Virus record (IMG/VR): IMGVR_UViG_3300014494_000005
Span: 186,001 to 250,000 of that record
Strand: one strand, 5' to 3'
DNA length: 64,000 nucleotides
In this document: positions 1 to 64,000 of the stretch, piece after piece
How positions within the stretch are numbered: the first letter of the stretch is position 1
Layout: each line of letters begins with the position of its first letter
Translations under genes and position numbers: made by a program
The notes under the pieces: model-generated
Databases searched by the model: none
What the model was told of the DNA's origin: nothing
Seen by the model: only the letters and a program-made list of their open reading frames with translations

Positions 1-27
1 AATGGCTTTTTAATATAAAATTATAAA

Positions 28-2793
28 TTATGCCCCAACATCAGCAAATGATGCACCAGAAGGAGTAATTGTAAATGTAATTCCAATAAATTCAACAGCA
101 CGTGTTGGTTTTAAGAATATTTCACCATACAATTCGTTTCTATCCATTGTTTCTGGAGTATTATTTGAATTATCCATTTTAATTCTAAAGTCATTCAAAC
201 CTCTTTCTCTCTTAATACTGTCAAGAATAGGATTTGCTTTTGCCAAGAATTGGTCAATTGTTGTTTGGTCATTTTGTTCAAATACAAGTCTGATAGCAAT
301 ATTTGCAATAAGAACTTTAATTTGAAGTAATAATCTACGAACATTGATTCTATCAAGTGCACTTTCTTTAACTTGTAAAGTTTTTTGTCCGAAGATTGCT
401 GTACCTGCTTCTGCAAAATCAGCCATTGGGTTAATTCTACCAGCATATAAAATATCACGAGCTTCTTGAGACAATTTGTATCTTGATTTAATTGCATTAG
501 TTACACCACGATTTAAACCAGCAGGTGCAAACCAAGGAAATTTTACATTATCTGTAAATGCCATTGCTCTTACAACTTCGCCAGTAGCTGGAATATAAAC
601 ATTAACATTATTTTGATTATCTCTTATTTGAATCCAAGGGAAATATGTACATGAATAACTACTATCAATATCAACATCATTAAGTAATTCCACAACTTGT
701 TGAGCAGCTTCTACATCATCAGGAACACCAGTATTACCATTATTTGTTATATTTATATCAATATTTGGTGAATCAATTACATATAATGAATCGGTTCTTT
801 GTTGTTCAATCATATCAATTGTATCTTGAACTAAAATACTTTGGTCTGACCAGTTAATACCCGGAGTTGAGAAAAGATTAATTGTAACTTGTTCTGGGTT
901 TGAAAATGTATTTATTGCTGTTTGCCATGCATGAAAATCATTTGTTGGTATTGTTTCTGGATGACCGGGATGACCACTAAATATACCACCCTGTTGATAA
1001 CCATCACCATATGAACGGTCTTCACCATTTATACCTCTATTAACATCCCATCCATCAAAACCACGAGCAGGAACAAAAGTGAATTTTCTTGTTTTAATAC
1101 TATAATATGGATTTAGTGGGTCATTGGTATCAAGATATGTTTGTATTTGTCCCGCACCAACTTCAAATTGACCAATATATATTGTACCATTAGTATATAT
1201 ACCAGTTGCACCAGAATCCATATGGAATCCTTTTGTTTTAACAAAACCGTTTTGACCATTATAATTAAAAAAGTTCTGATTAATACCACTACCAGTTGAA
1301 TTGGTACTATCATAACCATGTTCAGAAATACCTAAAAATACTTTATTTACTTTATCAGTTTCGCTATATTTTGTTTTATAGAAAATTTTTGGTGGGATAC
1401 CATTAGTTGTTGGGTCACTTGTTGCTGACATTGCATAGTCATTAAATTCATAACCTTCAAAACCTGCAGGAAATACATCATTTGGAATATCTGTTGCAAG
1501 TTCAACCATAATATATTTACTTGCAAGATTATAAATACCATCAGTAGTACCAATTTTCTGTGCAATATAACTACTAAGTCCTTCAATCATTGTACATTTT
1601 GAATATGTTTCAAGTACTATTGGACTTGCATCAGTATCGTTAAAATCACGAACAACTACATCAAATTCATAAGTGTCTGGATTAATATTAACAATACTTA
1701 TTTTAATTTCATCATTTGCAGCATCACCATCAGAAATACTAATAAATTTGAATAATCTATTAACATGATTACCCATTAATTGAGATACAACCCAAGGAGT
1801 TTCAGGTGTTTGGAATCCAATTTTATAATTTGTAAAATTATTTGAAGTGGCAGTAATTAATGTTGTATTAATACCATAACCAATACCTTCTGAATCTAAT
1901 TTCTGAATAAGGTCAGGATAAATTGCTTGAACCCAAATTTTTGTTTTTTTGTCTTTTGGTGCTGAACCAATTACATTTGGTAAGAAACTACTTGAGTTTG
2001 GATTTAATGATACTGTATAATATTGTGTACTTCCAGTACTATATGCTCTTAGCATAAATTGACTAAATAAATCACCAACACCAATATTTGTAGTATTACC
2101 ACTTACAGTAAGTATAGTTGTATCAAATGTTGTAAGTTGAGTACTATGTGGTTGAATTATTGAAGTACCTCTGCTTCTAATTACAGCTAACACCATATTT
2201 TCATATTGACTATATGAAGTACCTGTAAATAATGTTACTTTATCTCTAGTTGTACCACTTCCAGTCATACTCAATGTAGTTGCAGTAAATGTGTGTACAT
2301 ATTCAGTAAATGTATTACCAAGATGTTTAGTAAATCCTGAAGAATACGTACCTGTTTGACCCTGATACATCAATGCGACACCCAAATATTGGTTATTTGT
2401 AAATGTATGGGTTGAAACAACAGGAATTCCACTTGATGCAACAGTACTTGGGTCAACACCAGCACTTAATGTTATTGCCCATGCATTTCCAGCATCATAT
2501 CCACTAAGTCCTAATACTCTGGTTACCCAAAGTTGATTAGTTTCACTAAGATATGAGTTGGCAACATATGGTAATTGATATTGGAGATTTCCATTTGAAA
2601 GTTTTTGTGTGCTTTGTCCACCAAATCTGCTTGTGAATTGAGTTGAATCTTGAACGAATACAGGTTCAAAAGCAGGTCCTTTAAGTGTTTCTCCTACAAG
2701 ACCCAAACAGGTAATTCCCACATTACGTACAACATACGTTAAATCACGTTCTTTAAATTTTACACCCGGTGAGGTGAATACAAATTCTGCCAT
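28..2793 (-). CDS. Tail sheath protein (T4 gp18-like)
   Basis: N-terminal SPGV..E and GET.KGPAFEP motifs; C-terminal WFAPAG.NRG, RINP, GQKTLQ..SALDRINVRRLL and KPTRAVEFI sheath motifs. Confidence 0.95.
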   Translation of the reverse strand: MAEFVFTSPGVKFKERDLTYVVRNVGITCLGLVGETLKGPAFEPVFVQDSTQFTSRFGGQSTQKLSNGNLQYQLPYVANSYLSETNQLWVTRVLGLSGYDAGNAWAITLSAGVDPSTVASSGIPVVSTHTFTNNQYLGVALMYQGQTGTYSSGFTKHLGNTFTEYVHTFTATTLSMTGSGTTRDKVTLFTGTSYSQYENMVLAVIRSRGTSIIQPHSTQLTTFDTTILTVSGNTTNIGVGDLFSQFMLRAYSTGSTQYYTVSLNPNSSSFLPNVIGSAPKDKKTKIWVQAIYPDLIQKLDSEGIGYGINTTLITATSNNFTNYKIGFQTPETPWVVSQLMGNHVNRLFKFISISDGDAANDEIKISIVNINPDTYEFDVVVRDFNDTDASPIVLETYSKCTMIEGLSSYIAQKIGTTDGIYNLASKYIMVELATDIPNDVFPAGFEGYEFNDYAMSATSDPTTNGIPPKIFYKTKYSETDKVNKVFLGISEHGYDSTNSTGSGINQNFFNYNGQNGFVKTKGFHMDSGATGIYTNGTIYIGQFEVGAGQIQTYLDTNDPLNPYYSIKTRKFTFVPARGFDGWDVNRGINGEDRSYGDGYQQGGIFSGHPGHPETIPTNDFHAWQTAINTFSNPEQVTINLFSTPGINWSDQSILVQDTIDMIEQQRTDSLYVIDSPNIDINITNNGNTGVPDDVEAAQQVVELLNDVDIDSSYSCTYFPWIQIRDNQNNVNVYIPATGEVVRAMAFTDNVKFPWFAPAGLNRGVTNAIKSRYKLSQEARDILYAGRINPMADFAEAGTAIFGQKTLQVKESALDRINVRRLLLQIKVLIANIAIRLVFEQNDQTTIDQFLAKANPILDSIKRERGLNDFRIKMDNSNNTPETMDRNELYGEIFLKPTRAVEFIGITFTITPSGASFADVGA

Positions 2794-3069
2794 GTTATTT
2801 AATTATTTTATTTTTCATTATTATTTTTCATTTTATAAACAATGCCTTATTGTTTTTCAAATAAATACTAAAAAATAATTGAAAAGAAGATTTGTCTTAA
2901 TTATTATCATCTTGTTATTTTGTTCATAAATCCAGATTTTATCAAATTTTATTTATTTCGGTTTATATTTTTAAAAATTTCAATTTTTCTATCTTAAATT
3001 CTTTTAAATTCTTCCAATAAAATTTTATATTTATTTTAAAAAAAATTTTATTTTTAAAAAATAAGTATT

Positions 3070-3077
3070 TATATTTG
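3070..3077 (+). promoter_or_regulatory. Bacteroidota-type -7 element TATATTTG overlapping the phage motif GTATTTATA (3065-3073)
   Basis: Matches TAnnTTTG, about 22 nt upstream of the ATG at 3100. Confidence 0.55.
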
Positions 3078-3099
3078 TAGCACTAAATATTATAAACAT

Positions 3100-4974
3100 A
3101 TGAAAAATATTATAAAAAATATAATTATTGATAATAATACTAATAATATTATATCACGAAGAGCAACAGAATCATTTTTTAAAAAAAATTATAATGAAAT
3201 TTTTAATCAAATAAACAATCAATTCAATTCAACCATATCATTTAATGCAAAATTATATTTATTGTTTTATGATATTCATGAAATACCTTTATGTATTATT
3301 TGTGGAAAACCAGTTAGATTTAAAAAATTTAGTGAAGGATTTTCAAAATATTGTTCAATGCAATGTATTGGAAAAGACAATAATATTAAAATCAAAAGAG
3401 AAAAAACATCAATAAAAAACTTTGGATTTAAATATACATTACTTTCTGAAGAAAAAAAAGAACAAATAAAACAAACCAATTTAGAAAGATATGGTATTGA
3501 ACATCCGCAACAATTAGATAGTGTTAAAGAAAAAACAAAACAAACTAATTTAAAAAAATATGGTGTTGAACATCATCTTAAATTAAAATCTCAACAAGAG
3601 AAACAAAAACAAACCAATTTGAAACGATATAATGTTGAAAATCCAATGCAGAATATTCAAATTAATAATAAATCAAAACAAACAAAAAATAAAAGATATG
3701 GTAATGAATATTATAATAATAAGGAAAAACAAAAACAAACATGTTTAACTAAATATGGTGTTGATTGTACATTAAAAGATAATAATATTAAAGAAAAAAC
3801 CAAACAAACAAATTTAAAAAAATTTGGTGTCAAAATTCCATCACAAAATTCAATAATAAAAAATAAAATTATTCTTAGTGTTAAAAAGACATTACGCATA
3901 AAAAATAAAAAACTATGGGCAAAAAATTTAAACATAAATGAAAATAATGTTGAATATACTATATATGATGAACTTATTATATCTAATTTATGTAAAAAAC
4001 ATAATAATTTTACAATAAATATTTCATTATTAAAAAATCGTTTAAGAGAAAAAATAGAAAATGTCTGTACTGAATGTAACCCAATTTCTGAAAATGTTTC
4101 AATTAAAGAAAACGAAATTAAAGATTTTATTAATAATGAAATAAACATAAAATCAGAAAAAATACGAATTGATAATAAAGAAATTGATATTTATTTACCA
4201 GACAATAAATTAGGTATTGAGTTCAATGGATTATATTGGCATTCAGAATTATATAAAGATAAGAATTATCACCTTAACAAAACTAATTTATGTGAACAAC
4301 AAGGCATACAACTGCTTCACATATTTGAAGATGAGTGGGTTAATAAAAAGGAAATTGTTAAATCAATAATTAAATCTAAGTTAGGTATTATTGAGAATAA
4401 AATATTTGCAAGAAAAACAATACTTAAAGAAATTAATAATATAACATGTAATAACTTCTTAAATAATAATCATATACAAGGTAATATTAATAGTAAAATT
4501 AGAATAGGTTTGTTTTATAATAATGATTTGGTATTGGTTATGACTTTTGGTAAAAAACGTATTGCTATGGGTAATAAAATTAATATTGAAGGAGAGTATG
4601 AGATGCATAGATTTTGCAATAAACTTAATACAAGTGTTATTGGTGGGGCAAGTAAATTGTTTAGCTATTTTACTAAGACATACGCTCCAAAATCAATTTT
4701 AACGTTTGCAGATAGAAGGTATAGTCAAGGTGGTTTATATAAGCAATTGGGATTTACTTTCATTGGCAATACTAAGCCAAATTATTGGTATTATAATAAT
4801 AAAATTAAAGAAATTAAAAGATATTATAGATATTCATTTAGAAAAAATATTCTTATGAAACAAGGTTTTGATAAAAATAAAACAGAATTTGAAATAATGA
4901 ATGATAATGGATATTTAAAAATTTATGATTGTGGTAACATGAAATTTGAAAAAACTTTTGATATTAATATTTAA
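3100..4974 (+). CDS. Putative homing endonuclease: TNLxKYGV repeats, Vsr-like nuclease and C-terminal GNAT/Mom-like domain
   Basis: Several QTNLxxYGV repeats; [16 protein letters not shown] Vsr-like motif; [29 protein letters not shown]-terminus. Confidence 0.7.
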
Positions 4975-4996
4975 TCAAATATTTTTATAAGTATAT

Positions 4997-5437
4997 ATGA
5001 AAATTTATAATTGTTATTTTGATGGTAGTTGTGAACCCAAGAATCCCAACGGAAACATGGGTTGGGGTGTTTATATTACAAGTGAAGACAAAGAATTTAA
5101 AAAATCTAGATTTTATAAAGCAAAAATTGGTAATACTTGTAATATTGCGGAATATCTTGCACTAATAATGATTTTTAAATTAATGAAAAATAAAATAGGT
5201 GTGAGAATTAATATTTACGGTGATAGTAAACTAGTTATTATGCAAACATTGGAATTATGGAAAATAAAGAAAGGATTGTATATTCCATATGCACATCAAG
5301 CAATAGAATTGTACAGAGCATTAAGAAAGAAAAATATTATTACACTTCAATGGATACCTAGAAAAGAAAATAGTATTGCAGATGAATTAAGTAAATCTAA
5401 AAATACAGATACTGGTGTAGTCAATAATAATTATTAA
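4997..5437 (+). CDS. rnhA: Ribonuclease HI
   Basis: YFDGS, TCNIAEYLAL, IYGDSKLV and WIPRKENSIADELS carry the D-E-D-D catalytic set. Confidence 0.9.
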   Translation: MKIYNCYFDGSCEPKNPNGNMGWGVYITSEDKEFKKSRFYKAKIGNTCNIAEYLALIMIFKLMKNKIGVRINIYGDSKLVIMQTLELWKIKKGLYIPYAHQAIELYRALRKKNIITLQWIPRKENSIADELSKSKNTDTGVVNNNY

Positions 5438-5497
5438 TTAAAATTTATAATTCAAATTCATTAAAATCTAATTTAAAATTTAGAAATGGAATATTAT

Positions 5498-5704
5498 TTA
5501 CATAAATTTATAATAATATTTCATAAAATTATGATATAAATATTTTATTATAAATATTGATATTAACACAATATATTCCAATAATAAGTAAATATAAGTT
5601 AATGGATTATAATAATTTGGTGTTAGGTTATAATAACCATCATAATCCATTCCCTCTGCTTCAAATATTAATAAAGCAACTAACCAAGCATATAAATATT
5701 TCAT
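5498..5704 (-). CDS. Small hydrophobic/membrane protein
   Basis: Two hydrophobic stretches; own upstream promoter motif at 5748-5777. Confidence 0.5.
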   Translation of the reverse strand: MKYLYAWLVALLIFEAEGMDYDGYYNLTPNYYNPLTYIYLLLEYIVLISIFIIKYLYHNFMKYYYKFM

Positions 5705-5747
5705 AACTTTTCGTTTTTAGTTAAACATTTAAATCATTTTTCTATTA

Positions 5748-5777
5748 TATACGGATTTCAATTAAAAATGTTACAAA
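5748..5777 (-). promoter_or_regulatory. Phage promoter motif TTTGTAACA-N15-CGTATA
   Basis: Exact motif and spacing recur at 9482-9511, 44044-44073 and 61149-61178, always upstream of an ORF. Confidence 0.65.
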
Positions 5778-5870
5778 CATATGTAAAATTATTATATTAA
5801 ATTCTATTTTTAAAAATATTTTACATAGGTAAGGATTTCTTGATGTTAGTATTTATAAAAAATAATATTT

Positions 5871-8183
5871 ATGAATAAATCTCAAAGAATTTTTTTAGGC
5901 ACTGGCAATACAAGTACTAAAGGTCAAGATAAATATATAAAAGTAAAACTTGAACAGGATGTTGAAACACTTGAATTTTTAACATTAAATCTTAGTACAG
6001 AAGATGCTTATCAAAATTTTAATGCTGATTATGGTGTATTAGTTGGTAGAGTAACAGCAAATGATGGAGTGGGTGTTCCAAATGCTAAAATAAGTATATT
6101 TATTCCATTAACTGATGCGGATGCAGAAGATAGCAATATATATAGTATCTATCCATATAAAACACCCAGAGATAAAAATAATGATGGAAAAAGATATAAT
6201 TTATTACCTCGTGTTTCGGAACTTAATCAAGAAACAGGTACATTTAAACCTAAACAACCTTTTGGTAGTTTTCCAATAAAACCAGAATTAGTTGTAAATG
6301 AATCATTTTTAAATGTATATAAAAAATATTATAAATATACTGCATTAACAAATAGTTCTGGCGATTATATGATTTTTGGAGTACCAACAGGTACACAAAC
6401 AGTTCATCTTAGTGTTGATATTACAGATATTGGTAAATATAGTATGTCGCCTGCAAGTATGATAAATGCCGGATATTCACCAAATCTTTTTACTAAAAAT
6501 GCCTCTGCAGTAAAACCAGCAATTGATTTAACAGATTTACCAAATATTGAAACACAAGAAATTACTGTTGATATAATTCCTTTCTGGGGAGATACCACAA
6601 ATTTTGAAATAGGAATAACACAATTAAACTTTAGAATAAAAGCGATATTATCTTCATCATTTGTTATATTTGGTACTACAATGACAATGGGATTATATGG
6701 TATTTTTGGTAATCCTGCTGCAAGTCCTGATAATTTAGGTTTTTATAGTTTGGATACTGATGATGGTAATTCTGGTGGTCAAAATAGAAATAATATGGAT
6801 ATAAGAACATATAGAACAGCCAATCCAGTAATTAGAGTATTTACATATACTACTGATGTACCACTTGTTGGTGGAAATATTGATTGGATTCATGCTGATA
6901 CAGAAAAACAAATTAGAGAATTAGATAAATCAGAATATATTGAATATAATACTAATGGTGATTTTTTATTAAGCATTCCATGTAATAGAGTTAAAGTAAT
7001 AACAAGTTCAACTGGTGAAGAAACTGTTGTTAATGATAATTCAACATCAGGTGTTTTTACTAAATTTTTTGGAATGATTTTAATTAAATATCCTGACCTT
7101 ATAGAATTACCAGAAAATTCATATTGGTCTTCATCACATAATTATGCTGGTGACCATCCACAACATAAAGCAAGGGGATGGTTTAAAATACCACAAACAG
7201 TTGCTTTACATTCTAATGAAAGTTTTGTTACGTCCGATATTCGTATTAATCCAGTAGGAGCATTAATGAGTGATAATGATTTTTGGAGAAAAAGTTATTA
7301 TGTTTTTACTGGTGGTGGTGTATATAGTGTCGCTCAATTTTATCCAACAAAATGGTCTCACAGTCCTGCTTTTAATACAGCAAATAATGTAAACACTGAA
7401 AACACATTTACTACTTCTATTGGTCATGCTTCTATTGGTGGTTCTTGGTTTAAAGTTGCCGGAACTGATTGGGTAACACAAAGAGAAACAACTGACCAAC
7501 AAAATTATATTATTACTCCATCAACAGGTATCACAAATCCTACACAACGTCAATATATATATGATTTTGCACCAAATGTAATTACTTTTGATAATTTATC
7601 AAATCCTGATAATAAAGGTAATAGATATTTTGGTGGTCAATGGTTAAATTTTTGTTTGTGTTTTCCTTGTTATGGTTGGGCATTTTCTCCTGACTCACCA
7701 AATAGACTTTACGAGTTTGCAGATGTTTATCATAGTCCTAGTGATATTTCCAACAATTTTTTTATTCAATCAAATAATCAAAAATTATTTGCTGGAATAA
7801 AAGATAGTTCCAATATATTAAGAGGTGATGCATTTCAAACAGCATTTATTAATATTCCAAAAAGTGAATTAACACAATTAAGTAAAATTCCAATAAAAGG
7901 TATTAATATTAGAAAATGGAATAATGCTGACCCCGCATATAATAAATATAATGAATATAATCCACATAAAATACAATTATCTGTTTCAAATCAATATTAT
8001 AAATATCAAAATTCAAAACCAATTGGTTATAATACCAATGGTCAAGAATATTATTTATTTGGTTGGGATGAATACGCTCCAACTACAACAATTCCTGCAG
8101 ATGAATTAAAAACAGCTTATTTATTTAAAGGTATGTATGGTAATGATTGTATACAATTATTGGCTGATTTCAATATTATATAA
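5871..8183 (+). CDS. Putative virion structural (baseplate/tail) protein
   Basis: 770 aa, Thr/Asn/Gly-rich; GVLVGRV...GVPNAKISIF beta-sandwich-like N-terminus; GTATTTATA at 5849-5857. Confidence 0.5.
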   Translation: MNKSQRIFLGTGNTSTKGQDKYIKVKLEQDVETLEFLTLNLSTEDAYQNFNADYGVLVGRVTANDGVGVPNAKISIFIPLTDADAEDSNIYSIYPYKTPRDKNNDGKRYNLLPRVSELNQETGTFKPKQPFGSFPIKPELVVNESFLNVYKKYYKYTALTNSSGDYMIFGVPTGTQTVHLSVDITDIGKYSMSPASMINAGYSPNLFTKNASAVKPAIDLTDLPNIETQEITVDIIPFWGDTTNFEIGITQLNFRIKAILSSSFVIFGTTMTMGLYGIFGNPAASPDNLGFYSLDTDDGNSGGQNRNNMDIRTYRTANPVIRVFTYTTDVPLVGGNIDWIHADTEKQIRELDKSEYIEYNTNGDFLLSIPCNRVKVITSSTGEETVVNDNSTSGVFTKFFGMILIKYPDLIELPENSYWSSSHNYAGDHPQHKARGWFKIPQTVALHSNESFVTSDIRINPVGALMSDNDFWRKSYYVFTGGGVYSVAQFYPTKWSHSPAFNTANNVNTENTFTTSIGHASIGGSWFKVAGTDWVTQRETTDQQNYIITPSTGITNPTQRQYIYDFAPNVITFDNLSNPDNKGNRYFGGQWLNFCLCFPCYGWAFSPDSPNRLYEFADVYHSPSDISNNFFIQSNNQKLFAGIKDSSNILRGDAFQTAFINIPKSELTQLSKIPIKGINIRKWNNADPAYNKYNEYNPHKIQLSVSNQYYKYQNSKPIGYNTNGQEYYLFGWDEYAPTTTIPADELKTAYLFKGMYGNDCIQLLADFNII

Positions 8184-8187
8184 CAAG

Positions 8188-8222
8188 AAACCCTCTTAAA
8201 ACTTAATTTAAGAAGGTTTTTT
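8188..8222 (+). terminator. Intrinsic terminator, copy 1 of a duplicated hairpin
   Basis: aaaccctcttaaa-acttaa-tttaagaaggttt followed by a T run, just after the stop at 8183. Confidence 0.75.
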
Positions 8223-8379
8223 ATGTTGCTTAATATTTAAATAAAATTGCAAATTCTTTTATTTCTTTCCACCTTAACCATTATAATAATTCCCATTTAA
8301 TACGATTACAATTACAGAATATATTGTCTTATTAAATCTATTATATAGTATATTTGAATTAAACAAATATAAATGAGAT

Positions 8380-8703
8380 ATGGATGATATGATAGATAAA
8401 ATTCTTAATGATATTAGAAAACTTGATGTTATTTTAACTGATGAAGAACAAACCATATTAATTTCTTATTACAAAGAAAAGAAATTTAGTAGTCTAAATG
8501 ATATGATTATTGCTTTTGTTATTAATGAAGGCAAAACTTTTGATAGAACGAATTGGACTGCTTTTTTAACTGATAAAATTAATTATGAGAAAATTAATAC
8601 AACTATAATAATTGATGAAGATATTATAAAATATTGTAAAGGACTTATATTATATTTATTTACTCAGATATTGCCATATAGAACCAATTATGACAATTTT
8701 TGA
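8380..8703 (+). CDS. Hypothetical protein
   Basis: 107-aa ORF in an accessory insert. Confidence 0.5.
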   Translation: MDDMIDKILNDIRKLDVILTDEEQTILISYYKEKKFSSLNDMIIAFVINEGKTFDRTNWTAFLTDKINYEKINTTIIIDEDIIKYCKGLILYLFTQILPYRTNYDNF

Positions 8704-8924
8704 CTATTTCTTTTTTTATCTCGTAAAATACACCACTCTTTTATTTGTTTATCTGTCATTTTTTCGCCTTCTTTTAAACCTAATTTAGATAATATTTCTA
8801 TATCGGGTTTAAATTCATATTTGTTGGAATCTTTGACAACTCTTATTATTTCTTTAAGACGAACATAATCATTATCATCTATTGATGAATAATTTTCCTT
8901 TTCCAAGTTAATAATTCTATTCAT
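8688..8924 (-). CDS. Hypothetical protein
   Basis: 78-aa ORF with a TATAAATAG variant of the phage motif upstream. Confidence 0.5.
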   Translation of the reverse strand: MNRIINLEKENYSSIDDNDYVRLKEIIRVVKDSNKYEFKPDIEILSKLGLKEGEKMTDKQIKEWCILRDKKRNSQKLS

Positions 8925-8970
8925 TATTTTTTGTTTTCTATAAATAGTATTAAAAAAAATTTATACCATT

Positions 8971-9008
8971 AAAAACCCTCTTAAAACTTAATTTAAGAGG
9001 GTTTTTTT
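8971..9008. terminator. Bidirectional intrinsic terminator, copy 2 of the duplicated hairpin
   Basis: aaaaaccctcttaaa-acttaa-tttaagagggttttttt; near-identical to 8188-8222. Confidence 0.75.
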
Positions 9009-9021
9009 AATGCTTGTATTT

Positions 9022-9429
9022 TTATTGTTTAGATAGATACTCAGTATATCCAAAATCCAATAATACCATTTTATTATTGGTAGGTGCTTTTATAATTGTC
9101 ATGGTATAAGGAGTGTTGTCATCTATAATATTCAAACTTAAAGTAGTTCCAGATATTGTCCAATTATCATAAACACTATGAATTGAAGCAACTTTATCAT
9201 CAGTATTAATACACTTAGTATCTTGAAACTCATAATTATTACCAGTAACAAAGTAATTCAATTTTCCATCAGTATATACTGAATCACAATGCCATTTTCC
9301 CAAATATTCGGGATGAAGCTGACCCGGTGTTTTAGTTACCGGAGTAGGTGTAACATTACCATCGTCTTTTTTACTACAACTTACACTAAGTAAGGTGATT
9401 GCAAGAATAAAATAAATTAAATTTTTCAT
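9022..9429 (-). CDS. Bacteroidota-type lipoprotein with lipocalin-like domain
   Basis: Signal peptide II MKNLIYFILAITLLSVS-C followed by SKKDD; YLGKW motif as in lipocalin-like proteins. Confidence 0.75.
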   Translation of the reverse strand: MKNLIYFILAITLLSVSCSKKDDGNVTPTPVTKTPGQLHPEYLGKWHCDSVYTDGKLNYFVTGNNYEFQDTKCINTDDKVASIHSVYDNWTISGTTLSLNIIDDNTPYTMTIIKAPTNNKMVLLDFGYTEYLSKQ

Positions 9430-9481
9430 TTTTTTGTTTTTAGTTAAACATTTGAATCATAATTTGAATCATTTTCTATTA

Positions 9482-9511
9482 TATACGAATTTCAATCAAA
9501 AATGTTACAAA
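9482..9511 (-). promoter_or_regulatory. Phage promoter motif TTTGTAACA-N15-CGTATA
   Basis: Exact motif upstream of the lipoprotein gene; part of an ~80 nt block shared with 5714-5777. Confidence 0.65.
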
Positions 9512-9544
9512 AACAAGAAAAAAATTTTAAGGTATTTATATTAT

Positions 9545-10693
9545 ATGGATAAAAAGATTCAAATACTGCTTGGTAGTCAGAAAAACACTAATTCTGTTAA
9601 TGTAGATACATACGATAAAGTTGAATTATTCAACAATACATCTGAACTTATGGAATATGATGTTAATGATGCAGTTAGTGAAACTGAAATTTTTAATATA
9701 GAAAGAGAAGAAAATGCAATTTATAGAATTTATGGAAGAATTGAATATATGTCATTATTAAATGGATTAATAAATAATTATACTGAATTTAAAGATTTTT
9801 TAACTCCAAGATTTAATGGTAATTCTAAAACCATAGAAAATTCATTTGAATTCTATTTGGTTAAACCATCAGCACAACATTCTTCATCTATTTTTGTAAG
9901 ACATTTTGAAGTAATTGCAACCCCAAATGATTTTGAACTATTTCCAGTAGGTTTTTCTAATAATGTATATGGTGAACAAACTTACGCATTTAATTTTAAA
10001 AGAGATTTTGATATTTCAACATATTTTGAATCATTTAATTCTCTTAATACAGAACAAAATTATTTAATACCTATAACTGAACTATTTCTATATGCCAAAT
10101 ATATTCCAAGTGTAACAGAAGTTCTTAAATATACTAATTGGGATACTAGTTTAACACCAATTCAAACATTATTAAATACGACACCATTAGTTATAGGTAG
10201 TACTGTATATGGTGATTTAATTAATTATAATATACCAGAATTTCTTCAAACACCTGTATCAGAACAAACATATTATATTTCAACAACATGTTCAGATGTA
10301 AGTGTACTTCGTTGGAAATACAATCCATTTATTTCATTTAAATTAAGATATTTTTCTAATGAACTTGATAGTGCTAATACTGGTAGTACTTCATATGATA
10401 TTATAACAACAATACCAGAATATGCAATACCAATAGATAATAAAGGAAATCTTGTTTGGCGTGATATTTTACCACAAGGATATGTAGACCCATTAACTGG
10501 AATTGGTGTTGATTATCCTTTTGTAAATAAAAGAAGATATTTATTTTCAAGAATTATTTTATCAATAGTTCCAGATATGACCGAACCACATACAAAAGAA
10601 ATATTTAATAATATATGGTTTAGTAAAAATGCAAGTAGTTTAAACATAACACCAATGACAAATTTAGGTAATATAGGAGCACCATGCCAGTAA
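9545..10693 (+). CDS. Putative structural protein
   Basis: Start moved from 9434 to ATG 9545, which directly follows GTATTTATA at 9532-9540. Confidence 0.5.
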   Translation: MDKKIQILLGSQKNTNSVNVDTYDKVELFNNTSELMEYDVNDAVSETEIFNIEREENAIYRIYGRIEYMSLLNGLINNYTEFKDFLTPRFNGNSKTIENSFEFYLVKPSAQHSSSIFVRHFEVIATPNDFELFPVGFSNNVYGEQTYAFNFKRDFDISTYFESFNSLNTEQNYLIPITELFLYAKYIPSVTEVLKYTNWDTSLTPIQTLLNTTPLVIGSTVYGDLINYNIPEFLQTPVSEQTYYISTTCSDVSVLRWKYNPFISFKLRYFSNELDSANTGSTSYDIITTIPEYAIPIDNKGNLVWRDILPQGYVDPLTGIGVDYPFVNKRRYLFSRIILSIVPDMTEPHTKEIFNNIWFSKNASSLNITPMTNLGNIGAPCQ

Positions 10694-11517
10694 TTAAAGA
10701 AACAATAAAATTTAATAATCTTGATTTGAATTTAAAATTCAGTTTAGGTTCTAGTATAGGTCTTACCGGATATCAACAAGAAATAGATAATTTAACAATT
10801 GATACTGAGGACGAACTTATTAATCCTGTAAATGATACTGAAGTACGTAGATTTAATAGTACCATTCAAAATAATTTATCATTTTATTTTCATTTAGATA
10901 GTGCTATAAATGAAATGGCAAATAATGTTGATTCTATTTCATTTATAAATGCAGGATTTACACAAGATGAAATAGATTTTAATCGTGACACAATACGCAA
11001 TAGTTTTTTTATTTTAGATTTTTATGACACCTATAATCCAAATACTCAAATTAAAATATTTACAACATATTTAACAAAAATTCTTGCAAATAATAATACT
11101 GCAAATTATTTAGTTGGTACAAGTCCTTTAATTAATTTTTTAAAAATAAAAAACCAATTTAATTATTGGTATGTACCACAATCATATATTGATTTATCTA
11201 ATGTATATGCTACTGGATACATTAAATTTAGTTTTTATAATGCAAAATATGGTAAAATTCAATTATTTTATAATAGAGATAATCAAGCACTTAAAACACC
11301 AGAAAAATTATATTTTAAAGCAATTTTGAATTTAACTTCGAGAACATGGAGTTTCTCAACAACATCAAGTCCAAATATCAATGCATATGAATTATATAAT
11401 AGTTCTACATATACAAATAAAATAAATAACACAGTATCTGATTTTAATAATTTGAAACAAAATTATCCAACGGGAAATACATTCAATTCTACAAAAGATA
11501 GTTATACAACAGAATAA
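10684..11517 (+). CDS. Putative structural protein
   Basis: 277-aa Asn/Thr-rich ORF overlapping the previous gene. Confidence 0.45.
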   Translation: MPVIKETIKFNNLDLNLKFSLGSSIGLTGYQQEIDNLTIDTEDELINPVNDTEVRRFNSTIQNNLSFYFHLDSAINEMANNVDSISFINAGFTQDEIDFNRDTIRNSFFILDFYDTYNPNTQIKIFTTYLTKILANNNTANYLVGTSPLINFLKIKNQFNYWYVPQSYIDLSNVYATGYIKFSFYNAKYGKIQLFYNRDNQALKTPEKLYFKAILNLTSRTWSFSTTSSPNINAYELYNSSTYTNKINNTVSDFNNLKQNYPTGNTFNSTKDSYTTE

Positions 11518-12266
11518 CCAATAACTGGTTTTCTAAGAGTTTTAACCATTTGAAATTCTTTTTCATCTTGAATAAAACCTAAGATTTTTAAAGCATATTT
11601 ACTAACAAAAAATCTATCACCATCAATATTTTCAATAGGATTTGATTCAGCAAAACCTTCAAATAATAATGGCATTGGATTTCCATTAATTGTAAGATAT
11701 TCTTGACGTGAAGCAAAGTTTTTTAATACTTGTTCATCATATAAATTAACATCCACACGATATTTAGTAAATAATGCCACTTCATATATCATATCAACAT
11801 TAACTGGTTCTGGCATTTTAAATTGTAAATAAATTACTTCACCTTCATCTAATATAGGAACATTCATATATCTGAATTTACGTGGTTGTGGAATTCTATA
11901 CATTGTTCCAAGTCTTGTACCAGCTTGTTTATCAATACGTCTTACAGTAATATATGGTGTGGGAACATTGTGGTCCCCGTCCATAAATCTCCAAGTTTTG
12001 CTGAATTCACCCCAACGGTCATTGTCAAGATAAAATGTTGGTACTTCTTTATTATCGATAACAGCTTTCATACCATATTGATTAACATAATCAAAAAGTG
12101 CTTGGTCTAAATTTTCAAGCAAAATGGTTCTAGGTAAATATTTGGTATCTAAATTAGTTTCTTTCATTAAGTCAGCAATTCTATCCATACCATATTTAAG
12201 ATATTCAGTACCTATCTTTGGTGGGTTAGTATCAATGGTTAATTTAGCTTTTTTTGGAAGTGACAT
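11502..12266 (-). CDS. Tail completion/terminator-like protein (gp15-like)
   Basis: Size, context and TPYITVRR...PVNVDMIYEV...Y.LKILGFI pattern. Confidence 0.5.
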   Translation of the reverse strand: MSLPKKAKLTIDTNPPKIGTEYLKYGMDRIADLMKETNLDTKYLPRTILLENLDQALFDYVNQYGMKAVIDNKEVPTFYLDNDRWGEFSKTWRFMDGDHNVPTPYITVRRIDKQAGTRLGTMYRIPQPRKFRYMNVPILDEGEVIYLQFKMPEPVNVDMIYEVALFTKYRVDVNLYDEQVLKNFASRQEYLTINGNPMPLLFEGFAESNPIENIDGDRFFVSKYALKILGFIQDEKEFQMVKTLRKPVIGYSVV

Positions 12267-12309
12267 AATCTTTTTTAGATAAATACTTGCATTTTAGAGA
12301 TACTTTTAA

Positions 12310-12317
12310 TACATTTG
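12310..12317 (+). promoter_or_regulatory. Bacteroidota-type -7 element TACATTTG
   Basis: TAnnTTTG at the head of the + strand metabolic operon (12370 onward). Confidence 0.55.
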
Positions 12318-12369
12318 CAAGATAAATTTTTTATATATAAAAACATTTTAAATTAAAAACATAAAAAAC

Positions 12370-12600
12370 ATGAAACTTTATTATTTTAATCCAAATGACT
12401 ATGGCACAGAATATTATGTATTGGCAGAAAATAAAATAAATGCGATTACATATTTATTAAATCATTTTAAACAAACAAAAAATATGGAAAAGTTTAAGAT
12501 GTGGAAAAACACTAATTCCAAAAATCCTCAAACATTTCCTATTAATTATACTTTAGAGGAACATGGAATTGGCGATGTGTTAGTATCATCAATATCATAA
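12370..12600 (+). CDS. Hypothetical protein
   Basis: 76-aa ORF, first gene after the promoter. Confidence 0.5.
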   Translation: MKLYYFNPNDYGTEYYVLAENKINAITYLLNHFKQTKNMEKFKMWKNTNSKNPQTFPINYTLEEHGIGDVLVSSIS

Positions 12601-12631
12601 ATAATATTTATATTTACTTAATACATTTTTA

Positions 12632-12982
12632 ATGTTAGTAGAACGAAAAGAATTTCAAGATAAAGATAAAAGTATTGGTTATATTGAAGCAGTTTTTAAT
12701 TCCGATAATATATTAAAAACTACATATTTTCCTAAAACAGAAAGACTTTATATTGCATTTAGTAGAGGACATACATATTCTTATAGTAATGTTAGTTTTG
12801 AAAAATACAATGAATTTGAAAAAGCCGAATCTCAAGGCAAATATTTTCATCAAAAAATAAATAACAACAAAGCACATTCAGTTCGTAAGGAATTTACATT
12901 ATATCCTAATGAAGTTAAAGATTTGAAACAAATTGTTGAAGATAAAATAAATACACAATTAAATGACAAAAATAACGAATAA
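12632..12982 (+). CDS. KTSC-domain protein
   Basis: S..I....Y......LYIAF..G..YSY.NV....Y..F..AES.GKYF...I pattern. Confidence 0.75.
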   Translation: MLVERKEFQDKDKSIGYIEAVFNSDNILKTTYFPKTERLYIAFSRGHTYSYSNVSFEKYNEFEKAESQGKYFHQKINNNKAHSVRKEFTLYPNEVKDLKQIVEDKINTQLNDKNNE

Positions 12983-13247
12983 TATATTTCATAATAATGT
13001 CTTTTATGATAAAGATGAATATATTAACGATTTTAATGATTTAATTAAACTATTATCCAATAATTCAATTGAAATTGTTTTTAGAACTAGAATTCCATAT
13101 TTAGATAAAAGTTATGAAGATTATTATGGTGTTGGCAAAGAAATAAGAATTGGTGATAGTTGTATTACTGGATATCATTCAATTAATCAAAACATAATAA
13201 ATAAAATAAAACAATTGATAGTTAAAGATTTGAAACAAATTGTTGAA
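12913..13247 (+). repeat. 28-bp direct repeat AGTTAAAGATTTGAAACAAATTGTTGAA at 12913-12940 and 13220-13247
   Basis: Exact copies; both encode VKDLKQIVE near the C-termini of adjacent ORFs. Confidence 0.9.
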
Positions 13248-13277
13248 AACAATAAATTAGAAGAAGATAATGAATAG
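12963..13277 (+). CDS. Hypothetical protein (apparent insertion)
   Basis: Lies between the two 28-bp repeats. Confidence 0.55.
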   Translation: MTKITNNIFHNNVFYDKDEYINDFNDLIKLLSNNSIEIVFRTRIPYLDKSYEDYYGVGKEIRIGDSCITGYHSINQNIINKIKQLIVKDLKQIVENNKLEEDNE

Positions 13278-13584
13278 TACTCAAGATTATGAAAATCTAA
13301 TTGAATTACTTAAAATAACATTGGAATTTTATGCCAATAAAAAAAATTATGAAAAAATAATTTATTCTGAGTTAAGAGGTAATATTTCATCTATTGATTT
13401 GGATGAATATGGTTCTCAAGCACGTTTTGCATTAAATAAAATTAAAGAAATTAGAGAAATTAATGAAAAATTAGTAAAGGATTATAGTGCCGAAATAGAA
13501 GCAGTTCAAAATAAAGGGGAACAAGAAATTATTAATACAATAGGAATACTTAAAAAAATGAGTAATGGTAATAACAACCTTTAA
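13270..13584 (+). CDS. Hypothetical protein
   Basis: 104-aa ORF overlapping both neighbours. Confidence 0.55.
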   Translation: MNSTQDYENLIELLKITLEFYANKKNYEKIIYSELRGNISSIDLDEYGSQARFALNKIKEIREINEKLVKDYSAEIEAVQNKGEQEIINTIGILKKMSNGNNNL

Positions 13585-13942
13585 AGAATATCAAACCGAA
13601 GCAAATTTTCTTAAAATATCATTAGATAAATTCTTAGAAACACATCCTGATACACCAATTGATGTAAAATTATTATTAGCGGTTGCTTATGATGGATTAG
13701 GACTAGGTGAAGCTGGTGAAGTTCAAGGTAAAATAAAGAAAATTATTAGAGATGATGGCGGTCATATTACACAAGAACATGTAATTGAAATAAAAAAAGA
13801 ATTGGGGGACTTGTTATGGTATATTTCATCGATGTGCGATAATCTTGATATTGGATTAGATGATGTAGCAACATCAAATATTGAAAAATTAAAATCTCGT
13901 AGAGATAGAAATACATTACATGGAAGTGGAGATAACAGATAA
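13565..13942 (+). CDS. mazG: MazG-like nucleotide pyrophosphohydrolase
   Basis: GLGEAGEVQGKIKK...KELGDLLWY...NIEKL..R. Confidence 0.9.
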   Translation: MVITTFKEYQTEANFLKISLDKFLETHPDTPIDVKLLLAVAYDGLGLGEAGEVQGKIKKIIRDDGGHITQEHVIEIKKELGDLLWYISSMCDNLDIGLDDVATSNIEKLKSRRDRNTLHGSGDNR

Positions 13943-13950
13943 TATAAAAT

Positions 13951-14388
13951 ATGAGAAAAATTAATATAATTAATAAATCAAACAATAGTTTACCTACATA
14001 TGCAACAGAAGGTTCTGCTGGTATGGATTTGCGTGCAAATTTAGATAAAGAAATTGTGATTAAATCATTAGAAAGATGCGTAATTCCAACAGGAATATTT
14101 ATTGAATTACCTATTGGTTATGAAGCACAAATAAGACCACGTTCTGGTTTAGCATTTAATTGTGGTGTTACAATACTTAATACACCCGGAACAATTGATA
14201 GTGATTATCGTGGAGAAATTAAAATAATTTTGATAAATTTAAGTAATCAAGATTTTTTGGTTAAACATGGTGATAGAATTGGTCAAATGATAATTTCAAA
14301 ATATGAAACAATTGAATTAAATTTAATTGATGAATTTGAAGTTAGCACAAAAAGAGGTGTAGGTGGTTTTGGGAGTACAGGTTTTTAA
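13951..14388 (+). CDS. dut: Trimeric dUTPase
   Basis: AGMDL, RPRSGLA, GTIDSDYRGE, RIGQ and RG.GGFGSTG motifs. Confidence 0.97.
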   Translation: MRKINIINKSNNSLPTYATEGSAGMDLRANLDKEIVIKSLERCVIPTGIFIELPIGYEAQIRPRSGLAFNCGVTILNTPGTIDSDYRGEIKIILINLSNQDFLVKHGDRIGQMIISKYETIELNLIDEFEVSTKRGVGGFGSTGF

Positions 14389-14403
14389 ACATCAATAAAA
14401 ATT

Positions 14404-15234
14404 ATGAAAACTGATTATTTTACATTAATTGAAATAATTAATAAGGAACTTGATGAAGTCATGGATTTCACAAATATTGATGGCTTCGATTATCAATATT
14501 TTAATTCAAACGATGAATCAACAATATCATTAATCGGTGAATTTAAATTAGATGATGGTTCGAATGTTCAAGTTCATATTCAAAAAATTAATCCAGAATT
14601 AGTTAAAACCCCACCAGTGCTTGATAAAACAAATGGTGTTTTTAATATAGTATATACTGTTGAAGGAAAAACAACAATAAAAGAATTGATTAAAATTTTA
14701 AAAACAATAACATTGATTGTTAAAATATATATTGATTCGAAGAATAATTCAAATCCAATATATATTTTATATTCAGAACCTAAAGATAATGTTGGCTTAA
14801 CTGATGGTCAAAAAAATGAATTATATAAAGAATTATTAAAAAAACAGTTAACTCCTGAATATAGAATATCATCAACAATATATAATAAATCAAAGGAATT
14901 AATTGCTTTTCAAAAGGATAAAATTTGGACAAAAAGATATAATAATAAAATGAAAATCTACCGTAAATTAATTAAGGATTTAGAAAAAACAATACTAATT
15001 AAAGAATGTAGAAAAGTAATTAATAATGAAATTGCTTTACAATATCGTAAAGAAGCAAGAGAAATAATTGCTTTAACTACAACTAAAATTCGTAAGGAAT
15101 TTATTAAATATCATAATGAAAATAAAGGAAATATTTGTTGTATGGTTCTTGATAAAGCAAAACAACAATTAATTGCTGAAGGAAAAATGAAAATTAATAA
15201 TAATGCATTTGGTAAATTATCGAAAAATAATTAA
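14404..15234 (+). CDS. Hypothetical protein
   Basis: 276-aa ORF between dut and thyA. Confidence 0.55.
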   Translation: MKTDYFTLIEIINKELDEVMDFTNIDGFDYQYFNSNDESTISLIGEFKLDDGSNVQVHIQKINPELVKTPPVLDKTNGVFNIVYTVEGKTTIKELIKILKTITLIVKIYIDSKNNSNPIYILYSEPKDNVGLTDGQKNELYKELLKKQLTPEYRISSTIYNKSKELIAFQKDKIWTKRYNNKMKIYRKLIKDLEKTILIKECRKVINNEIALQYRKEAREIIALTTTKIRKEFIKYHNENKGNICCMVLDKAKQQLIAEGKMKINNNAFGKLSKNN

Positions 15235-15237
15235 ATT

Positions 15238-16317
15238 ATGGAAGAATATTTAAATTTACTTGAAGATATTCTCGACAATGGTGTCGAGAAAGAAAGTGGT
15301 AGAGCAAATATGCCAAATACGATTGGTATATCTCATGCTGTAATTAGAATGGATTTACAAGATGGTTTTCCACTGCTTACCACAAAAAAAATGTATTGGA
15401 AGGGCATTGTACACGAGCTTTTATGGTTTTTACATGGAGATACAAACATAAAATATCTTGTCGATAATAATGTAAATATCTGGAATTCTGATGCTTATAG
15501 ATGGTATTTAAAACAAGCTAAAGACAGAGGATTTGAACCAAAATATGATAATATTGATAAATTTATTGAAGCAATAAAAAACAAAAATCTTGATAAATTT
15601 TATGAGGGCGAATGGGATTCTATATATAAATTAGGTGACCTTGGTAAAGTTTATGGTTATCAATGGCGTAATCAAAACGGTGTCGACCAAATAAAAGATG
15701 TATTAGATGGTCTTAAAACAAATCCATACAGTCGTTATCATATTATTAATGGCTGGAATAAGGCTGATTTTAAAGATATGGCACTTCCACCATGTCATTT
15801 ACTTTATCAATTTATTGTAAGACCATTAAGTTTTAAAGAAAGAAGAGATTTAGCATATTATTATGCTGTAAATAATAATAAATTTCCATTACTTATTGAT
15901 GCACATGGTTGGAAAGGAATACCTGAATATATGAACGTAATTGACAATACTGGTTGGAATATTCCTAAATTTTATCTTGATTTAAATATGTACCAACGTT
16001 CATGTGACGTTGGACTTGGCGTGAGTTTTAATTTAGCTTCAATGTCATTATTATTAATGATTTTTGCTAAATCATGTAATATGATTCTCGGAATTGCAAA
16101 TTGGATTGGTGGTGATACTCATATATATGTGAATCATATTGAAGCACTTAAAAAGCAATTGTTAAAAAAACCATATAAACTTCCACAAATGTTAATAAAT
16201 AAAGAATTGAATTCTTTAAATGATATTTTAAATTTAACTATTAATGATTTTGATTTGATTAACTATGAATCACATCCTGCAATAAAAATGGAATTATTTA
16301 CTGGATTAAAAAAATAG
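15238..16317 (+). CDS. thyA: Thymidylate synthase
   Basis: FPLLTTKK, ELLWF, LGKVYGYQWR, ALPPCH, YQRSCD and GDTHIY motifs; uninterrupted. Confidence 0.97.
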   Translation: MEEYLNLLEDILDNGVEKESGRANMPNTIGISHAVIRMDLQDGFPLLTTKKMYWKGIVHELLWFLHGDTNIKYLVDNNVNIWNSDAYRWYLKQAKDRGFEPKYDNIDKFIEAIKNKNLDKFYEGEWDSIYKLGDLGKVYGYQWRNQNGVDQIKDVLDGLKTNPYSRYHIINGWNKADFKDMALPPCHLLYQFIVRPLSFKERRDLAYYYAVNNNKFPLLIDAHGWKGIPEYMNVIDNTGWNIPKFYLDLNMYQRSCDVGLGVSFNLASMSLLLMIFAKSCNMILGIANWIGGDTHIYVNHIEALKKQLLKKPYKLPQMLINKELNSLNDILNLTINDFDLINYESHPAIKMELFTGLKK

Positions 16318-16371
16318 TAGGATTACCATTTATATTTTGATTTTCATAGTATTTATATTAAATAAAATATT

Positions 16372-17106
16372 ATGATTGGAATATATAGAATTAAAAATAT
16401 TATTAATAATAAATGTTATTATGGTTCGGCAAAAAATATTAAAAGAAGATGGGTTTTACATAAATCAGCACTAAAACATAATAGACATGAAAACATATAT
16501 TTACAAAGAGCATGGAATAAATATGGTGAGGAAAAATTTATTTTTGAAATTATTGAAGAATGTGAAATTGATAAATTATTAATTGTTGAACAAAAATATT
16601 TAAATATAAATCCTGAATATAACATTGGTAAACAAGCAAACGGTGGTGATAATTTAACCAATCACCCCAATAAAACGGCAATTATTAATAAAATTAAATT
16701 TAAAATTAATAAAAACATAGAAAATATGTCACCGGAAGAAAGAAAAAGAAAATTCTCAAGACCAATGGAAAAAAATCCGAATTGGAAAGGCGGGTCATCA
16801 ATTAACTATTGTTTATGCGGTAAGCAAATTGCACCAGAAAATAAATATTGTATTAAATGTTTACCAAGAAAAGGTGAAAACAATCCGTTTTATAATAAAA
16901 AACATAGTGAAAATACCAAAAAAATAATGTCCGTACAACGAAAAGGTAAATATAATGGAACACAAAATATAAAATTTAAAATAGATAATATAGAATATTT
17001 TTCACTTGGTGATGCTCACAATAAACTAAGTATACCAATACCAACAATACTTTATCGTTTAAAATCAAATAATCCTAAATTTAATAATTATAATTATATT
17101 GAATGA
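16372..17106 (+). CDS. Free-standing GIY-YIG homing endonuclease
   Basis: GIYRI..YYGSA..RRW N-terminus; GENNPFY.KKHSE NUMOD3-like repeat; GTATTTATA at 16349. Confidence 0.9.
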   Translation: MIGIYRIKNIINNKCYYGSAKNIKRRWVLHKSALKHNRHENIYLQRAWNKYGEEKFIFEIIEECEIDKLLIVEQKYLNINPEYNIGKQANGGDNLTNHPNKTAIINKIKFKINKNIENMSPEERKRKFSRPMEKNPNWKGGSSINYCLCGKQIAPENKYCIKCLPRKGENNPFYNKKHSENTKKIMSVQRKGKYNGTQNIKFKIDNIEYFSLGDAHNKLSIPIPTILYRLKSNNPKFNNYNYIE

Positions 17107-17357
17107 CAATATTGTACATATTAATAGGATTCTTAATAGTAATAATTCTATTACTTGCTTTGGCATTATATCAATTTTCAAAAAAGGGAATTTATTTATC
17201 AGATAAAGAAAAAGAATATATATTATTCACATTTTCAATATTTTCAGAATATGGTGATGATTTAGGTATTCAATCAAAAGAACAACATAAAAAACTTTGT
17301 GAAGAACTTGAAAAAATAAAAAATAAACACTTTAAAAAATCAAATAAAGAAGTTTAA
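17103..17357 (+). CDS. Small membrane protein
   Basis: N-terminal hydrophobic helix. Confidence 0.55.
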   Translation: MTILYILIGFLIVIILLLALALYQFSKKGIYLSDKEKEYILFTFSIFSEYGDDLGIQSKEQHKKLCEELEKIKNKHFKKSNKEV

Positions 17358-17376
17358 TTCCCTTATTTATTAATAA

Positions 17377-18102
17377 TTATCTCTTTACGCTTTCAAGTGT
17401 AAATATGCTTTGGTCTTTATTCCAATTATCAAAATTAAATGGGTCAATTCCCAATTTTTGTAAATATTTTGTTGTAACTACTTTAGTAATTTTAGGGTCA
17501 ATTTGCATATCTTTAATATCATCATAAAAATAATGTCTTTTATCTGCTTTAAGTTCTTCTGAATCATAACCATGATAATCCCATCCATTTAAAATTTTAT
17601 TATTTGATTTCAAAACAGCAAAATGTGTATATTTTGGATTAACACCTCGTGCTACTTCATTAATTGGTTTATCTTGTACTTTATCATATAAATTACTCAC
17701 AATTAAGTTAAATTCATCTTTAGCTAATTCCAAATCTTTTTCATTGGTAATCCAGAAATAATCAGTGCCTTCTTCGCTATCATTCTCCATTTGAATACCA
17801 CTACTTCTTAAATCATTAATAATCTGTAATTTTAACTTATCATTAGCACCAACAACAGTTGTACCTTCTCCAGTGAATAAATCATTATACATTGCATCAG
17901 TAATTTGTTTTATTTTTTCACTTTCTTGACTTGAAACAATAATTTTTTGTTCTGGTTTATTATAATATCCACCATCAGATGCTACTGCAAGTTCCTCATT
18001 TACTGATTCACTATTAGATACTGTTAAAAGTTCCTCATTTAATTTAAATTCGGGATTAACTTTATGCATGACTTCAAAAAGTCTTTGTTTATTATTTGCC
18101 AT
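17377..18102 (-). CDS. Acidic putative head-internal protein
   Basis: N-terminal RLFEVMHKVNPEFKLNE shared with 48208-48705; LNE/VNE/INE sites; phage motif at 18117-18125. Confidence 0.5.
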   Translation of the reverse strand: MANNKQRLFEVMHKVNPEFKLNEELLTVSNSESVNEELAVASDGGYYNKPEQKIIVSSQESEKIKQITDAMYNDLFTGEGTTVVGANDKLKLQIINDLRSSGIQMENDSEEGTDYFWITNEKDLELAKDEFNLIVSNLYDKVQDKPINEVARGVNPKYTHFAVLKSNNKILNGWDYHGYDSEELKADKRHYFYDDIKDMQIDPKITKVVTTKYLQKLGIDPFNFDNWNKDQSIFTLESVKR

Positions 18103-18154
18103 TATATTAATTTTTATATAAATACGTAATTAATTTCCTTTTGTTTCATTTATC

Positions 18155-18718
18155 TTAAACAATAGAAGTACCTTTTTCACCACCCTCAAAAAATTTGATT
18201 GTATCAGAAATTACCGGAACACCAGTTACTCTTTTCCAATATGGAAAAAATCCTCCAATTGTTTTTTTTGTTTCATCTGTAACATTATTTGCACTTTCAA
18301 CTTCATAATATCTATTCTTTTCACCACTCATATTATATTCAATAATATCACCTCTATTGATTTCTACTTGTTTTTCTTCAAGTTCTTTAAGATATACACC
18401 AAAACTAATATTACCAGTATTATCACGAGCAATACCACTTGGATTATTACCATAATTTTCCTGTTTACCTTCTTCGATAGTAACCATAACTTTTAATCTA
18501 ACTGGTGACATAAACTTTTTATCATTTGCTTTGGTTTGACCATATAAATTATGTGTTTTGGTTTCTATTAAGTTAATTCTATGCAAAATAACTTCTTGCG
18601 CATTATCAGTTTCTAAAAATTGTCTACCATACATAATATCTAAATCAATTGAACTTTGAGTTACAAATAATCCATATCGCTGAGATTCAAGGTCAACTAT
18701 TTGTTTTTTCTTTTTCAT
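18155..18718 (-). CDS. Neck/head-closure protein (gp14-like)
   Basis: Beta-rich head-closure-like pattern (ELEEKQVEINRGDIIEY...YYEV); late-module context. Confidence 0.5.
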   Translation of the reverse strand: MKKKKQIVDLESQRYGLFVTQSSIDLDIMYGRQFLETDNAQEVILHRINLIETKTHNLYGQTKANDKKFMSPVRLKVMVTIEEGKQENYGNNPSGIARDNTGNISFGVYLKELEEKQVEINRGDIIEYNMSGEKNRYYEVESANNVTDETKKTIGGFFPYWKRVTGVPVISDTIKFFEGGEKGTSIV

Positions 18719-18804
18719 TAATAATATTAATTATTTTTATATAAATACTGTTGTTTATTAACTTTAAAGTATTTATATTTGTAATTAATTTAAAATACAA
18801 AGCT

Positions 18805-18957
18805 ATGAGATACGATAAAGATAAAAATGATGTTCTTAATATTAGATTAAGTATTGGTTTAAAAGAACAATATTTAAAATTTGTAAAAGATAATGGATAT
18901 TGTCTATCCAAAAGAATAAGAATTTTGCTTGAAAATGATATGAAAAATGGAAAGTGA
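18805..18957 (+). CDS. Small ribbon-helix-helix-like DNA-binding protein
   Basis: LNIRLSIGLKEQYLKFVKDNGYCLSKRIRILLE; start set at ATG 18805, downstream of GTATTTATATTTG at 18769-18781. Confidence 0.5.
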   Translation: MRYDKDKNDVLNIRLSIGLKEQYLKFVKDNGYCLSKRIRILLENDMKNGK

Positions 18958-20095
18958 AGAATTAAAAGTATATTTAGAAACCAATAATAAATCTGGATAT
19001 AAAACAAGAGAAATACACATAAAAAATAATTTTCCTGACCTATACAATAAAATTATTGAATTCTCTAATTCAAATAGTTGGCATGAATTATTATATAATT
19101 ACATTAATAATTTATTTGAAAACCCTAAATGTATATCTTGTAACAAAATATTACATTTAAAAAAATATAATATTGGATATCACAAATATTGTTCAATTAA
19201 TTGTTTAAATAAATCAGAACAACATAAAGATAAAATAAAACAAACTTGTTTAAATACATTTGGTGTAGATAATCCATCAAAATCAAACGAAATTAAGAAA
19301 AAAATAAAAAATAAATTATATAAAAATGGAAAATGGTATAATCAAACGGATGAATGCAAAAATAAAACAAAACAAACTAATTTAAAAAAATATGGTGTTG
19401 ACCATTTTTCAAAAACAAAAGAATTTCATAATAAAAGAATTCAAACTAATATTAGAAGATATGGTATGGATTCATATAATAAAACAGAAAAATCAAAAAA
19501 TGAAACAAAAAAAAGAAATTTGGAAAAGTATAATACTGAATGGTTTTTATCAACAAATGAATTTAAAAAAAAATCAAAAAAAACTTGTTTAATTAAATAT
19601 GGTGTTGACCATCACACAAAAACTGAAGAATATAAAAATAAAATGAAAATTTATTATTTGAAAAAATATGGTGTTGAATATGCTACACAAAATAAAAGGG
19701 TTTCCGAAAAAATTGCAGCAACCATGATTGAGAGATATGGCGAATTATGGTTAAAACATGCCCCAAAATATAATCCTAATTCAATAATATATTTAGATTT
19801 ATTATCAGAAAAATTAGGGATAGAAATTCAACATGCATTAAATGGTGGTGAAAAGAAATTTATAAGATATTGGGTTGATGGTTTTATTGCGAAATATAAT
19901 ATATGTATTGAATGGGATGAAAAACATCATAATGCTAAACGACAAAAAGAACGTGATTTAATTAAAGAAAATTATCTTAAGGAAATGCATAATTGTCATA
20001 TTATAAGAATAAATGAAAAAGAATTTTTAAAAAATATTGAAGAAAATATAAAACTAATCTCTAATCAAATTAATTCTATAATTTCTTCAACATAA
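18947..20095 (+). CDS. Putative homing endonuclease (TNLxKYGV repeats plus DUF559/Vsr-like nuclease)
   Basis: Repeats as in 3100-4974; YWVDGF...CIEWDEKHH C-terminus. Confidence 0.7.
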   Translation: MESEELKVYLETNNKSGYKTREIHIKNNFPDLYNKIIEFSNSNSWHELLYNYINNLFENPKCISCNKILHLKKYNIGYHKYCSINCLNKSEQHKDKIKQTCLNTFGVDNPSKSNEIKKKIKNKLYKNGKWYNQTDECKNKTKQTNLKKYGVDHFSKTKEFHNKRIQTNIRRYGMDSYNKTEKSKNETKKRNLEKYNTEWFLSTNEFKKKSKKTCLIKYGVDHHTKTEEYKNKMKIYYLKKYGVEYATQNKRVSEKIAATMIERYGELWLKHAPKYNPNSIIYLDLLSEKLGIEIQHALNGGEKKFIRYWVDGFIAKYNICIEWDEKHHNAKRQKERDLIKENYLKEMHNCHIIRINEKEFLKNIEENIKLISNQINSIISST

Positions 20096-20100
20096 CTTGT

Positions 20101-21219
20101 TTATATCGAGATAATTGGAAATTTTGGAGGTTGGAATTTCATAGCATTGTTAACATTTTCAGCAATATCTGCACGAATTTTAGTCATATTTTCTTGACTT
20201 AAATATTCTAATTGGTCTAAAATAAGTTTTTCTGTATCTTCTTTTAACTTAATACCTTCATCTAATAAATGACGATAATCCATTGTAAGTTCTTTTTCTG
20301 TAACTCCTATCGAACCCGTATAAAATCCACGAATTCCACCAATAACTATTTTTACTTGAGCTATCAATAAATTTCTTATTTGTTGTTGTGCGATATCATT
20401 CATATTACTCCATTGTAATACTTTTGTTGGTGGGTCTGATGGAAGTTTAATAACATCGTTATTTTCTTCTAAACATTTATCTCTACCTTCTTTATTTGTA
20501 TCATAATACCAATACCAAACCTTTCGACCTGCATAATGTTTTCCCCATACAGAACCAATTTCATAACGACTATCTGGTATTGGATATAAATGTAACATTT
20601 TTTCACCTGTTGCTAAACCAGTAATACGATATGTTAATATTGATTGTAATACTCTTTGTTTCATTCTACGGTCTTGTGCAGATAAAAGTGTTGAAAACGT
20701 AGGTTGAACGTATAATGCAGGTCTACCTAAATACGACATTCCCATCATACCAGCACTCCATGCATTTAATGCAAATGGGTCAACTAAACCGCCATCAATT
20801 TCTGGTGGTGTTTCCCACAATACTTCATTTACTTCACGATTTTTAGGAATAATATAATGTTGTGTATGTCCACTAGTAATAATAAAATCTCTTTTAAGTT
20901 CCCAACCAGTAGCTGCTGGAGCATTAGTTCCTAAACCAACTTGTTTTGAATAAGCATATGTAAAACTTTCCATATAAGTATTTGGTTTAGTAGTAAAAGC
21001 ACTAAGAAAATCACTATTTTCTTTACTAAGACCTTCTAATCCAATCCATTGCTGTTCTATTAACCAAGTATTAACTAATGCAGAATAGTCTTCAACAACC
21101 ATTTCAAGATATGAATCTAGCATTTCATCTTTAATTTCAAATGGTCGTAATGGATACCCTAATGTATGTTTAACTCTAAGATATAATTTATTTTTATCTA
21201 CTGTTGTAATTAATGCCAT
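20101..21219 (-). CDS. Neck protein (gp13-like head-tail adaptor)
   Basis: LGYP...EI.DE.LD N-terminus; IIGGIRG...L.MDY..L..EG C-terminus. Confidence 0.65.
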   Translation of the reverse strand: MALITTVDKNKLYLRVKHTLGYPLRPFEIKDEMLDSYLEMVVEDYSALVNTWLIEQQWIGLEGLSKENSDFLSAFTTKPNTYMESFTYAYSKQVGLGTNAPAATGWELKRDFIITSGHTQHYIIPKNREVNEVLWETPPEIDGGLVDPFALNAWSAGMMGMSYLGRPALYVQPTFSTLLSAQDRRMKQRVLQSILTYRITGLATGEKMLHLYPIPDSRYEIGSVWGKHYAGRKVWYWYYDTNKEGRDKCLEENNDVIKLPSDPPTKVLQWSNMNDIAQQQIRNLLIAQVKIVIGGIRGFYTGSIGVTEKELTMDYRHLLDEGIKLKEDTEKLILDQLEYLSQENMTKIRADIAENVNNAMKFQPPKFPIISI

Positions 21220-21286
21220 AATAGTATTTTGATATAAATACTAAAAACTTTTTTTAAAAAAACATTTTAATCTCAAAAGATTGTTA

Positions 21287-21294
21287 TATATTTG
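21287..21294 (+). promoter_or_regulatory. Bacteroidota-type -7 element TATATTTG
   Basis: TAnnTTTG at the head of the helicase operon. Confidence 0.55.
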
Positions 21295-21317
21295 TGGTAC
21301 TCAAGATTAAAACATAT

Positions 21318-21800
21318 ATGTATAATATTGAATATGAAATCAAATTAAATGAACAGGGGAGACCTTGTATTGATTTATCACAAGATTATGAACATAGACC
21401 TGAAGATAAATTCTTTGCCATCGAATTAGCACGATATATACTTCAAGAGGTATATGGTCGTAGAAGTACAGAATTTGATAAGGAAGCAGCTAAAGTAATT
21501 GAAACAAGCATCAATTTGCTTGGACAAATTGGTGATGAAATAGCTGAGATATTATGGAATAATATGAAAAGTATTGGTGATTTTGATTTAATTTTAAAGA
21601 AAAAATATCATGTAATGGTTGAAACCATTAAATTGAGAGATGAATTAAATGAAAAATATATTCATTATAATGACAAAATTTACACAAGACAAGAAGGATT
21701 AAGAGTTCTTGTGCTTGAAAATAATATAATTTATGAACTACAAGGTGGAATAACAAATGAAAATTGGAAAGAATTAACAAATAATGGAAGCGAGACATAA
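21318..21800 (+). CDS. Hypothetical protein
   Basis: The GTG at 21294 overlaps the promoter, so ATG 21318 is preferred. Confidence 0.55.
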   Translation: MYNIEYEIKLNEQGRPCIDLSQDYEHRPEDKFFAIELARYILQEVYGRRSTEFDKEAAKVIETSINLLGQIGDEIAEILWNNMKSIGDFDLILKKKYHVMVETIKLRDELNEKYIHYNDKIYTRQEGLRVLVLENNIIYELQGGITNENWKELTNNGSET

Positions 21801-21972
21801 AAAAACTGGAAATAAATATTTAATAATTAATGATAATGTAATTAATGCAACAAATATTAATGACGGTCAATTAATGATATTATATTGTGGTAAAAGAAAA
21901 AATTCTGATTCAATTGAAATTTTTGTAAGGGAAAGATTAGAATTTCTCGAAAAATTTAAAATAATTTCTTAA
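21784..21972 (+). CDS. Small DUF1653-like protein
   Basis: RHKKTGNKY.I...A.......VLY......IFVR...EF..KF pattern. Confidence 0.5.
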   Translation: MEARHKKTGNKYLIINDNVINATNINDGQLMILYCGKRKNSDSIEIFVRERLEFLEKFKIIS

Positions 21973-21973
21973 T

Positions 21974-23458
21974 ATGAATCATAAACCAACACCAGAACAA
22001 GAAAGAATTTTTCTTTTTACAAAAAAAAGACCCGAAAATATACTTATTAAAGCCTTCGCAGGATGTGGAAAAACCTCAACTATTGTTGAAGCAGTTAAAT
22101 TACTACCACAAAATAAAAATATTATGTTTTTAGCATTTAATAAACATATTCAAGAAGAATTAAAAACCAAACTACCTGAATATGTTAGATGTTATACTAC
22201 TTATGGTCTTGGTACTTCAGCAATTAAAAGAAAATATGGTGATAAAATTCAATTTGATGAATTTAAAGCAGATAAGATAATATTAAAAAAATCAAAAAGT
22301 TGGGAATTACATGATGAATTTAAAGATGAAGAAGAAATTGGATTTTATTTAAATAACATAAAAAAACTCGCTAATTTATGTAGATTAACACTTACTACAA
22401 AATCAGAATATATTCCATATATTTCCGAAAGATATGATATTCCAATAAATAAACCAAAAGATATTAAAAGAGTATTAAAAGTCTTGGATGAAATGACAAT
22501 AGATAGAAAAACATTTGATTATACAGATATGATATATTTACCTGCTGTTGATAATAGTATTTGGATGTTTCCTCAAGATTATGTTTTTATTGATGAAATA
22601 CAGGATTTAAATAGATGCCAAATTAAAATTGTTGAAAAAATATTAAAAAAAGATAAAACAAATGGAAAAATTATTGGTAGATTAATTAGTGTCGGAGATT
22701 TTTTCCAAGGGGTCTACGGTTTCAACGCAGCAGATGACAAGTCTTTCGAATGGTTTGAAAAATTTCCAAATACAAAAATACTTCCACTTTCAGTATCATT
22801 TAGATGTTCAAAAAATGTGATAAAAAAAGCACAAGAAATTGTTCCTGATATTAAAGCATTAGATAATGCCCCTGATGGTATAGTAAGAGATGGTAATGTA
22901 ATTACTGAAGCGCAAAGTGGTGATTTTGTATTATGTAGAACTACAATGCCATTAGTAAAACTATTTTTTGAATTTCTTACACTACATAGAAAAGCAATTA
23001 TTAAAGGCTCTGATATTGGTGTACATCTTATTGAATTAATTGGTAAAATTAATAATATTGATAAATTAATTAAATTCTGGGAAAAAGAATTAGCAACATT
23101 TAGACGTGATTTAATGTCAGAAGGAATATTAAATCCTAATGAACATAGTGGATATACTGCTCTTGAAGATAAGGTGATGACATTATTATTTTTAGCCAGA
23201 CTTTCTGATAGTATTATTGATTTAAAATATAAAATAAAAACAATATTTACTGATGAAATACAAGGAATTTGTTTAAGTACTGTACATAAAATCAAAGGTT
23301 TAGAAGCTAATAGAGTTTTTATAATCAGACCTGATTTATTACCGTTACAAAATGTTAAATCTTGGCAATATATTCAAGAAAAAAACCTTGAATATGTGGC
23401 TTATACAAGAGCTAAACTTGAACTAATATTTGATAGAAATTGGACAGATGAAAAATAA
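21974..23458 (+). CDS. UvrD/Rep-like SF1 helicase
   Basis: AFAGCGKT Walker A, FIDEIQD, VGDFFQGVYGF, SFRC, STVHKIKGLE and YVAYTRAK. Confidence 0.93.
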   Translation: MNHKPTPEQERIFLFTKKRPENILIKAFAGCGKTSTIVEAVKLLPQNKNIMFLAFNKHIQEELKTKLPEYVRCYTTYGLGTSAIKRKYGDKIQFDEFKADKIILKKSKSWELHDEFKDEEEIGFYLNNIKKLANLCRLTLTTKSEYIPYISERYDIPINKPKDIKRVLKVLDEMTIDRKTFDYTDMIYLPAVDNSIWMFPQDYVFIDEIQDLNRCQIKIVEKILKKDKTNGKIIGRLISVGDFFQGVYGFNAADDKSFEWFEKFPNTKILPLSVSFRCSKNVIKKAQEIVPDIKALDNAPDGIVRDGNVITEAQSGDFVLCRTTMPLVKLFFEFLTLHRKAIIKGSDIGVHLIELIGKINNIDKLIKFWEKELATFRRDLMSEGILNPNEHSGYTALEDKVMTLLFLARLSDSIIDLKYKIKTIFTDEIQGICLSTVHKIKGLEANRVFIIRPDLLPLQNVKSWQYIQEKNLEYVAYTRAKLELIFDRNWTDEK

Positions 23459-23469
23459 TAAATTATAAT

Positions 23470-23751
23470 ATGGAATGGAAAGTTAAAATCGAAAGAAAAG
23501 AAAATCAAAGGATTGTTGTAAAATTCAATCCAGAAGCAGAACATTTATATTTTTATGGTCAATATAAACCTCATAATCAAGAATGGGTGACATTTAGTGA
23601 AAATAAATGTAAAATATTTGATATTGATGCAAATACAATTCAAGAAACATTATTAAGTACTTATGAAATAATGAAAAAAAGACTTGATAAATATAATGAA
23701 ATTGCAGAAGGATTTACTTTAATTAAAGTAATCGAAATTCAGGAAAAATAA
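23470..23751 (+). CDS. Hypothetical protein
   Basis: 93-aa ORF in the operon. Confidence 0.55.
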   Translation: MEWKVKIERKENQRIVVKFNPEAEHLYFYGQYKPHNQEWVTFSENKCKIFDIDANTIQETLLSTYEIMKKRLDKYNEIAEGFTLIKVIEIQEK

Positions 23752-23755
23752 ATTA

Positions 23756-24121
23756 TTATTTAGTGTTTGCACCCATATTGCTTCCAAGTGAACCGCCAGT
23801 ATTAGCAATAGGTTTTTCGTGATTTTGATTTTCTTTATTCATTGCTTCAATCGTTGCATTTAATGAACCAATCGAAGAATTAATATTACCAAGTTTATCA
23901 TAAAATATTTGATTTTGTGATTTTTGGTCTTCAAACATTTTGCTATAAACCTTTTCAGTATTATCAACTTTTGGTACTATAACAATTTGATAAAACCCAT
24001 AGAAAATTCCTAATATTGTACCTATTGTAGCAAAAAAACTTTTTAAAGTAAACACTATTTGAGTATTTGCATTTATTTGTACTTTAGTATTTATATCTGT
24101 TGTAGTTACTTTCTTTCTCAT
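23756..24121 (-). CDS. Single-TM coiled-coil membrane protein (possible lysis/spanin-like)
   Basis: TM FFATIGTILGIFYGFYQIVIV followed by coiled coil; ATG 24121 preferred to avoid overlap. Confidence 0.45.
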   Translation of the reverse strand: MRKKVTTTDINTKVQINANTQIVFTLKSFFATIGTILGIFYGFYQIVIVPKVDNTEKVYSKMFEDQKSQNQIFYDKLGNINSSIGSLNATIEAMNKENQNHEKPIANTGGSLGSNMGANTK

Positions 24122-24128
24122 TATTTCT

Positions 24129-24611
24129 TTATTTATTTTGAAAATAATTAGAACTTTCCCAAGAAATTTTAATATTAATTGTATCATTGCTTGTTTCATA
24201 CCAGTAAATTATTGTTGGTTTAGTATCAATTATTGCAGTAAATCCATTTGGAAATTGTTCATGTGTAACTTCAATGTCATTAATAAATACTTTTGCATTA
24301 TATATCCATGTCTTTACTAAAATATTATTTCTTTTTGATTCACTAATTAAAACTAATTCATATCTATATTTAGGTAAATTAGCTACTGTTTTTTGTGTAA
24401 TATTATAATTAGCATATGTTAAAACTTTTTGTTTTGTTATATAAGATGAAATAATAATTTTATCTACATATACATTATCTATAGATTTATCCACTGCCAC
24501 ATTACTCCAAGTACCAAGAGTATCATAAACAATTTTTTTATCATAAGATTGTGCTTTTAATGTTAAAATTGGAATAAACATTAAAAATAACAAAAAATAT
24601 AATTTTTTCAT
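24129..24611 (-). CDS. Secreted protein with signal peptide
   Basis: MKKLYFLLFLMFIPILTLKA-Q signal peptide I. Confidence 0.6.
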   Translation of the reverse strand: MKKLYFLLFLMFIPILTLKAQSYDKKIVYDTLGTWSNVAVDKSIDNVYVDKIIISSYITKQKVLTYANYNITQKTVANLPKYRYELVLISESKRNNILVKTWIYNAKVFINDIEVTHEQFPNGFTAIIDTKPTIIYWYETSNDTINIKISWESSNYFQNK

Positions 24612-24650
24612 AGTATTACTATTATTGCTATAAATACTTCAATATAAATA

Positions 24651-24680
24651 AAAAAAGGGATTGAATTCAATCCCTTTTTT
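24651..24680. terminator. Perfect 30-bp palindromic terminator after the MCP gene
   Basis: aaaaaagggattgaattcaatccctttttt. Confidence 0.8.
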
Positions 24681-24701
24681 CTTTATTTATTACTTAATTG
24701 A

Positions 24702-26387
24702 TTACTGTAAGTCACCAATTCCAAATGTCTGTAAACCATCACAGTAAATTCTACCATAATATCTGTTCAATACCATTTTCTTTGCATAACGAGTCATGAT
24801 ACCACGAATCGGTGTAAAGTCAAATGGATTGTACATTACAGGAGTTAACTGCATTGGTACGTATGGAGCATATATGTAACCTGTTTCCAAGATACTTGTT
24901 CCTTTATGACCAATTAATACTGTATTAGCTGGTGAATAAGGGTCACGATATACTAAATATCTTCCACTAAGAGTACCGATTTTTTCAATACCCATGTTAT
25001 ACTTATCCTGTTCAGGAGCAGCATTACTTACATGGAAATATTCAAGGTCATCGAATACTGCACTTACTTCAGGAGATACAACTACCCATGATGCACCACC
25101 ACGCAATGTCGATTTGTGGATTTGAGCAGAAATTTGGTTAATCTTTGTTACCAAAGTTTGATTCCAGTCTTTCTGTACACCATAGTAAGTGTTAGTTCCT
25201 TTACGAAGTCCGTTATAGTCCCAACGAGCAGTCCAAGCAGCACCTCTACGTAAATCACGAAGAATTTCACGGTCAATTTCAGCAGCCATTTGTTCTGACA
25301 ATAAAGCTGTTAATTCAGCTTCAGCGTCAATGTTATGGAATGCACTAACGTCCTGTGCCAATTCAGGTGTCCACATAGCACGCATTTTACGTGTTTCTAC
25401 AGATACTGTTACTTGGTCAAGTACGAAAGTTACTTCAGCCATTCTTGAATCTTCTTCAAGGTCGCTGTAAGTTCTATAAATTGCTTTAAATGTAGTTGTG
25501 CCAGTTGTGCCAGACAATGGTTGATAACCATTTGCGCCCGGATATTGAAGGTCAACAACAAAAACAATTTGTCCTAATTTATTAACAATACCTTGTCCAT
25601 ATTTCTGAACTTTTACGTTGAAAGGAATAGGATTACCAGCTACAATAGTTTCACTTGCATAAGGAGCAGGTGCGGTTAAAGTCTTATTTGATATGATATG
25701 TAAACCAGCAAGGAAAGATTCAGTATCAATCTGAACACCAGCAGGACCGATTAATTTACCATCATTAGTAGTTGAAAAACCGCTAAGTGTTATTGTTGCA
25801 AATTTGTCAGTACCAAGTGTGAATGCTGCAACTGTAGTTGCACCAGTAGCTACACTCATTGTACCTTTTGAACGGTCAAATAATGAAGTACCTTCATCGT
25901 TATATGAAGTTGCATAGAATGCATCATACAATGAACGTGTTTCAAATTGTGTTAAACTTGTGGTTGGTTTTTCAGCAGCGTTGCCATAAGCACCGTCTGG
26001 TGATGTGTGTAAATTACCCGGAGTGGTTGTTGTAGTAGAGCTATCTACTCTAACACTTGTTTTTGGGTTAATATAGTACAATTTACCAATAGGTAAGTTA
26101 AGTGCTTGTACAGACACGATATCATTTGCTAACAATTTAGCAAATACTCTTCGGATTACAGGGAATGCAACAGTTTCGAACTGACCACTTGAAGAAGAAT
26201 CACTTGATTCATTAATCATATGTGACAATTGATTTTCAAACAATTGTGCGCAGTTTTCTTTTACGTTACCTTCCAAACCTTCTAACAAACCGATTTTTTC
26301 CCATCTGTTAGTAGTTATTTCTCTTTGTTCACGGAGTTGTTTTAATCCAATATTACCAACTTCCGCAGATTCCATTAAAAATCCCAT
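24702..26387 (-). CDS. Major capsid protein (T4 gp23-like)
   Basis: RKMRAMWTPELAQDVSAFHNIDAEAELTALLSEQMAAEIDRE; YAPYVP...F.P..GIMTRY. Confidence 0.97.
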   Translation of the reverse strand: MGFLMESAEVGNIGLKQLREQREITTNRWEKIGLLEGLEGNVKENCAQLFENQLSHMINESSDSSSSGQFETVAFPVIRRVFAKLLANDIVSVQALNLPIGKLYYINPKTSVRVDSSTTTTTPGNLHTSPDGAYGNAAEKPTTSLTQFETRSLYDAFYATSYNDEGTSLFDRSKGTMSVATGATTVAAFTLGTDKFATITLSGFSTTNDGKLIGPAGVQIDTESFLAGLHIISNKTLTAPAPYASETIVAGNPIPFNVKVQKYGQGIVNKLGQIVFVVDLQYPGANGYQPLSGTTGTTTFKAIYRTYSDLEEDSRMAEVTFVLDQVTVSVETRKMRAMWTPELAQDVSAFHNIDAEAELTALLSEQMAAEIDREILRDLRRGAAWTARWDYNGLRKGTNTYYGVQKDWNQTLVTKINQISAQIHKSTLRGGASWVVVSPEVSAVFDDLEYFHVSNAAPEQDKYNMGIEKIGTLSGRYLVYRDPYSPANTVLIGHKGTSILETGYIYAPYVPMQLTPVMYNPFDFTPIRGIMTRYAKKMVLNRYYGRIYCDGLQTFGIGDLQ

Positions 26388-26411
26388 TTTATTTATTTAT
26401 TTAATTTTTTT

Positions 26412-28052
26412 TTAATTAATTATTTTTTTGCTTCTTGATTTTTCTACATACTCAATTAAATGTTTCATTCTATTAATGTGTTCATTATTTTCGTATGCCG
26501 TTTTTTCAACTACTTCATCAAGTTTTTGTTTTGAAGACGGTTGTATCGAAGCAGATACTTTGTTTTCAATGTTTTCAGTTAAAGTTTTACGGCTACCTTT
26601 CATTTCAGTAAGGATTGCTTTATACTTTTTCTGTGATTCAGCAATTGTATCAATTTTTTTAAATTCATTGATAATTTTAATTTTATCATCTTGCGTTAAT
26701 GCCAATGTTTCATTTACCAAAAGGTTATTTACATGAGCCAAATTGGTATTGAATGTTGCCATTTCTTTCAATTGATTGCGATATTTTTCCAATGCAGATT
26801 TATATTGTTCCACTAATGTAGTTACTGATTGTTTGTATTTCTTAGTTTCATTTAATTGTTTTGTTAATTTCTTATTTTCATCAATTAAACCACCAAGTTT
26901 TTTATCAGATTCGGTTTGAAGACCACTACGCATTTTGTTTGCTGCAGCAGTATCTCTATATCCTTTACCGGGTATAGTTGCTGTTACTTTTTTCATATTT
27001 GCAAGTGTTTGTGTTTTACTTTCTTCAATTTCACTTTCTGAAACACCACTACCACCTAATACGGCTTCAACGTCTTTGTCAGTAATTGGTTCTTCATCAA
27101 TAAGTTTGTCAGTAGGACCTTGTGCATGCTGTGTATTTATTTGACTGTCCGTGCCATAAGTTTGAGCACCATCAGTTGCACCACCAGCGTGCATTTCTTC
27201 TATGTTTTTTTCGTCAATAAGTTTATCAGTAGGACCTTGTGCGTGTTGTGTATTTATTTGACTGTCAGTGCCATAAGTTTGAGCACCATCAGTTGCACCA
27301 CCAGCATGCATTTCTTCCATATTATTACCCATTGATTTAATCATTTCATCAATTTGACTTCTCATATTAACTAATTGATTAAATGCAATTCCTTTATTGC
27401 CTTTTTCCATATATGAAGGTGATTCTGGTGCGATACCTTTCAGTTCCTCACCAAGTCCTTGCATAGTTGAAATTTCTTGTTCGATTTCATCCATTGTAAT
27501 GACTTCATCTTCATTTCCTGCACCTTCTAAAGCAGAACCTACTCCATCAACATCAAGTTCTGTTATGTTAAATTCTTCAGTTTGAAGTGGTTTTTTTGCT
27601 TTTTCATCGAAAGGTTTGCCGTCACCAGCAGTTTCTTCGACTTTTTGAACACCCTTTGCTTTTTCTTTATAAGGGTCACTTTTGCCTACAGTATCAGTGA
27701 TTTTTACATCTTCTTCAACTTTTGCCACTTTTTTTGCTGGTTCTGTGAATACACCATCTTTTCCAGCAATTTCTTCAACCTTTTTGGTCTCTTTTACTTC
27801 TTTTTTCATATCAGATTCTTTATTTGATTCGGTTTCACCTACAACTATAGGTTCTTTTGTTTCGTCAAGTTTTTTATATGACTCTTTTGTTTTTTTATTT
27901 TTATTTTGTAATTCTTCCTTTAATAAGTTATTAAACTTTTCAGGAAATTCTTCAGCTAATTTTTGTTTAGCATTAGCTTCCGCAGATTCCTTGATTGCAT
28001 TATAATCAGTTAATGCTTCTTTGATTATCGATGATTTCTTATCGTCTTTCAT
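26412..28052 (-). CDS. Prohead core/scaffold protein (gp22-like)
   Basis: Acidic coiled-coil protein between protease and MCP; the phage motif at 28087-28095 favours ATG 28052. Confidence 0.75.
   Translation of the reverse strand: MKDDKKSSIIKEALTDYNAIKESAEANAKQKLAEEFPEKFNNLLKEELQNKNKKTKESYKKLDETKEPIVVGETESNKESDMKKEVKETKKVEEIAGKDGVFTEPAKKVAKVEEDVKITDTVGKSDPYKEKAKGVQKVEETAGDGKPFDEKAKKPLQTEEFNITELDVDGVGSALEGAGNEDEVITMDEIEQEISTMQGLGEELKGIAPESPSYMEKGNKGIAFNQLVNMRSQIDEMIKSMGNNMEEMHAGGATDGAQTYGTDSQINTQHAQGPTDKLIDEKNIEEMHAGGATDGAQTYGTDSQINTQHAQGPTDKLIDEEPITDKDVEAVLGGSGVSESEIEESKTQTLANMKKVTATIPGKGYRDTAAANKMRSGLQTESDKKLGGLIDENKKLTKQLNETKKYKQSVTTLVEQYKSALEKYRNQLKEMATFNTNLAHVNNLLVNETLALTQDDKIKIINEFKKIDTIAESQKKYKAILTEMKGSRKTLTENIENKVSASIQPSSKQKLDEVVEKTAYENNEHINRMKHLIEYVEKSRSKKIIN
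27093..27317 (-). repeat. Tandem duplication of a 36-aa unit in the scaffold (117-nt period)
   Basis: EEMHAGGATDGAQTYGTDSQINTQHAQGPTDKLIDE twice (27210-27317 and 27093-27200); 6 nt differences, all synonymous. Confidence 0.95.
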
Positions 28053-28151
28053 ATTATTAATGTCGTAACTAATACCATAATTTTTATATAAATACATTCT
28101 CTTTACGAAAAAGTGTAATTACATACTAAAATTCTTATTTGTAAGTCTTTT

Positions 28152-30080
28152 TTATAATAAGAAATTATTAATTGCTTTTATTATTTTACCTTCTTCTTCC
28201 TTAATAAGAATACCATTTTTGTTTATATAATTCTCACCAAAACTTTTATCACCACGTTTTTCTGGAAATAAATATGCACCCGGAGTACTTGGAGTTGAAA
28301 CTAAATCGAAACCAATTAATTCAAAATCTCCTTGAACTAAATTTTCACCATTTATTTCTTTAAGTGTTCCAACACCACGACTTGAAATTCCTAATTTAAT
28401 TTTGTTTTGCAAATACAAAACAATTTTATCACCAATTACAGAAACAACACCATATCTAATATATCCGGGACTAACAATTATTTTTAATTGACCATATAAC
28501 ACATTTTCTTGTTCACCAGTACCCCACCACATTTTAGTAATCATATGAGAAATATTTTGAAGTGATATGATACTGGAATTACCTGTCCAATGTGATTTAC
28601 CATTTACTTTAATTAAAAAATTTCCATTTTTTACTCTTACACAAGCAATATTATCATCGAAATTTATTTCACTTATTTTTATACTTCTTTTATCTAAATA
28701 AATATGTTTTGTTTTTGAAATATTTAAATTATATTGTAAATGACTATTTTCTAATTTAATTAATCTTTTTTTATTTGCGTCTTCAGTAATATACTCAACA
28801 GTACCATCAGAAAGAATCATTTCCCTTTTTAATATTTTATGGTCAATAATTTCTCTATCTTTTGGTTGATAAGTAGTAATATTACCACAGCCACCAATCT
28901 TAATTAAAACTTCATGTAAATCTTCAATTAATTGTTTTGATATCGAAAAAACTGATTCTTTACGTATTTTATTGATAGTTTTATTTTTTATTAATCTTCC
29001 ATCACCTAATTCAAACCATCTAAACAATATTTTCAATAAATCGGAAGATGCTTGTTTTAATTCAATAGGAATATATTTATTAAATGAATCACCTAAAACA
29101 TATAAATAATCATATAATCTAGCATCATTTATGTGATATTGACATTTACCATCATTATGTTCATCCTTCCAATATTTAAAAGGTAATTTTTTTAATAAAT
29201 TTTCGATTATTATTTTCTTTTCAATATTCTTTTGTGTTATAACAACATCGTATCCCTTTAATTTATATTGATTTGATTTAGTTCCACCACAATGACCTTC
29301 AGCTAAATATATTCCTATAAATGCAAACCAATCTTCAGATTTAATATTTATTGATTTTGTGTATTTTTCGATTAAGTCATGTTTATAGTTAAAACTTAAA
29401 GTATTTTTATTTACACCGTTTAAAGTAAAATATTCCAAATATTGACCATTCCATTTAGCAGTTTTTAATATTTTATATTTACCTGACGATAAAATATTAT
29501 TTTTATTATCATAAATATCTTTAGCATAATAATATTCTTGTTTACGTTTAGAATCTTCTAATAAAAATCTATGATTTGCAGTAACCGTTAAATCAATATT
29601 AGTTCCCAAAAATTTATACATTTTGCCTTCATATGGCATATATATTTTTTTATCGATTTTTTGAATCTCAATTTGATTAGTATCTATATTAAGTGTTAAA
29701 ATTTCTTCATTGTCTGAAATATCTTTAAACCATTTCCAACCACTCTTTGTAAGTATTTGAGAATTAGATGCTTGCACACAATCGGGATGGTCTGCTTCTG
29801 ATACTGCACTATTTGTATTAACTAATTCCTGATATATTTTAACTTGTGGTATTAAAACATCTTTGGGATAAATTCGACCATTTTTGTTTTTAACACCCCA
29901 TTTTTGTAATATACAATTAACTAAAACTGGTTCATTAGGTTTAAGTTCAAAATTTTCATTAAGAATATCTTTATTAATTTCAGAACTAATATATCCTGCG
30001 TCATGTTCTATAAGAATCCCAAATCCTGTTTGACCTGCTTGTATTATTTTACTTTCGTTTAAAGGAAATATCATACTCAT
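28152..30080 (-). CDS. Prohead protease (gp21-like) with intein
   Basis: LQKWGVKNKNGRIYP, EADHP, GISSRGVG and FDLVSTPSTPGAY motifs. Confidence 0.93.
   Translation of the reverse strand: MSMIFPLNESKIIQAGQTGFGILIEHDAGYISSEINKDILNENFELKPNEPVLVNCILQKWGVKNKNGRIYPKDVLIPQVKIYQELVNTNSAVSEADHPDCVQASNSQILTKSGWKWFKDISDNEEILTLNIDTNQIEIQKIDKKIYMPYEGKMYKFLGTNIDLTVTANHRFLLEDSKRKQEYYYAKDIYDNKNNILSSGKYKILKTAKWNGQYLEYFTLNGVNKNTLSFNYKHDLIEKYTKSINIKSEDWFAFIGIYLAEGHCGGTKSNQYKLKGYDVVITQKNIEKKIIIENLLKKLPFKYWKDEHNDGKCQYHINDARLYDYLYVLGDSFNKYIPIELKQASSDLLKILFRWFELGDGRLIKNKTINKIRKESVFSISKQLIEDLHEVLIKIGGCGNITTYQPKDREIIDHKILKREMILSDGTVEYITEDANKKRLIKLENSHLQYNLNISKTKHIYLDKRSIKISEINFDDNIACVRVKNGNFLIKVNGKSHWTGNSSIISLQNISHMITKMWWGTGEQENVLYGQLKIIVSPGYIRYGVVSVIGDKIVLYLQNKIKLGISSRGVGTLKEINGENLVQGDFELIGFDLVSTPSTPGAYLFPEKRGDKSFGENYINKNGILIKEEEGKIIKAINNFLL
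28578..29780 (-). mobile_element. Intein (401 aa) with LAGLIDADG endonuclease
   Basis: Starts CVQASNSQILT after ADHPD; block B VTANHRF; IGIYLAEGH and FELGDG motifs; ends HWTGN followed by Ser. Confidence 0.92.
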
Positions 30081-30114
30081 TATTAAATGTCTTTTATATA
30101 AATAGTTTCAAATG

Positions 30115-30270
30115 CTATTTTATTTCAACAGCTATTTTAGGTTTTTCTTCTTTAATTATATTTTCTTTATAATCATTTGTATTTTCAATAAATATCTGAG
30201 TTTCTAATTCTGCTAATATATTATTAAGCAATAAATTAATTTCCTTGAGTTTATCTAATTTTTTTTGCAT
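30115..30270 (-). CDS. Small hypothetical protein (51 aa)
   Basis: Read by hand (MQKKLDKLKEIN...); fills the gap between neighbours. Confidence 0.4.
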   Translation of the reverse strand: MQKKLDKLKEINLLLNNILAELETQIFIENTNDYKENIIKEEKPKIAVEIK

Positions 30271-30282
30271 AAAACATAAGGA

Positions 30283-30696
30283 TTATTCTGGGATTGTTAT
30301 TTTTCTTACTTGCAATTGAATTTCATCAAGTTTTTTTAAGATTTTTTCAGATTCTACTCTACCAATTTTTTCACTTAAATCTAATAATATTGAAACGCCA
30401 TTTAATACATGTAATGTTTCTTTTTCAGATTCCATCCATTGACGATTTCTTTCTTCTTCACGCTTAAGCATTTCAATTCTAATTTTTTCTAAAGTATCTG
30501 AATGTTCTTTTCTGATAATATCAACCTTTGCAACATGTTGTTGTTGTATTAATTTTATTTCTGCACTTTTTTTCTTTAATGCTCTCATCATAACCAATGT
30601 TATTGGAAAAAATAATATTCCTGAAACAATAAATAAATAAAAAAATATATTTTGCCATATTTGCACTTGTAATAATATTGATTGAAATAACATCAT
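30283..30696 (-). CDS. Membrane-anchored coiled-coil protein (holin-like?)
   Basis: N-terminal TM segment followed by a long charged helix. Confidence 0.45.
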   Translation of the reverse strand: MMLFQSILLQVQIWQNIFFYLFIVSGILFFPITLVMMRALKKKSAEIKLIQQQHVAKVDIIRKEHSDTLEKIRIEMLKREEERNRQWMESEKETLHVLNGVSILLDLSEKIGRVESEKILKKLDEIQLQVRKITIPE

Positions 30697-30788
30697 TTTC
30701 GTTTTCTAATAAATAGTATAAATAACTCGATTGTCTTTACTAATTTTTATATTTTTTGTTATTCTGTATTTATATAAAAAATTGATAG

Positions 30789-33700
30789 ATGGTAAATGAC
30801 CCTACAATAACAAAAGGTGCACATTCAATTATTAATGGTAATGTAATTCTTGTAGAACCTAATGATATAAATATAAATAATAATTTAATTGATGGTGTTC
30901 CATTCGTTAATGGTATACCACAATATCAAGATATGTTTATTTTTGCAGAATTAACTGCGGTAAGTAAAGGAAGGTCAGTTATTATTAATTCAACAGTAAC
31001 AAGTGATAATGGTAAAAAAATAAATTTAATGGGACCAAATCAAGATAAAACATCTGATAATCCCGATTATTTAAATTTTACCACAAATTATTATGACGGT
31101 AGTATGGGTAATAAAGATGTTCTTGAAAGTTTTGGTATTACCAGTATTAAAATAACAGTTAATTCATCCTATGTCCCACAAGTTACTATTCAATTTGTAG
31201 ATATAAGAGGATTATCATTTTTTAATACTAAAAATTCACCATATAGAGCATTATTTGATTTTCCACCACCAATGTTCATGTTAACAGTTAAAGGATATTA
31301 TGGTAAAGCATTAACATATAAATTACATCTCGTTAAATATACAACAGAATTTCAAGCAGAAAATGGTAATTTTATAATTAATGCTGATTTTGTTGCAATG
31401 ACATTTGCGCCATTAAGCGATATATTATTTAGATATATTGTAAATGTACCATTAATTACGCATAATGAATCAATAAATCCTGAAGCAAAAAATCCACCAA
31501 GAACTACATATGAATTAATAATTAAATTAAGAAATTTATATTCAGATATTGATAAAAAATTTAAGGCACAACCAGTAAGTCATGATTATGATGTAGTACT
31601 TAATAAATTAACCGAAATTAATAATGCAATACTAACAATAAATGAATTTAATAAAAATGATAAATTAATAAGTAAAGGAAAAATACATTTAATAGTACAA
31701 ATGGTACAATCCATAGTACCTAATGCAAAACAAATTCCAACAACGCAACCAAATCAAAATTCTGATTATCAAGAAATTAATAATTTGAATCAATTTGATG
31801 ATATGTTAAAAAAACAATCAACATCTGGAACTGAAATTAATTCAAATATGAGATTATGTATTGGATATGTTGCAGGAACTAATATACCGACACCTGATGC
31901 AAGTACTGGATATACTGCAAATGTAAGTCGTATTAATGGATTAATAAATACTTTAAATGCGTATCGTGATAGTCTTATTAAACCAGTATCAATAACAAAT
32001 AAAAACATTCCAAATGCTGTTTATAAATATGGTAAATATAATATAGAATCAGGAACATATCAATCAACAAGATATGTTATGCTTGATATTACTGATTATT
32101 ATACTGAATTATACAAAACAAATATTAATTTAAATAAACAAAAAAATGACCTTGCATTAGATATAAACAATAAAGTCAATGATATTGTTATCAATGATTT
32201 AGGCATGATACCAACTGTATATAATATATTTAAAATAATTTTAAATGATGTTGATACCTTTTTTGATACGCTCAGAGATACATCAAATTTAGCAGAAAAT
32301 TATCATAATAGAATTCCAGATAAAACAATTATTGGTGGTAATAAATTATATGCGGATAATTTACAACAAATTTATTCGTTTCCATTAGTTATTCGACAAT
32401 CTCAAGTAGCTGGTGGTACAAAAGAAGAAAGAATTGCACCAATTGAATTACAAAAACAAGGTGCTGATTTTCCCGAATTAACACTTGTACAAAATTTTAT
32501 TGATAGTTTCCAAAAACAACACAATATTCAAGCACAACTTGATATGAGAGCCGAACAAAATGATGATGGTAGTTATAAGTGGATACCAGTATCCCCATTT
32601 GACTCAATACTTGGTGGTGCATCTCCAGTAAGTCCATATATTGGAACAATTAATTCTTCTTCCGATAAATTAACACAAATTTATCAAATTTTATTAAGAA
32701 GGTATTACATATTATCTCAAGGTACAATTCCTAATGTATATGTAAATAATAATGATGTAACTAATCAATATATTAATTTATATGCAGCTTCAGAAGCAGC
32801 AAATTTAGCTGCATCACTTGGAACACAATCAAATCCAGATTTTATTGATGCTGTAAAAAGTTCTATAGAAAATTATGCAAAAACTAATGGACTTGTTACA
32901 TTTTATAATGATATGTCAAAAGTTTCTGAAAATGGTATTAATTTATATAATTTAAATAATATTCCTAATGGAGTAAAAGAATTTCCAATAACACCAACAG
33001 ATGATACAAATGGACTTGTATATGTAAATAAAAATAATATTGGTTTTGAAGGAATTAATTTATATCCATCTCCTATTATTATGAGAACTGCAAATGATAC
33101 TCAAAATACAAATAATCCTATTGATAAATTTACTTCTGGTGTAGAAGGTCCTTGGTATAAAACATTATTTGTTGGCAGTCCTCGTGAATTTTGGTATAAC
33201 TTTACTCAAGAAAATGTATTATATATTAAAGATGTTGAAGATAAAGATGGTGATTTTACTAATGACAATACTGTATATAAATCAAGATATTTAGGTGGTT
33301 TAGTTACAGCAGCAATTATAAATAATGGTGATGTAATAACAACATTTAATAATTCATTAGCAAATGGTAACACATTTGGTGATTCTTCACATTTTTATGC
33401 CAGTGGTAATCTTGAAAATGCTACAAGTATTGTTGATGTATGGAGAGATTGTTTATCATTTAGAGTAACAAATATTGAAAAATCTATAGAAAATTCTGTT
33501 GATAAATTAATATATAATAAAATAATTAATATCAATTTATATCCAAATAATGCACGTTTAAGTGCATTATTATTGATATCAAATTTTGGATTTGCATTAG
33601 GACCTTTTAATTTATTTCCTAATGGCTTAAATGAATTAGTATTCACCACACCAGCAGTAATTGAAGTTCCAACATACTTACCATTATATATTGGAGCATT

Positions 33701-35408
33701 AATTGATGCAATCGAAGGTGGTGATACATATGTTCCTTGGATTAATACAATTATAGATTTTTATACAAATGACGTTGGTCAATATTTACCTAATGGTGGT
33801 AATTTTATTGCAGCAGATTTGCATGATGTTAAATTATATTTATCAGTAAAAGATAAAGCAAAATTTAAAGAAGCATTTAATAACTATTATAATGATTCTT
33901 TAGGTTTTCCTGCATTATTAAATAATGTTAATAATCTATATAATGAAGTACATAAGAAAGTAAAAGACTTACCATTACCAATAAATTATGGTAATGATAC
34001 ATATGATAATGCTTTAAATACTTATTATAATGATTTAAATATTGCATATGATATATATTTGAATCCAAAATCTACAAATACTACTACAAGTGCTATTGGA
34101 TATTTTTATCCTGATGTACTTAATTCATTAATTTTTAGAAAAAATATTATTGTTTTTAGTGAACTTACTTTTGAAAAGAAAACAACATATAATGCTGGAT
34201 ATACATCACTTGCAACAAGACAAACAAATAAAATATATCAAAAATTAGATAATAGTTTTTTTAACATTTTTTTTGTAAAATTAAATGAAGAACTTCTTGC
34301 AATGAATAAAAAAACAAAAGAAGAAAAAAATAAAATAGATAAAATAAAGGGTGATGTTGACATTATAACACAAACATATTATTCTTTTAAAAATATAAAT
34401 GATAAATGGTTAACAAGTCCTACAGAAACAATTAAAGGATATCCATATAATGATGCAGGAAAAAACTTAATAGATTCATTTGTATTTGTTGATAGAGCAA
34501 TGAATCCTATTGGTGATACAATAATTAATGCAGAATTACTTCCACAATTGTTTGAAGATACTAATGTTTCTGTTTTTAGTGTATTATCACAATTATTATC
34601 AGCAAATGGTTTCGAATTTTTTCCACTTCAAAATTTTATGTCATTTGATAATCCCGCTAATTGGGAAGATTCATTTAAAATACTTACAGGAGTTCCTGCC
34701 TTAAATCCATCAAGTGCTTTTGTATGTATGTATATAGGTGGTTCATCGAGCTATCCATCAACATCAAGTTCAGAAACCAATGGATTTATAAATGATGGTA
34801 TTATTGATTTAAGTAATCCACAAGTTAAGGATTTCAATACAACTCCAAATGATACCAAACAAGAACAAGAAATAAATTCAAATTTTCAATTTAGACAAGT
34901 ACGTGCATTTAGAGTTAGATTTGGTGAACAAAATCAATCAATGTTTACTAACATAAAAATTGATAGTAAAGAATATACAGATACAAATGAATCAATTAAT
35001 ATACTTGCAAGACTTGCTGGTGATAATAAAATAGATGCACCAACACCAAAAGGTCAAAATCTTTATAATTTATATGAAAATAGGTCATATAAAGCAACAA
35101 TTACTTCTATGGGAAATGCAACAATTCAACCCACACAATATTTTCAAATTGAAAACGTTCCATTATTTAATGGTGCTTATATTATATTAAGTGTTGAACA
35201 TACAATTACTGCAAATAAAATGATGACTGAATTTTCTGGAACTAAAATATTAAAATATCCTGTACCTCGTGTACTAAATCCAGTAGCATTTGTAGGTATT
35301 GATGAAGATATTAGTAATTTATCTGCTGGTCAAATTGTACAAGGAGCACTTTTAACAAATTATCCACAAACGCAATATAATTCAATGTATACATTTAAAC
35401 TAATATAA
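30789..35408 (+). CDS. Large baseplate hub/tail-associated protein
   Basis: 1539 aa; FGI.SI.I....SY.PQVTI.F.D N-terminus and GNA.IQPTQYF.......GAYII..V.H.I C-terminus resemble hub (gp27-like) folds; followed by a lysozyme-like gene. Confidence 0.55.
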   Translation: MVNDPTITKGAHSIINGNVILVEPNDININNNLIDGVPFVNGIPQYQDMFIFAELTAVSKGRSVIINSTVTSDNGKKINLMGPNQDKTSDNPDYLNFTTNYYDGSMGNKDVLESFGITSIKITVNSSYVPQVTIQFVDIRGLSFFNTKNSPYRALFDFPPPMFMLTVKGYYGKALTYKLHLVKYTTEFQAENGNFIINADFVAMTFAPLSDILFRYIVNVPLITHNESINPEAKNPPRTTYELIIKLRNLYSDIDKKFKAQPVSHDYDVVLNKLTEINNAILTINEFNKNDKLISKGKIHLIVQMVQSIVPNAKQIPTTQPNQNSDYQEINNLNQFDDMLKKQSTSGTEINSNMRLCIGYVAGTNIPTPDASTGYTANVSRINGLINTLNAYRDSLIKPVSITNKNIPNAVYKYGKYNIESGTYQSTRYVMLDITDYYTELYKTNINLNKQKNDLALDINNKVNDIVINDLGMIPTVYNIFKIILNDVDTFFDTLRDTSNLAENYHNRIPDKTIIGGNKLYADNLQQIYSFPLVIRQSQVAGGTKEERIAPIELQKQGADFPELTLVQNFIDSFQKQHNIQAQLDMRAEQNDDGSYKWIPVSPFDSILGGASPVSPYIGTINSSSDKLTQIYQILLRRYYILSQGTIPNVYVNNNDVTNQYINLYAASEAANLAASLGTQSNPDFIDAVKSSIENYAKTNGLVTFYNDMSKVSENGINLYNLNNIPNGVKEFPITPTDDTNGLVYVNKNNIGFEGINLYPSPIIMRTANDTQNTNNPIDKFTSGVEGPWYKTLFVGSPREFWYNFTQENVLYIKDVEDKDGDFTNDNTVYKSRYLGGLVTAAIINNGDVITTFNNSLANGNTFGDSSHFYASGNLENATSIVDVWRDCLSFRVTNIEKSIENSVDKLIYNKIININLYPNNARLSALLLISNFGFALGPFNLFPNGLNELVFTTPAVIEVPTYLPLYIGALIDAIEGGDTYVPWINTIIDFYTNDVGQYLPNGGNFIAADLHDVKLYLSVKDKAKFKEAFNNYYNDSLGFPALLNNVNNLYNEVHKKVKDLPLPINYGNDTYDNALNTYYNDLNIAYDIYLNPKSTNTTTSAIGYFYPDVLNSLIFRKNIIVFSELTFEKKTTYNAGYTSLATRQTNKIYQKLDNSFFNIFFVKLNEELLAMNKKTKEEKNKIDKIKGDVDIITQTYYSFKNINDKWLTSPTETIKGYPYNDAGKNLIDSFVFVDRAMNPIGDTIINAELLPQLFEDTNVSVFSVLSQLLSANGFEFFPLQNFMSFDNPANWEDSFKILTGVPALNPSSAFVCMYIGGSSSYPSTSSSETNGFINDGIIDLSNPQVKDFNTTPNDTKQEQEINSNFQFRQVRAFRVRFGEQNQSMFTNIKIDSKEYTDTNESINILARLAGDNKIDAPTPKGQNLYNLYENRSYKATITSMGNATIQPTQYFQIENVPLFNGAYIILSVEHTITANKMMTEFSGTKILKYPVPRVLNPVAFVGIDEDISNLSAGQIVQGALLTNYPQTQYNSMYTFKLI

Positions 35409-35409
35409 T

Positions 35410-36261
35410 ATGGCAATTACATCAATAACAGAACAAGGTAAAGCATTTATTCGCAGTGTATGCGAAGGTATTGGTTCTTCATTATTAAATGGTAAAAATA
35501 ATGAAGGTTCTTTACCTTATTGTTATCCTGAAACATCACCATCAAAAGTCTGGTATTCTCAAGCAAAATATAATGGAACATTAATTAAAACTAATCAAGA
35601 ATTAGGTGAAGCACTTATTGTATGGTTTAATAAATATGGACAACAATATCAAATGGACCCAAATGTAATAGCAGCACAAGCATATGCAGAATCTGGATAT
35701 AAATTATGGAATTATCCTCTAACAAGTACTGCATCAGGAATTAATCAATTTATTGCAACAACAGTATATAGTATGATTATAAATAATAGTAATTTTACAC
35801 AAGCTGAAAAAAATGCACTTACTGTTGGTTGGTCTGGAAATACAATGGATATGGATACATTTCGTGTCGATAAACCATTAGGAAGTAGAAATAGACCATA
35901 TGGACATCAAAATATTTGTAATAATCCTGAAATAATGATTAAAGCACAATTTGTATATCTAAAATATATTTCAGATAAATATACTAAAGGTATTACAAGT
36001 AGTACATTATTTGGTTATAGTAGAGGTGAAGGACTTTGTACCCCCTCATATAGCACATCAATACAAAAAGCAGCAAAATATAAATCTGGTTATGAATTAG
36101 AAGGTGTTAATTATGTATTAAGAATATTTAATCTTCTCGGTAAAAAACCAACACAAAAAGGTGGTAATCCTCATGGATATTTTGGCTATGATGATTTGGG
36201 AATGAATTTACCTTTTGATTCATATAAAGCTGAAGTAGATGAAACAAATCTTAGAACTTAA
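35410..36261 (+). CDS. Lytic transglycosylase/lysozyme-like tail protein
   Basis: YQMDPNVIAAQAYAESGY catalytic-Glu helix; ASGINQF. Confidence 0.7.
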   Translation: MAITSITEQGKAFIRSVCEGIGSSLLNGKNNEGSLPYCYPETSPSKVWYSQAKYNGTLIKTNQELGEALIVWFNKYGQQYQMDPNVIAAQAYAESGYKLWNYPLTSTASGINQFIATTVYSMIINNSNFTQAEKNALTVGWSGNTMDMDTFRVDKPLGSRNRPYGHQNICNNPEIMIKAQFVYLKYISDKYTKGITSSTLFGYSRGEGLCTPSYSTSIQKAAKYKSGYELEGVNYVLRIFNLLGKKPTQKGGNPHGYFGYDDLGMNLPFDSYKAEVDETNLRT

Positions 36262-37055
36262 AGTAATTCTTTTTTTAGTTCATATAAACTGATAATATTA
36301 TCATCAACATCTTTTTGCTTATAAACCATTTCTTTTATTTTTTGAATAGCTTTTACAACGCTATCTTTAGTATTATCTTTATTTATACTTTCTAAAATTG
36401 TAAGAGTTTCGGTTCTATAAGTTTCAAGAAGTGCTTGTTTTTCACTATCATTTGATTTAATAAGAGTAGTAAGTAAATTTTTATCATCTTCATTTAATGA
36501 TTCATATTTTTCATTAAATTTATTTACTGCAATTTCAATAACATCTTCATTAATAGGTTTCACATCAACATTTTCAATTAATGATTTTCTTGGTGTTTTT
36601 ATATGATTTAAAACTAAAGTAAATGATTCATGTATATTATCAACATTAATATTATCATAATCTTGAAGAGATTCTCTAATTAGATTATCTATTGCTTCAT
36701 ATAATTTAAGTTTATCTTGTTCTATTTGACTATAAAATGCGGGAACTTCTTCATATAATGAAGTTAATTTTTCGTGTTCTTTATCAATTTCTTGAATTGT
36801 ATAAACTTCAAATAATTTTATATTATTATCTATATAACGAGTTGCAGCAATATCACTTTCAATACATTTATTTTCTATATTATTAAACACTTTAAATTCT
36901 AATTCTAAAATTGGAGAACTTTTAATTATATCAAGAAAATCAAAAGCAATTTTCTTAGATTCTTCAATAAATTTATTATTGAAATATGAATCTTTTAATT
37001 TATTTGAAATTATCAAATTAACAATTCCTATATTGGCATTTTTCATATGATACAA
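36258..37055 (-). CDS. Hypothetical head-module protein
   Basis: Helical protein with several IxE/LxE sites, next to portal. Confidence 0.55.
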   Translation of the reverse strand: MYHMKNANIGIVNLIISNKLKDSYFNNKFIEESKKIAFDFLDIIKSSPILELEFKVFNNIENKCIESDIAATRYIDNNIKLFEVYTIQEIDKEHEKLTSLYEEVPAFYSQIEQDKLKLYEAIDNLIRESLQDYDNINVDNIHESFTLVLNHIKTPRKSLIENVDVKPINEDVIEIAVNKFNEKYESLNEDDKNLLTTLIKSNDSEKQALLETYRTETLTILESINKDNTKDSVVKAIQKIKEMVYKQKDVDDNIISLYELKKELL

Positions 37056-37127
37056 TTCGATTTATAATAAATACTCTAATTAGTTATAAATGTTATTATC
37101 GTACAATATATAAATAATACATCTAAA

Positions 37128-39137
37128 TTATTCGGGTAAATCAATGTTCTCAATATCCATAATTTCAGTATCTTGTATTTCAATAATTTTTTGTCCAGTG
37201 TTTATACTTTCACGATTTTCCAATAAATTATTTATTTCATTAATCATATCTAATGCTTTGTTATTCAAAGAATCATTAATTTTATTGTTTTCTTGAATAA
37301 TTTGTGTATGTTCTGATTCTTTTTTAATTTCTGTTTCTTTACTACTACCATATACTAATTTTTCAATATGTTTATTATATTCTTCTTCACTTAATTTAGG
37401 TTCTTTATTTTCCATCATTGCTTCAGCACCACCCCCCCCAGCAGGAGCACCACCAATAGGTGGAGCACCAGCACCTGCGCCACCACCAGTAGGTAATGCT
37501 CCACCTGTTGGAGCAGGAGCACCACCAATAGGTGGAGCACCAGCTTCACCACCAGTAGTACCAGACATTGACATTCCTTCTTCTGGTGAACCAAAACGTT
37601 TATCAATATCAGTAAATAAACCAGATTTTTTAATTGTAACTGGAGAATCTTGAAGTTCTTGCATAACAACCTTTTCCATTTTTTGTTGTTTCAAATCTTC
37701 AACAATTTCTCTATCAGTCATATTGAAAAGTACTCGTTTAGCGGTAGTATGTGACATAGCTGCAATACCACCTTCAGCACGAGTTAATTCTGTATATGTT
37801 TGTGCTTTATCACGCATTAATTCAGATTTCAATAATTCTTGTTGAGTACTTGGATTTGTAAGTGTAAGAGTGAAACTACTTAAATCTTCACCAGTATATC
37901 CTAATAAATATAAATGAATCATTGCCATTTTATTCAATTCTTGAATTATGGCTTGTTGAATACGATTTATTTTTTTAGAAAATCTAATATCATATTGTGC
38001 CATATTCTTACCAGCACCAGCAGAATCTTGAAATGATAAAAAGGGTTTTGGAATACCTAAACCTATAAATAAATTATCTCTTAAATATTCTATATCCTGT
38101 ATAGCATCTAAATTACTTGCACCGGGAAGTGTATCAATACCAGTTTCAGTATTTGCATTTCTAACAGGAATAAAATAATCTTCATCATTACCAAGTATAT
38201 TAAAACGATAATCAATTTGACCATCATTCGGATTTACTTGTGCAGTTTTTTTGAATTTAGTTGCAACTTTATAAATATATTCTTCAATATCATCTTCATC
38301 AATATTTCCAACATCTATTTTAAATACCTTCTTTTCACCAGCACGGATAATACGATATGTAAGCATAGCATCTTCAGCCATTACAAGTTGTCTGAACACT
38401 CTACGTATTTTATTTAAAACCGAACTACCATATGGTAAATATTTATCATCACCAAGTAATCTGAAATGAGCTATTTCAAAAACATTAAATTCATCACCAG
38501 TCATTCTTTCTTTAAATTTAACCAGTGGTTTACCATTTTGAATTCTTTCAAACCTTTCAATTTCATAATTTACCAATTGCTTTACATGTGTAATACCTTT
38601 TTTACGTTCGCCATAAAGTAATACAAAATTATCTCCATATTTACATGTATTTCTTACCCAAAAAGGTAAATTAACATTAACATTTACTATATCATAGAAA
38701 AATTCTTCCAACAACATTTTTATTCTTTCTTTGTTAGAATATATATTTAACATTTTACCATTTAAACCAATAGTAGTTGCTTCTTCCATAAATAAATCCA
38801 ATGCACTACTAATAATTGGATAATATTCCATACCCTCATAATCAATATATGCTGGTAGTCTTGCTGCTTCATATTGAAGTGCTTTTTGAAAACCCCTATC
38901 AGTTGTTCTAAAAAATTTATTTTGAAGTTCTCTTTTTTGTTCCAACTCCAAACCCTTTTTTTGAATTTCTTCAGGACTATTACCTTTAATTATTATTTTT
39001 GCTCTTTCAGGTGGTGGTGTAGATGCTTGTAGCATTACACTTGTAGATTGATTATCTTGAAAGCCAAAACCATCAAGATTCATCATTTTATTAAGTTCTT
39101 GATATATTGTTCCTTTATTTTTTGTTGGTTCAGCCAT
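37128..39137 (-). CDS. Portal protein (T4 gp20-like)
   Basis: EDAMLTYRIIRA.E..VFKIDVGN, EDYFIPVR, I.TLPGA.NL..I.DIEY and LGIPK motifs; Gly/Pro/Ala-rich C-terminal insert. Confidence 0.95.
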   Translation of the reverse strand: MAEPTKNKGTIYQELNKMMNLDGFGFQDNQSTSVMLQASTPPPERAKIIIKGNSPEEIQKKGLELEQKRELQNKFFRTTDRGFQKALQYEAARLPAYIDYEGMEYYPIISSALDLFMEEATTIGLNGKMLNIYSNKERIKMLLEEFFYDIVNVNVNLPFWVRNTCKYGDNFVLLYGERKKGITHVKQLVNYEIERFERIQNGKPLVKFKERMTGDEFNVFEIAHFRLLGDDKYLPYGSSVLNKIRRVFRQLVMAEDAMLTYRIIRAGEKKVFKIDVGNIDEDDIEEYIYKVATKFKKTAQVNPNDGQIDYRFNILGNDEDYFIPVRNANTETGIDTLPGASNLDAIQDIEYLRDNLFIGLGIPKPFLSFQDSAGAGKNMAQYDIRFSKKINRIQQAIIQELNKMAMIHLYLLGYTGEDLSSFTLTLTNPSTQQELLKSELMRDKAQTYTELTRAEGGIAAMSHTTAKRVLFNMTDREIVEDLKQQKMEKVVMQELQDSPVTIKKSGLFTDIDKRFGSPEEGMSMSGTTGGEAGAPPIGGAPAPTGGALPTGGGAGAGAPPIGGAPAGGGGAEAMMENKEPKLSEEEYNKHIEKLVYGSSKETEIKKESEHTQIIQENNKINDSLNNKALDMINEINNLLENRESINTGQKIIEIQDTEIMDIENIDLPE

Positions 39138-39208
39138 TTTTATAATTTTTTATATTTTTTTATAAATACTTCGATTTTTTTAAAAAGTCATTTAAATATA
39201 AATACATA

Positions 39209-40516
39209 CTATATTTTCTTTTTATCTTTAATACCATCAAATAACCATGCATTTGCTCCATATGGATTTAATGGTGATACACTATTAGGTGAAATCATTG
39301 GTCTGTTTTTTATATCAATTTTTCTTCCCATTTCATTTATATCATTATTGGTTATTATGGCATTAAGCATATGTTCAGTTATTCCTTTACTTTGTTTATA
39401 TCTCGCCATATCAAAATTAAGAACATACAAACCAATTGATAATCCCATAATTGAATCATCATGAAATGTACGTTTATGGTCTGCAACCCTATTACCAGCA
39501 ACAGTTACAAATGTTTTTAATTCTTCTAATAATCTAATTGACCTAATAATAACATCTTCTAAATGAATAGCTCTTTGTAATTCCAAAATAACTGATGCAC
39601 GATTATTACCTATAAAAAATCCAGGAATTAAATCAACATTAATTACTGTACCATCTGGCATTATTTTTTGACCTTTTTTTATATATCCTTGTAATCTATC
39701 TCTACTTGGTTTATGTGTTACTTCAGCATAATGAACATGTTCATTACCATAACCAAATTCTAATAATTTTTCAACACTTTGTACACCATAACCACCAGTA
39801 ATATCAACAACACAATATGCATTATTATATTTTCTACCATATTGATATGCTATTTCTGCAAGCATTTGTGGTGTAACTTTACCATAATATTCAGCAACTT
39901 GTTCAACTTTATGCCTTTTTATTTTAATTTTTTTTGTTTTACCACCTTTTTCTATTATTTTTTCTTCAATAGTTTCTATGGTTTTAAGTATATTTATTGT
40001 TGAATTATCTTCTCCATGACCCGGAGAGGCATCTAATGCCATAATATATTCTTCACCTGCTTCAGGGTCTTTCCAAATCCACATATTACCATCAACATAT
40101 TCTTGACGAATTGGAATTAGTTTTTCATTTTCTTCAATTCGTTTTAAATATTCTTTAGCAATAAAATTATCACCAGACCCCAAAAAAGAACAATTATGAT
40201 TTAAGATTCCATTTGCAAAATATTCACACCCTTCGCTATCAACAATATCATAAAATTCACAATCATTTATCGGTTCAACAGATTTAACATAAAAATCTCC
40301 TTCTGTTGTTGTTAAATATGCAACATTTGGTATTAATGATTTGGCATACATATCAACATTATTTGTAATGAATATATGGTCTTCACTAACAATAATTGAC
40401 ATATCATTTTCTAAAGTTATTTTTAATCCATTTTTTTTGTTCGATTTTTCCACTCCCAAAAAATCCACAAAATTTCCTGAATTATTTAATATTTCATATT
40501 CAGTATTAATTAACAT
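39209..40516 (-). CDS. terL: Terminase large subunit C-terminal fragment preceded by a C-intein (108 aa)
   Basis: IntC with SEDH block B, YDIV block F and ILNHN end; then CSFLGSG, ALDASPG and HDDSIMG nuclease motifs. Confidence 0.9.
   Translation of the reverse strand: MLINTEYEILNNSGNFVDFLGVEKSNKKNGLKITLENDMSIIVSEDHIFITNNVDMYAKSLIPNVAYLTTTEGDFYVKSVEPINDCEFYDIVDSEGCEYFANGILNHNCSFLGSGDNFIAKEYLKRIEENEKLIPIRQEYVDGNMWIWKDPEAGEEYIMALDASPGHGEDNSTINILKTIETIEEKIIEKGGKTKKIKIKRHKVEQVAEYYGKVTPQMLAEIAYQYGRKYNNAYCVVDITGGYGVQSVEKLLEFGYGNEHVHYAEVTHKPSRDRLQGYIKKGQKIMPDGTVINVDLIPGFFIGNNRASVILELQRAIHLEDVIIRSIRLLEELKTFVTVAGNRVADHKRTFHDDSIMGLSIGLYVLNFDMARYKQSKGITEHMLNAIITNNDINEMGRKIDIKNRPMISPNSVSPLNPYGANAWLFDGIKDKKKI
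40193..40516 (-). mobile_element. Split intein C-fragment (108 aa)
   Basis: MLINTEYEIL...FANGILNHN followed by Cys. Confidence 0.9.
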
Positions 40517-41670
40517 TGTAAAAATTTAACACATTTATTAATGATTTCATTATTTTTATTATTTCTATTATATTCTTCTGAAGTTACAAACATAATTTCA
40601 AATCCCATATCTTTCAATATGGAATATCTAATATCATCAATATCATTCGAATGCCAATAAGTACCGTTATATTCAATAACTTTATTGTTTTGTTTAAAAT
40701 CTAACATCATTACTGTTTTATCATAATTAAATTTTTCTGGTATTCTTAATACAAATTCTTTATTTAATTCGGTAAAATATATATTATTCTTATTATCTAT
40801 ATTATCATATATATTCCAAAACAATTCTTGAGAAATTTTACTATATCTATTTGCTTTTAATATTGATAATTTATTCATTTTAATATTTACATGTTCCTTA
40901 TATTTTATAATTCCTAATTCAGTACCAAATTTACGTTGAAACCATTCAATACTATTTGTTTTATTTATTTTAACATTTTCTTTTCGTTCATTATAATAAT
41001 AATTCCAATTATCACAATATGTTTTTTTAAACCAATTAATTGATGGATATTTGGGTTCACATTTTCCACAAATAATACTAAATTCACCCTTATTTATTCT
41101 CCAAAATTTTAATACATTATGCTTGTGACAATAAATATCAATATTATTAATTAATATATATAATCTCATTGATAATTTATTTAAATTTTTATTAAGTAAA
41201 TTCAAATGAGATGTATAGTATAATAAACTTAAATATAATTTTTTATCATCTCTTAATAATTTTCTATTTCCAGATTTTCCATAATAAATTTTATATTTAT
41301 TTTTTAATAAATTTATTGTTTCTATTTTAGAATACAATTCAACAATTTTCGATAATTCATCATTACATAAATCCCATTGTTTTTTTGCTGCATTTAAATT
41401 ATATTTCTTAAAATCGCATAATTTTGAGTCATAAATCATTAATTTGTTATCAATCTTAATTTTGTTAATGTCACCATTATATTTTTGTAAAAATAAAATT
41501 TTTGCTGGTAATTTTTTGTTTGACGGATATATTTGAATTTCCTTAGTATATTCGTTAATATATTTTAATAGATTTGGAAACAGCTTATTAAAATGTGCAA
41601 CACCGCCCATAATACTAAAATTTTTTATATTTACATTATTTAAATTTTTAATTAATATTTCTTTTTTCAT
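40510..41670 (-). CDS. Vsr-like homing endonuclease between the split-intein halves
   Basis: SKISQELFW...LDFK...VIEYNGTYWH C-terminal nuclease; its stop overlaps the IntC start. Confidence 0.75.
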   Translation of the reverse strand: MKKEILIKNLNNVNIKNFSIMGGVAHFNKLFPNLLKYINEYTKEIQIYPSNKKLPAKILFLQKYNGDINKIKIDNKLMIYDSKLCDFKKYNLNAAKKQWDLCNDELSKIVELYSKIETINLLKNKYKIYYGKSGNRKLLRDDKKLYLSLLYYTSHLNLLNKNLNKLSMRLYILINNIDIYCHKHNVLKFWRINKGEFSIICGKCEPKYPSINWFKKTYCDNWNYYYNERKENVKINKTNSIEWFQRKFGTELGIIKYKEHVNIKMNKLSILKANRYSKISQELFWNIYDNIDNKNNIYFTELNKEFVLRIPEKFNYDKTVMMLDFKQNNKVIEYNGTYWHSNDIDDIRYSILKDMGFEIMFVTSEEYNRNNKNNEIINKCVKFLQC

Positions 41671-41681
41671 ATTATATTTTA

Positions 41682-42878
41682 TTATAAATACTCACAAGAA
41701 TTATTTTGTTCATTAAGTTTATCATAAAATTTAAAAATTTCTAATGTTTCAATAATACCAGTTTTTTTATTTTTAATTGTAATTAATGAATCTTTTCCAA
41801 CGCACATAAGTTCCTGCGCTATCTTACGCATATCACCATTGGCATTACGAATTTGTTCTTCAAACCAAGGACTACTTGCTTCCCAGCCATCGTCCATCAT
41901 TTTAATTCTCTGTTCCTTACTCCAATTTGTATCAATTATTTTATTTTCAGTGGTTTTACCTTTATTTTTTAGCCAAACCAATTCTTTATTATAACGAGGG
42001 TCATTATACCACCATAATTCAACCGCTTTAAAATTATTTTTTCCTTTTCTTGCAGTATTAAATGTTTGATAAAAAACAGCATCAAGACCAGAAGGTGTAC
42101 TTACCATAATAGCATTACCACCAGTTTGTAATGTTGGCTGTGCTGAAGTCCAGAATTTATCACCCTTTTCTGCCCATGCTGTTTCATCCCAAAACAATAA
42201 AGTTGGTGTCATACCACGTAATGTTTTAGATGCAAATGCTCCTAATTTTGAATCATTATCATAATATTTCAATTTCTGTGTATCTTTTAAATTTTTTTCT
42301 GTATCTCTACCAGTTTTTGGTCTAAGCCATACAGGACAATTTTCAATAAAATCAACAACATCACTCATTAATTCATCACGTGCGGTTTCAAGTTTATCTG
42401 CAACAATAGCTACTTGTCTATTACGATTAAACATTACATACCAAGCAATATATGCACAAGTTGTTGTTGAAATACCTGCTTGACGATATTTATTAGCAAT
42501 AACAAAACGGTTTTCTAAATATGATTGAATTAATTCTTTTTGAAATTCAAATAATTTGAAAGGAACAATAAGACCAGCCTTACCTTGAGTTTGGTCAAAA
42601 ATTGTCAAATAAGTTTCAATAAAATAAATTGGATTTGAAGCACAACGAATAATTTCATCTTCTTGTTCATGAAGAGTTAATTCACTTGCTTTTTTTATTA
42701 GACCTGATTTTGCAACAATAATGGGTTCAATATTTCCAGATTTTTTTCGAAGTTCTTTTGCTAATTTTCTTTGTTCTTCTTTTTCTATTTCCTTTTGAGC
42801 ATCAAATGGAATGACTGGAATATGGTCAGGAAATTGTTCTTCTTCTTTATCTTTTAATTTGTCAATATCTTCAGACAT
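41682..42878 (-). CDS. terL: Terminase large subunit N-terminal ATPase fragment ending in an N-intein (40 aa)
   Basis: KYRQAGIST Walker A variant, LFWDETAW Walker B, STPSG; ...IAQELM then CVGKDSLITI...CEYL stop. Confidence 0.9.
   Translation of the reverse strand: MSEDIDKLKDKEEEQFPDHIPVIPFDAQKEIEKEEQRKLAKELRKKSGNIEPIIVAKSGLIKKASELTLHEQEDEIIRCASNPIYFIETYLTIFDQTQGKAGLIVPFKLFEFQKELIQSYLENRFVIANKYRQAGISTTTCAYIAWYVMFNRNRQVAIVADKLETARDELMSDVVDFIENCPVWLRPKTGRDTEKNLKDTQKLKYYDNDSKLGAFASKTLRGMTPTLLFWDETAWAEKGDKFWTSAQPTLQTGGNAIMVSTPSGLDAVFYQTFNTARKGKNNFKAVELWWYNDPRYNKELVWLKNKGKTTENKIIDTNWSKEQRIKMMDDGWEASSPWFEEQIRNANGDMRKIAQELMCVGKDSLITIKNKKTGIIETLEIFKFYDKLNEQNNSCEYL
41685..41804 (-). mobile_element. 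Split intein N-fragment (40 aa)
   Basis: Block A CVGKDSLITIK, then a stop after 40 residues. Confidence 0.85.
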
Positions 42879-43061
42879 TTATAAATATTTATAATAAATA
42901 CTATCCTTGATTAAAACCGCAAAGCTCGGTACATTCCTAAATGATGTATCGAACTTCGAAATCTTTTCTTCCTAATATGGTAAGATAGACAAAAAAACCA
43001 AAAACGCATAAATACGTTTTCTTAACTGTTTTACCTCATGGGTAATCAGATATTATAAATA

Positions 43062-43550
43062 CTATAATTTAATCGAAGAAGTTTCAACAAATTCATTATT
43101 TTTTAAAATAATTTTTCTGGCATTAAGTAAATCTTTGACTTTACTTAATGTCATACCATAATGAAATACTAATAATGGAAATTCTTCATTATCATCTTTT
43201 TCAAACATTTTTTCATAATCACCAAAATTACCATTTTCATCAGCTTGTTTTTCAATTTCATATGCTAAAGCATGTATTGTATGATAACCATGCATATATT
43301 CTCTATCAACTGCTTCATGTAGGCAAAATAAATCAAATGAACTGGTTTTTAAATTAAAAATTGCATTAATATATTCTTCTGTTGGTGGAGTTGCATTATC
43401 ACAAGCAGGACTTAAATCCCAACACCAACCTTCCATATCAATATTTGTTGGGTCTAATGAAAAGATAAATTCATATAGACCTTCACCCTTTGCATTATAA
43501 CCAATTTTTAAAATAAAAATTAGTTTTAATTTATTATCTTCGTAGTCCAT
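43062..43550 (-). CDS. Hypothetical acidic protein upstream of terL
   Basis: 162 aa; phage motif at 43564-43572. Confidence 0.6.
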   Translation of the reverse strand: MDYEDNKLKLIFILKIGYNAKGEGLYEFIFSLDPTNIDMEGWCWDLSPACDNATPPTEEYINAIFNLKTSSFDLFCLHEAVDREYMHGYHTIHALAYEIEKQADENGNFGDYEKMFEKDDNEEFPLLVFHYGMTLSKVKDLLNARKIILKNNEFVETSSIKL

Positions 43551-43601
43551 AATGTAATTTTATTATAAATACTTTTAATAAAAAAAGCCACTGGCGTGGC
43601 T

Positions 43602-44024
43602 TTAATTTTTATTGAATTCAAAACCTGTTTGTTCCTTTATTTCGCATAATATTATTGTTAGACACATATTATAATCATTTAATCTTTTTCTTATTTTATT
43701 TTTTAAATATAAATATAATATTTGAAATATAATTGATATTAAAAAAATAATTATTGATATTAGTGGACTTTTTGATAATAAAAATATTGGAAGGATGGCA
43801 AATATATAGCTTAAATTTTTTAATAATATTTTCCAACTAAAAATAACGTTAAGTAAATCGTCAAAATATTGAATAAATATTCTCCTATATTCAAACCAAT
43901 CACAATCTGAATTATCTTCTTTACTGCCTTGAACTTTTTTAAATATTTCAAGTTCGTGTTTCTTTGAACCACCACCAATAAATGTTCTAAAAAATTTATA
44001 TTTTAAAAATGTTCTATCTATCAT
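43602..44024 (-). CDS. Two-TM membrane protein
   Basis: Two hydrophobic helices; own promoter motif at 44044-44073. Confidence 0.55.
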   Translation of the reverse strand: MIDRTFLKYKFFRTFIGGGSKKHELEIFKKVQGSKEDNSDCDWFEYRRIFIQYFDDLLNVIFSWKILLKNLSYIFAILPIFLLSKSPLISIIIFLISIIFQILYLYLKNKIRKRLNDYNMCLTIILCEIKEQTGFEFNKN

Positions 44025-44043
44025 AATAATATAATTTAATTAT

Positions 44044-44073
44044 TATACGATAATGATATAAAAATGTTACAAA
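44044..44073 (-). promoter_or_regulatory. Phage promoter motif TTTGTAACA-N15-CGTATA
   Basis: Exact motif and spacing. Confidence 0.65.
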
Positions 44074-44098
44074 AAAACCCGAATAATTTCGGGTTTTT
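44071..44098. terminator. Intrinsic terminator after 44113-46470
   Basis: aaaaaaacccga-ataatt-tcgggttttt. Confidence 0.75.
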
Positions 44099-44112
44099 AA
44101 TTTTATGTGTTT

Positions 44113-46470
44113 TTACACTGTTCCTGCTACACTTCCACCAACAGCAGAATAATCATTTTTTGTTGCAGCATTTTTTATAGATTGTGGCGCATATTTTACG
44201 GTTTTGCTATCAGCAAGTCTTAATGTACCACCATTATTATCAACATATTGTTTTAATATATCATACTTAATATTAATTGGAGTTGTTTTTGATGCTCTAC
44301 CAATTGCACCCATAGTAGGATTAATTAATATGTTTTTAAATACTGAAGTAAATAATGCTTCAACACTCGCTGCATTATTGGGGTCAAGTTTTGCAAATTT
44401 TTCTTTAATACCAAGTCCAAAAATTTCATTTACATTATCTTTTTTTTTTAATACAGCAGATTCATATAATTTGTATTGTTTATCAATTATAGAATCAAGT
44501 TTTTTTAATGCTGGAGATTTTTTACTTTCAGTTAATATTGGTTTTCTTAAACCAGCATGTTCTTCAAGTCTGTTACGAATATATTTTCTAAGTTTTTTTT
44601 CGGATTCATTCATTGAAATGTCAATACTTTTATCAGGTTCTATTCTAATTTCAACGCCAGCACCTTCTGGTTTAATAACACCACCACCTAATGTATCAGC
44701 AGCAGGGGCAATATTTATTTCTGGTTTTTCTTCAGTAGTATCATCTTTAACTTCAGGTTCTTCTTCTTCTTTAATTTGTTTTATTGGTGCAGTTGCACTA
44801 AGTTTTTGACCTGCTTTTGGTTCAGGCACTTTTATTTCTTCAATAGGTTGTGTTTCAATTTTTGCTGGGTCATCAAGACTTTCAGCAACTGGATTTAAAC
44901 CAGCAATTCCAGCACCTTTACCAGTAACTTGTTGTGATATTGCTTTTATTATATTTTTAATATCAATAGGTTGTTGACCTGATTTAGTTAATCTTGTATT
45001 TAATGATTGAACTTGTTTACCTAAATTAGCAGCAATACCTTCAAGTTTTTTTACTTCACCGGGTACTTCACCAGCATGATATGCTTGTTGTACTCCTGTA
45101 GCATATTGACCAACCGCTTGTGCACCCTTTTGAACTGTACTACCAACAGCATTACTAACTGCTTGTGCACCTTTTTTAATATCACCACCAACTTTTTTAA
45201 ATGCACTACCAATACCACCAAAAAGTTCTTCAATTTGTTGTTTTTTAGATGCTTCATCACATTCACCTAATTCATTAGTATAAGGAGTTAATTTTTCACT
45301 GTATTCATCATGACCATAATCAGATTTCAATTTACCAAGAATTTCAGGAGTAATAAACAATGCAACTGCTTTAAAATCACCATCATTTTGTCCATCATTA
45401 TGTGCATTTGCATAACCACTAACTAAGTTAGTCATTTCTTCTTCACCACATTCTTGAATTGATTGTGCATTATATCCTCTTGATTCTGCGAATTTAGCAA
45501 AACTACTACATTCTGCACATTGTCCTTCTTCTACTTCAGCAGGTTCAGTTTTTTCAACATTTTGTCCCAAGTCTTCAATATCTTCATCAGGAACAACTTT
45601 AGTGATTTTTTCTGCCATTGCTTTTCTATCTTCAATTTCAACATCAGGGAATTTATCTTTAAATGCTGCAAGAAATGAATTAACATATGACTTAACTTGA
45701 GAATCTGTCATTTCTGTTTTTCTTATTTTTTCTGTCAATTTACCAAGAGATTTTTCAATTTCTTTTGTAGTAATATTTTTTTGGTCTTCTGGATTACCTT
45801 CTGTATTATCTTCTGGAGCAGGAATTTCTTCACCAGATTTATCATCAGTAGGTACTTCTGCAGGTATTTCACCAGTTTCATCACCAGCAGGTGCTCCATC
45901 AGTTGCAATATCAGTAGGTGGTGTTTGTTCTTCAGCACCTGTATTAGAAATAGGTTCTTCAGTAGGAGCAGGAGTTTCTAAACCACTTTCTGGTTCACCA
46001 CTTAAATCAGGAATAGGTTCTGAAGTAGGAGTTGTATCTTTTGCAGCATCTAATCCAGCAGCCATTTCTTGACTTGCTTTAATTTCTTCACCAGCTTTAT
46101 CTTCATTTAATCTTTTTTTACTACCAGTTTTATTTGATTTTAATGAAACTGCTTCATTAATTGTACGAAACAACATATTTCTTTGTTTTTCAGCTTCTGA
46201 TAATTTTTTATATTGAAATTCGGTAATATTCGCCAATCCACCAATATATGCAAAATCAGCAACATTTGGGTCTTCCTTAAGACCTGCTTTCTTAATGTAA
46301 TAATTATGACTTTCTTTAATAATGCCATAAGCAACGCCATCTGCTGCTCTTTTATAATCAATTAAAGTGCCTAAATTACGATTCTGAGATTCTTTTACAA
46401 TTGTTTTATTAACAACTGCCAAATTTCTCATTCTTTCATAATATGCTTCTTCTGATGTGTGTTTTTTCAT
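44113..46470 (-). CDS. Large acidic/Pro-rich putative prohead-core or internal head protein
   Basis: 785 aa low-complexity protein with many IxE/LxE/VxE sites; phage motif at 46513-46521. Confidence 0.55.
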   Translation of the reverse strand: MKKHTSEEAYYERMRNLAVVNKTIVKESQNRNLGTLIDYKRAADGVAYGIIKESHNYYIKKAGLKEDPNVADFAYIGGLANITEFQYKKLSEAEKQRNMLFRTINEAVSLKSNKTGSKKRLNEDKAGEEIKASQEMAAGLDAAKDTTPTSEPIPDLSGEPESGLETPAPTEEPISNTGAEEQTPPTDIATDGAPAGDETGEIPAEVPTDDKSGEEIPAPEDNTEGNPEDQKNITTKEIEKSLGKLTEKIRKTEMTDSQVKSYVNSFLAAFKDKFPDVEIEDRKAMAEKITKVVPDEDIEDLGQNVEKTEPAEVEEGQCAECSSFAKFAESRGYNAQSIQECGEEEMTNLVSGYANAHNDGQNDGDFKAVALFITPEILGKLKSDYGHDEYSEKLTPYTNELGECDEASKKQQIEELFGGIGSAFKKVGGDIKKGAQAVSNAVGSTVQKGAQAVGQYATGVQQAYHAGEVPGEVKKLEGIAANLGKQVQSLNTRLTKSGQQPIDIKNIIKAISQQVTGKGAGIAGLNPVAESLDDPAKIETQPIEEIKVPEPKAGQKLSATAPIKQIKEEEEPEVKDDTTEEKPEINIAPAADTLGGGVIKPEGAGVEIRIEPDKSIDISMNESEKKLRKYIRNRLEEHAGLRKPILTESKKSPALKKLDSIIDKQYKLYESAVLKKKDNVNEIFGLGIKEKFAKLDPNNAASVEALFTSVFKNILINPTMGAIGRASKTTPINIKYDILKQYVDNNGGTLRLADSKTVKYAPQSIKNAATKNDYSAVGGSVAGTV

Positions 46471-46548
46471 TTGAATATTATTTAATATCTTATTATTTAT
46501 CTTATATTTTTTTATAAATACTTAATTAAGAACAAAAAAATAGGAATC

Positions 46549-46797
46549 TTATATTATTTCATGTTTTTCATCTATTATTTTGTATTTCATCAACATTTCG
46601 TATATACTTGGAGTTATTAAATTTTTTCTTTGAAAATCATCAATAACTGTTTGGTTTGCTTTTTTATGTGAAATACCTTCATTCAAATATTTTGAATTTT
46701 TATGCAAACATTCTAATATGTCATAGAATACTTTTTCAGATTTTTTTCTTTCAATGTATTCTTTTAATTGTTCTTTTGTTATTATAAATCTTTTCAT
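46549..46797 (-). CDS. Hypothetical protein
   Basis: 82-aa ORF with a YLNE site. Confidence 0.5.
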   Translation of the reverse strand: MKRFIITKEQLKEYIERKKSEKVFYDILECLHKNSKYLNEGISHKKANQTVIDDFQRKNLITPSIYEMLMKYKIIDEKHEII

Positions 46798-46800
46798 AAC

Positions 46801-47613
46801 TTAATTCATGAATTCATCAAGGCTTAATTCTTGTGTTAAATAATCATTTTTTAATTCAATCATTTTTTCAAGATAACCAGTATTTCTCAGTAATTTAAAT
46901 ACCAGATTTTCAGTTGAATATTCTCCACCAGTATTAAGTCCTGATTGTCTATATTTTTTTATTTTTTCTTTTAATATTTCATGCTTTTTTAAAAAATCTT
47001 TTTGATTTTCATGTGTTTCTAAATCATCAATAGAATTCATAATATCTGCTGCTTTCAATTGTACATCAGCACTATCAATATTTACAATTTTTTTTATTGG
47101 TTTTCTAATCCAATCATTTTTAATAAGTGAATATGTTCCAGAAGAATAATGTGGTTCGGCACTATCTTGGAAATACATTTCAACATCATGTCCTTTTACT
47201 TGAATTGGTAAATTTTCTGCCCATAATTGCTTTTTCATCTTAAAAAAATCACCCACAAATTCTTTATTTTCTGATATTTGACTAAAATCAAGAATAACAT
47301 GAACATCTAAATCAGAATTTTCATTATAATTATAATTTGCAAGACTTCCTGTCAATATAATATCATTAAATTTAAGATTTTCAGCATCACAAAATTCAAT
47401 AAATCTTTTAGCATTCATTAATAAAATTTTTCTAACTTCTGGTTTTATTTTTTCTTCTGAATCCCAAATAAAAGGTGATAATGTATCATGCATTTGAATT
47501 GATGATACATCAATATTATCAGGTTCGACCACTTCTTTTAAAGTATCAGAAATATTATGATTTTTCCAATATCTACCAGACCAAAAACGTGGTGTTTTTT
47601 TTTCTTCAATCAT
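46801..47613 (-). CDS. Pol-beta superfamily nucleotidyltransferase
   Basis: IILTGSLANYNY...SDLDVH motif and third Asp/Glu in HDVEMY. Confidence 0.8.
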   Translation of the reverse strand: MIEEKKTPRFWSGRYWKNHNISDTLKEVVEPDNIDVSSIQMHDTLSPFIWDSEEKIKPEVRKILLMNAKRFIEFCDAENLKFNDIILTGSLANYNYNENSDLDVHVILDFSQISENKEFVGDFFKMKKQLWAENLPIQVKGHDVEMYFQDSAEPHYSSGTYSLIKNDWIRKPIKKIVNIDSADVQLKAADIMNSIDDLETHENQKDFLKKHEILKEKIKKYRQSGLNTGGEYSTENLVFKLLRNTGYLEKMIELKNDYLTQELSLDEFMN

Positions 47614-47627
47614 ATTTTATTAATATC

Positions 47628-48182
47628 TTAAGCTAATTCTGCTGCAAGTTCTTCATCACTAATCGGAAATAATTTCGAAATTATATCATCAATTTTATCA
47701 AGAATATCATAATGATTAGTATCAAAAAGATAATCAATTTTACCTTTAAGATGTTCAACTTTTTCCAAATATTCAGATGAATTATCTTCATTAACATTAA
47801 CTGGTACTGAAATATGTTTATTTTTTCTATCAATTAATAATCTATATAAAGTATCAATAACTTCAAGCTCACCCTGATTTAATAATAAATCTATAAATTC
47901 TTTTATTTTTGTAATTCTTGTTTTATATAGATTAATATCAGGAAAATTAATATTTTCTTTAAAAATTATCTTTGATTCTTCAATACCCTTTTTAAAACGT
48001 TTTGCTAATGCTTTACGTCTTGGAGTACATGTAGGTTTTGACATGGGTGTACAATAACCTTTATGTTCTGGATTAACAGCTTTTTGAATCCATTTTTTAT
48101 CGGTTTCAGTTAGTTTAAAATCTGGATTTAATTTTGCCATATTTTCCAAAAGCAATGATTTAGTATCAAATACTTTTTTCAT
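47628..48182 (-). CDS. Putative head-internal protein
   Basis: LLENMAKLNPDFKLTE N-terminus, related to 17377 and 48208; GYCTPMSKPTCTPRR segment. Confidence 0.5.
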   Translation of the reverse strand: MKKVFDTKSLLLENMAKLNPDFKLTETDKKWIQKAVNPEHKGYCTPMSKPTCTPRRKALAKRFKKGIEESKIIFKENINFPDINLYKTRITKIKEFIDLLLNQGELEVIDTLYRLLIDRKNKHISVPVNVNEDNSSEYLEKVEHLKGKIDYLFDTNHYDILDKIDDIISKLFPISDEELAAELA

Positions 48183-48207
48183 TTCAATTGTAATATATCA
48201 AATTTAA

Positions 48208-48705
48208 TTATTTACCAGTTTTTGCTTTATCCCAAGCAGCAACAGGAACTTTTTTTCCGTCATTATCTTCTACTTCTTTTAACTCTTTCTTTTCTTTATG
48301 TTCTTTTTTTTCTTCAGAAGGAATTTCAGATTCTTCATGTTCTTTAGATTCTTTTTCTTCAGCTTTTTCAAATTTCTTTTCTTTAGATTCTTCACCCTTT
48401 TTTTTATCAAAATTCCATTCTTGAAGATTTTCAGGATTTTCTTCACCAGTTTCTTCAGCAGGAACTTCTTCCTCTTCTTCACCATGAAGCATAGCATAAA
48501 GTTCATCAACTTTTGCTGTTAATTCTGCAAGTTTTTCTTCGGGAGTTTTTTCTTCGGAAGTTTCTTCACCTGATGGTAATGCTGCTACGGGTTCTTCTGG
48601 ACTTACTTCAGCACCCATTTCAACATCTTCATTTAATTTTGGCTTGAATGTTTTGTCGAGCCTACTCATGACCTCAAAAAGTCTTTTTTTATCATTTTTT
48701 TTCAT
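48208..48705 (-). CDS. Highly charged putative head-internal protein
   Basis: RLFEVMSRLDKTFKPKLNED N-terminus; Glu/Lys-rich. Confidence 0.5.
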   Translation of the reverse strand: MKKNDKKRLFEVMSRLDKTFKPKLNEDVEMGAEVSPEEPVAALPSGEETSEEKTPEEKLAELTAKVDELYAMLHGEEEEEVPAEETGEENPENLQEWNFDKKKGEESKEKKFEKAEEKESKEHEESEIPSEEKKEHKEKKELKEVEDNDGKKVPVAAWDKAKTGK

Positions 48706-48840
48706 GTTCTTGATTTTTATAATTTATTTTATTTTATATAAATACTTTATATGAAGCAATACGTTTAATTTTATCATTTTTAATAAATACTCAACTATAT
48801 TTAAATGGGTTTAGTATTTATAATTAAATTCTTATACAAA

Positions 48841-50871
48841 ATGAGTTTAGAATGTTTAAATGATATAATTCCCAATAATTTGGCAATACACATTGATTTA
48901 ACTAATATAAAATCATGGAAAAATTGGAATACAGGATTAACTGCTTTCAGTTTAACCAAATGGAATGGTGCTGTTTCTGATAATATTAATTTAATTGATT
49001 TTGGTCTTACTTCTTTTGATAATGGTAGAACTAATATTATGTGGAGTGGAATTACACTTACACCAAAAGATACATTATTTTCTATGTATAGAGTTGGTTA
49101 TAATATAGTTTATAATCCTTTATCAGGAGAAACAAGTGGCGTTATAGCAATAACACAATTTCTTCCAATAACTGGTATTACAAGTGGTATAACAGGTAAT
49201 TATTTCAAACTTAATGGTGGATATTTACAAGGTTTTTTTAAATTAAATGATTATAAATATGAATTATTACCAGCACGATATAATAATGGTATAACTATTG
49301 AAAATTTATTGTATTTGCAACCTGATTCACAAGGTATATTTTATATGATGGGTGCACGTGCAGAAGATAAATATAATCCATATTTTAGTGGTGAAACTAT
49401 AACAGGAAAAACTTCATTTACAGGTGTAACAACAAGTTTTGAAAATTATTTGGATGCAATTATAGAAAAACAAATAATTAAAAAAGGTTTTAAAGTACCA
49501 GAAGATAATAAAGAAAATATATTTAATGAAGCTCCTGAAATTAATAATATTAAAAATAATGTAATTGCATTTGAAATAACACAAGATAAAAGATTAACTT
49601 ATAAATATATTAATACAAATGGTAATATTATTACAAATCAATCTACACAAGTTTTAAGTGGAATTACTGGTTTAACTATAATTACAATTGTATTTACCCC
49701 TAATAATACAATTGATGACCCAGATTTAATTGATTGTACAGAACAAAGATTAGGTAAATTAATTTTTTATGCTAATGGTCGTGCAGTTTGGATACTACAT
49801 GATTTTCCTGAATTTTATTTTAAATCATTTTCTAATGATAAAGAAAAGCAATTAGGTGTACCATATTCTATAAGTTGGGGTGGTGGTAGTTTTGGTTTGA
49901 AACATTCATGGCATTACGATTATCAAACTTATGTGATATATAGTGGTCAAAATACAAATTATATTAATAACAAATTTTTGGTAGAATCCAATCCTATTTC
50001 AACAGATTGTTATACTGCACCAACAGGTGATACATATTTAGCAGGATTATCATTAAGTGCTGATAGTACAACATTTACATATATTGATAAATGTAATCCT
50101 AATGTAAAACATCCATTAACAGTAATGCGCATACAATATACTGGTGGAACTGGAAATACATATTTTATAAAATTCAATCAACCGATTTCAGTATTATCAA
50201 ATAGAGATTATATTACTAATTTATCATTATTTAATAATAGTTTTTTTAGTGGTGGCAGTATTAATAAAATATCAGTAATAATGTATAGTGATAATGTTGA
50301 TATTGATATTATTAATAGTACTGAATATATATATCCATTAACTAATGAATATATATTAAGTCTTCAAAATCTTGGATTACATCCATTTATGGATAGATGT
50401 GAATATGAATATGAATTGGATAAAGTAATGTATTATGGTATAAATGGAATTCCTGTTACTCCAGAAAACGCATTAACTGTCGGATTTGGTAATGAAAATC
50501 CTAATATTATATTAACGGGAGAAAATGGCTGGTTACCAATAAAAACTACATTTAGAACAAAAGATAATTCAGGAAAAAATATTGTATATGTGGGAATATT
50601 AATCGAAACAGATGGATTATTCAATACTGGTGGCACATTATATATTAATAATTTTACATATACTGCTTCAGATATTTTAGTACAAGATGAAAGAAAAAAT
50701 AATTTAACTATAGAACAAAATTTTGATTCTGGATTTATTGGTGGAATTCAAAAACTTAGAATATATGATAAAGCGTTTACTTCACCAGAAGTACTTCATA
50801 ATGCATTAATAGAATCAAAAAAGAATCCAAGTATTGTTGTGAATAAGGGTGGTAGAATTATTTATCGTTAA
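48841..50871 (+). CDS. Structural protein with C-terminal LamG/ConA-like end
   Basis: GGIQKLRIYDKAFT ending; start set at ATG 48841, after GTATTTATA at 48814-48822. Confidence 0.5.
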   Translation: MSLECLNDIIPNNLAIHIDLTNIKSWKNWNTGLTAFSLTKWNGAVSDNINLIDFGLTSFDNGRTNIMWSGITLTPKDTLFSMYRVGYNIVYNPLSGETSGVIAITQFLPITGITSGITGNYFKLNGGYLQGFFKLNDYKYELLPARYNNGITIENLLYLQPDSQGIFYMMGARAEDKYNPYFSGETITGKTSFTGVTTSFENYLDAIIEKQIIKKGFKVPEDNKENIFNEAPEINNIKNNVIAFEITQDKRLTYKYINTNGNIITNQSTQVLSGITGLTIITIVFTPNNTIDDPDLIDCTEQRLGKLIFYANGRAVWILHDFPEFYFKSFSNDKEKQLGVPYSISWGGGSFGLKHSWHYDYQTYVIYSGQNTNYINNKFLVESNPISTDCYTAPTGDTYLAGLSLSADSTTFTYIDKCNPNVKHPLTVMRIQYTGGTGNTYFIKFNQPISVLSNRDYITNLSLFNNSFFSGGSINKISVIMYSDNVDIDIINSTEYIYPLTNEYILSLQNLGLHPFMDRCEYEYELDKVMYYGINGIPVTPENALTVGFGNENPNIILTGENGWLPIKTTFRTKDNSGKNIVYVGILIETDGLFNTGGTLYINNFTYTASDILVQDERKNNLTIEQNFDSGFIGGIQKLRIYDKAFTSPEVLHNALIESKKNPSIVVNKGGRIIYR

Positions 50872-50873
50872 AT

Positions 50874-51080
50874 ATGAGTAAATTATCAGAAATTTATACT
50901 GGGTGGAAAAATTTCACTTTTCCAAATCTTAAAACAGAAGAATTAGCAAAAAAAAGAATTGAAATTTGTGTTAACAATTGTGATAAATTAAATAAAAGAA
51001 ATTTCTGTAAACTTTGTGGCTGTTATATGCCCGCAAAAGTAAGAAGTCCTAAATCGCATTGTTTTTTAAAAAAATGGTAA
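50874..51080 (+). CDS. Small Cys-rich protein
   Basis: RIEIC..C.......C..CGC.M.AK......C..KKW. Confidence 0.6.
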   Translation: MSKLSEIYTGWKNFTFPNLKTEELAKKRIEICVNNCDKLNKRNFCKLCGCYMPAKVRSPKSHCFLKKW

Positions 51081-51221
51081 TTAAATAGTATTTGTTGTAA
51101 CTACATATGAATCATCTAATTCTAATACATTGTTTTTTGATAATTCATTAAGTAACTCATTTTTTCTTTTATCAATTAATTCATTAACTTTATTTAATAT
51201 TTTTTTTCTCTCATTTGTCAT
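51081..51221 (-). CDS. Small hypothetical protein (46 aa)
   Basis: Read by hand (MTNERKKILNKVNE...). Confidence 0.35.
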   Translation of the reverse strand: MTNERKKILNKVNELIDKRKNELLNELSKNNVLELDDSYVVTTNTI

Positions 51222-51223
51222 GA

Positions 51224-51838
51224 TTAGCAATAAGGAATATTTTGAATCTTATCATTCATTTCTCTTGTACGGATATCCAATTTAGTTTCTGTTCCAATAA
51301 AGTCTGCAGTATATTCCCTAATAAATAACATTTGTATTTTTTGTGGTGCTTTTTTGAATGCAATAAATTCTATTTCATCACCGTCTTCAGTAGATAATGT
51401 AACATTTATATCATTCCAATTTAATGAGTTAAACCATGATTCACCATATGGTGCAACATCATTACCACCCTTATCATAAAAACCATCTTTACTAATTGAA
51501 ATATTATCGCTATCGAAATTTAAATAAAATATAATTGGTTTTTTTTGTAGGTCATAAGTATATTGAATTTTCAAGTAATATTCAATTGTAAGTTTATTTG
51601 CATCATCTAAATCCTCGTCCCAATTTCCACCAATACGAGCATCAGCAACTTCTACAATTTTTATTTTATTTTTTTTACTTAAAAGTGAATCACAAATAAA
51701 TTGTTTTTGCATATCTTCATTTTTTAGCAAAGTAATGTCTTCCTGTCCTTTAAGATGTTCATCATTACCTAAAAAATCGAATTCTGTAATTACTTCATTA
51801 ATTATTTTTATGATTTTTTTATTCTTCATCAAAATCAT
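51224..51838 (-). CDS. Hypothetical protein
   Basis: IIKIINE N-terminus; phage motif at 51844-51852. Confidence 0.55.
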   Translation of the reverse strand: MILMKNKKIIKIINEVITEFDFLGNDEHLKGQEDITLLKNEDMQKQFICDSLLSKKNKIKIVEVADARIGGNWDEDLDDANKLTIEYYLKIQYTYDLQKKPIIFYLNFDSDNISISKDGFYDKGGNDVAPYGESWFNSLNWNDINVTLSTEDGDEIEFIAFKKAPQKIQMLFIREYTADFIGTETKLDIRTREMNDKIQNIPYC

Positions 51839-51929
51839 TTTTTTATAAATACTAAATATATTATTTAAAAGTTGATGAATATCATCAAAAATATTGAAAT
51901 TATATTTACAATCTATGTATTTATGAACA

Positions 51930-52080
51930 GAGAATCATTGCTTAATTAGTAATTAAGTTAGCTCTGAGAACAGGAATGATTTTTAAAAATTTATTGCCAG
52001 AAAGTGGTTATGTAAATTTTTAAGACTTGACTAAGAATTTTAAAAGTAATTGCATCACAATAAAAGTGATGCAATTTTTT
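51930..52080 (+). ncRNA. Candidate structured small RNA
   Basis: GTATTTATG at 51917-51925, nested hairpins, terminator at 52048-52080, no substantial ORF. Confidence 0.35.
52048..52080 (+). terminator. Intrinsic terminator
   Basis: aattgcatcac-aataaaa-gtgatgcaatt-tttt. Confidence 0.8.
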
Positions 52081-52103
52081 ATAAAAATATTTTTCAATTT
52101 TTA

Positions 52104-52134
52104 TTTGTATTTATAATTTTATTGCATATATTTG
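52104..52134 (+). promoter_or_regulatory. Bacteroidota primary-sigma promoter for tRNA operon 1
   Basis: TTTG (52104-07) -N19- TATATTTG (52127-34), exact consensus spacing. Confidence 0.85.
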
Positions 52135-52171
52135 TAGTCATTTTGTTATTCATATTATGGATTTTTAGATT

Positions 52172-52246
52172 ATGAAAAATTTAATACATATTCAACCCCA
52201 ACCACAGCAACATCCACAGATGTCTGAATGGGGAAATTATGCTTAA
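52172..52246 (+). CDS. Attenuator leader peptide 1, MKNLIHIQPQPQQHPQMSEWGNYA
   Basis: 10 of 11 consecutive codons are His/Gln/Pro; contains antiterminator strand GAATGGGG (52226-33). Confidence 0.85.
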   Translation: MKNLIHIQPQPQQHPQMSEWGNYA

Positions 52247-52277
52247 ATTTTTCGAAAGAAGTTTTAGGTTAATGTTG

Positions 52278-52305
52278 ACCCCATTCGTAAGAGTGGGGTT
52301 TTTTT
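52278..52305 (+). terminator. Attenuator terminator 1
   Basis: accccattc-gtaa-gagtggggt-tttttt; its 5' arm CCCCATTC is complementary to 52226-52233. Confidence 0.9.
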
Positions 52306-52316
52306 ATTATATATAT

Positions 52317-52401
52317 CGGGGTGTAGGTCTGTAGTTGGTAGCAGTCCTGCCTTGGAAGCAGGTGGAGAAATCCCTCGCACGTTCGAACCGTGTCACCCCG
52401 A
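52317..52401 (+). tRNA. tRNA-Pro(TGG) with long variable arm
   Basis: cggggtg/caccccg acceptor; cctgc-CTTGGAA-gcagg; gga-gaaa-tcc variable hairpin; TTCGAAC T loop. Confidence 0.9.
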
Positions 52402-52473
52402 AGTGATTGATGTTAAATTACTTGCACGTAGTAATCACTGCATAACCAAAAGGTTAACTAAAAATTTAGCAAA

Positions 52474-52484
52474 GTTCTTTGAAA
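52474..52484 (+). promoter_or_regulatory. boxA-like antitermination motif GTTCTTTGAAA
   Basis: Resembles rRNA-operon boxA; preceded by small hairpins; similar motifs at 54522 and 57995. Confidence 0.5.
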
Positions 52485-52511
52485 TACCTAATAATAATAT
52501 ATAATTTATAT

Positions 52512-52585
52512 GGGATGATTGGTGTAGCGGTAGCATGCCAGATTGTGGTTCTGTCGGGGAGGTTTCAAATACCTCATCACCCCCA
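52512..52585 (+). tRNA. tRNA-His(GTG)
   Basis: Encoded G-1 opposite C73; TTGTGGT anticodon loop; gaggt-TTCAAAT-acctc T arm. Confidence 0.88.
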
Positions 52586-52642
52586 AATTCTCTAGTGATG
52601 TAATTAATATATTGCTGGTTTGAATATATTGAAACAATAAAT

Positions 52643-52729
52643 TGTTCTGTGATGAAATTGGCTAAACATGTCAGACTTTGACTCTGATGCTCTTTAGTGA
52701 GTTTGTAAGTTCGAATCTTACCAGAACAG
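52643..52729 (+). tRNA. tRNA-Gln(TTG) with long variable arm
   Basis: tgttctg/cagaaca acceptor, G73; tcaga-CTTTGAC-tctga; gctc-tttagt-gagt variable hairpin. Confidence 0.9.
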
Positions 52730-52778
52730 CAATATTAATTTTTTTAATTATCTTTGTTAAAATTTTAAATTAATTATT

Positions 52779-53732
52779 ATGTCATATAATTTATTTCTTG
52801 ATGACTTCCGCAGTCCTATCGATTCTTTTTATTATTTAGGGAATCCAATATATAATATTCTTGATTGGAAAATTGTACGAAATTATGATGAATTTGTGAA
52901 AACGATTCAAGAAAATGGTATTCCAGAAACTATTAGTTTTGACCATGATTTGGAAAATTCTGAAGAGTGGATGGATATTATTGGATATGAAGGAATTTAC
53001 ATGGTTTCAAATTTTGGTCGTATTTTAAGAACAAAAAAATCAAAAGGTACAACAGGTAATAATATTTTAACTCCATTAAAAAACATATCTGGATTATATG
53101 TAACATTATATAATTGCGGTAAAAATATACACAAAAAAATTCATAGATTAGTTTTAGAATCATTTATGGGTATTAATAATGAAAAATCACAAGTTAATCA
53201 TATTGATGGAAATAGATGGAATAATCATATTAATAATTTAGAGTGGTGTACATCATCTGAAAATATATGGCATTCACATAATGTATTATATAGAGATTTT
53301 TCTGCATATGGTGAAAACCATAAAAATAGTATGACAGTATCTCAATATGATATAAATAATAATCTAATTAATATTTATGGTTCAGTTAATGAAGCAGGAA
53401 GGCAATTAAATATTAGTTTTTCGAACATTGCAAAATGTGCTAGAGGTGAAAGAAAAATTGCTGGTGGATTTATTTGGAAATATGAAAATCTCAAAGTAAC
53501 AATAAATACAAAAATTTCACACATTGAATATAAAGATTATGCTAAGAATTTCTTTATACCTAAATATGAAGAAAAAACTGGTTATCATTGTGCTAAATGG
53601 TTAATAGATTATTGCATTGACAATAAATTAGAATTACCAAAAACAATTTTAATACACTCAATGAATCCAGTTGGAAGTCGAAATATTAAATCATTATTTG
53701 ATAGTTATTTCAAATCACTTAATTTATCTTAA
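52779..53732 (+). CDS. Cyclic-phosphate-processing receiver-like (cREC) protein with an in-frame NUMOD4-HNH endonuclease insert
   Basis: LFLDDFR..ISFDHDL N-half and EEKTGYHCAKWL..HSMNPVG C-half flank EEWMDIIGYEGIYMVSNFGR (NUMOD4), VNHIDGNRWNNHINNLEW (HNH) and a NUMOD1-like end. Confidence 0.7.
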   Translation: MSYNLFLDDFRSPIDSFYYLGNPIYNILDWKIVRNYDEFVKTIQENGIPETISFDHDLENSEEWMDIIGYEGIYMVSNFGRILRTKKSKGTTGNNILTPLKNISGLYVTLYNCGKNIHKKIHRLVLESFMGINNEKSQVNHIDGNRWNNHINNLEWCTSSENIWHSHNVLYRDFSAYGENHKNSMTVSQYDINNNLINIYGSVNEAGRQLNISFSNIAKCARGERKIAGGFIWKYENLKVTINTKISHIEYKDYAKNFFIPKYEEKTGYHCAKWLIDYCIDNKLELPKTILIHSMNPVGSRNIKSLFDSYFKSLNLS

Positions 53733-53735
53733 TTT

Positions 53736-54152
53736 TTATTTAACCCAAAATTTTCCTAATAATGTAATAATTGTGATTAGTATTGATATTCCCGCAACAA
53801 TGTATGCAATCATAGCATTTCCACCTGCTTTTATATTTTCAGATTTTTCGACTTTAATTGTAAGTGCATCAATTTTATCATTAGCATTTTTTAACAATAC
53901 TTCTGTCTCAATACGTGGCATTAATGTTCTCGACTGGTCACCAAGTTGTGCACGAAATTCATTAACACATTCAAAACGTTTTTCTGTTGCAACCTCTGCC
54001 TTATTAACAGCTAATTCCATTGCTTGATACCTTTGAGTTACACGTTCGTCTCTTTCAGCAAGCAATATTTTATAATGTTCATATTGATTTTTTAATACAA
54101 CATCATAATGCTCTTTAAGAGCTTCAAGCGTCCAAATTGTGTTATTTTCCAT
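53736..54152 (-). CDS. Coiled-coil protein with C-terminal TM helix (holin-like?)
   Basis: Long coiled coil ending in a hydrophobic helix. Confidence 0.5.
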   Translation of the reverse strand: MENNTIWTLEALKEHYDVVLKNQYEHYKILLAERDERVTQRYQAMELAVNKAEVATEKRFECVNEFRAQLGDQSRTLMPRIETEVLLKNANDKIDALTIKVEKSENIKAGGNAMIAYIVAGISILITIITLLGKFWVK

Positions 54153-54250
54153 TAATTTATTAGTGTTAGATATTTATTAGCCATTTAATGTTAATAAATA
54201 CTTTTTAGAACGTCTAAAAATATTGTATATAAAAAATAATTTAAAAAAAG

Positions 54251-54281
54251 TTTGTATATATTGTAACATTTTATATCTTTG
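54251..54281 (+). promoter_or_regulatory. Bacteroidota primary-sigma promoter for tRNA operon 2
   Basis: TTTG (54251-54) -N19- TATCTTTG (54274-81), followed by CA. Confidence 0.85.
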
Positions 54282-54321
54282 CAACGTATTTAGAATAAAA
54301 GAAACTATTTTTAATTTTAAA

Positions 54322-54414
54322 ATGATGAAAAAAGTACTCGACATATTGGTATCAGAGATGGCAGTTGTCCTATTATGGGCAGATGCAGAAGATACATTAT
54401 ATTCAGTCGGGTAA
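54322..54414 (+). CDS. Attenuator leader peptide 2, MMKKVLDILVSEMAVVLLWADAEDTLYSVG
   Basis: Codons cover every anticodon of the downstream operon; contains antiterminator strand CAGTCGGG (54404-11). Confidence 0.85.
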   Translation: MMKKVLDILVSEMAVVLLWADAEDTLYSVG

Positions 54415-54450
54415 TATTTATTACAAATAACACCTCCTTTCTTAAATGAA

Positions 54451-54486
54451 AAATCCCGACTGCTAAAATGGTCGGGATTTTTTTTT
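54451..54486 (+). terminator. Attenuator terminator 2
   Basis: aaatcccgac-tgctaaaatg-gtcgggattt plus T run; CCCGACTG (54455-62) is complementary to 54404-54411. Confidence 0.9.
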
Positions 54487-54490
54487 AGAA

Positions 54491-54520
54491 TTTGTAACAA
54501 ATAAAATTTTTCTTTGTATA
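54491..54520 (+). promoter_or_regulatory. Variant phage promoter TTTGTAACA-N15-TGTATA just after the attenuator
   Basis: One mismatch to the motif seen exactly at four other sites. Confidence 0.45.
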
Positions 54521-54521
54521 C

Positions 54522-54534
54522 TGTTCTTTGACAT
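54522..54534 (+). promoter_or_regulatory. boxA-like motif TGTTCTTTGACAT
   Basis: Resembles rRNA-operon boxA; 12 nt before the first tRNA. Confidence 0.55.
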
Positions 54535-54545
54535 GTTGGAAATTC

Positions 54546-54615
54546 GTTCTCGTAGTATAATGGTTAGTATGTATCACTGTCTATGATAAGGAGGGGTTCG
54601 AATCCCACGGGGACG
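54546..54615 (+). tRNA. tRNA-Asp(GTC)
   Basis: gttctcg/cggggac acceptor, G73; tatca-CTGTCTA-tgata; T stem imperfect. Confidence 0.85.
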
Positions 54616-54686
54616 GCAATGATTATTAATGTGTTATAATAATTATCTGTTATATTAAATTATATTAAAAATGAAATAATTAATTT

Positions 54687-54770
54687 GCTGCATTATACAA
54701 GTGGTTAAAGTGGCTTGCCCTTCAAGCAAGTGCCGAAAGGCTTCGCAGGATTCGAATTCCTCATGCAGTA
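54687..54770 (+). tRNA. tRNA-Glu(TTC) with C33 and long variable arm
   Basis: gctgcat/atgcagt acceptor; cttgc-CCTTCAA-gcaag; gcc-gaaa-ggc variable hairpin. Confidence 0.8.
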
Positions 54771-54797
54771 CTGAAATATAAATTTAAAATTTAAATT

Positions 54798-55187
54798 ATG
54801 AAAAATTTGTATATTAATGCAACTCACAGTACACCCGCAGTTTTTTTTAATATTAATAAAGGTATTCTTACAATAACAGGAAAATCATTTCCTGAGAATT
54901 CCTCAATGTTTTTTGATGATATTGATAAAGCATTAGATGAATTTATTAAAGAACATTCTAATGTTGATTTAACAATTACTTGTGAATTTGAATATATTAA
55001 TTCATTATCAAATAAAGCAGTTTTTAATATATTAGAAAAAGCAGCAAAATCTCTTAATAATGTTATAGTTGTTTGGAAATATGAAGAAAACGATGAAGAT
55101 ATGAAAGAGCAGGGAGAATTTTTTGAAACATCTTTTAAAACTAAAATTCATTTTCATTATAAACATTTTTTAATACAACCAGAATGA
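54798..55187 (+). CDS. SiaC-family (DUF1987) regulatory phosphoprotein
   Basis: T.STP.V.F....G.L.I.GKSFPEN...F; EYINSLS; VWKYEENDEDM.E.GE.F. Confidence 0.8.
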   Translation: MKNLYINATHSTPAVFFNINKGILTITGKSFPENSSMFFDDIDKALDEFIKEHSNVDLTITCEFEYINSLSNKAVFNILEKAAKSLNNVIVVWKYEENDEDMKEQGEFFETSFKTKIHFHYKHFLIQPE

Positions 55188-55192
55188 TAAAT

Positions 55193-55265
55193 GCTCGGTT
55201 CGTCTAATGGTTAGGACAAAAGATTCTCATTCTTTTAAATATGTTTTCGATTAACATACCGAGTA
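55193..55265 (+). tRNA. tRNA-Glu(CTC)
   Basis: gctcggt/accgagt acceptor; aaaga-TTCTCAT-tcttt; atgtt-TTCGATT-aacat. Confidence 0.88.
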
Positions 55266-55343
55266 CAGAAATAAATATGATGTTGGAAATACTAACATTA
55301 TCATATAAAATTTGATTTAATGCTGGCTTTTATCAACAAATAT

Positions 55344-55418
55344 ATTCCCTTAACTCAGATGGGTCAGAGTGTTTGCCTTACAAGCAAAATGTCGTAGGTT
55401 CGAAGCCTACAGGGAATA
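55344..55418 (+). tRNA. tRNA-Val(TAC)
   Basis: attccct/agggaat acceptor; tttgc-CTTACAA-gcaaa; canonical cloverleaf. Confidence 0.95.
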
Positions 55419-55503
55419 CAAAAGATTGTAGTGCCAAATACAATCATAATATCGCCTTAATTACCGATATTTAATATTTATCGGTTAAAAAGGTGATACC
55501 TTT

Positions 55504-55591
55504 CTCTCAGTGTTGTAACTGGTAGCCAAGCTGGTTTAAGAAACCAGTGCGAAATAATAGTAGCGTGTCGGTTCGAGTCCGACTTGAGAGA
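55504..55591 (+). tRNA. tRNA-Leu(AAG), A34, long variable arm
   Basis: ctctcag/ttgagag acceptor, A73; ctggt-TTAAGAA-accag places AAG at 34-36. Confidence 0.8.
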
Positions 55592-55599
55592 CAATAAAC

Positions 55600-55674
55600 G
55601 TGAATGTAGCCAAATGGTTAATAGGCAATCGATTTAGACTCGAAAATTTGCTGGTTCGACTCCAGTCATTCACA
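55600..55674 (+). tRNA. tRNA-Leu(TAG) with short variable loop
   Basis: gtgaatg/cattcac acceptor; tcga-TTTAGAC-tcga; ~5-nt variable region. Confidence 0.8.
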
Positions 55675-55740
55675 CAAAGATATTTTTTAAAAAACAATAA
55701 TCTTTCCTAATATTTCATGTATTTATATTAAATATAATAT

Positions 55741-56469
55741 ATGAAATATACAAAAGAATTTTTAGAACCAATTGTTCTTAAAAGCAAAGCAATTAGTGAA
55801 GTATTACGTTATTTAAAATTAAATGCTAATGGTGGTAATCATGCACATATTTCAAAAACCATAAAAAAATATAATATTGATACATCACATTTTCTTGGAC
55901 AAAGTTGGAATAGAGGTAAATCGCCACGAAATAGACATACCATAGAAAGTTTCATTAAACTTGTTTTAAAATTAAATGGTATGGGATGGCAAAGTCATCA
56001 AATAAAATTAAAATTATTTGAATTAAATTTAAAAGAAAGAAAATGTGGAATTTGTGGACAAAATGAAATATGGAATAATAATAAACTTGGTTTAGAGTTA
56101 GACCATATTAATGGAATACACAATGATAATAGATTAGAAAATTTAAGAATTTTATGTCCAAATTGTCATTCACAAATGCCAACACAAGGTGTTAGAAATA
56201 TTCATAATGGAAAAATAATTAACATTAAAGTTCATAAAGAAAAAATAATAAAAAATAAAATAATTAATATTTGTAATTGTGGTAAAAAAATAAAAAATAA
56301 TTCTAAAACATGTGTTAATTGCTATTCATTAAAACAAAGAAAAGTTAATAGACCATCATTTGAAACACTTCAAGAAGAAGTTAAAACATTAGGATATACT
56401 GGAACTGGAAGAAAATATGGTGTGAGTGATAATACGATAAGAAAATGGATTAAATTTTACACGAAATAA
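55741..56469 (+). CDS. HNH homing endonuclease inside the tRNA array
   Basis: CGICG...LELDHINGIHNDNRLENLRILCPNCH; C-terminal HTH; GTATTTATA at 55719. Confidence 0.9.
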   Translation: MKYTKEFLEPIVLKSKAISEVLRYLKLNANGGNHAHISKTIKKYNIDTSHFLGQSWNRGKSPRNRHTIESFIKLVLKLNGMGWQSHQIKLKLFELNLKERKCGICGQNEIWNNNKLGLELDHINGIHNDNRLENLRILCPNCHSQMPTQGVRNIHNGKIINIKVHKEKIIKNKIINICNCGKKIKNNSKTCVNCYSLKQRKVNRPSFETLQEEVKTLGYTGTGRKYGVSDNTIRKWIKFYTK

Positions 56470-56472
56470 AAT

Positions 56473-56548
56473 GGGGTATGGGACTGCTAGGGTTGGTCAT
56501 CTCGTCTGCACCGAGAAAATCAGGAGGATTCGAATTCCTCATGCTCCA
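56473..56548 (+). tRNA. tRNA-Ala(TGC) with C33
   Basis: ggggtat/atgctcc acceptor with G3:U70 and A73; tctcg-TCTGCAC-cgaga. Confidence 0.85.
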
Positions 56549-56587
56549 CATTATCAAATAGTTATATAGATAATCACAATAAAATAT

Positions 56588-56661
56588 GGCACAGTACTCC
56601 AATTGGTAGAGAGAAACGGCTTAAACCCGTTAAAGTGTGAATTCGAATTTCACTTGTGCTA
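56588..56661 (+). tRNA. tRNA-Leu(TAA) with short variable loop
   Basis: ggcacag/ttgtgct acceptor; aacgg-CTTAAAC-ccgtt; 5-nt variable region. Confidence 0.82.
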
Positions 56662-56683
56662 CAAAATAAATTAATTATAATAT

Positions 56684-56755
56684 ACGTCTGTCGTCTAATG
56701 GTTAAGATAACGGCTTCCAACCCCGTGGATGAGGTTTCGATTACTTCCAGACGTG
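56684..56755 (+). tRNA. tRNA-Trp(CCA)
   Basis: A1-U72 and G73; acggc-TTCCAAC-cccgt with a 31-39 mismatch. Confidence 0.82.
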
Positions 56756-56821
56756 CTAAAATAAAAAATAAATATTATATTATTTGCATATATTTATATA
56801 ATAAACTAAATTTGTCAAATT

Positions 56822-57550
56822 ATGTTAATAATAAATTACAATAAAAAAGATTATTACGATGGTGTTGTTGGTACGATGGGTATCGATAAAACACTTGTTT
56901 ATGACCGTAAAATAATTGAGGTTGAAGAAAAAAAAATTCCATCAATATTTCAAAGAAAGGGATTTTCTTGGAAAAAAAGTAAAGATTCACCTTTTTTAAA
57001 TATTGAAAATCATACAATAAAAAATGAACAACATAAAAATTATCAAAATTGTAGTTCTTTTATTATTGGATTTTGTGGAAAACTATATATTGGTTGGAAA
57101 TTATATAGCGAAAACAGAAAAGTTTATCCAGAAAAACTTACAACTACAATTACATATGATTTTGATTTAATAAAAACAATTATTGATAATAAAGGTTGGT
57201 ATGGAAACCTTGAAGAGCAGTATAATTATATTAAAAATTATAATTCACTTCAATTATTTAGAGATTTTAAAGCACCTGTTTTTATTTATGATAGTGATTA
57301 TAATAGAATAAATATTGGTCATTATCATAAACGTAATGAAAAACTTTTTATTAATCCAATTTTAAGCGATTATCATTTTTATAAAATATTTGATAGTTTT
57401 CAAGCATTTCAAGAAATAAGTATGTTTATGGGTGGTGTGCTTGGTAAAGGCGAAAAAGAAATTATTGAAGTGGCTGATAAATATAAAATTACTCAACATG
57501 GTTTTGATTATAAATGGAGTTTTAGAAAAAAATCTGAAAAGAATAAATGA
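56822..57550 (+). CDS. Hypothetical protein
   Basis: 242-aa ORF within the tRNA operon. Confidence 0.6.
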   Translation: MLIINYNKKDYYDGVVGTMGIDKTLVYDRKIIEVEEKKIPSIFQRKGFSWKKSKDSPFLNIENHTIKNEQHKNYQNCSSFIIGFCGKLYIGWKLYSENRKVYPEKLTTTITYDFDLIKTIIDNKGWYGNLEEQYNYIKNYNSLQLFRDFKAPVFIYDSDYNRINIGHYHKRNEKLFINPILSDYHFYKIFDSFQAFQEISMFMGGVLGKGEKEIIEVADKYKITQHGFDYKWSFRKKSEKNK

Positions 57551-57813
57551 AACAAGAATTGCATAAAATATTTATAATTCCTGCTCGATTTATTAAACAA
57601 ACTAAAGATAATAAATATGTTATTCGATGTCTAATTGAAAAAAATATTACTGAAGACCGTATATTTGATGATAATTCACTTAAAGGATTAATAAATCCTA
57701 AGTATTTATTAATCGGAATAATGACAGGAGTTGGATATATGCAAATAAATTTTGTTGATGCTAATGATTATGAAAAAATGTTTAATGTAAAATGGAAAAT
57801 TTTAGTAAAATAA
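57547..57813 (+). CDS. Hypothetical protein
   Basis: ATGA-type overlap with the previous gene. Confidence 0.5.
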   Translation: MKQELHKIFIIPARFIKQTKDNKYVIRCLIEKNITEDRIFDDNSLKGLINPKYLLIGIMTGVGYMQINFVDANDYEKMFNVKWKILVK

Positions 57814-57986
57814 GCGATGAAATAATATCACAACTTAAATCTATATGTTATAGTGGTGATTTATCTGATATTGGTAATGAAATTGGTATTGTAATTGCTA
57901 AATATTTTGATAAAGATAATACTGTTGATGATTTCATTCATGGTTTAAAACATGGAATATCATTAACTGATGGAACACATGGTTAA
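57792..57986 (+). CDS. Hypothetical protein
   Basis: 64-aa ORF. Confidence 0.45.
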   Translation: MENFSKISDEIISQLKSICYSGDLSDIGNEIGIVIAKYFDKDNTVDDFIHGLKHGISLTDGTHG

Positions 57987-58009
57987 TATAATAAGTTCTT
58001 TAAAATAAT

Positions 58010-58372
58010 GGGGATGAATGGATTTGACTGTATGTAGAAAAATGATGTAAGCAAGTAGTAGTTGAATCGGACTACTTTTAAAAAGGTTCAAAACAATAAA
58101 TGCAGAAGACATTATGTCTATTCCTACTTCCTTGACAAAAGGAAATAGCGTATTTGTAAAGAGTGCTGAACTTGCAATTGCGTAATAGGAAAAAAATAAA
58201 CAGCAAAAAACTTCCAAGTCAGAAGGGAAGTAAAAACAATTCTGGACAGTTTTGTAGTTGTTCTGGAAAAATACAATTAACATTTTGCTGATTTAGGAAA
58301 ATCAAATAAACTTGTAGAAAACTTATTAATCACATTGCAACACCGGGGAATCGATGCCCCGCATCTCCACCA
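58010..58372 (+). ncRNA. ssrA: tmRNA; tag reading frame AEDIMSIPTSLTKGNSVFVKSAELAIA (58102-58182, stops TAA TAG)
   Basis: GGGGATG...GGATTTGAC 5' end pairs with CATCTCC-A-CCA 3' end with G3:U; ATAAAT-GCA resume context; hydrophobic Ala-ending tag. Confidence 0.93.
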
Positions 58373-58408
58373 AATATTTTTCATCTCCACAGTATTTATA
58401 TTAAAATA

Positions 58409-58960
58409 TTGATGGAGATGAAAAATTTAAAAAAAAGAAAAACTAAATTAATTAAATGCGATAATTGTGGAAATGATTTTGAAAAATCGATATCCGAAAT
58501 AAAAAGAAATAAAAATCATTTTTGTTCATTAAGATGTTCAGCAATCCATCGTAATGATATCAATCGAAAAAATTTTGAAGGATATATAGGAAATCCAAAA
58601 TTTTTAATTGCAAATAATCATAAAGATGAATATACAGGTTTTCGTGATTTTATTAGAAGAGCAAAACAAAGAAATAAATTAGGGAATTTAACATTAATTG
58701 ATTTAAAAGAACAATGGCAAAAACAAAATGGAATTTGTCCTTATACTGGAATACAATTAGAATTGCCAAATTATTCTAAAACAAAAAAATTTTCAATACA
58801 AGAAGCAGCATCTTTAGATAGAATAAATTCAAATAAACCATATGAAAAAGATAATATTGTTTTTGTAAGTACACCAATTAATTATATGAAAAATACGATG
58901 ACAGAAGAAGAAACAATTGCATTTTGTAAAAAAATTGCATTATTTTGGAATAATAAATAA
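58409..58960 (+). CDS. HNH-like endonuclease with N-terminal zinc ribbon
   Basis: CDNCG..FCSLRCS; CPYTG..SLDRINSNKPYEKDNIVFV; GTATTTATA at 58392. Confidence 0.75.
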   Translation: MMEMKNLKKRKTKLIKCDNCGNDFEKSISEIKRNKNHFCSLRCSAIHRNDINRKNFEGYIGNPKFLIANNHKDEYTGFRDFIRRAKQRNKLGNLTLIDLKEQWQKQNGICPYTGIQLELPNYSKTKKFSIQEAASLDRINSNKPYEKDNIVFVSTPINYMKNTMTEEETIAFCKKIALFWNNK

Positions 58961-58961
58961 T

Positions 58962-59048
58962 GGCGAAGTGATGAAATAGGTAGTACATGCAGGTCTTAAA
59001 AACCTGTGAACAGTAATGTTCGTGTGGGTTCGATTCCCATCTTCGCTA
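58962..59048 (+). tRNA. tRNA-Leu(TAA), canonical class II
   Basis: ggcgaag/cttcgct acceptor; caggt-CTTAAAA-acctg; long variable arm. Confidence 0.93.
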
Positions 59049-59092
59049 CGAATAAATTAATTAAAGTATTTATATAAAAACTTATAATAACA

Positions 59093-59257
59093 ATGAATAT
59101 ATTAATTATAAATCAATCAACACCAATTAACTATCCAATAATAATTGTACCTGTTGGTTGTCAATTTAATATACCTAATAGAATAATGTGTAGTGGTGGT
59201 TTTCTTGTTTATAATAAACCATCTGAAAAAATATTAATTAATTATGGCAAATATTAG
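59093..59257 (+). CDS. Small hypothetical protein (54 aa)
   Basis: Read by hand; follows GTATTTATA at 59066. Confidence 0.35.
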   Translation: MNILIINQSTPINYPIIIVPVGCQFNIPNRIMCSGGFLVYNKPSEKILINYGKY

Positions 59258-59360
59258 AAAACCACATCCAAAAGAAGATGATTGTGGATGTGGAAAATCA
59301 GTTAAAATAACTGAAAGAAAAAAAATTGAATATAGACGAATTATAAAGAAAAGAGGATAA
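59244..59360 (+). CDS. Small basic protein with CGCG motif (38 aa)
   Basis: MANIRKPHPKEDDCGCGKSVKITERKKIEYRRIIKKRG. Confidence 0.4.
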   Translation: MANIRKPHPKEDDCGCGKSVKITERKKIEYRRIIKKRG

Positions 59361-59443
59361 CTCCTTGTGATGAAATTGGTAGCACGTGCTCGCCTCAAAA
59401 GCGAGTGCCTTCGGGCGTGTCGGTTCGACTCCGACCAAGGAGA
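59361..59443 (+). tRNA. tRNA-Leu(CAA)
   Basis: ctccttg/caaggag acceptor; ctcgc-CTCAAAA-gcgag; gcc-ttcg-ggc variable arm. Confidence 0.95.
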
Positions 59444-59462
59444 CAAATAGAAGGGAAATTTT

Positions 59463-59957
59463 ATGTATATGGTATTACAGATTCCCATGCGTGAACAGAA
59501 TTATGATTTTGATTGTAGTCTTGCAGTAGCATGGTCGTACTTAAAACATTCTAAAATAAAAGTTGATTATAATACACTTTTAAAAATATCAAAAATTTCA
59601 CCAATTGATGGATTATGTCCAGAAAAATTAGTTATTTTACTAAAAAAATTTGGTTTAGAAACCAATTTAGAAGAACGTAAAAATATTAAATATTTAAAAA
59701 ATCAAATAATTACTAAAAAACCAGTAATTGTTCTTTTACAAGCAAATAAAGAATATAAGAAATCTTGGAAAAATACTTGGACTCACGGACATTATTGCAT
59801 TATATTTGGTTTTGATGACTTTCGGGTATTTATTTATGACCCATATATTGGTGGAATTAAATTATTCGCATATGACCAATTTAATAATCGTTGGCATGAT
59901 GAATGGAATGGTAAAAAATATATTAAGTCAGTAATAATAAAAAATGAAAATTTATGA
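59463..59957 (+). CDS. Peptidase C39-like cysteine protease
   Basis: EQ..DFDCSLA (Gln/Cys), GHYCII.GFD (His), YDP (Asp). Confidence 0.8.
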   Translation: MYMVLQIPMREQNYDFDCSLAVAWSYLKHSKIKVDYNTLLKISKISPIDGLCPEKLVILLKKFGLETNLEERKNIKYLKNQIITKKPVIVLLQANKEYKKSWKNTWTHGHYCIIFGFDDFRVFIYDPYIGGIKLFAYDQFNNRWHDEWNGKKYIKSVIIKNENL

Positions 59958-60118
59958 ATTTTGGATTAAGAAAAAATAGTAAAATAAAATTCAAAGAAAT
60001 ACCTGAAGAAATTGATGAATCTGAAATTGATTTAGATAATCCAGAAGCAATGGAATTAACATGGAAAAGCATTGAATGGTCATTGAAAAAACATAAAGAT
60101 ATAATCTCAAAAATATAA
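59954..60118 (+). CDS. Small hypothetical protein (54 aa)
   Basis: Read by hand; ATGA overlap with the C39 gene. Confidence 0.4.
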   Translation: MNFGLRKNSKIKFKEIPEEIDESEIDLDNPEAMELTWKSIEWSLKKHKDIISKI

Positions 60119-60170
60119 AATATGAAAAAAATTTTGAATTCTTGTAACGCACTAAAGCGTAACAAGAAAA

Positions 60171-60500
60171 ATGGGAAATAAAAATTTAGTAAAAACAACC
60201 ACAAATCGTGGCGAATTCAATCGTGCATATAAATTGCATCTTGAACGAATAGGAAAAATTCATTGTTCATACTGTGGTTTTCATCTTGGTGAAAATAATG
60301 GCAAAAAATGGTATGGTGGAATTATTTACGATGACATGGAAACTTGTCATGGTAAAAGAAAAGGAAATAATACAAGATTTCCAAACTGGAAATTGGTTTC
60401 TAAAAATAGAAAACAATGGATGCGAAAACCAATTAAAATTGTTGAAGAACATAGAATTGGACACAAAAGAACATATGTTGAGATTAAATTCTCAACATAA
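60171..60500 (+). CDS. Hypothetical basic protein
   Basis: CSYCG.H motif; WK..SK.RKQW ending. Confidence 0.5.
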   Translation: MGNKNLVKTTTNRGEFNRAYKLHLERIGKIHCSYCGFHLGENNGKKWYGGIIYDDMETCHGKRKGNNTRFPNWKLVSKNRKQWMRKPIKIVEEHRIGHKRTYVEIKFST

Positions 60501-60503
60501 TTT

Positions 60504-60574
60504 AGCGATGTCATTCAACGGTAGGATATCTCTCTCATAAGGAGCAAATACGAGTCCGATTCTCGTCATCGCTA
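60504..60574 (+). tRNA. tRNA-Met(CAT), probably elongator (Ile2 not excluded)
   Basis: agcgatg/catcgct acceptor with G2-C71, C3-G70, A73; CTCATAA loop; T loop TCCGATT. Confidence 0.8.
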
Positions 60575-60580
60575 CAAATA

Positions 60581-60605
60581 AAAAAATTCGTCATTTGACG
60601 AATTC
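60581..60605. terminator. Terminator hairpin at the end of tRNA operon 2 and the convergent gene
   Basis: aaaaaattcgtca-tt-tgacgaatt. Confidence 0.65.
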
Positions 60606-60625
60606 AGAATTCCAACATGTTTATT

Positions 60626-61072
60626 TTATTGAAAATTTACTTTGCAAGTTTGATTTTTGAAATCAAATTCTAAATCCTTAACATATAATGATTTACCTAA
60701 TATAAGTGAAGTTTTTTCGTTAATAACGAATTTCCATTTAGTTTCTTCGATATTTTTTTGCGATTTTTGTTCTATTTCATCTGAATGAATATTATGCATT
60801 TCCATATTATAAGTTCCTTCAAGTTTTTCTATACTAATAATAAAATTTTCAATACCCATATCATTTAACCAAAATGAAACTTGCCATGTGATTATAATAT
60901 TACTTTCTGTAACATCAGCATCAAATTCTGTTGAAAAACCACTATAATTATAAAAATACACATTTTTTACGAGTTGTTTAAAATTAAAATTATCACCACC
61001 TATAACATATGATTCATTAATTACATTCTTTTCAATTTCTTCATTTACCACTTTTTTTATAGAACTCACCAT
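60626..61072 (-). CDS. Hypothetical protein
   Basis: IKKVVNEEIEKNVINE N-terminus; phage motif at 61088-61096. Confidence 0.55.
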   Translation of the reverse strand: MVSSIKKVVNEEIEKNVINESYVIGGDNFNFKQLVKNVYFYNYSGFSTEFDADVTESNIIITWQVSFWLNDMGIENFIISIEKLEGTYNMEMHNIHSDEIEQKSQKNIEETKWKFVINEKTSLILGKSLYVKDLEFDFKNQTCKVNFQ

Positions 61073-61148
61073 AAAAACACAATTTTATATAAATACTCTA
61101 TGTTTTCTTAAATTTCTTTTATACATTTGCACATATTAAAACAAAAGA

Positions 61149-61178
61149 TTTGTAACATTATTACAAAAAATTCGTATA
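61149..61178 (+). promoter_or_regulatory. Phage promoter motif TTTGTAACA-N15-CGTATA (plus TACATTTG at 61122-61129)
   Basis: Exact motif 8 nt before ATG 61186. Confidence 0.65.
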
Positions 61179-61185
61179 AATTAAA

Positions 61186-62049
61186 ATGGTTTATAATTAT
61201 AATAAACAACATTGTTGGCAATATGATATTAGGTTAAATAATTTAACCAATGATTTAAAACAAGCAAATATAACTCTTGATGAATCGAAAAATTTAAAAG
61301 TATCTGATTTTAAATTTCAATTTGAAGAAAAAGATTTATGTTTTCAAGAAATTAAAAGTTTTATTGAAAAACATGAATGGTTGGGTAGAGTAAGTTTATA
61401 TCCAACACATATTTTTACTGCACGATATAATGGAATTTTAGCAGGTGTAGTAATTATTGATATGCCAAGTGTGTTTTCGAAATTATTGGGAGAAGAAACA
61501 AAAAAGATTGAAAGATTAATAAGCAGAGGTGCTTGTATTAGTTGGTCGCCCAAAAATTTAGGTAGTTCTTTGATTATGTTTGCAATTAATTGGATGGTAA
61601 AAAATACACAATATCGTTTATTTGTTGCTTATTCAGATGTTGAAGCTAAAGAATTAGGCACAATTTATCAAGCATGTAATTTTTATTATTTGGGTAAGAA
61701 ATCTGGTGCAAAAAATCAATATAAAATTGAAACCGGAAGATGGGTATCCGATAGATATTTTAGAGCAAGGTCTGTTTATAAAAGACTTGCAAAAGAAAAT
61801 GAAATTATTTGGCATGATGAATGGCAAAACGGAGATAGTGTAATGTTTGATAAAATGCCGGAAGAAATTGCATTACAAATAAGAAAACTTTCAAAGGACT
61901 ATTTATTGTCCTGTGAAAGTAGAGAAATGAAACCAAAACATAAATATGCATATGTTTTGGGTAAAAATAATACTGAAACAAAAAAATTAAGAAGAATATT
62001 TATAGAAAGAAACAAAATTTATTCATATCCAAAAGAAAGGGGAAATTAA
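61186..62049 (+). CDS. Mom-like GNAT-fold DNA modification protein
   Basis: LAGVV, RLISRGAC..PKNLGS.LI, VAYSD...ELGTIYQACNFYYLG, KHKYAY.L. Confidence 0.7.
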   Translation: MVYNYNKQHCWQYDIRLNNLTNDLKQANITLDESKNLKVSDFKFQFEEKDLCFQEIKSFIEKHEWLGRVSLYPTHIFTARYNGILAGVVIIDMPSVFSKLLGEETKKIERLISRGACISWSPKNLGSSLIMFAINWMVKNTQYRLFVAYSDVEAKELGTIYQACNFYYLGKKSGAKNQYKIETGRWVSDRYFRARSVYKRLAKENEIIWHDEWQNGDSVMFDKMPEEIALQIRKLSKDYLLSCESREMKPKHKYAYVLGKNNTETKKLRRIFIERNKIYSYPKERGN

Positions 62050-62050
62050 A

Positions 62051-63142
62051 GTGAAATTACTTGAAAAAGTTGATTGGAAAATATTAAATAACTATATTGA
62101 TAATAGTCTCATTATAGCAAATAAACACCCAAATTATGAAATTTGGATTTTGAACTATTCAGTAAAAGCTCAATCAAAAAAATTTTGGGACGAATATACT
62201 ATGTCTTGTCGTGGATTGGTTGTTGATGTTGAAGGTAATATTTTAGCACGTCCATTTATGAAATTTAAAAATTATGAAGAATATGATTCTTCTGAAATTG
62301 ATTTATATATGACTCAAGAATTTGAAATATTTGAAAAAGTCGATGGTTCACCTATTATCTTATTTTACTATGCACCACGTATGGAATGGATTGTGGCAAG
62401 TAGAGGTTCATTTATTTCAGAACAATGTATTGAAGCACAAAAAATGATTGATATTAACATATACGATAAATTGAATAAAAATTGTACTTTTTTATTTGAA
62501 GTATTATATCCAGAAAATCGTATTGTTGTTGATTATGGTGATAGAAGAGAACTTGTATTACTTGGAAGAATTGTAACTGAAACCGGAATTGAAGCATATT
62601 ATAATGAATTAGTTGCACAATATTCAAATTATTTTTCAATTGTTAAGAAATATGATATAAATAATATTAAAAATCTTAAAGATTTACAAAAACTTGAAGA
62701 AGAAAATCGTGAAGGATTTGTTGTAAGATTTAAAGATGGTTTTAGAGTTAAAGTTAAGTTTGCAGAATATTGTAGATTACATGTTATTTTAACAAATGTT
62801 TCAAACTTAACAATTTGGGAACATTTAATGAATAATTATGATTTTGATTCATTACTTGACAGAGTTCCAGATGAATTTTATAATTGGTTAAAGAAAACAA
62901 CAAAAATTATACAAACTGATTTTAATGAAATTGAAAGATTGTCATTAAAAGAATTTGTAAGAATTTACCATGTTAATGGAATTACAAATCGTAGAGAATT
63001 TGCTATGGAAGCATTAAAGACAGAATATCGTTCAATATTGTTTAAGTTATATGACAAAAAAAACTACGATGATATTATTTGGAAACAAGTAAGACCCGTT
63101 TACAGCAAACCATTTAAAGATGGTTTTGAATATAGTGTTTAA
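62051..63142 (+). CDS. RNA ligase (T4 Rnl1-like)
   Basis: CRGLVVD..ILARPF.KF.NY; FEKVDGS motif I; FLFEV; EGFVV...KVK. Confidence 0.88.
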   Translation: MKLLEKVDWKILNNYIDNSLIIANKHPNYEIWILNYSVKAQSKKFWDEYTMSCRGLVVDVEGNILARPFMKFKNYEEYDSSEIDLYMTQEFEIFEKVDGSPIILFYYAPRMEWIVASRGSFISEQCIEAQKMIDINIYDKLNKNCTFLFEVLYPENRIVVDYGDRRELVLLGRIVTETGIEAYYNELVAQYSNYFSIVKKYDINNIKNLKDLQKLEEENREGFVVRFKDGFRVKVKFAEYCRLHVILTNVSNLTIWEHLMNNYDFDSLLDRVPDEFYNWLKKTTKIIQTDFNEIERLSLKEFVRIYHVNGITNRREFAMEALKTEYRSILFKLYDKKNYDDIIWKQVRPVYSKPFKDGFEYSV

Positions 63143-63170
63143 AAAGCGAAGAATTTTCTTCGCTTTTTTT
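63141..63170 (+). terminator. Intrinsic terminator
   Basis: aaaaagcgaagaa-tt-ttcttcgcttttttt. Confidence 0.8.
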
Positions 63171-63222
63171 GTATTTATTTGTATTTATTGTAAATGTTAT
63201 TAAGTGAATTAATCGTATAATC

Positions 63223-64000
63223 ATGAATATCATTCAAATAATTAAAGAAGAAGTTAAAAATTATTTAGCTGAATCTAAACAAACAGAACAACAAGCTATT
63301 GCTATTTTAAAAAAAATGGTATAGATGATAATAATATAAATAATTTAATAAATAAATTTCGAGGTATTGATAAGTCAAAAAATCAAATTCTTATTCCTAT
63401 TATGTCTAAAGCATATCTTGAAGTTGGTGATAGAGGATTAAATGATATATTACGTTTATTTACAACAGTATCTGAATTGCTTAATACAAATAAAATTACT
63501 ACACCACAAATATCCGATGTAGGATATATTATTAATAATAAAACATTTTCTAATTATCTAAAATTTGCTGAATTTATTCATGGATTAGAATCTATGTCTA
63601 AAGGTCTCGAACAATGGAAAGGCAAAATTAATGTAGACACCAACGAATCACCAATTTGGGAAGGTAATAACATTAAAATTTATGATGGTAATGATGTTGG
63701 TAAATGTATTCATTATACTACTGGTGCACTTACTGGACAACATTATGGTTTTTGTATTGGGCAACCAGCAAATACTATGTGGCAAAGTTATCGTGATACT
63801 AAAACAAGTACATTTTATTATGTTATTGATAGTAATCGTGATTTAAGTGACCCATTACATATTGTTGTTGTTGATGCTACTGATAGAGGAATTGAATTAA
63901 CTGATGCAAATAATACTACAGGTAATATTGAAAAATATGGTAATAAGATTCAAAGTTATTTTAAATATTTAAAAAATAAAAAAGTTCCAGTAGAAAAATT
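63223..64000 (+). CDS. Hypothetical protein, frameshifted at the A8 run (63309-63316), runs off the window end
   Basis: Frame 0 MNIIQIIKEEVKNYLAESK... stops at 63324; the -1 frame is open from before the A run to the window end. Confidence 0.45.

Follow-up and report, generated by a model that had tools for sequence, protein, structure and literature searches.

A short open reading frame whose codons correspond to the tRNAs encoded downstream of it, followed by an intrinsic terminator, is found in front of a tRNA array in a giant phage of Bacteroidota. This unit is likely to be a ribosome-mediated transcription attenuator of the trp/his type that gates the phage tRNA array, although its function is inferred and is without experimental evidence. 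The order of elements, beginning at 54250-54545 of the window (the whole 64,000-nucleotide stretch of DNA analysed), is promoter, 30-codon open reading frame (leader 2), intrinsic terminator, rrn-type boxA, and then 12 tRNA genes and a tmRNA. The anatomy of the unit, its conservation, its covariation and its codon match are shown below. An earlier note, made by a model without database searches, had observed a leader and a terminator before the tRNA genes and had interpreted them as an attenuator. The observation is confirmed and the interpretation is supported, with all computational predictions of the attenuator reading passed; segment 1, the boxA and the tmRNA described below had not been seen.

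Promoter and leader open reading frame

The leader promoter is of the Bacteroidota type and is situated at 54250..54294 on the + strand, its two elements being TTTG (54251-54254) and TATCTTTG (54274-54281). It had been described as a second exact promoter, which needs correction: promoter-consensus matches in the window occur at chance frequency (nine seen vs 9.9 expected), and a consensus match by itself is no better than chance. The call rests instead on conservation in diverged relatives and on an identity across 45 nt with the promoter of leader 3, which is elsewhere in the same genome. A promoter-like site is also present at 56783 and could possibly drive the distal genes independently of the leader.

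The leader open reading frame (54322..54414, + strand, 30 codons plus TAA) starts about 30 nt past the inferred transcription start site. The upstream region is A-rich and without SD, as is usual 5′ of open reading frames in Bacteroidota, and the requirement of an attenuator for a short promoter-proximal frame in a context fit for initiation is met. Codons 5-24 are almost wholly those of Val, Leu, Asp, Glu, Met, Ala and Trp. Asn, Gly, Phe, Pro, Gln, His and Arg are absent from the peptide, there being no Pro, His or Gln codon among the 30, and Lys, Ile, Ser, Thr and Tyr are limited to eight positions, mostly at the start and tail. The peptide core (..LDIL..VLLWA.EED) is hydrophobic, and its amino-acid sequence is conserved across the leader-2 family.

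The codon match was compared with a null based on the codon usage of 31 long open reading frames in the window, and also with 13,667 real-gene windows. Codons for array amino acids number 22 of 30, with 9.7 expected (P = 5e-6, iid), and 19 of the 30 are decodable by strict wobble, with 8.4 expected (P = 7e-5, iid); neither value is reached by any of the 13,667 windows. The leader covers 11 of 11 distinct anticodons (5.0 expected; P = 2e-5, iid), the real-gene maximum being nine, and this coverage has P = 0.003 when the peptide is held fixed and synonymous codons are redrawn by genome usage. An attenuator requires enrichment of regulatory codons that correspond to the products of its operon, and this is seen here. 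Each array tRNA is matched by just one to four leader codons. The Ile codon ATA is invariant in leader 2, and it has a cognate array tRNA only if the CAT tRNA at 60504 is Ile2.

The leader codons quoted in the earlier note hold exactly, as does its claim that each downstream anticodon has a cognate leader codon; a shuffle test that it had proposed was run and places the codon-anticodon overlap far above shuffled controls. It had also remarked on the G/C-ending codons as unusual in so AT-rich a genome. GAG, CTA and CTC each make up 1-3% of their own codon families, and the G/C richness of CTC, GAC and GTC GGG is also fixed by the need of segments 1 and 2 to pair in the RNA.

RNA segments, terminator and folding

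Segment 1, TACTCGAC (54335..54342, + strand; core CTCGAC), is formed by codons 5-7 and displays a helix with segment 2, both in RNAalifold of 20 sequences and in the single-sequence MFE. Segment 2, CAGTCGGGTA (54404..54413, + strand; core GTCGGG), spans the final codons, extends two bases into the stop codon, and pairs with either segment 1 or segment 3. The intrinsic terminator (54448..54486, + strand) has a 14-bp stem of -18.5 kcal/mol followed by nine T, and contains segment 3, CCCGAC(TG), as its left arm (54455-54462, + strand) and segment 4, GTCGGG (54471-54476, + strand). It is conserved in all homologues and meets the requirement for an intrinsic terminator between the leader frame and the regulated genes. 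A small conserved hairpin, GTAAT..ATTAC (54411..54424, + strand), holds the stop codon, with stems altered in homologues L022 and L034. The pyrimidine motif CCTCCTTTCTT (54433..54443, + strand), situated in the antiterminator loop, is nearly invariant in most homologues. This motif is similar to the 3′ end of 16S rRNA.

The 2:3 pairing consists of 8 bp, CAGTCGGG (54404-54411) being complementary to CCCGACTG (54455-54462). The previously claimed complementarity of the pre-stop sequence to the terminator therefore holds, and the 2:3 antiterminator covaries: extension pairs are 1.35 for cognate vs 0.71 for swapped combinations (permutation P = 0.002), and homologue L007 carries a three-way compensatory change (G to A in segment 2, C to T in segment 3 and G to A in segment 4). 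The GTCGGG core of segment 2 is retained across three different frames of reading, that of L007, that of L022 and that of the remaining homologues. The RNAalifold consensus of the 20 sequences is the 1:2 helix plus the 3:4 terminator, and folding of the leader RNA has z = -4.6 relative to shuffles (0 of 200 as good). A further requirement of an attenuator is satisfied as well: the 1:2, 2:3 and 3:4 pairings exclude one another, and the stop codon overlaps segment 2.

Folding with the ribosome masked predicts the 2:3 helix with P ≥ 0.88 for A-site codons 2-24 and with P ≤ 0.02 from codon 25, and this switch at codon 24/25 coincides with the end of the cognate codons in leader 2. The neat leader-2 boundary is not general, since the cognate codons of leaders 1 and 3 reach segment 2 with little or no spacer. 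At equilibrium without a ribosome, and before segment 4, 2:3 wins over 1:2; termination in the absence of translation, as proposed below, thus rests on folding kinetics.

tRNA array, tmRNA and boxA

Nine downstream tRNAs are detected by default ARAGORN, Rfam adds those at 54687-54770 and 60504-60574, and relaxed ARAGORN detects 12, so that all 12 tRNAs and anticodons listed in the earlier note are upheld at the relaxed setting. The proximal array (54545..56756, + strand; ARAGORN and Rfam) encodes Asp-gtc (54545), Glu-ttc (54687), Glu-ctc (55193), Val-tac (55344), Leu-aag (55504), Leu-tag (55600), Ala-tgc (56473-56549), Leu-taa (56588) and Trp-cca (56684), all on the + strand, with a SiaC-like open reading frame (54798-55187) and an HNH open reading frame (55741-56469) between them. 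Ala-tgc is the weakest call and is obtained at the relaxed threshold only; relatives have the gene at the same place. A phage tmRNA, charged with Ala, is found at 58010..58372 (+ strand; Rfam RF00023, 68.6 bits), and according to ARAGORN relatives have a tmRNA in the same place. The distal tRNAs (58962..60575, + strand; ARAGORN and Rfam), the order of which is conserved in relatives, are Leu-taa (58962), Leu-caa (59361) and a tRNA with a CAT anticodon (60504), which is Met, or Ile2 if lysidine-modified; all three are on the + strand.

A boxA-like processive antitermination signal, GTTCTTTGACATGTTGGA, is present at 54523..54540 (+ strand). The exact 18-mer recurs in 84 viral-contig stretches, in many of them with a tRNA directly downstream, and dozens of Bacteroidota genomes have it in the 16S-23S spacer, between tRNA-Ile/Ala and 23S. 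It agrees at 9 of 11 positions with the E. coli rrn boxA. A sequence match together with use in host rRNA operons, which define an rrn-type boxA, are both found. That it binds NusB/NusE and makes RNA polymerase termination-resistant is inferred from the sequence alone. The phage may thus also borrow host rRNA antitermination for these non-coding operons.

Conservation of leader 2

The alignment comprises 20 distinct homologues, nine of which were located through boxA as an anchor, without use of the leader sequence. An intact open reading frame, segment 2, terminator, boxA and tRNA-Asp are found in 20 of 20. In L008/L015, L017/L021 and L019/L037, Val, Ala, Leu or Glu tRNAs are missing downstream and the leader codons are retained; both the tRNA and the matching leader codons are lost in L053 only. 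Coupled gain and loss of codons and tRNAs, which had been suggested as a comparative check, is not tight within the leader-2 family.

Other leaders

The same phage genome has four leader units, two of them outside the window, and these partition all 20 amino acids among four arrays. The idea that two leaders divide the tRNA set therefore holds and is extended to four leaders and all 20 amino acids. The sister unit, leader 1 (52104..52730), is on the + strand with all its elements: a promoter (52104-52134), an open reading frame (52172-52246) that contains HIQPQPQQHPQ, segment 1, CCCC (52196-52199), segment 2, GAATGGGG (52226-52233), and a terminator (52277-52300), downstream of which are tRNAs Pro, His and Gln. 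Pro, His or Gln account for 10 of its 24 codons vs 2.1 expected (P = 8e-6). In leader 3, 38 of 42 residues are in the set of its own array, and 12 of 12 anticodons (Thr, Cys, Asn, Ile, Ser, Phe, Gly, Met and Arg) are covered. Leader 4 contains YYYGKKSYKK and is upstream of tRNAs Lys, Tyr and Lys.

The rule also holds in at least five further viral contigs for leaders unrelated to those above; three such leaders are in L089, two in L071 and one each in L074, L048, L061 and L044. All array amino acids are present in every one of them, Met being counted via the start codon for two L089 leaders. For the four largest arrays of these unrelated leaders, the probabilities of full coverage are 7e-4, 9e-4, 1e-4 and 3e-5. 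Full array coverage is found in 12 of 12 leaders. The leaders of L048 and L061 contain 17-19 amino acids, once or twice each.

Proposed mechanism and alternative explanations

In the proposed mechanism, transcription would start at ~54290 and the 30-codon leader would be translated as RNA polymerase advances. A fast ribosome would reach the stop codon and cover segment 2 (GTCGGG-TAA), the 3:4 terminator would form and transcription would stop at ~54486. Without translation, segment 2 would be held by segment 1 (CTCGAC), and termination would likewise follow. A ribosome slowed within codons 2-24, nearly all of which are read by tRNAs encoded downstream, would leave segment 2 free as segment 3 emerges, and the resulting 2:3 helix would block the terminator and allow polymerase to continue into the array. 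There it would meet the boxA copied from the host rRNA operon and, by inference, be loaded with Nus factors and cross the untranslated tRNA genes and interspersed homing-endonuclease open reading frames. The outcome would be negative feedback, whereby slow decoding of array-served codons leads to synthesis of the array and accumulation of phage tRNAs turns it off; decoding may be slow where host tRNAs are scarce for the AT-rich phage, depleted or cleaved. The 20 amino acids would be shared out among the four units, each guarding its own subset. That the leader is translated, that ribosomes stall on it, that polymerase reads through and that Nus factors load are all inferences, the first three being without experimental evidence.

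It had been suggested that loss of any one isoacceptor triggers readthrough, and this remains an inference. Since each tRNA has no more than one to four codons, the sum of decoding speeds may be what the unit reports, and not any single tRNA. The sensitivity of classical attenuators depends on runs of regulatory codons, and the response to a single tRNA may therefore be weak.

A related alternative is that the same attenuator hardware senses aggregate translation capacity, i.e., amino-acid starvation, general ribosome slowdown or infection stage, and not individual phage-served tRNAs, the leader-array match merely setting which amino acids count. The small number of codons per tRNA, the suitability of the 17-19 amino acid leaders of L048 and L061 for a summed readout and the weak codon-level coupling inside the leader-2 family are in its favor. 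It is nevertheless unlikely, as the partition of amino acids across four leaders of one genome and the rare codons that match rare-codon tRNAs (GAG, CTA, TTG, AAG, ACG) are hard to explain in this way. Much less plausible still is that the open reading frame, with a terminator of its own, codes for a small hydrophobic peptide that is functional, the tRNAs being expressed through weak readthrough or from different promoters and the likeness to the tRNA set reflecting the richness of such peptides in Leu, Val, Ala and Met. The core is hydrophobic and conserved as amino acids in the family, but the presence of Asp, Glu and Trp, the absence of common residues, and leaders 1, 3 and 4 and the unrelated non-hydrophobic leaders are left unexplained. 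The 3′ end of the leader is, moreover, conserved as RNA in differing frames, and the alternative 1:2, 2:3 and 3:4 pairing exists.

That the unit is an AT-rich spacer with a fortuitous open reading frame and terminator is virtually ruled out. Only the chance frequency of the promoter consensus by itself speaks for this reading, which is refuted by the window statistics (the observed codon match being reached by 0 of 13,667 real-gene windows), by conservation of the unit across the 20 distinct homologues and by full coverage of their own arrays by 12 of 12 leaders.

The attenuator reading can also be put more boldly: leader-peptide attenuators may be a general control of tRNA arrays in Bacteroidota phages, with each array or sub-array preceded by a short open reading frame enumerating its 2 up to 19 amino acids and then by a terminator and often a host-type boxA. 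This generalization is fairly likely. If true, the phage would run translation-speed homeostats, whereby tRNAs are made only upon slow decoding of matching codons, e.g., where the host has few tRNAs or these are degraded or cut by defence nucleases.

Relation to known systems

The enterobacterial attenuators (trp, his, leu, thr, ilv and pheA, and the pheST synthetase operon) likewise have a short promoter-proximal open reading frame rich in regulatory codons, four segments with mutually exclusive 1:2, 2:3 and 3:4 pairings, a stop codon that lets the terminating ribosome mask segment 2 and an intrinsic terminator before the genes. What the phage element would control, unlike these, is not a set of biosynthetic enzymes or a synthetase but tRNA genes together with a tmRNA, and a boxA comes after its terminator. 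In place of runs of one or two amino acids, leader 2 lists seven and leaders in other contigs up to 19. T-box riboswitches also couple charged-tRNA supply to a terminator/antiterminator choice upstream of translation-related genes; however, they act by direct binding of uncharged tRNA and do not depend on translation, whereas the phage element has an open reading frame and not a specifier loop. An Rfam scan of 51000-62000 at E ≤ 1 gave no T-box match, so that the unit does not qualify as a T-box; the only leader-family match in this region was a sub-threshold one to Thr_leader (23 bits vs a gathering score of 55).

The tRNA clusters of T4, T5, jumbo and huge phages likewise consist of a block of tRNA genes interrupted by homing endonuclease genes, with an RNA ligase close by. 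To our knowledge no attenuator or leader peptide is known for these clusters, and a prior description of a leader-peptide attenuator on phage tRNA arrays was not found in the full-text literature searched. The proposed attenuator is of a classic kind; it is its use on phage tRNA genes for which no report was found.

Phage tRNA genes are usually seen as constitutive cargo. The finding suggests that they are regulated by the very process that they serve, and it extends attenuation from one-amino-acid biosynthetic sensors to multi-amino-acid sensors of tRNA supply. Any genome can be screened for the rule that the composition of the leader equals the content of the array. The finding also offers a direct handle on why large phages carry near-complete tRNA sets and when these are expressed, and on whether the sets are a response to depletion of host tRNAs or to defences that cleave tRNA. 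The leaders are possible compact, programmable reporters of codon-specific decoding speed.

With respect to rrn antitermination (boxA, NusB/NusE) and lambda nut, the phage 18-mer is identical to a sequence in the 16S-23S spacer of many Bacteroidota, but unlike in those systems it sits past a conditional terminator in a tRNA array, where Nus binding is inferred. The 18-mer is also close to the Aquifex boxA (PMC3177189).

Codon content of leader 2

Leader 2 is a 30-codon open reading frame (54322-54414) ahead of an array of tRNA genes. Codons for the amino acids of this array occupy 22 of its 30 positions. The number expected is 9.7 under a null model based on the codon usage of 31 long open reading frames of the window (14,566 codons; P = 5e-6), and none of 13,667 windows from real genes reaches this match. 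Under strict wobble rules, 19/30 codons are decodable (P = 7e-5). The earlier note on this DNA had proposed that every downstream anticodon has a cognate codon in the leader, and had asked for a shuffle test of this overlap. The overlap is well beyond the controls: all 11 distinct anticodons are covered versus 5.0 expected (P = 2e-5; real-gene maximum nine), and full coverage has P = 0.003 when the peptide is kept and synonymous codons are redrawn. Within their codon families, GAG, CTA and CTC have shares of 1-3% each and TTG of 11%. For the ATA codon, invariant in leader 2, a cognate exists only on condition that the CAT tRNA (60504) is Ile2.

Other claims of the earlier note also held on inspection of the sequence, i.e., the promoter, the reading frame with the codons quoted from it, a terminator with nine T residues, and the absence of Pro, His and Gln codons. 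The list of twelve downstream tRNAs is reproduced exactly by ARAGORN with relaxed settings. Nine are found by default, and Rfam contributes two more plus a phage tmRNA inside the array (58010-58372, plus strand, 68.6 bits). ARAGORN, default or relaxed, misses this tmRNA in the window; in relatives it detects one at the same position, with tags ending in ..AELAIAA. Ala-tgc is the weakest tRNA call, and relatives have a gene at the same place. Apart from sub-threshold noise, an Rfam scan of 51-62 kb at E ≤ 1 returned the tRNAs and the tmRNA and no other known RNA family.

Several of the tRNAs have unusual forms. A long variable arm is present in tRNA-Pro (52316-52402, 87 nt), tRNA-Gln (52643-52730, 88 nt) and Glu-ttc (54687-54771, 85 nt), the last of which also has C in place of U before the anticodon. 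Leu-tag (55600-55675) and Leu-taa (56588-56662), at 75-76 nt, are without the long arm expected of tRNA-Leu, and their charging identity is therefore uncertain.

Homologues and RNA structure

A leader-derived 16-mer detects 22 true homologues of leader 2 in viral contigs. Further homologues were found with the boxA-like 18-mer GTTCTTTGACATGTTGGA (54523-54540) downstream of the terminator, a query independent of the leader sequence. The alignment comprises twenty distinct homologue versions, and all 20 have an A-rich start context, an open reading frame of 27-37 codons, a terminal GTCGGG, the terminator, the 18-mer and tRNA-Asp. Downstream genes keep a conserved order, Asp, Glu, Val, Leu, Ala, Trp, tmRNA, Leu, Leu, Met, and the tRNAs for Pro, His and Gln are upstream.

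With these 20 sequences, RNAalifold gives two helices: one pairs TACTCGAC (codons 5-7) with GTCGGGTA, which spans the final codons plus the stop, and the other is the terminator (segments 3 and 4, 54448-54486). The earlier note had pointed out that CAGTCGGG (54404-54411), here segment 2, is complementary to CCCGACTG (54455-54462), here segment 3. The complementarity is present, and this third pairing is supported by covariation among homologues. Bases beside the 2:3 core score 1.35 for cognate and 0.71 for swapped pairing (permutation P = 0.002), with A-T, G-C and T-A alternatives at identical flanking positions, and in the homologue L007 one position is altered jointly in segments 2, 3 and 4. 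The three pairings together display the layout of a classical four-segment attenuator; that the leader is translated, and that stalling and readthrough occur, is inferred. The leader RNA folds far more stably than shuffled sequences (z = -4.6). Segment 2 is conserved at the RNA and not the peptide level: it encodes Val-Gly in most homologues, while the homologues L007 and L022 each read it in a different frame.

Folding was modeled with the ribosome footprint masked and the transcript stopping before segment 4. The 2:3 helix then forms with P ≥ 0.88 when the A-site is at codons 2-24, and is absent from codon 25 on; the cognate codons of leader 2 end at this modeled boundary. This layout recurs in the sister leader 1 (52172-52246), its four segments being CCCC, GAATGGGG, CCCCATTC and GAGTGGGG.

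Alternative explanations

Conservation of the region could be attributed to a gene on the minus strand. This was rejected: the minus-strand reading frames have no plausible start, and the plus-strand frame is intact in all homologues. A different reservation concerns the codons themselves, as the G/C-rich CTC GAC and GTC GGG are fixed by RNA pairing, either alongside decoding or in its place. As there are few codons per tRNA, it is also conceivable that the device sums decoding speed over the set and does not sense a single isoacceptor. Promoter consensus matches occur at chance frequency and were rejected as evidence.

The conserved CCTCCTTTCTT (54433-54443, plus strand) resembles the 3′ end of 16S rRNA and is located between the hairpin at the stop codon and the terminator. 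A role as an anti-Shine-Dalgarno mimic or functional core was rejected, as the sequence is not universal (TTTCC in L007; ACTCC in the homologues L017, L023 and L024); nor was a conserved partner for it found in the leader-2 family.

Four leaders in one phage genome

Two more leader-terminator units, leaders 3 and 4, are found outside the window in the same phage genome. Leader 1, in the window, contains QPQPQQHPQ ahead of tRNAs for Pro, His and Gln, and 10 of its 24 codons specify these amino acids. Leader 2 is followed by Asp, Glu, Val, Leu, Ala, Trp and Met tRNAs and the tmRNA. Leader 3 (contig stretch L066:2400-2700) has 42 codons, many of them for Thr, Ser, Ile, Asn, Phe, Arg, Gly and Cys; its array reads Thr, Thr, Cys, Asn, Ile, Ser, Ser, Phe, Gly, CAT, Asn, Thr, Arg, and the match is 38/42 codons and 12/12 anticodons. 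Its promoter is identical to that of leader 2 across 45 nt. Leader 4 (contig stretch L088:370-560) contains YYYGKKSYKK ahead of tRNAs for Lys, Tyr and Lys, with a match of 9/30 (P about 0.02). Across the four leaders, all twenty amino acids are thus split among four arrays.

Unrelated leaders and leader-array coupling

Unrelated leaders of other viral contigs obey the same composition rule. One contig (L089) has three, ahead of Ser-Arg-Pro-Ile-Met-Leu, Glu-Asp-Met-Leu and an array for 16 amino acids, all 16 of which are present in the third leader. Another (L071) has a leader with 18 consecutive residues drawn from Pro, Asn, Gly, Asp, Thr, Ala, Leu and Arg, and a second leader that covers 13/13 array amino acids. 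Thr, Ala, Pro, Gln, Gly and Arg are abundant in the leader of L074, and that of L048 represents 19 amino acids in 32 residues, Pro alone being missing from it and likewise from its array; the leaders of L061 and L044 follow the rule as well. All 12 scored leaders contain every amino acid of their own array (Met was scored via the start codon for two L089 leaders), with chance probabilities of full coverage as low as 3e-5 for single leaders. The end of each of these leaders is also complementary to its own terminator's left arm.

Coupling of leader and array is strong between families but loose within one. Coupled gain and loss of leader codons and tRNA genes, a comparison the earlier note had asked for, was inconsistent within the leader-2 family: three lineages without Val, Ala, Leu or Glu tRNAs retain the codons. 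For Val, the codons persist in three lineages that have no such tRNA, and only in the homologue L053 are tRNA and codons both gone.

The boxA 18-mer and readthrough

In contigs of bacterial genomes, GTTCTTTGACATGTTGGA occurs at 109 loci, mainly in Bacteroidota. It is most often in the rRNA spacer, after tRNA-Ile/tRNA-Ala and shortly before 23S, which is where rrn operons have their spacer boxA. The E. coli rrn operons carry a boxA, with which the phage 18-mer agrees at 9/11 positions, and an Aquifex boxA also resembles it (PMC3177189). By sequence and position the 18-mer is a boxA, and the phage uses the exact rRNA-spacer sequence of the host; Nus binding and antitermination are inferred. In this scheme, polymerase that has passed the attenuator would become termination-resistant via boxA. 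No plus-strand terminator was detected at 54.5-63.1 kb, so one long transcript of tRNAs, homing-endonuclease frames and tmRNA is possible. The Bacteroidota promoter consensus is matched a third time at 56783-56814 (plus strand), immediately ahead of an open reading frame at 56822-57550; this site might start transcription of the distal tRNAs and tmRNA from within the array, or be a chance match.

In other viral contigs the 18-mer also occurs within arrays and immediately after promoters. In some Bacteroides chromosomes (contig stretches L106, L160, L168 and similar) it forms an arm of a perfect inverted repeat away from rRNA and tRNA genes.

Relation to known attenuators and genome context

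Attenuation itself is a mechanism of known kind, shown here as a layout, with function inferred. The tRNA-array target, the phage owner, the multi-amino-acid leader and the coupling to boxA are apparently new. The full-text literature searched, which excludes subscription journals, describes no leader peptide or attenuator ahead of tRNA genes.

The window has a G+C content of ~26%. Among its products are a T4-like portal, encoded on the minus strand at 37128-39137, and a tail sheath, and in the stretches that were compared its identity to IMG/VR contigs, the longest of them 348,923 bp, is 100%. It therefore belongs to a jumbo myovirus. Promoters of the form TTTG ... TAnnTTTG and the boxA make a Bacteroidota host likely, an inference from sequence alone. 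GenBank phage records gave no close relative, the matches being homing-endonuclease fragments and a distant portal only.

Homing-endonuclease-like open reading frames (HNH, NUMOD) lie between tRNA genes on the plus strand at 52779-53732, 55741-56469 and 58409-58960. Also on this strand, a SiaC-family phosphoprotein (54798-55187) and a C39-like peptidase (59463-59957) are encoded inside the array, and a Mom-like protein (61186-62049) and a T4 Rnl1-like RNA ligase (62051-63142) just downstream of it. The ligase hints at tRNA repair. The open reading frame at 52779-53732 displays a cyclic-phosphate-processing receiver domain (cREC_REC) at its N-terminus.
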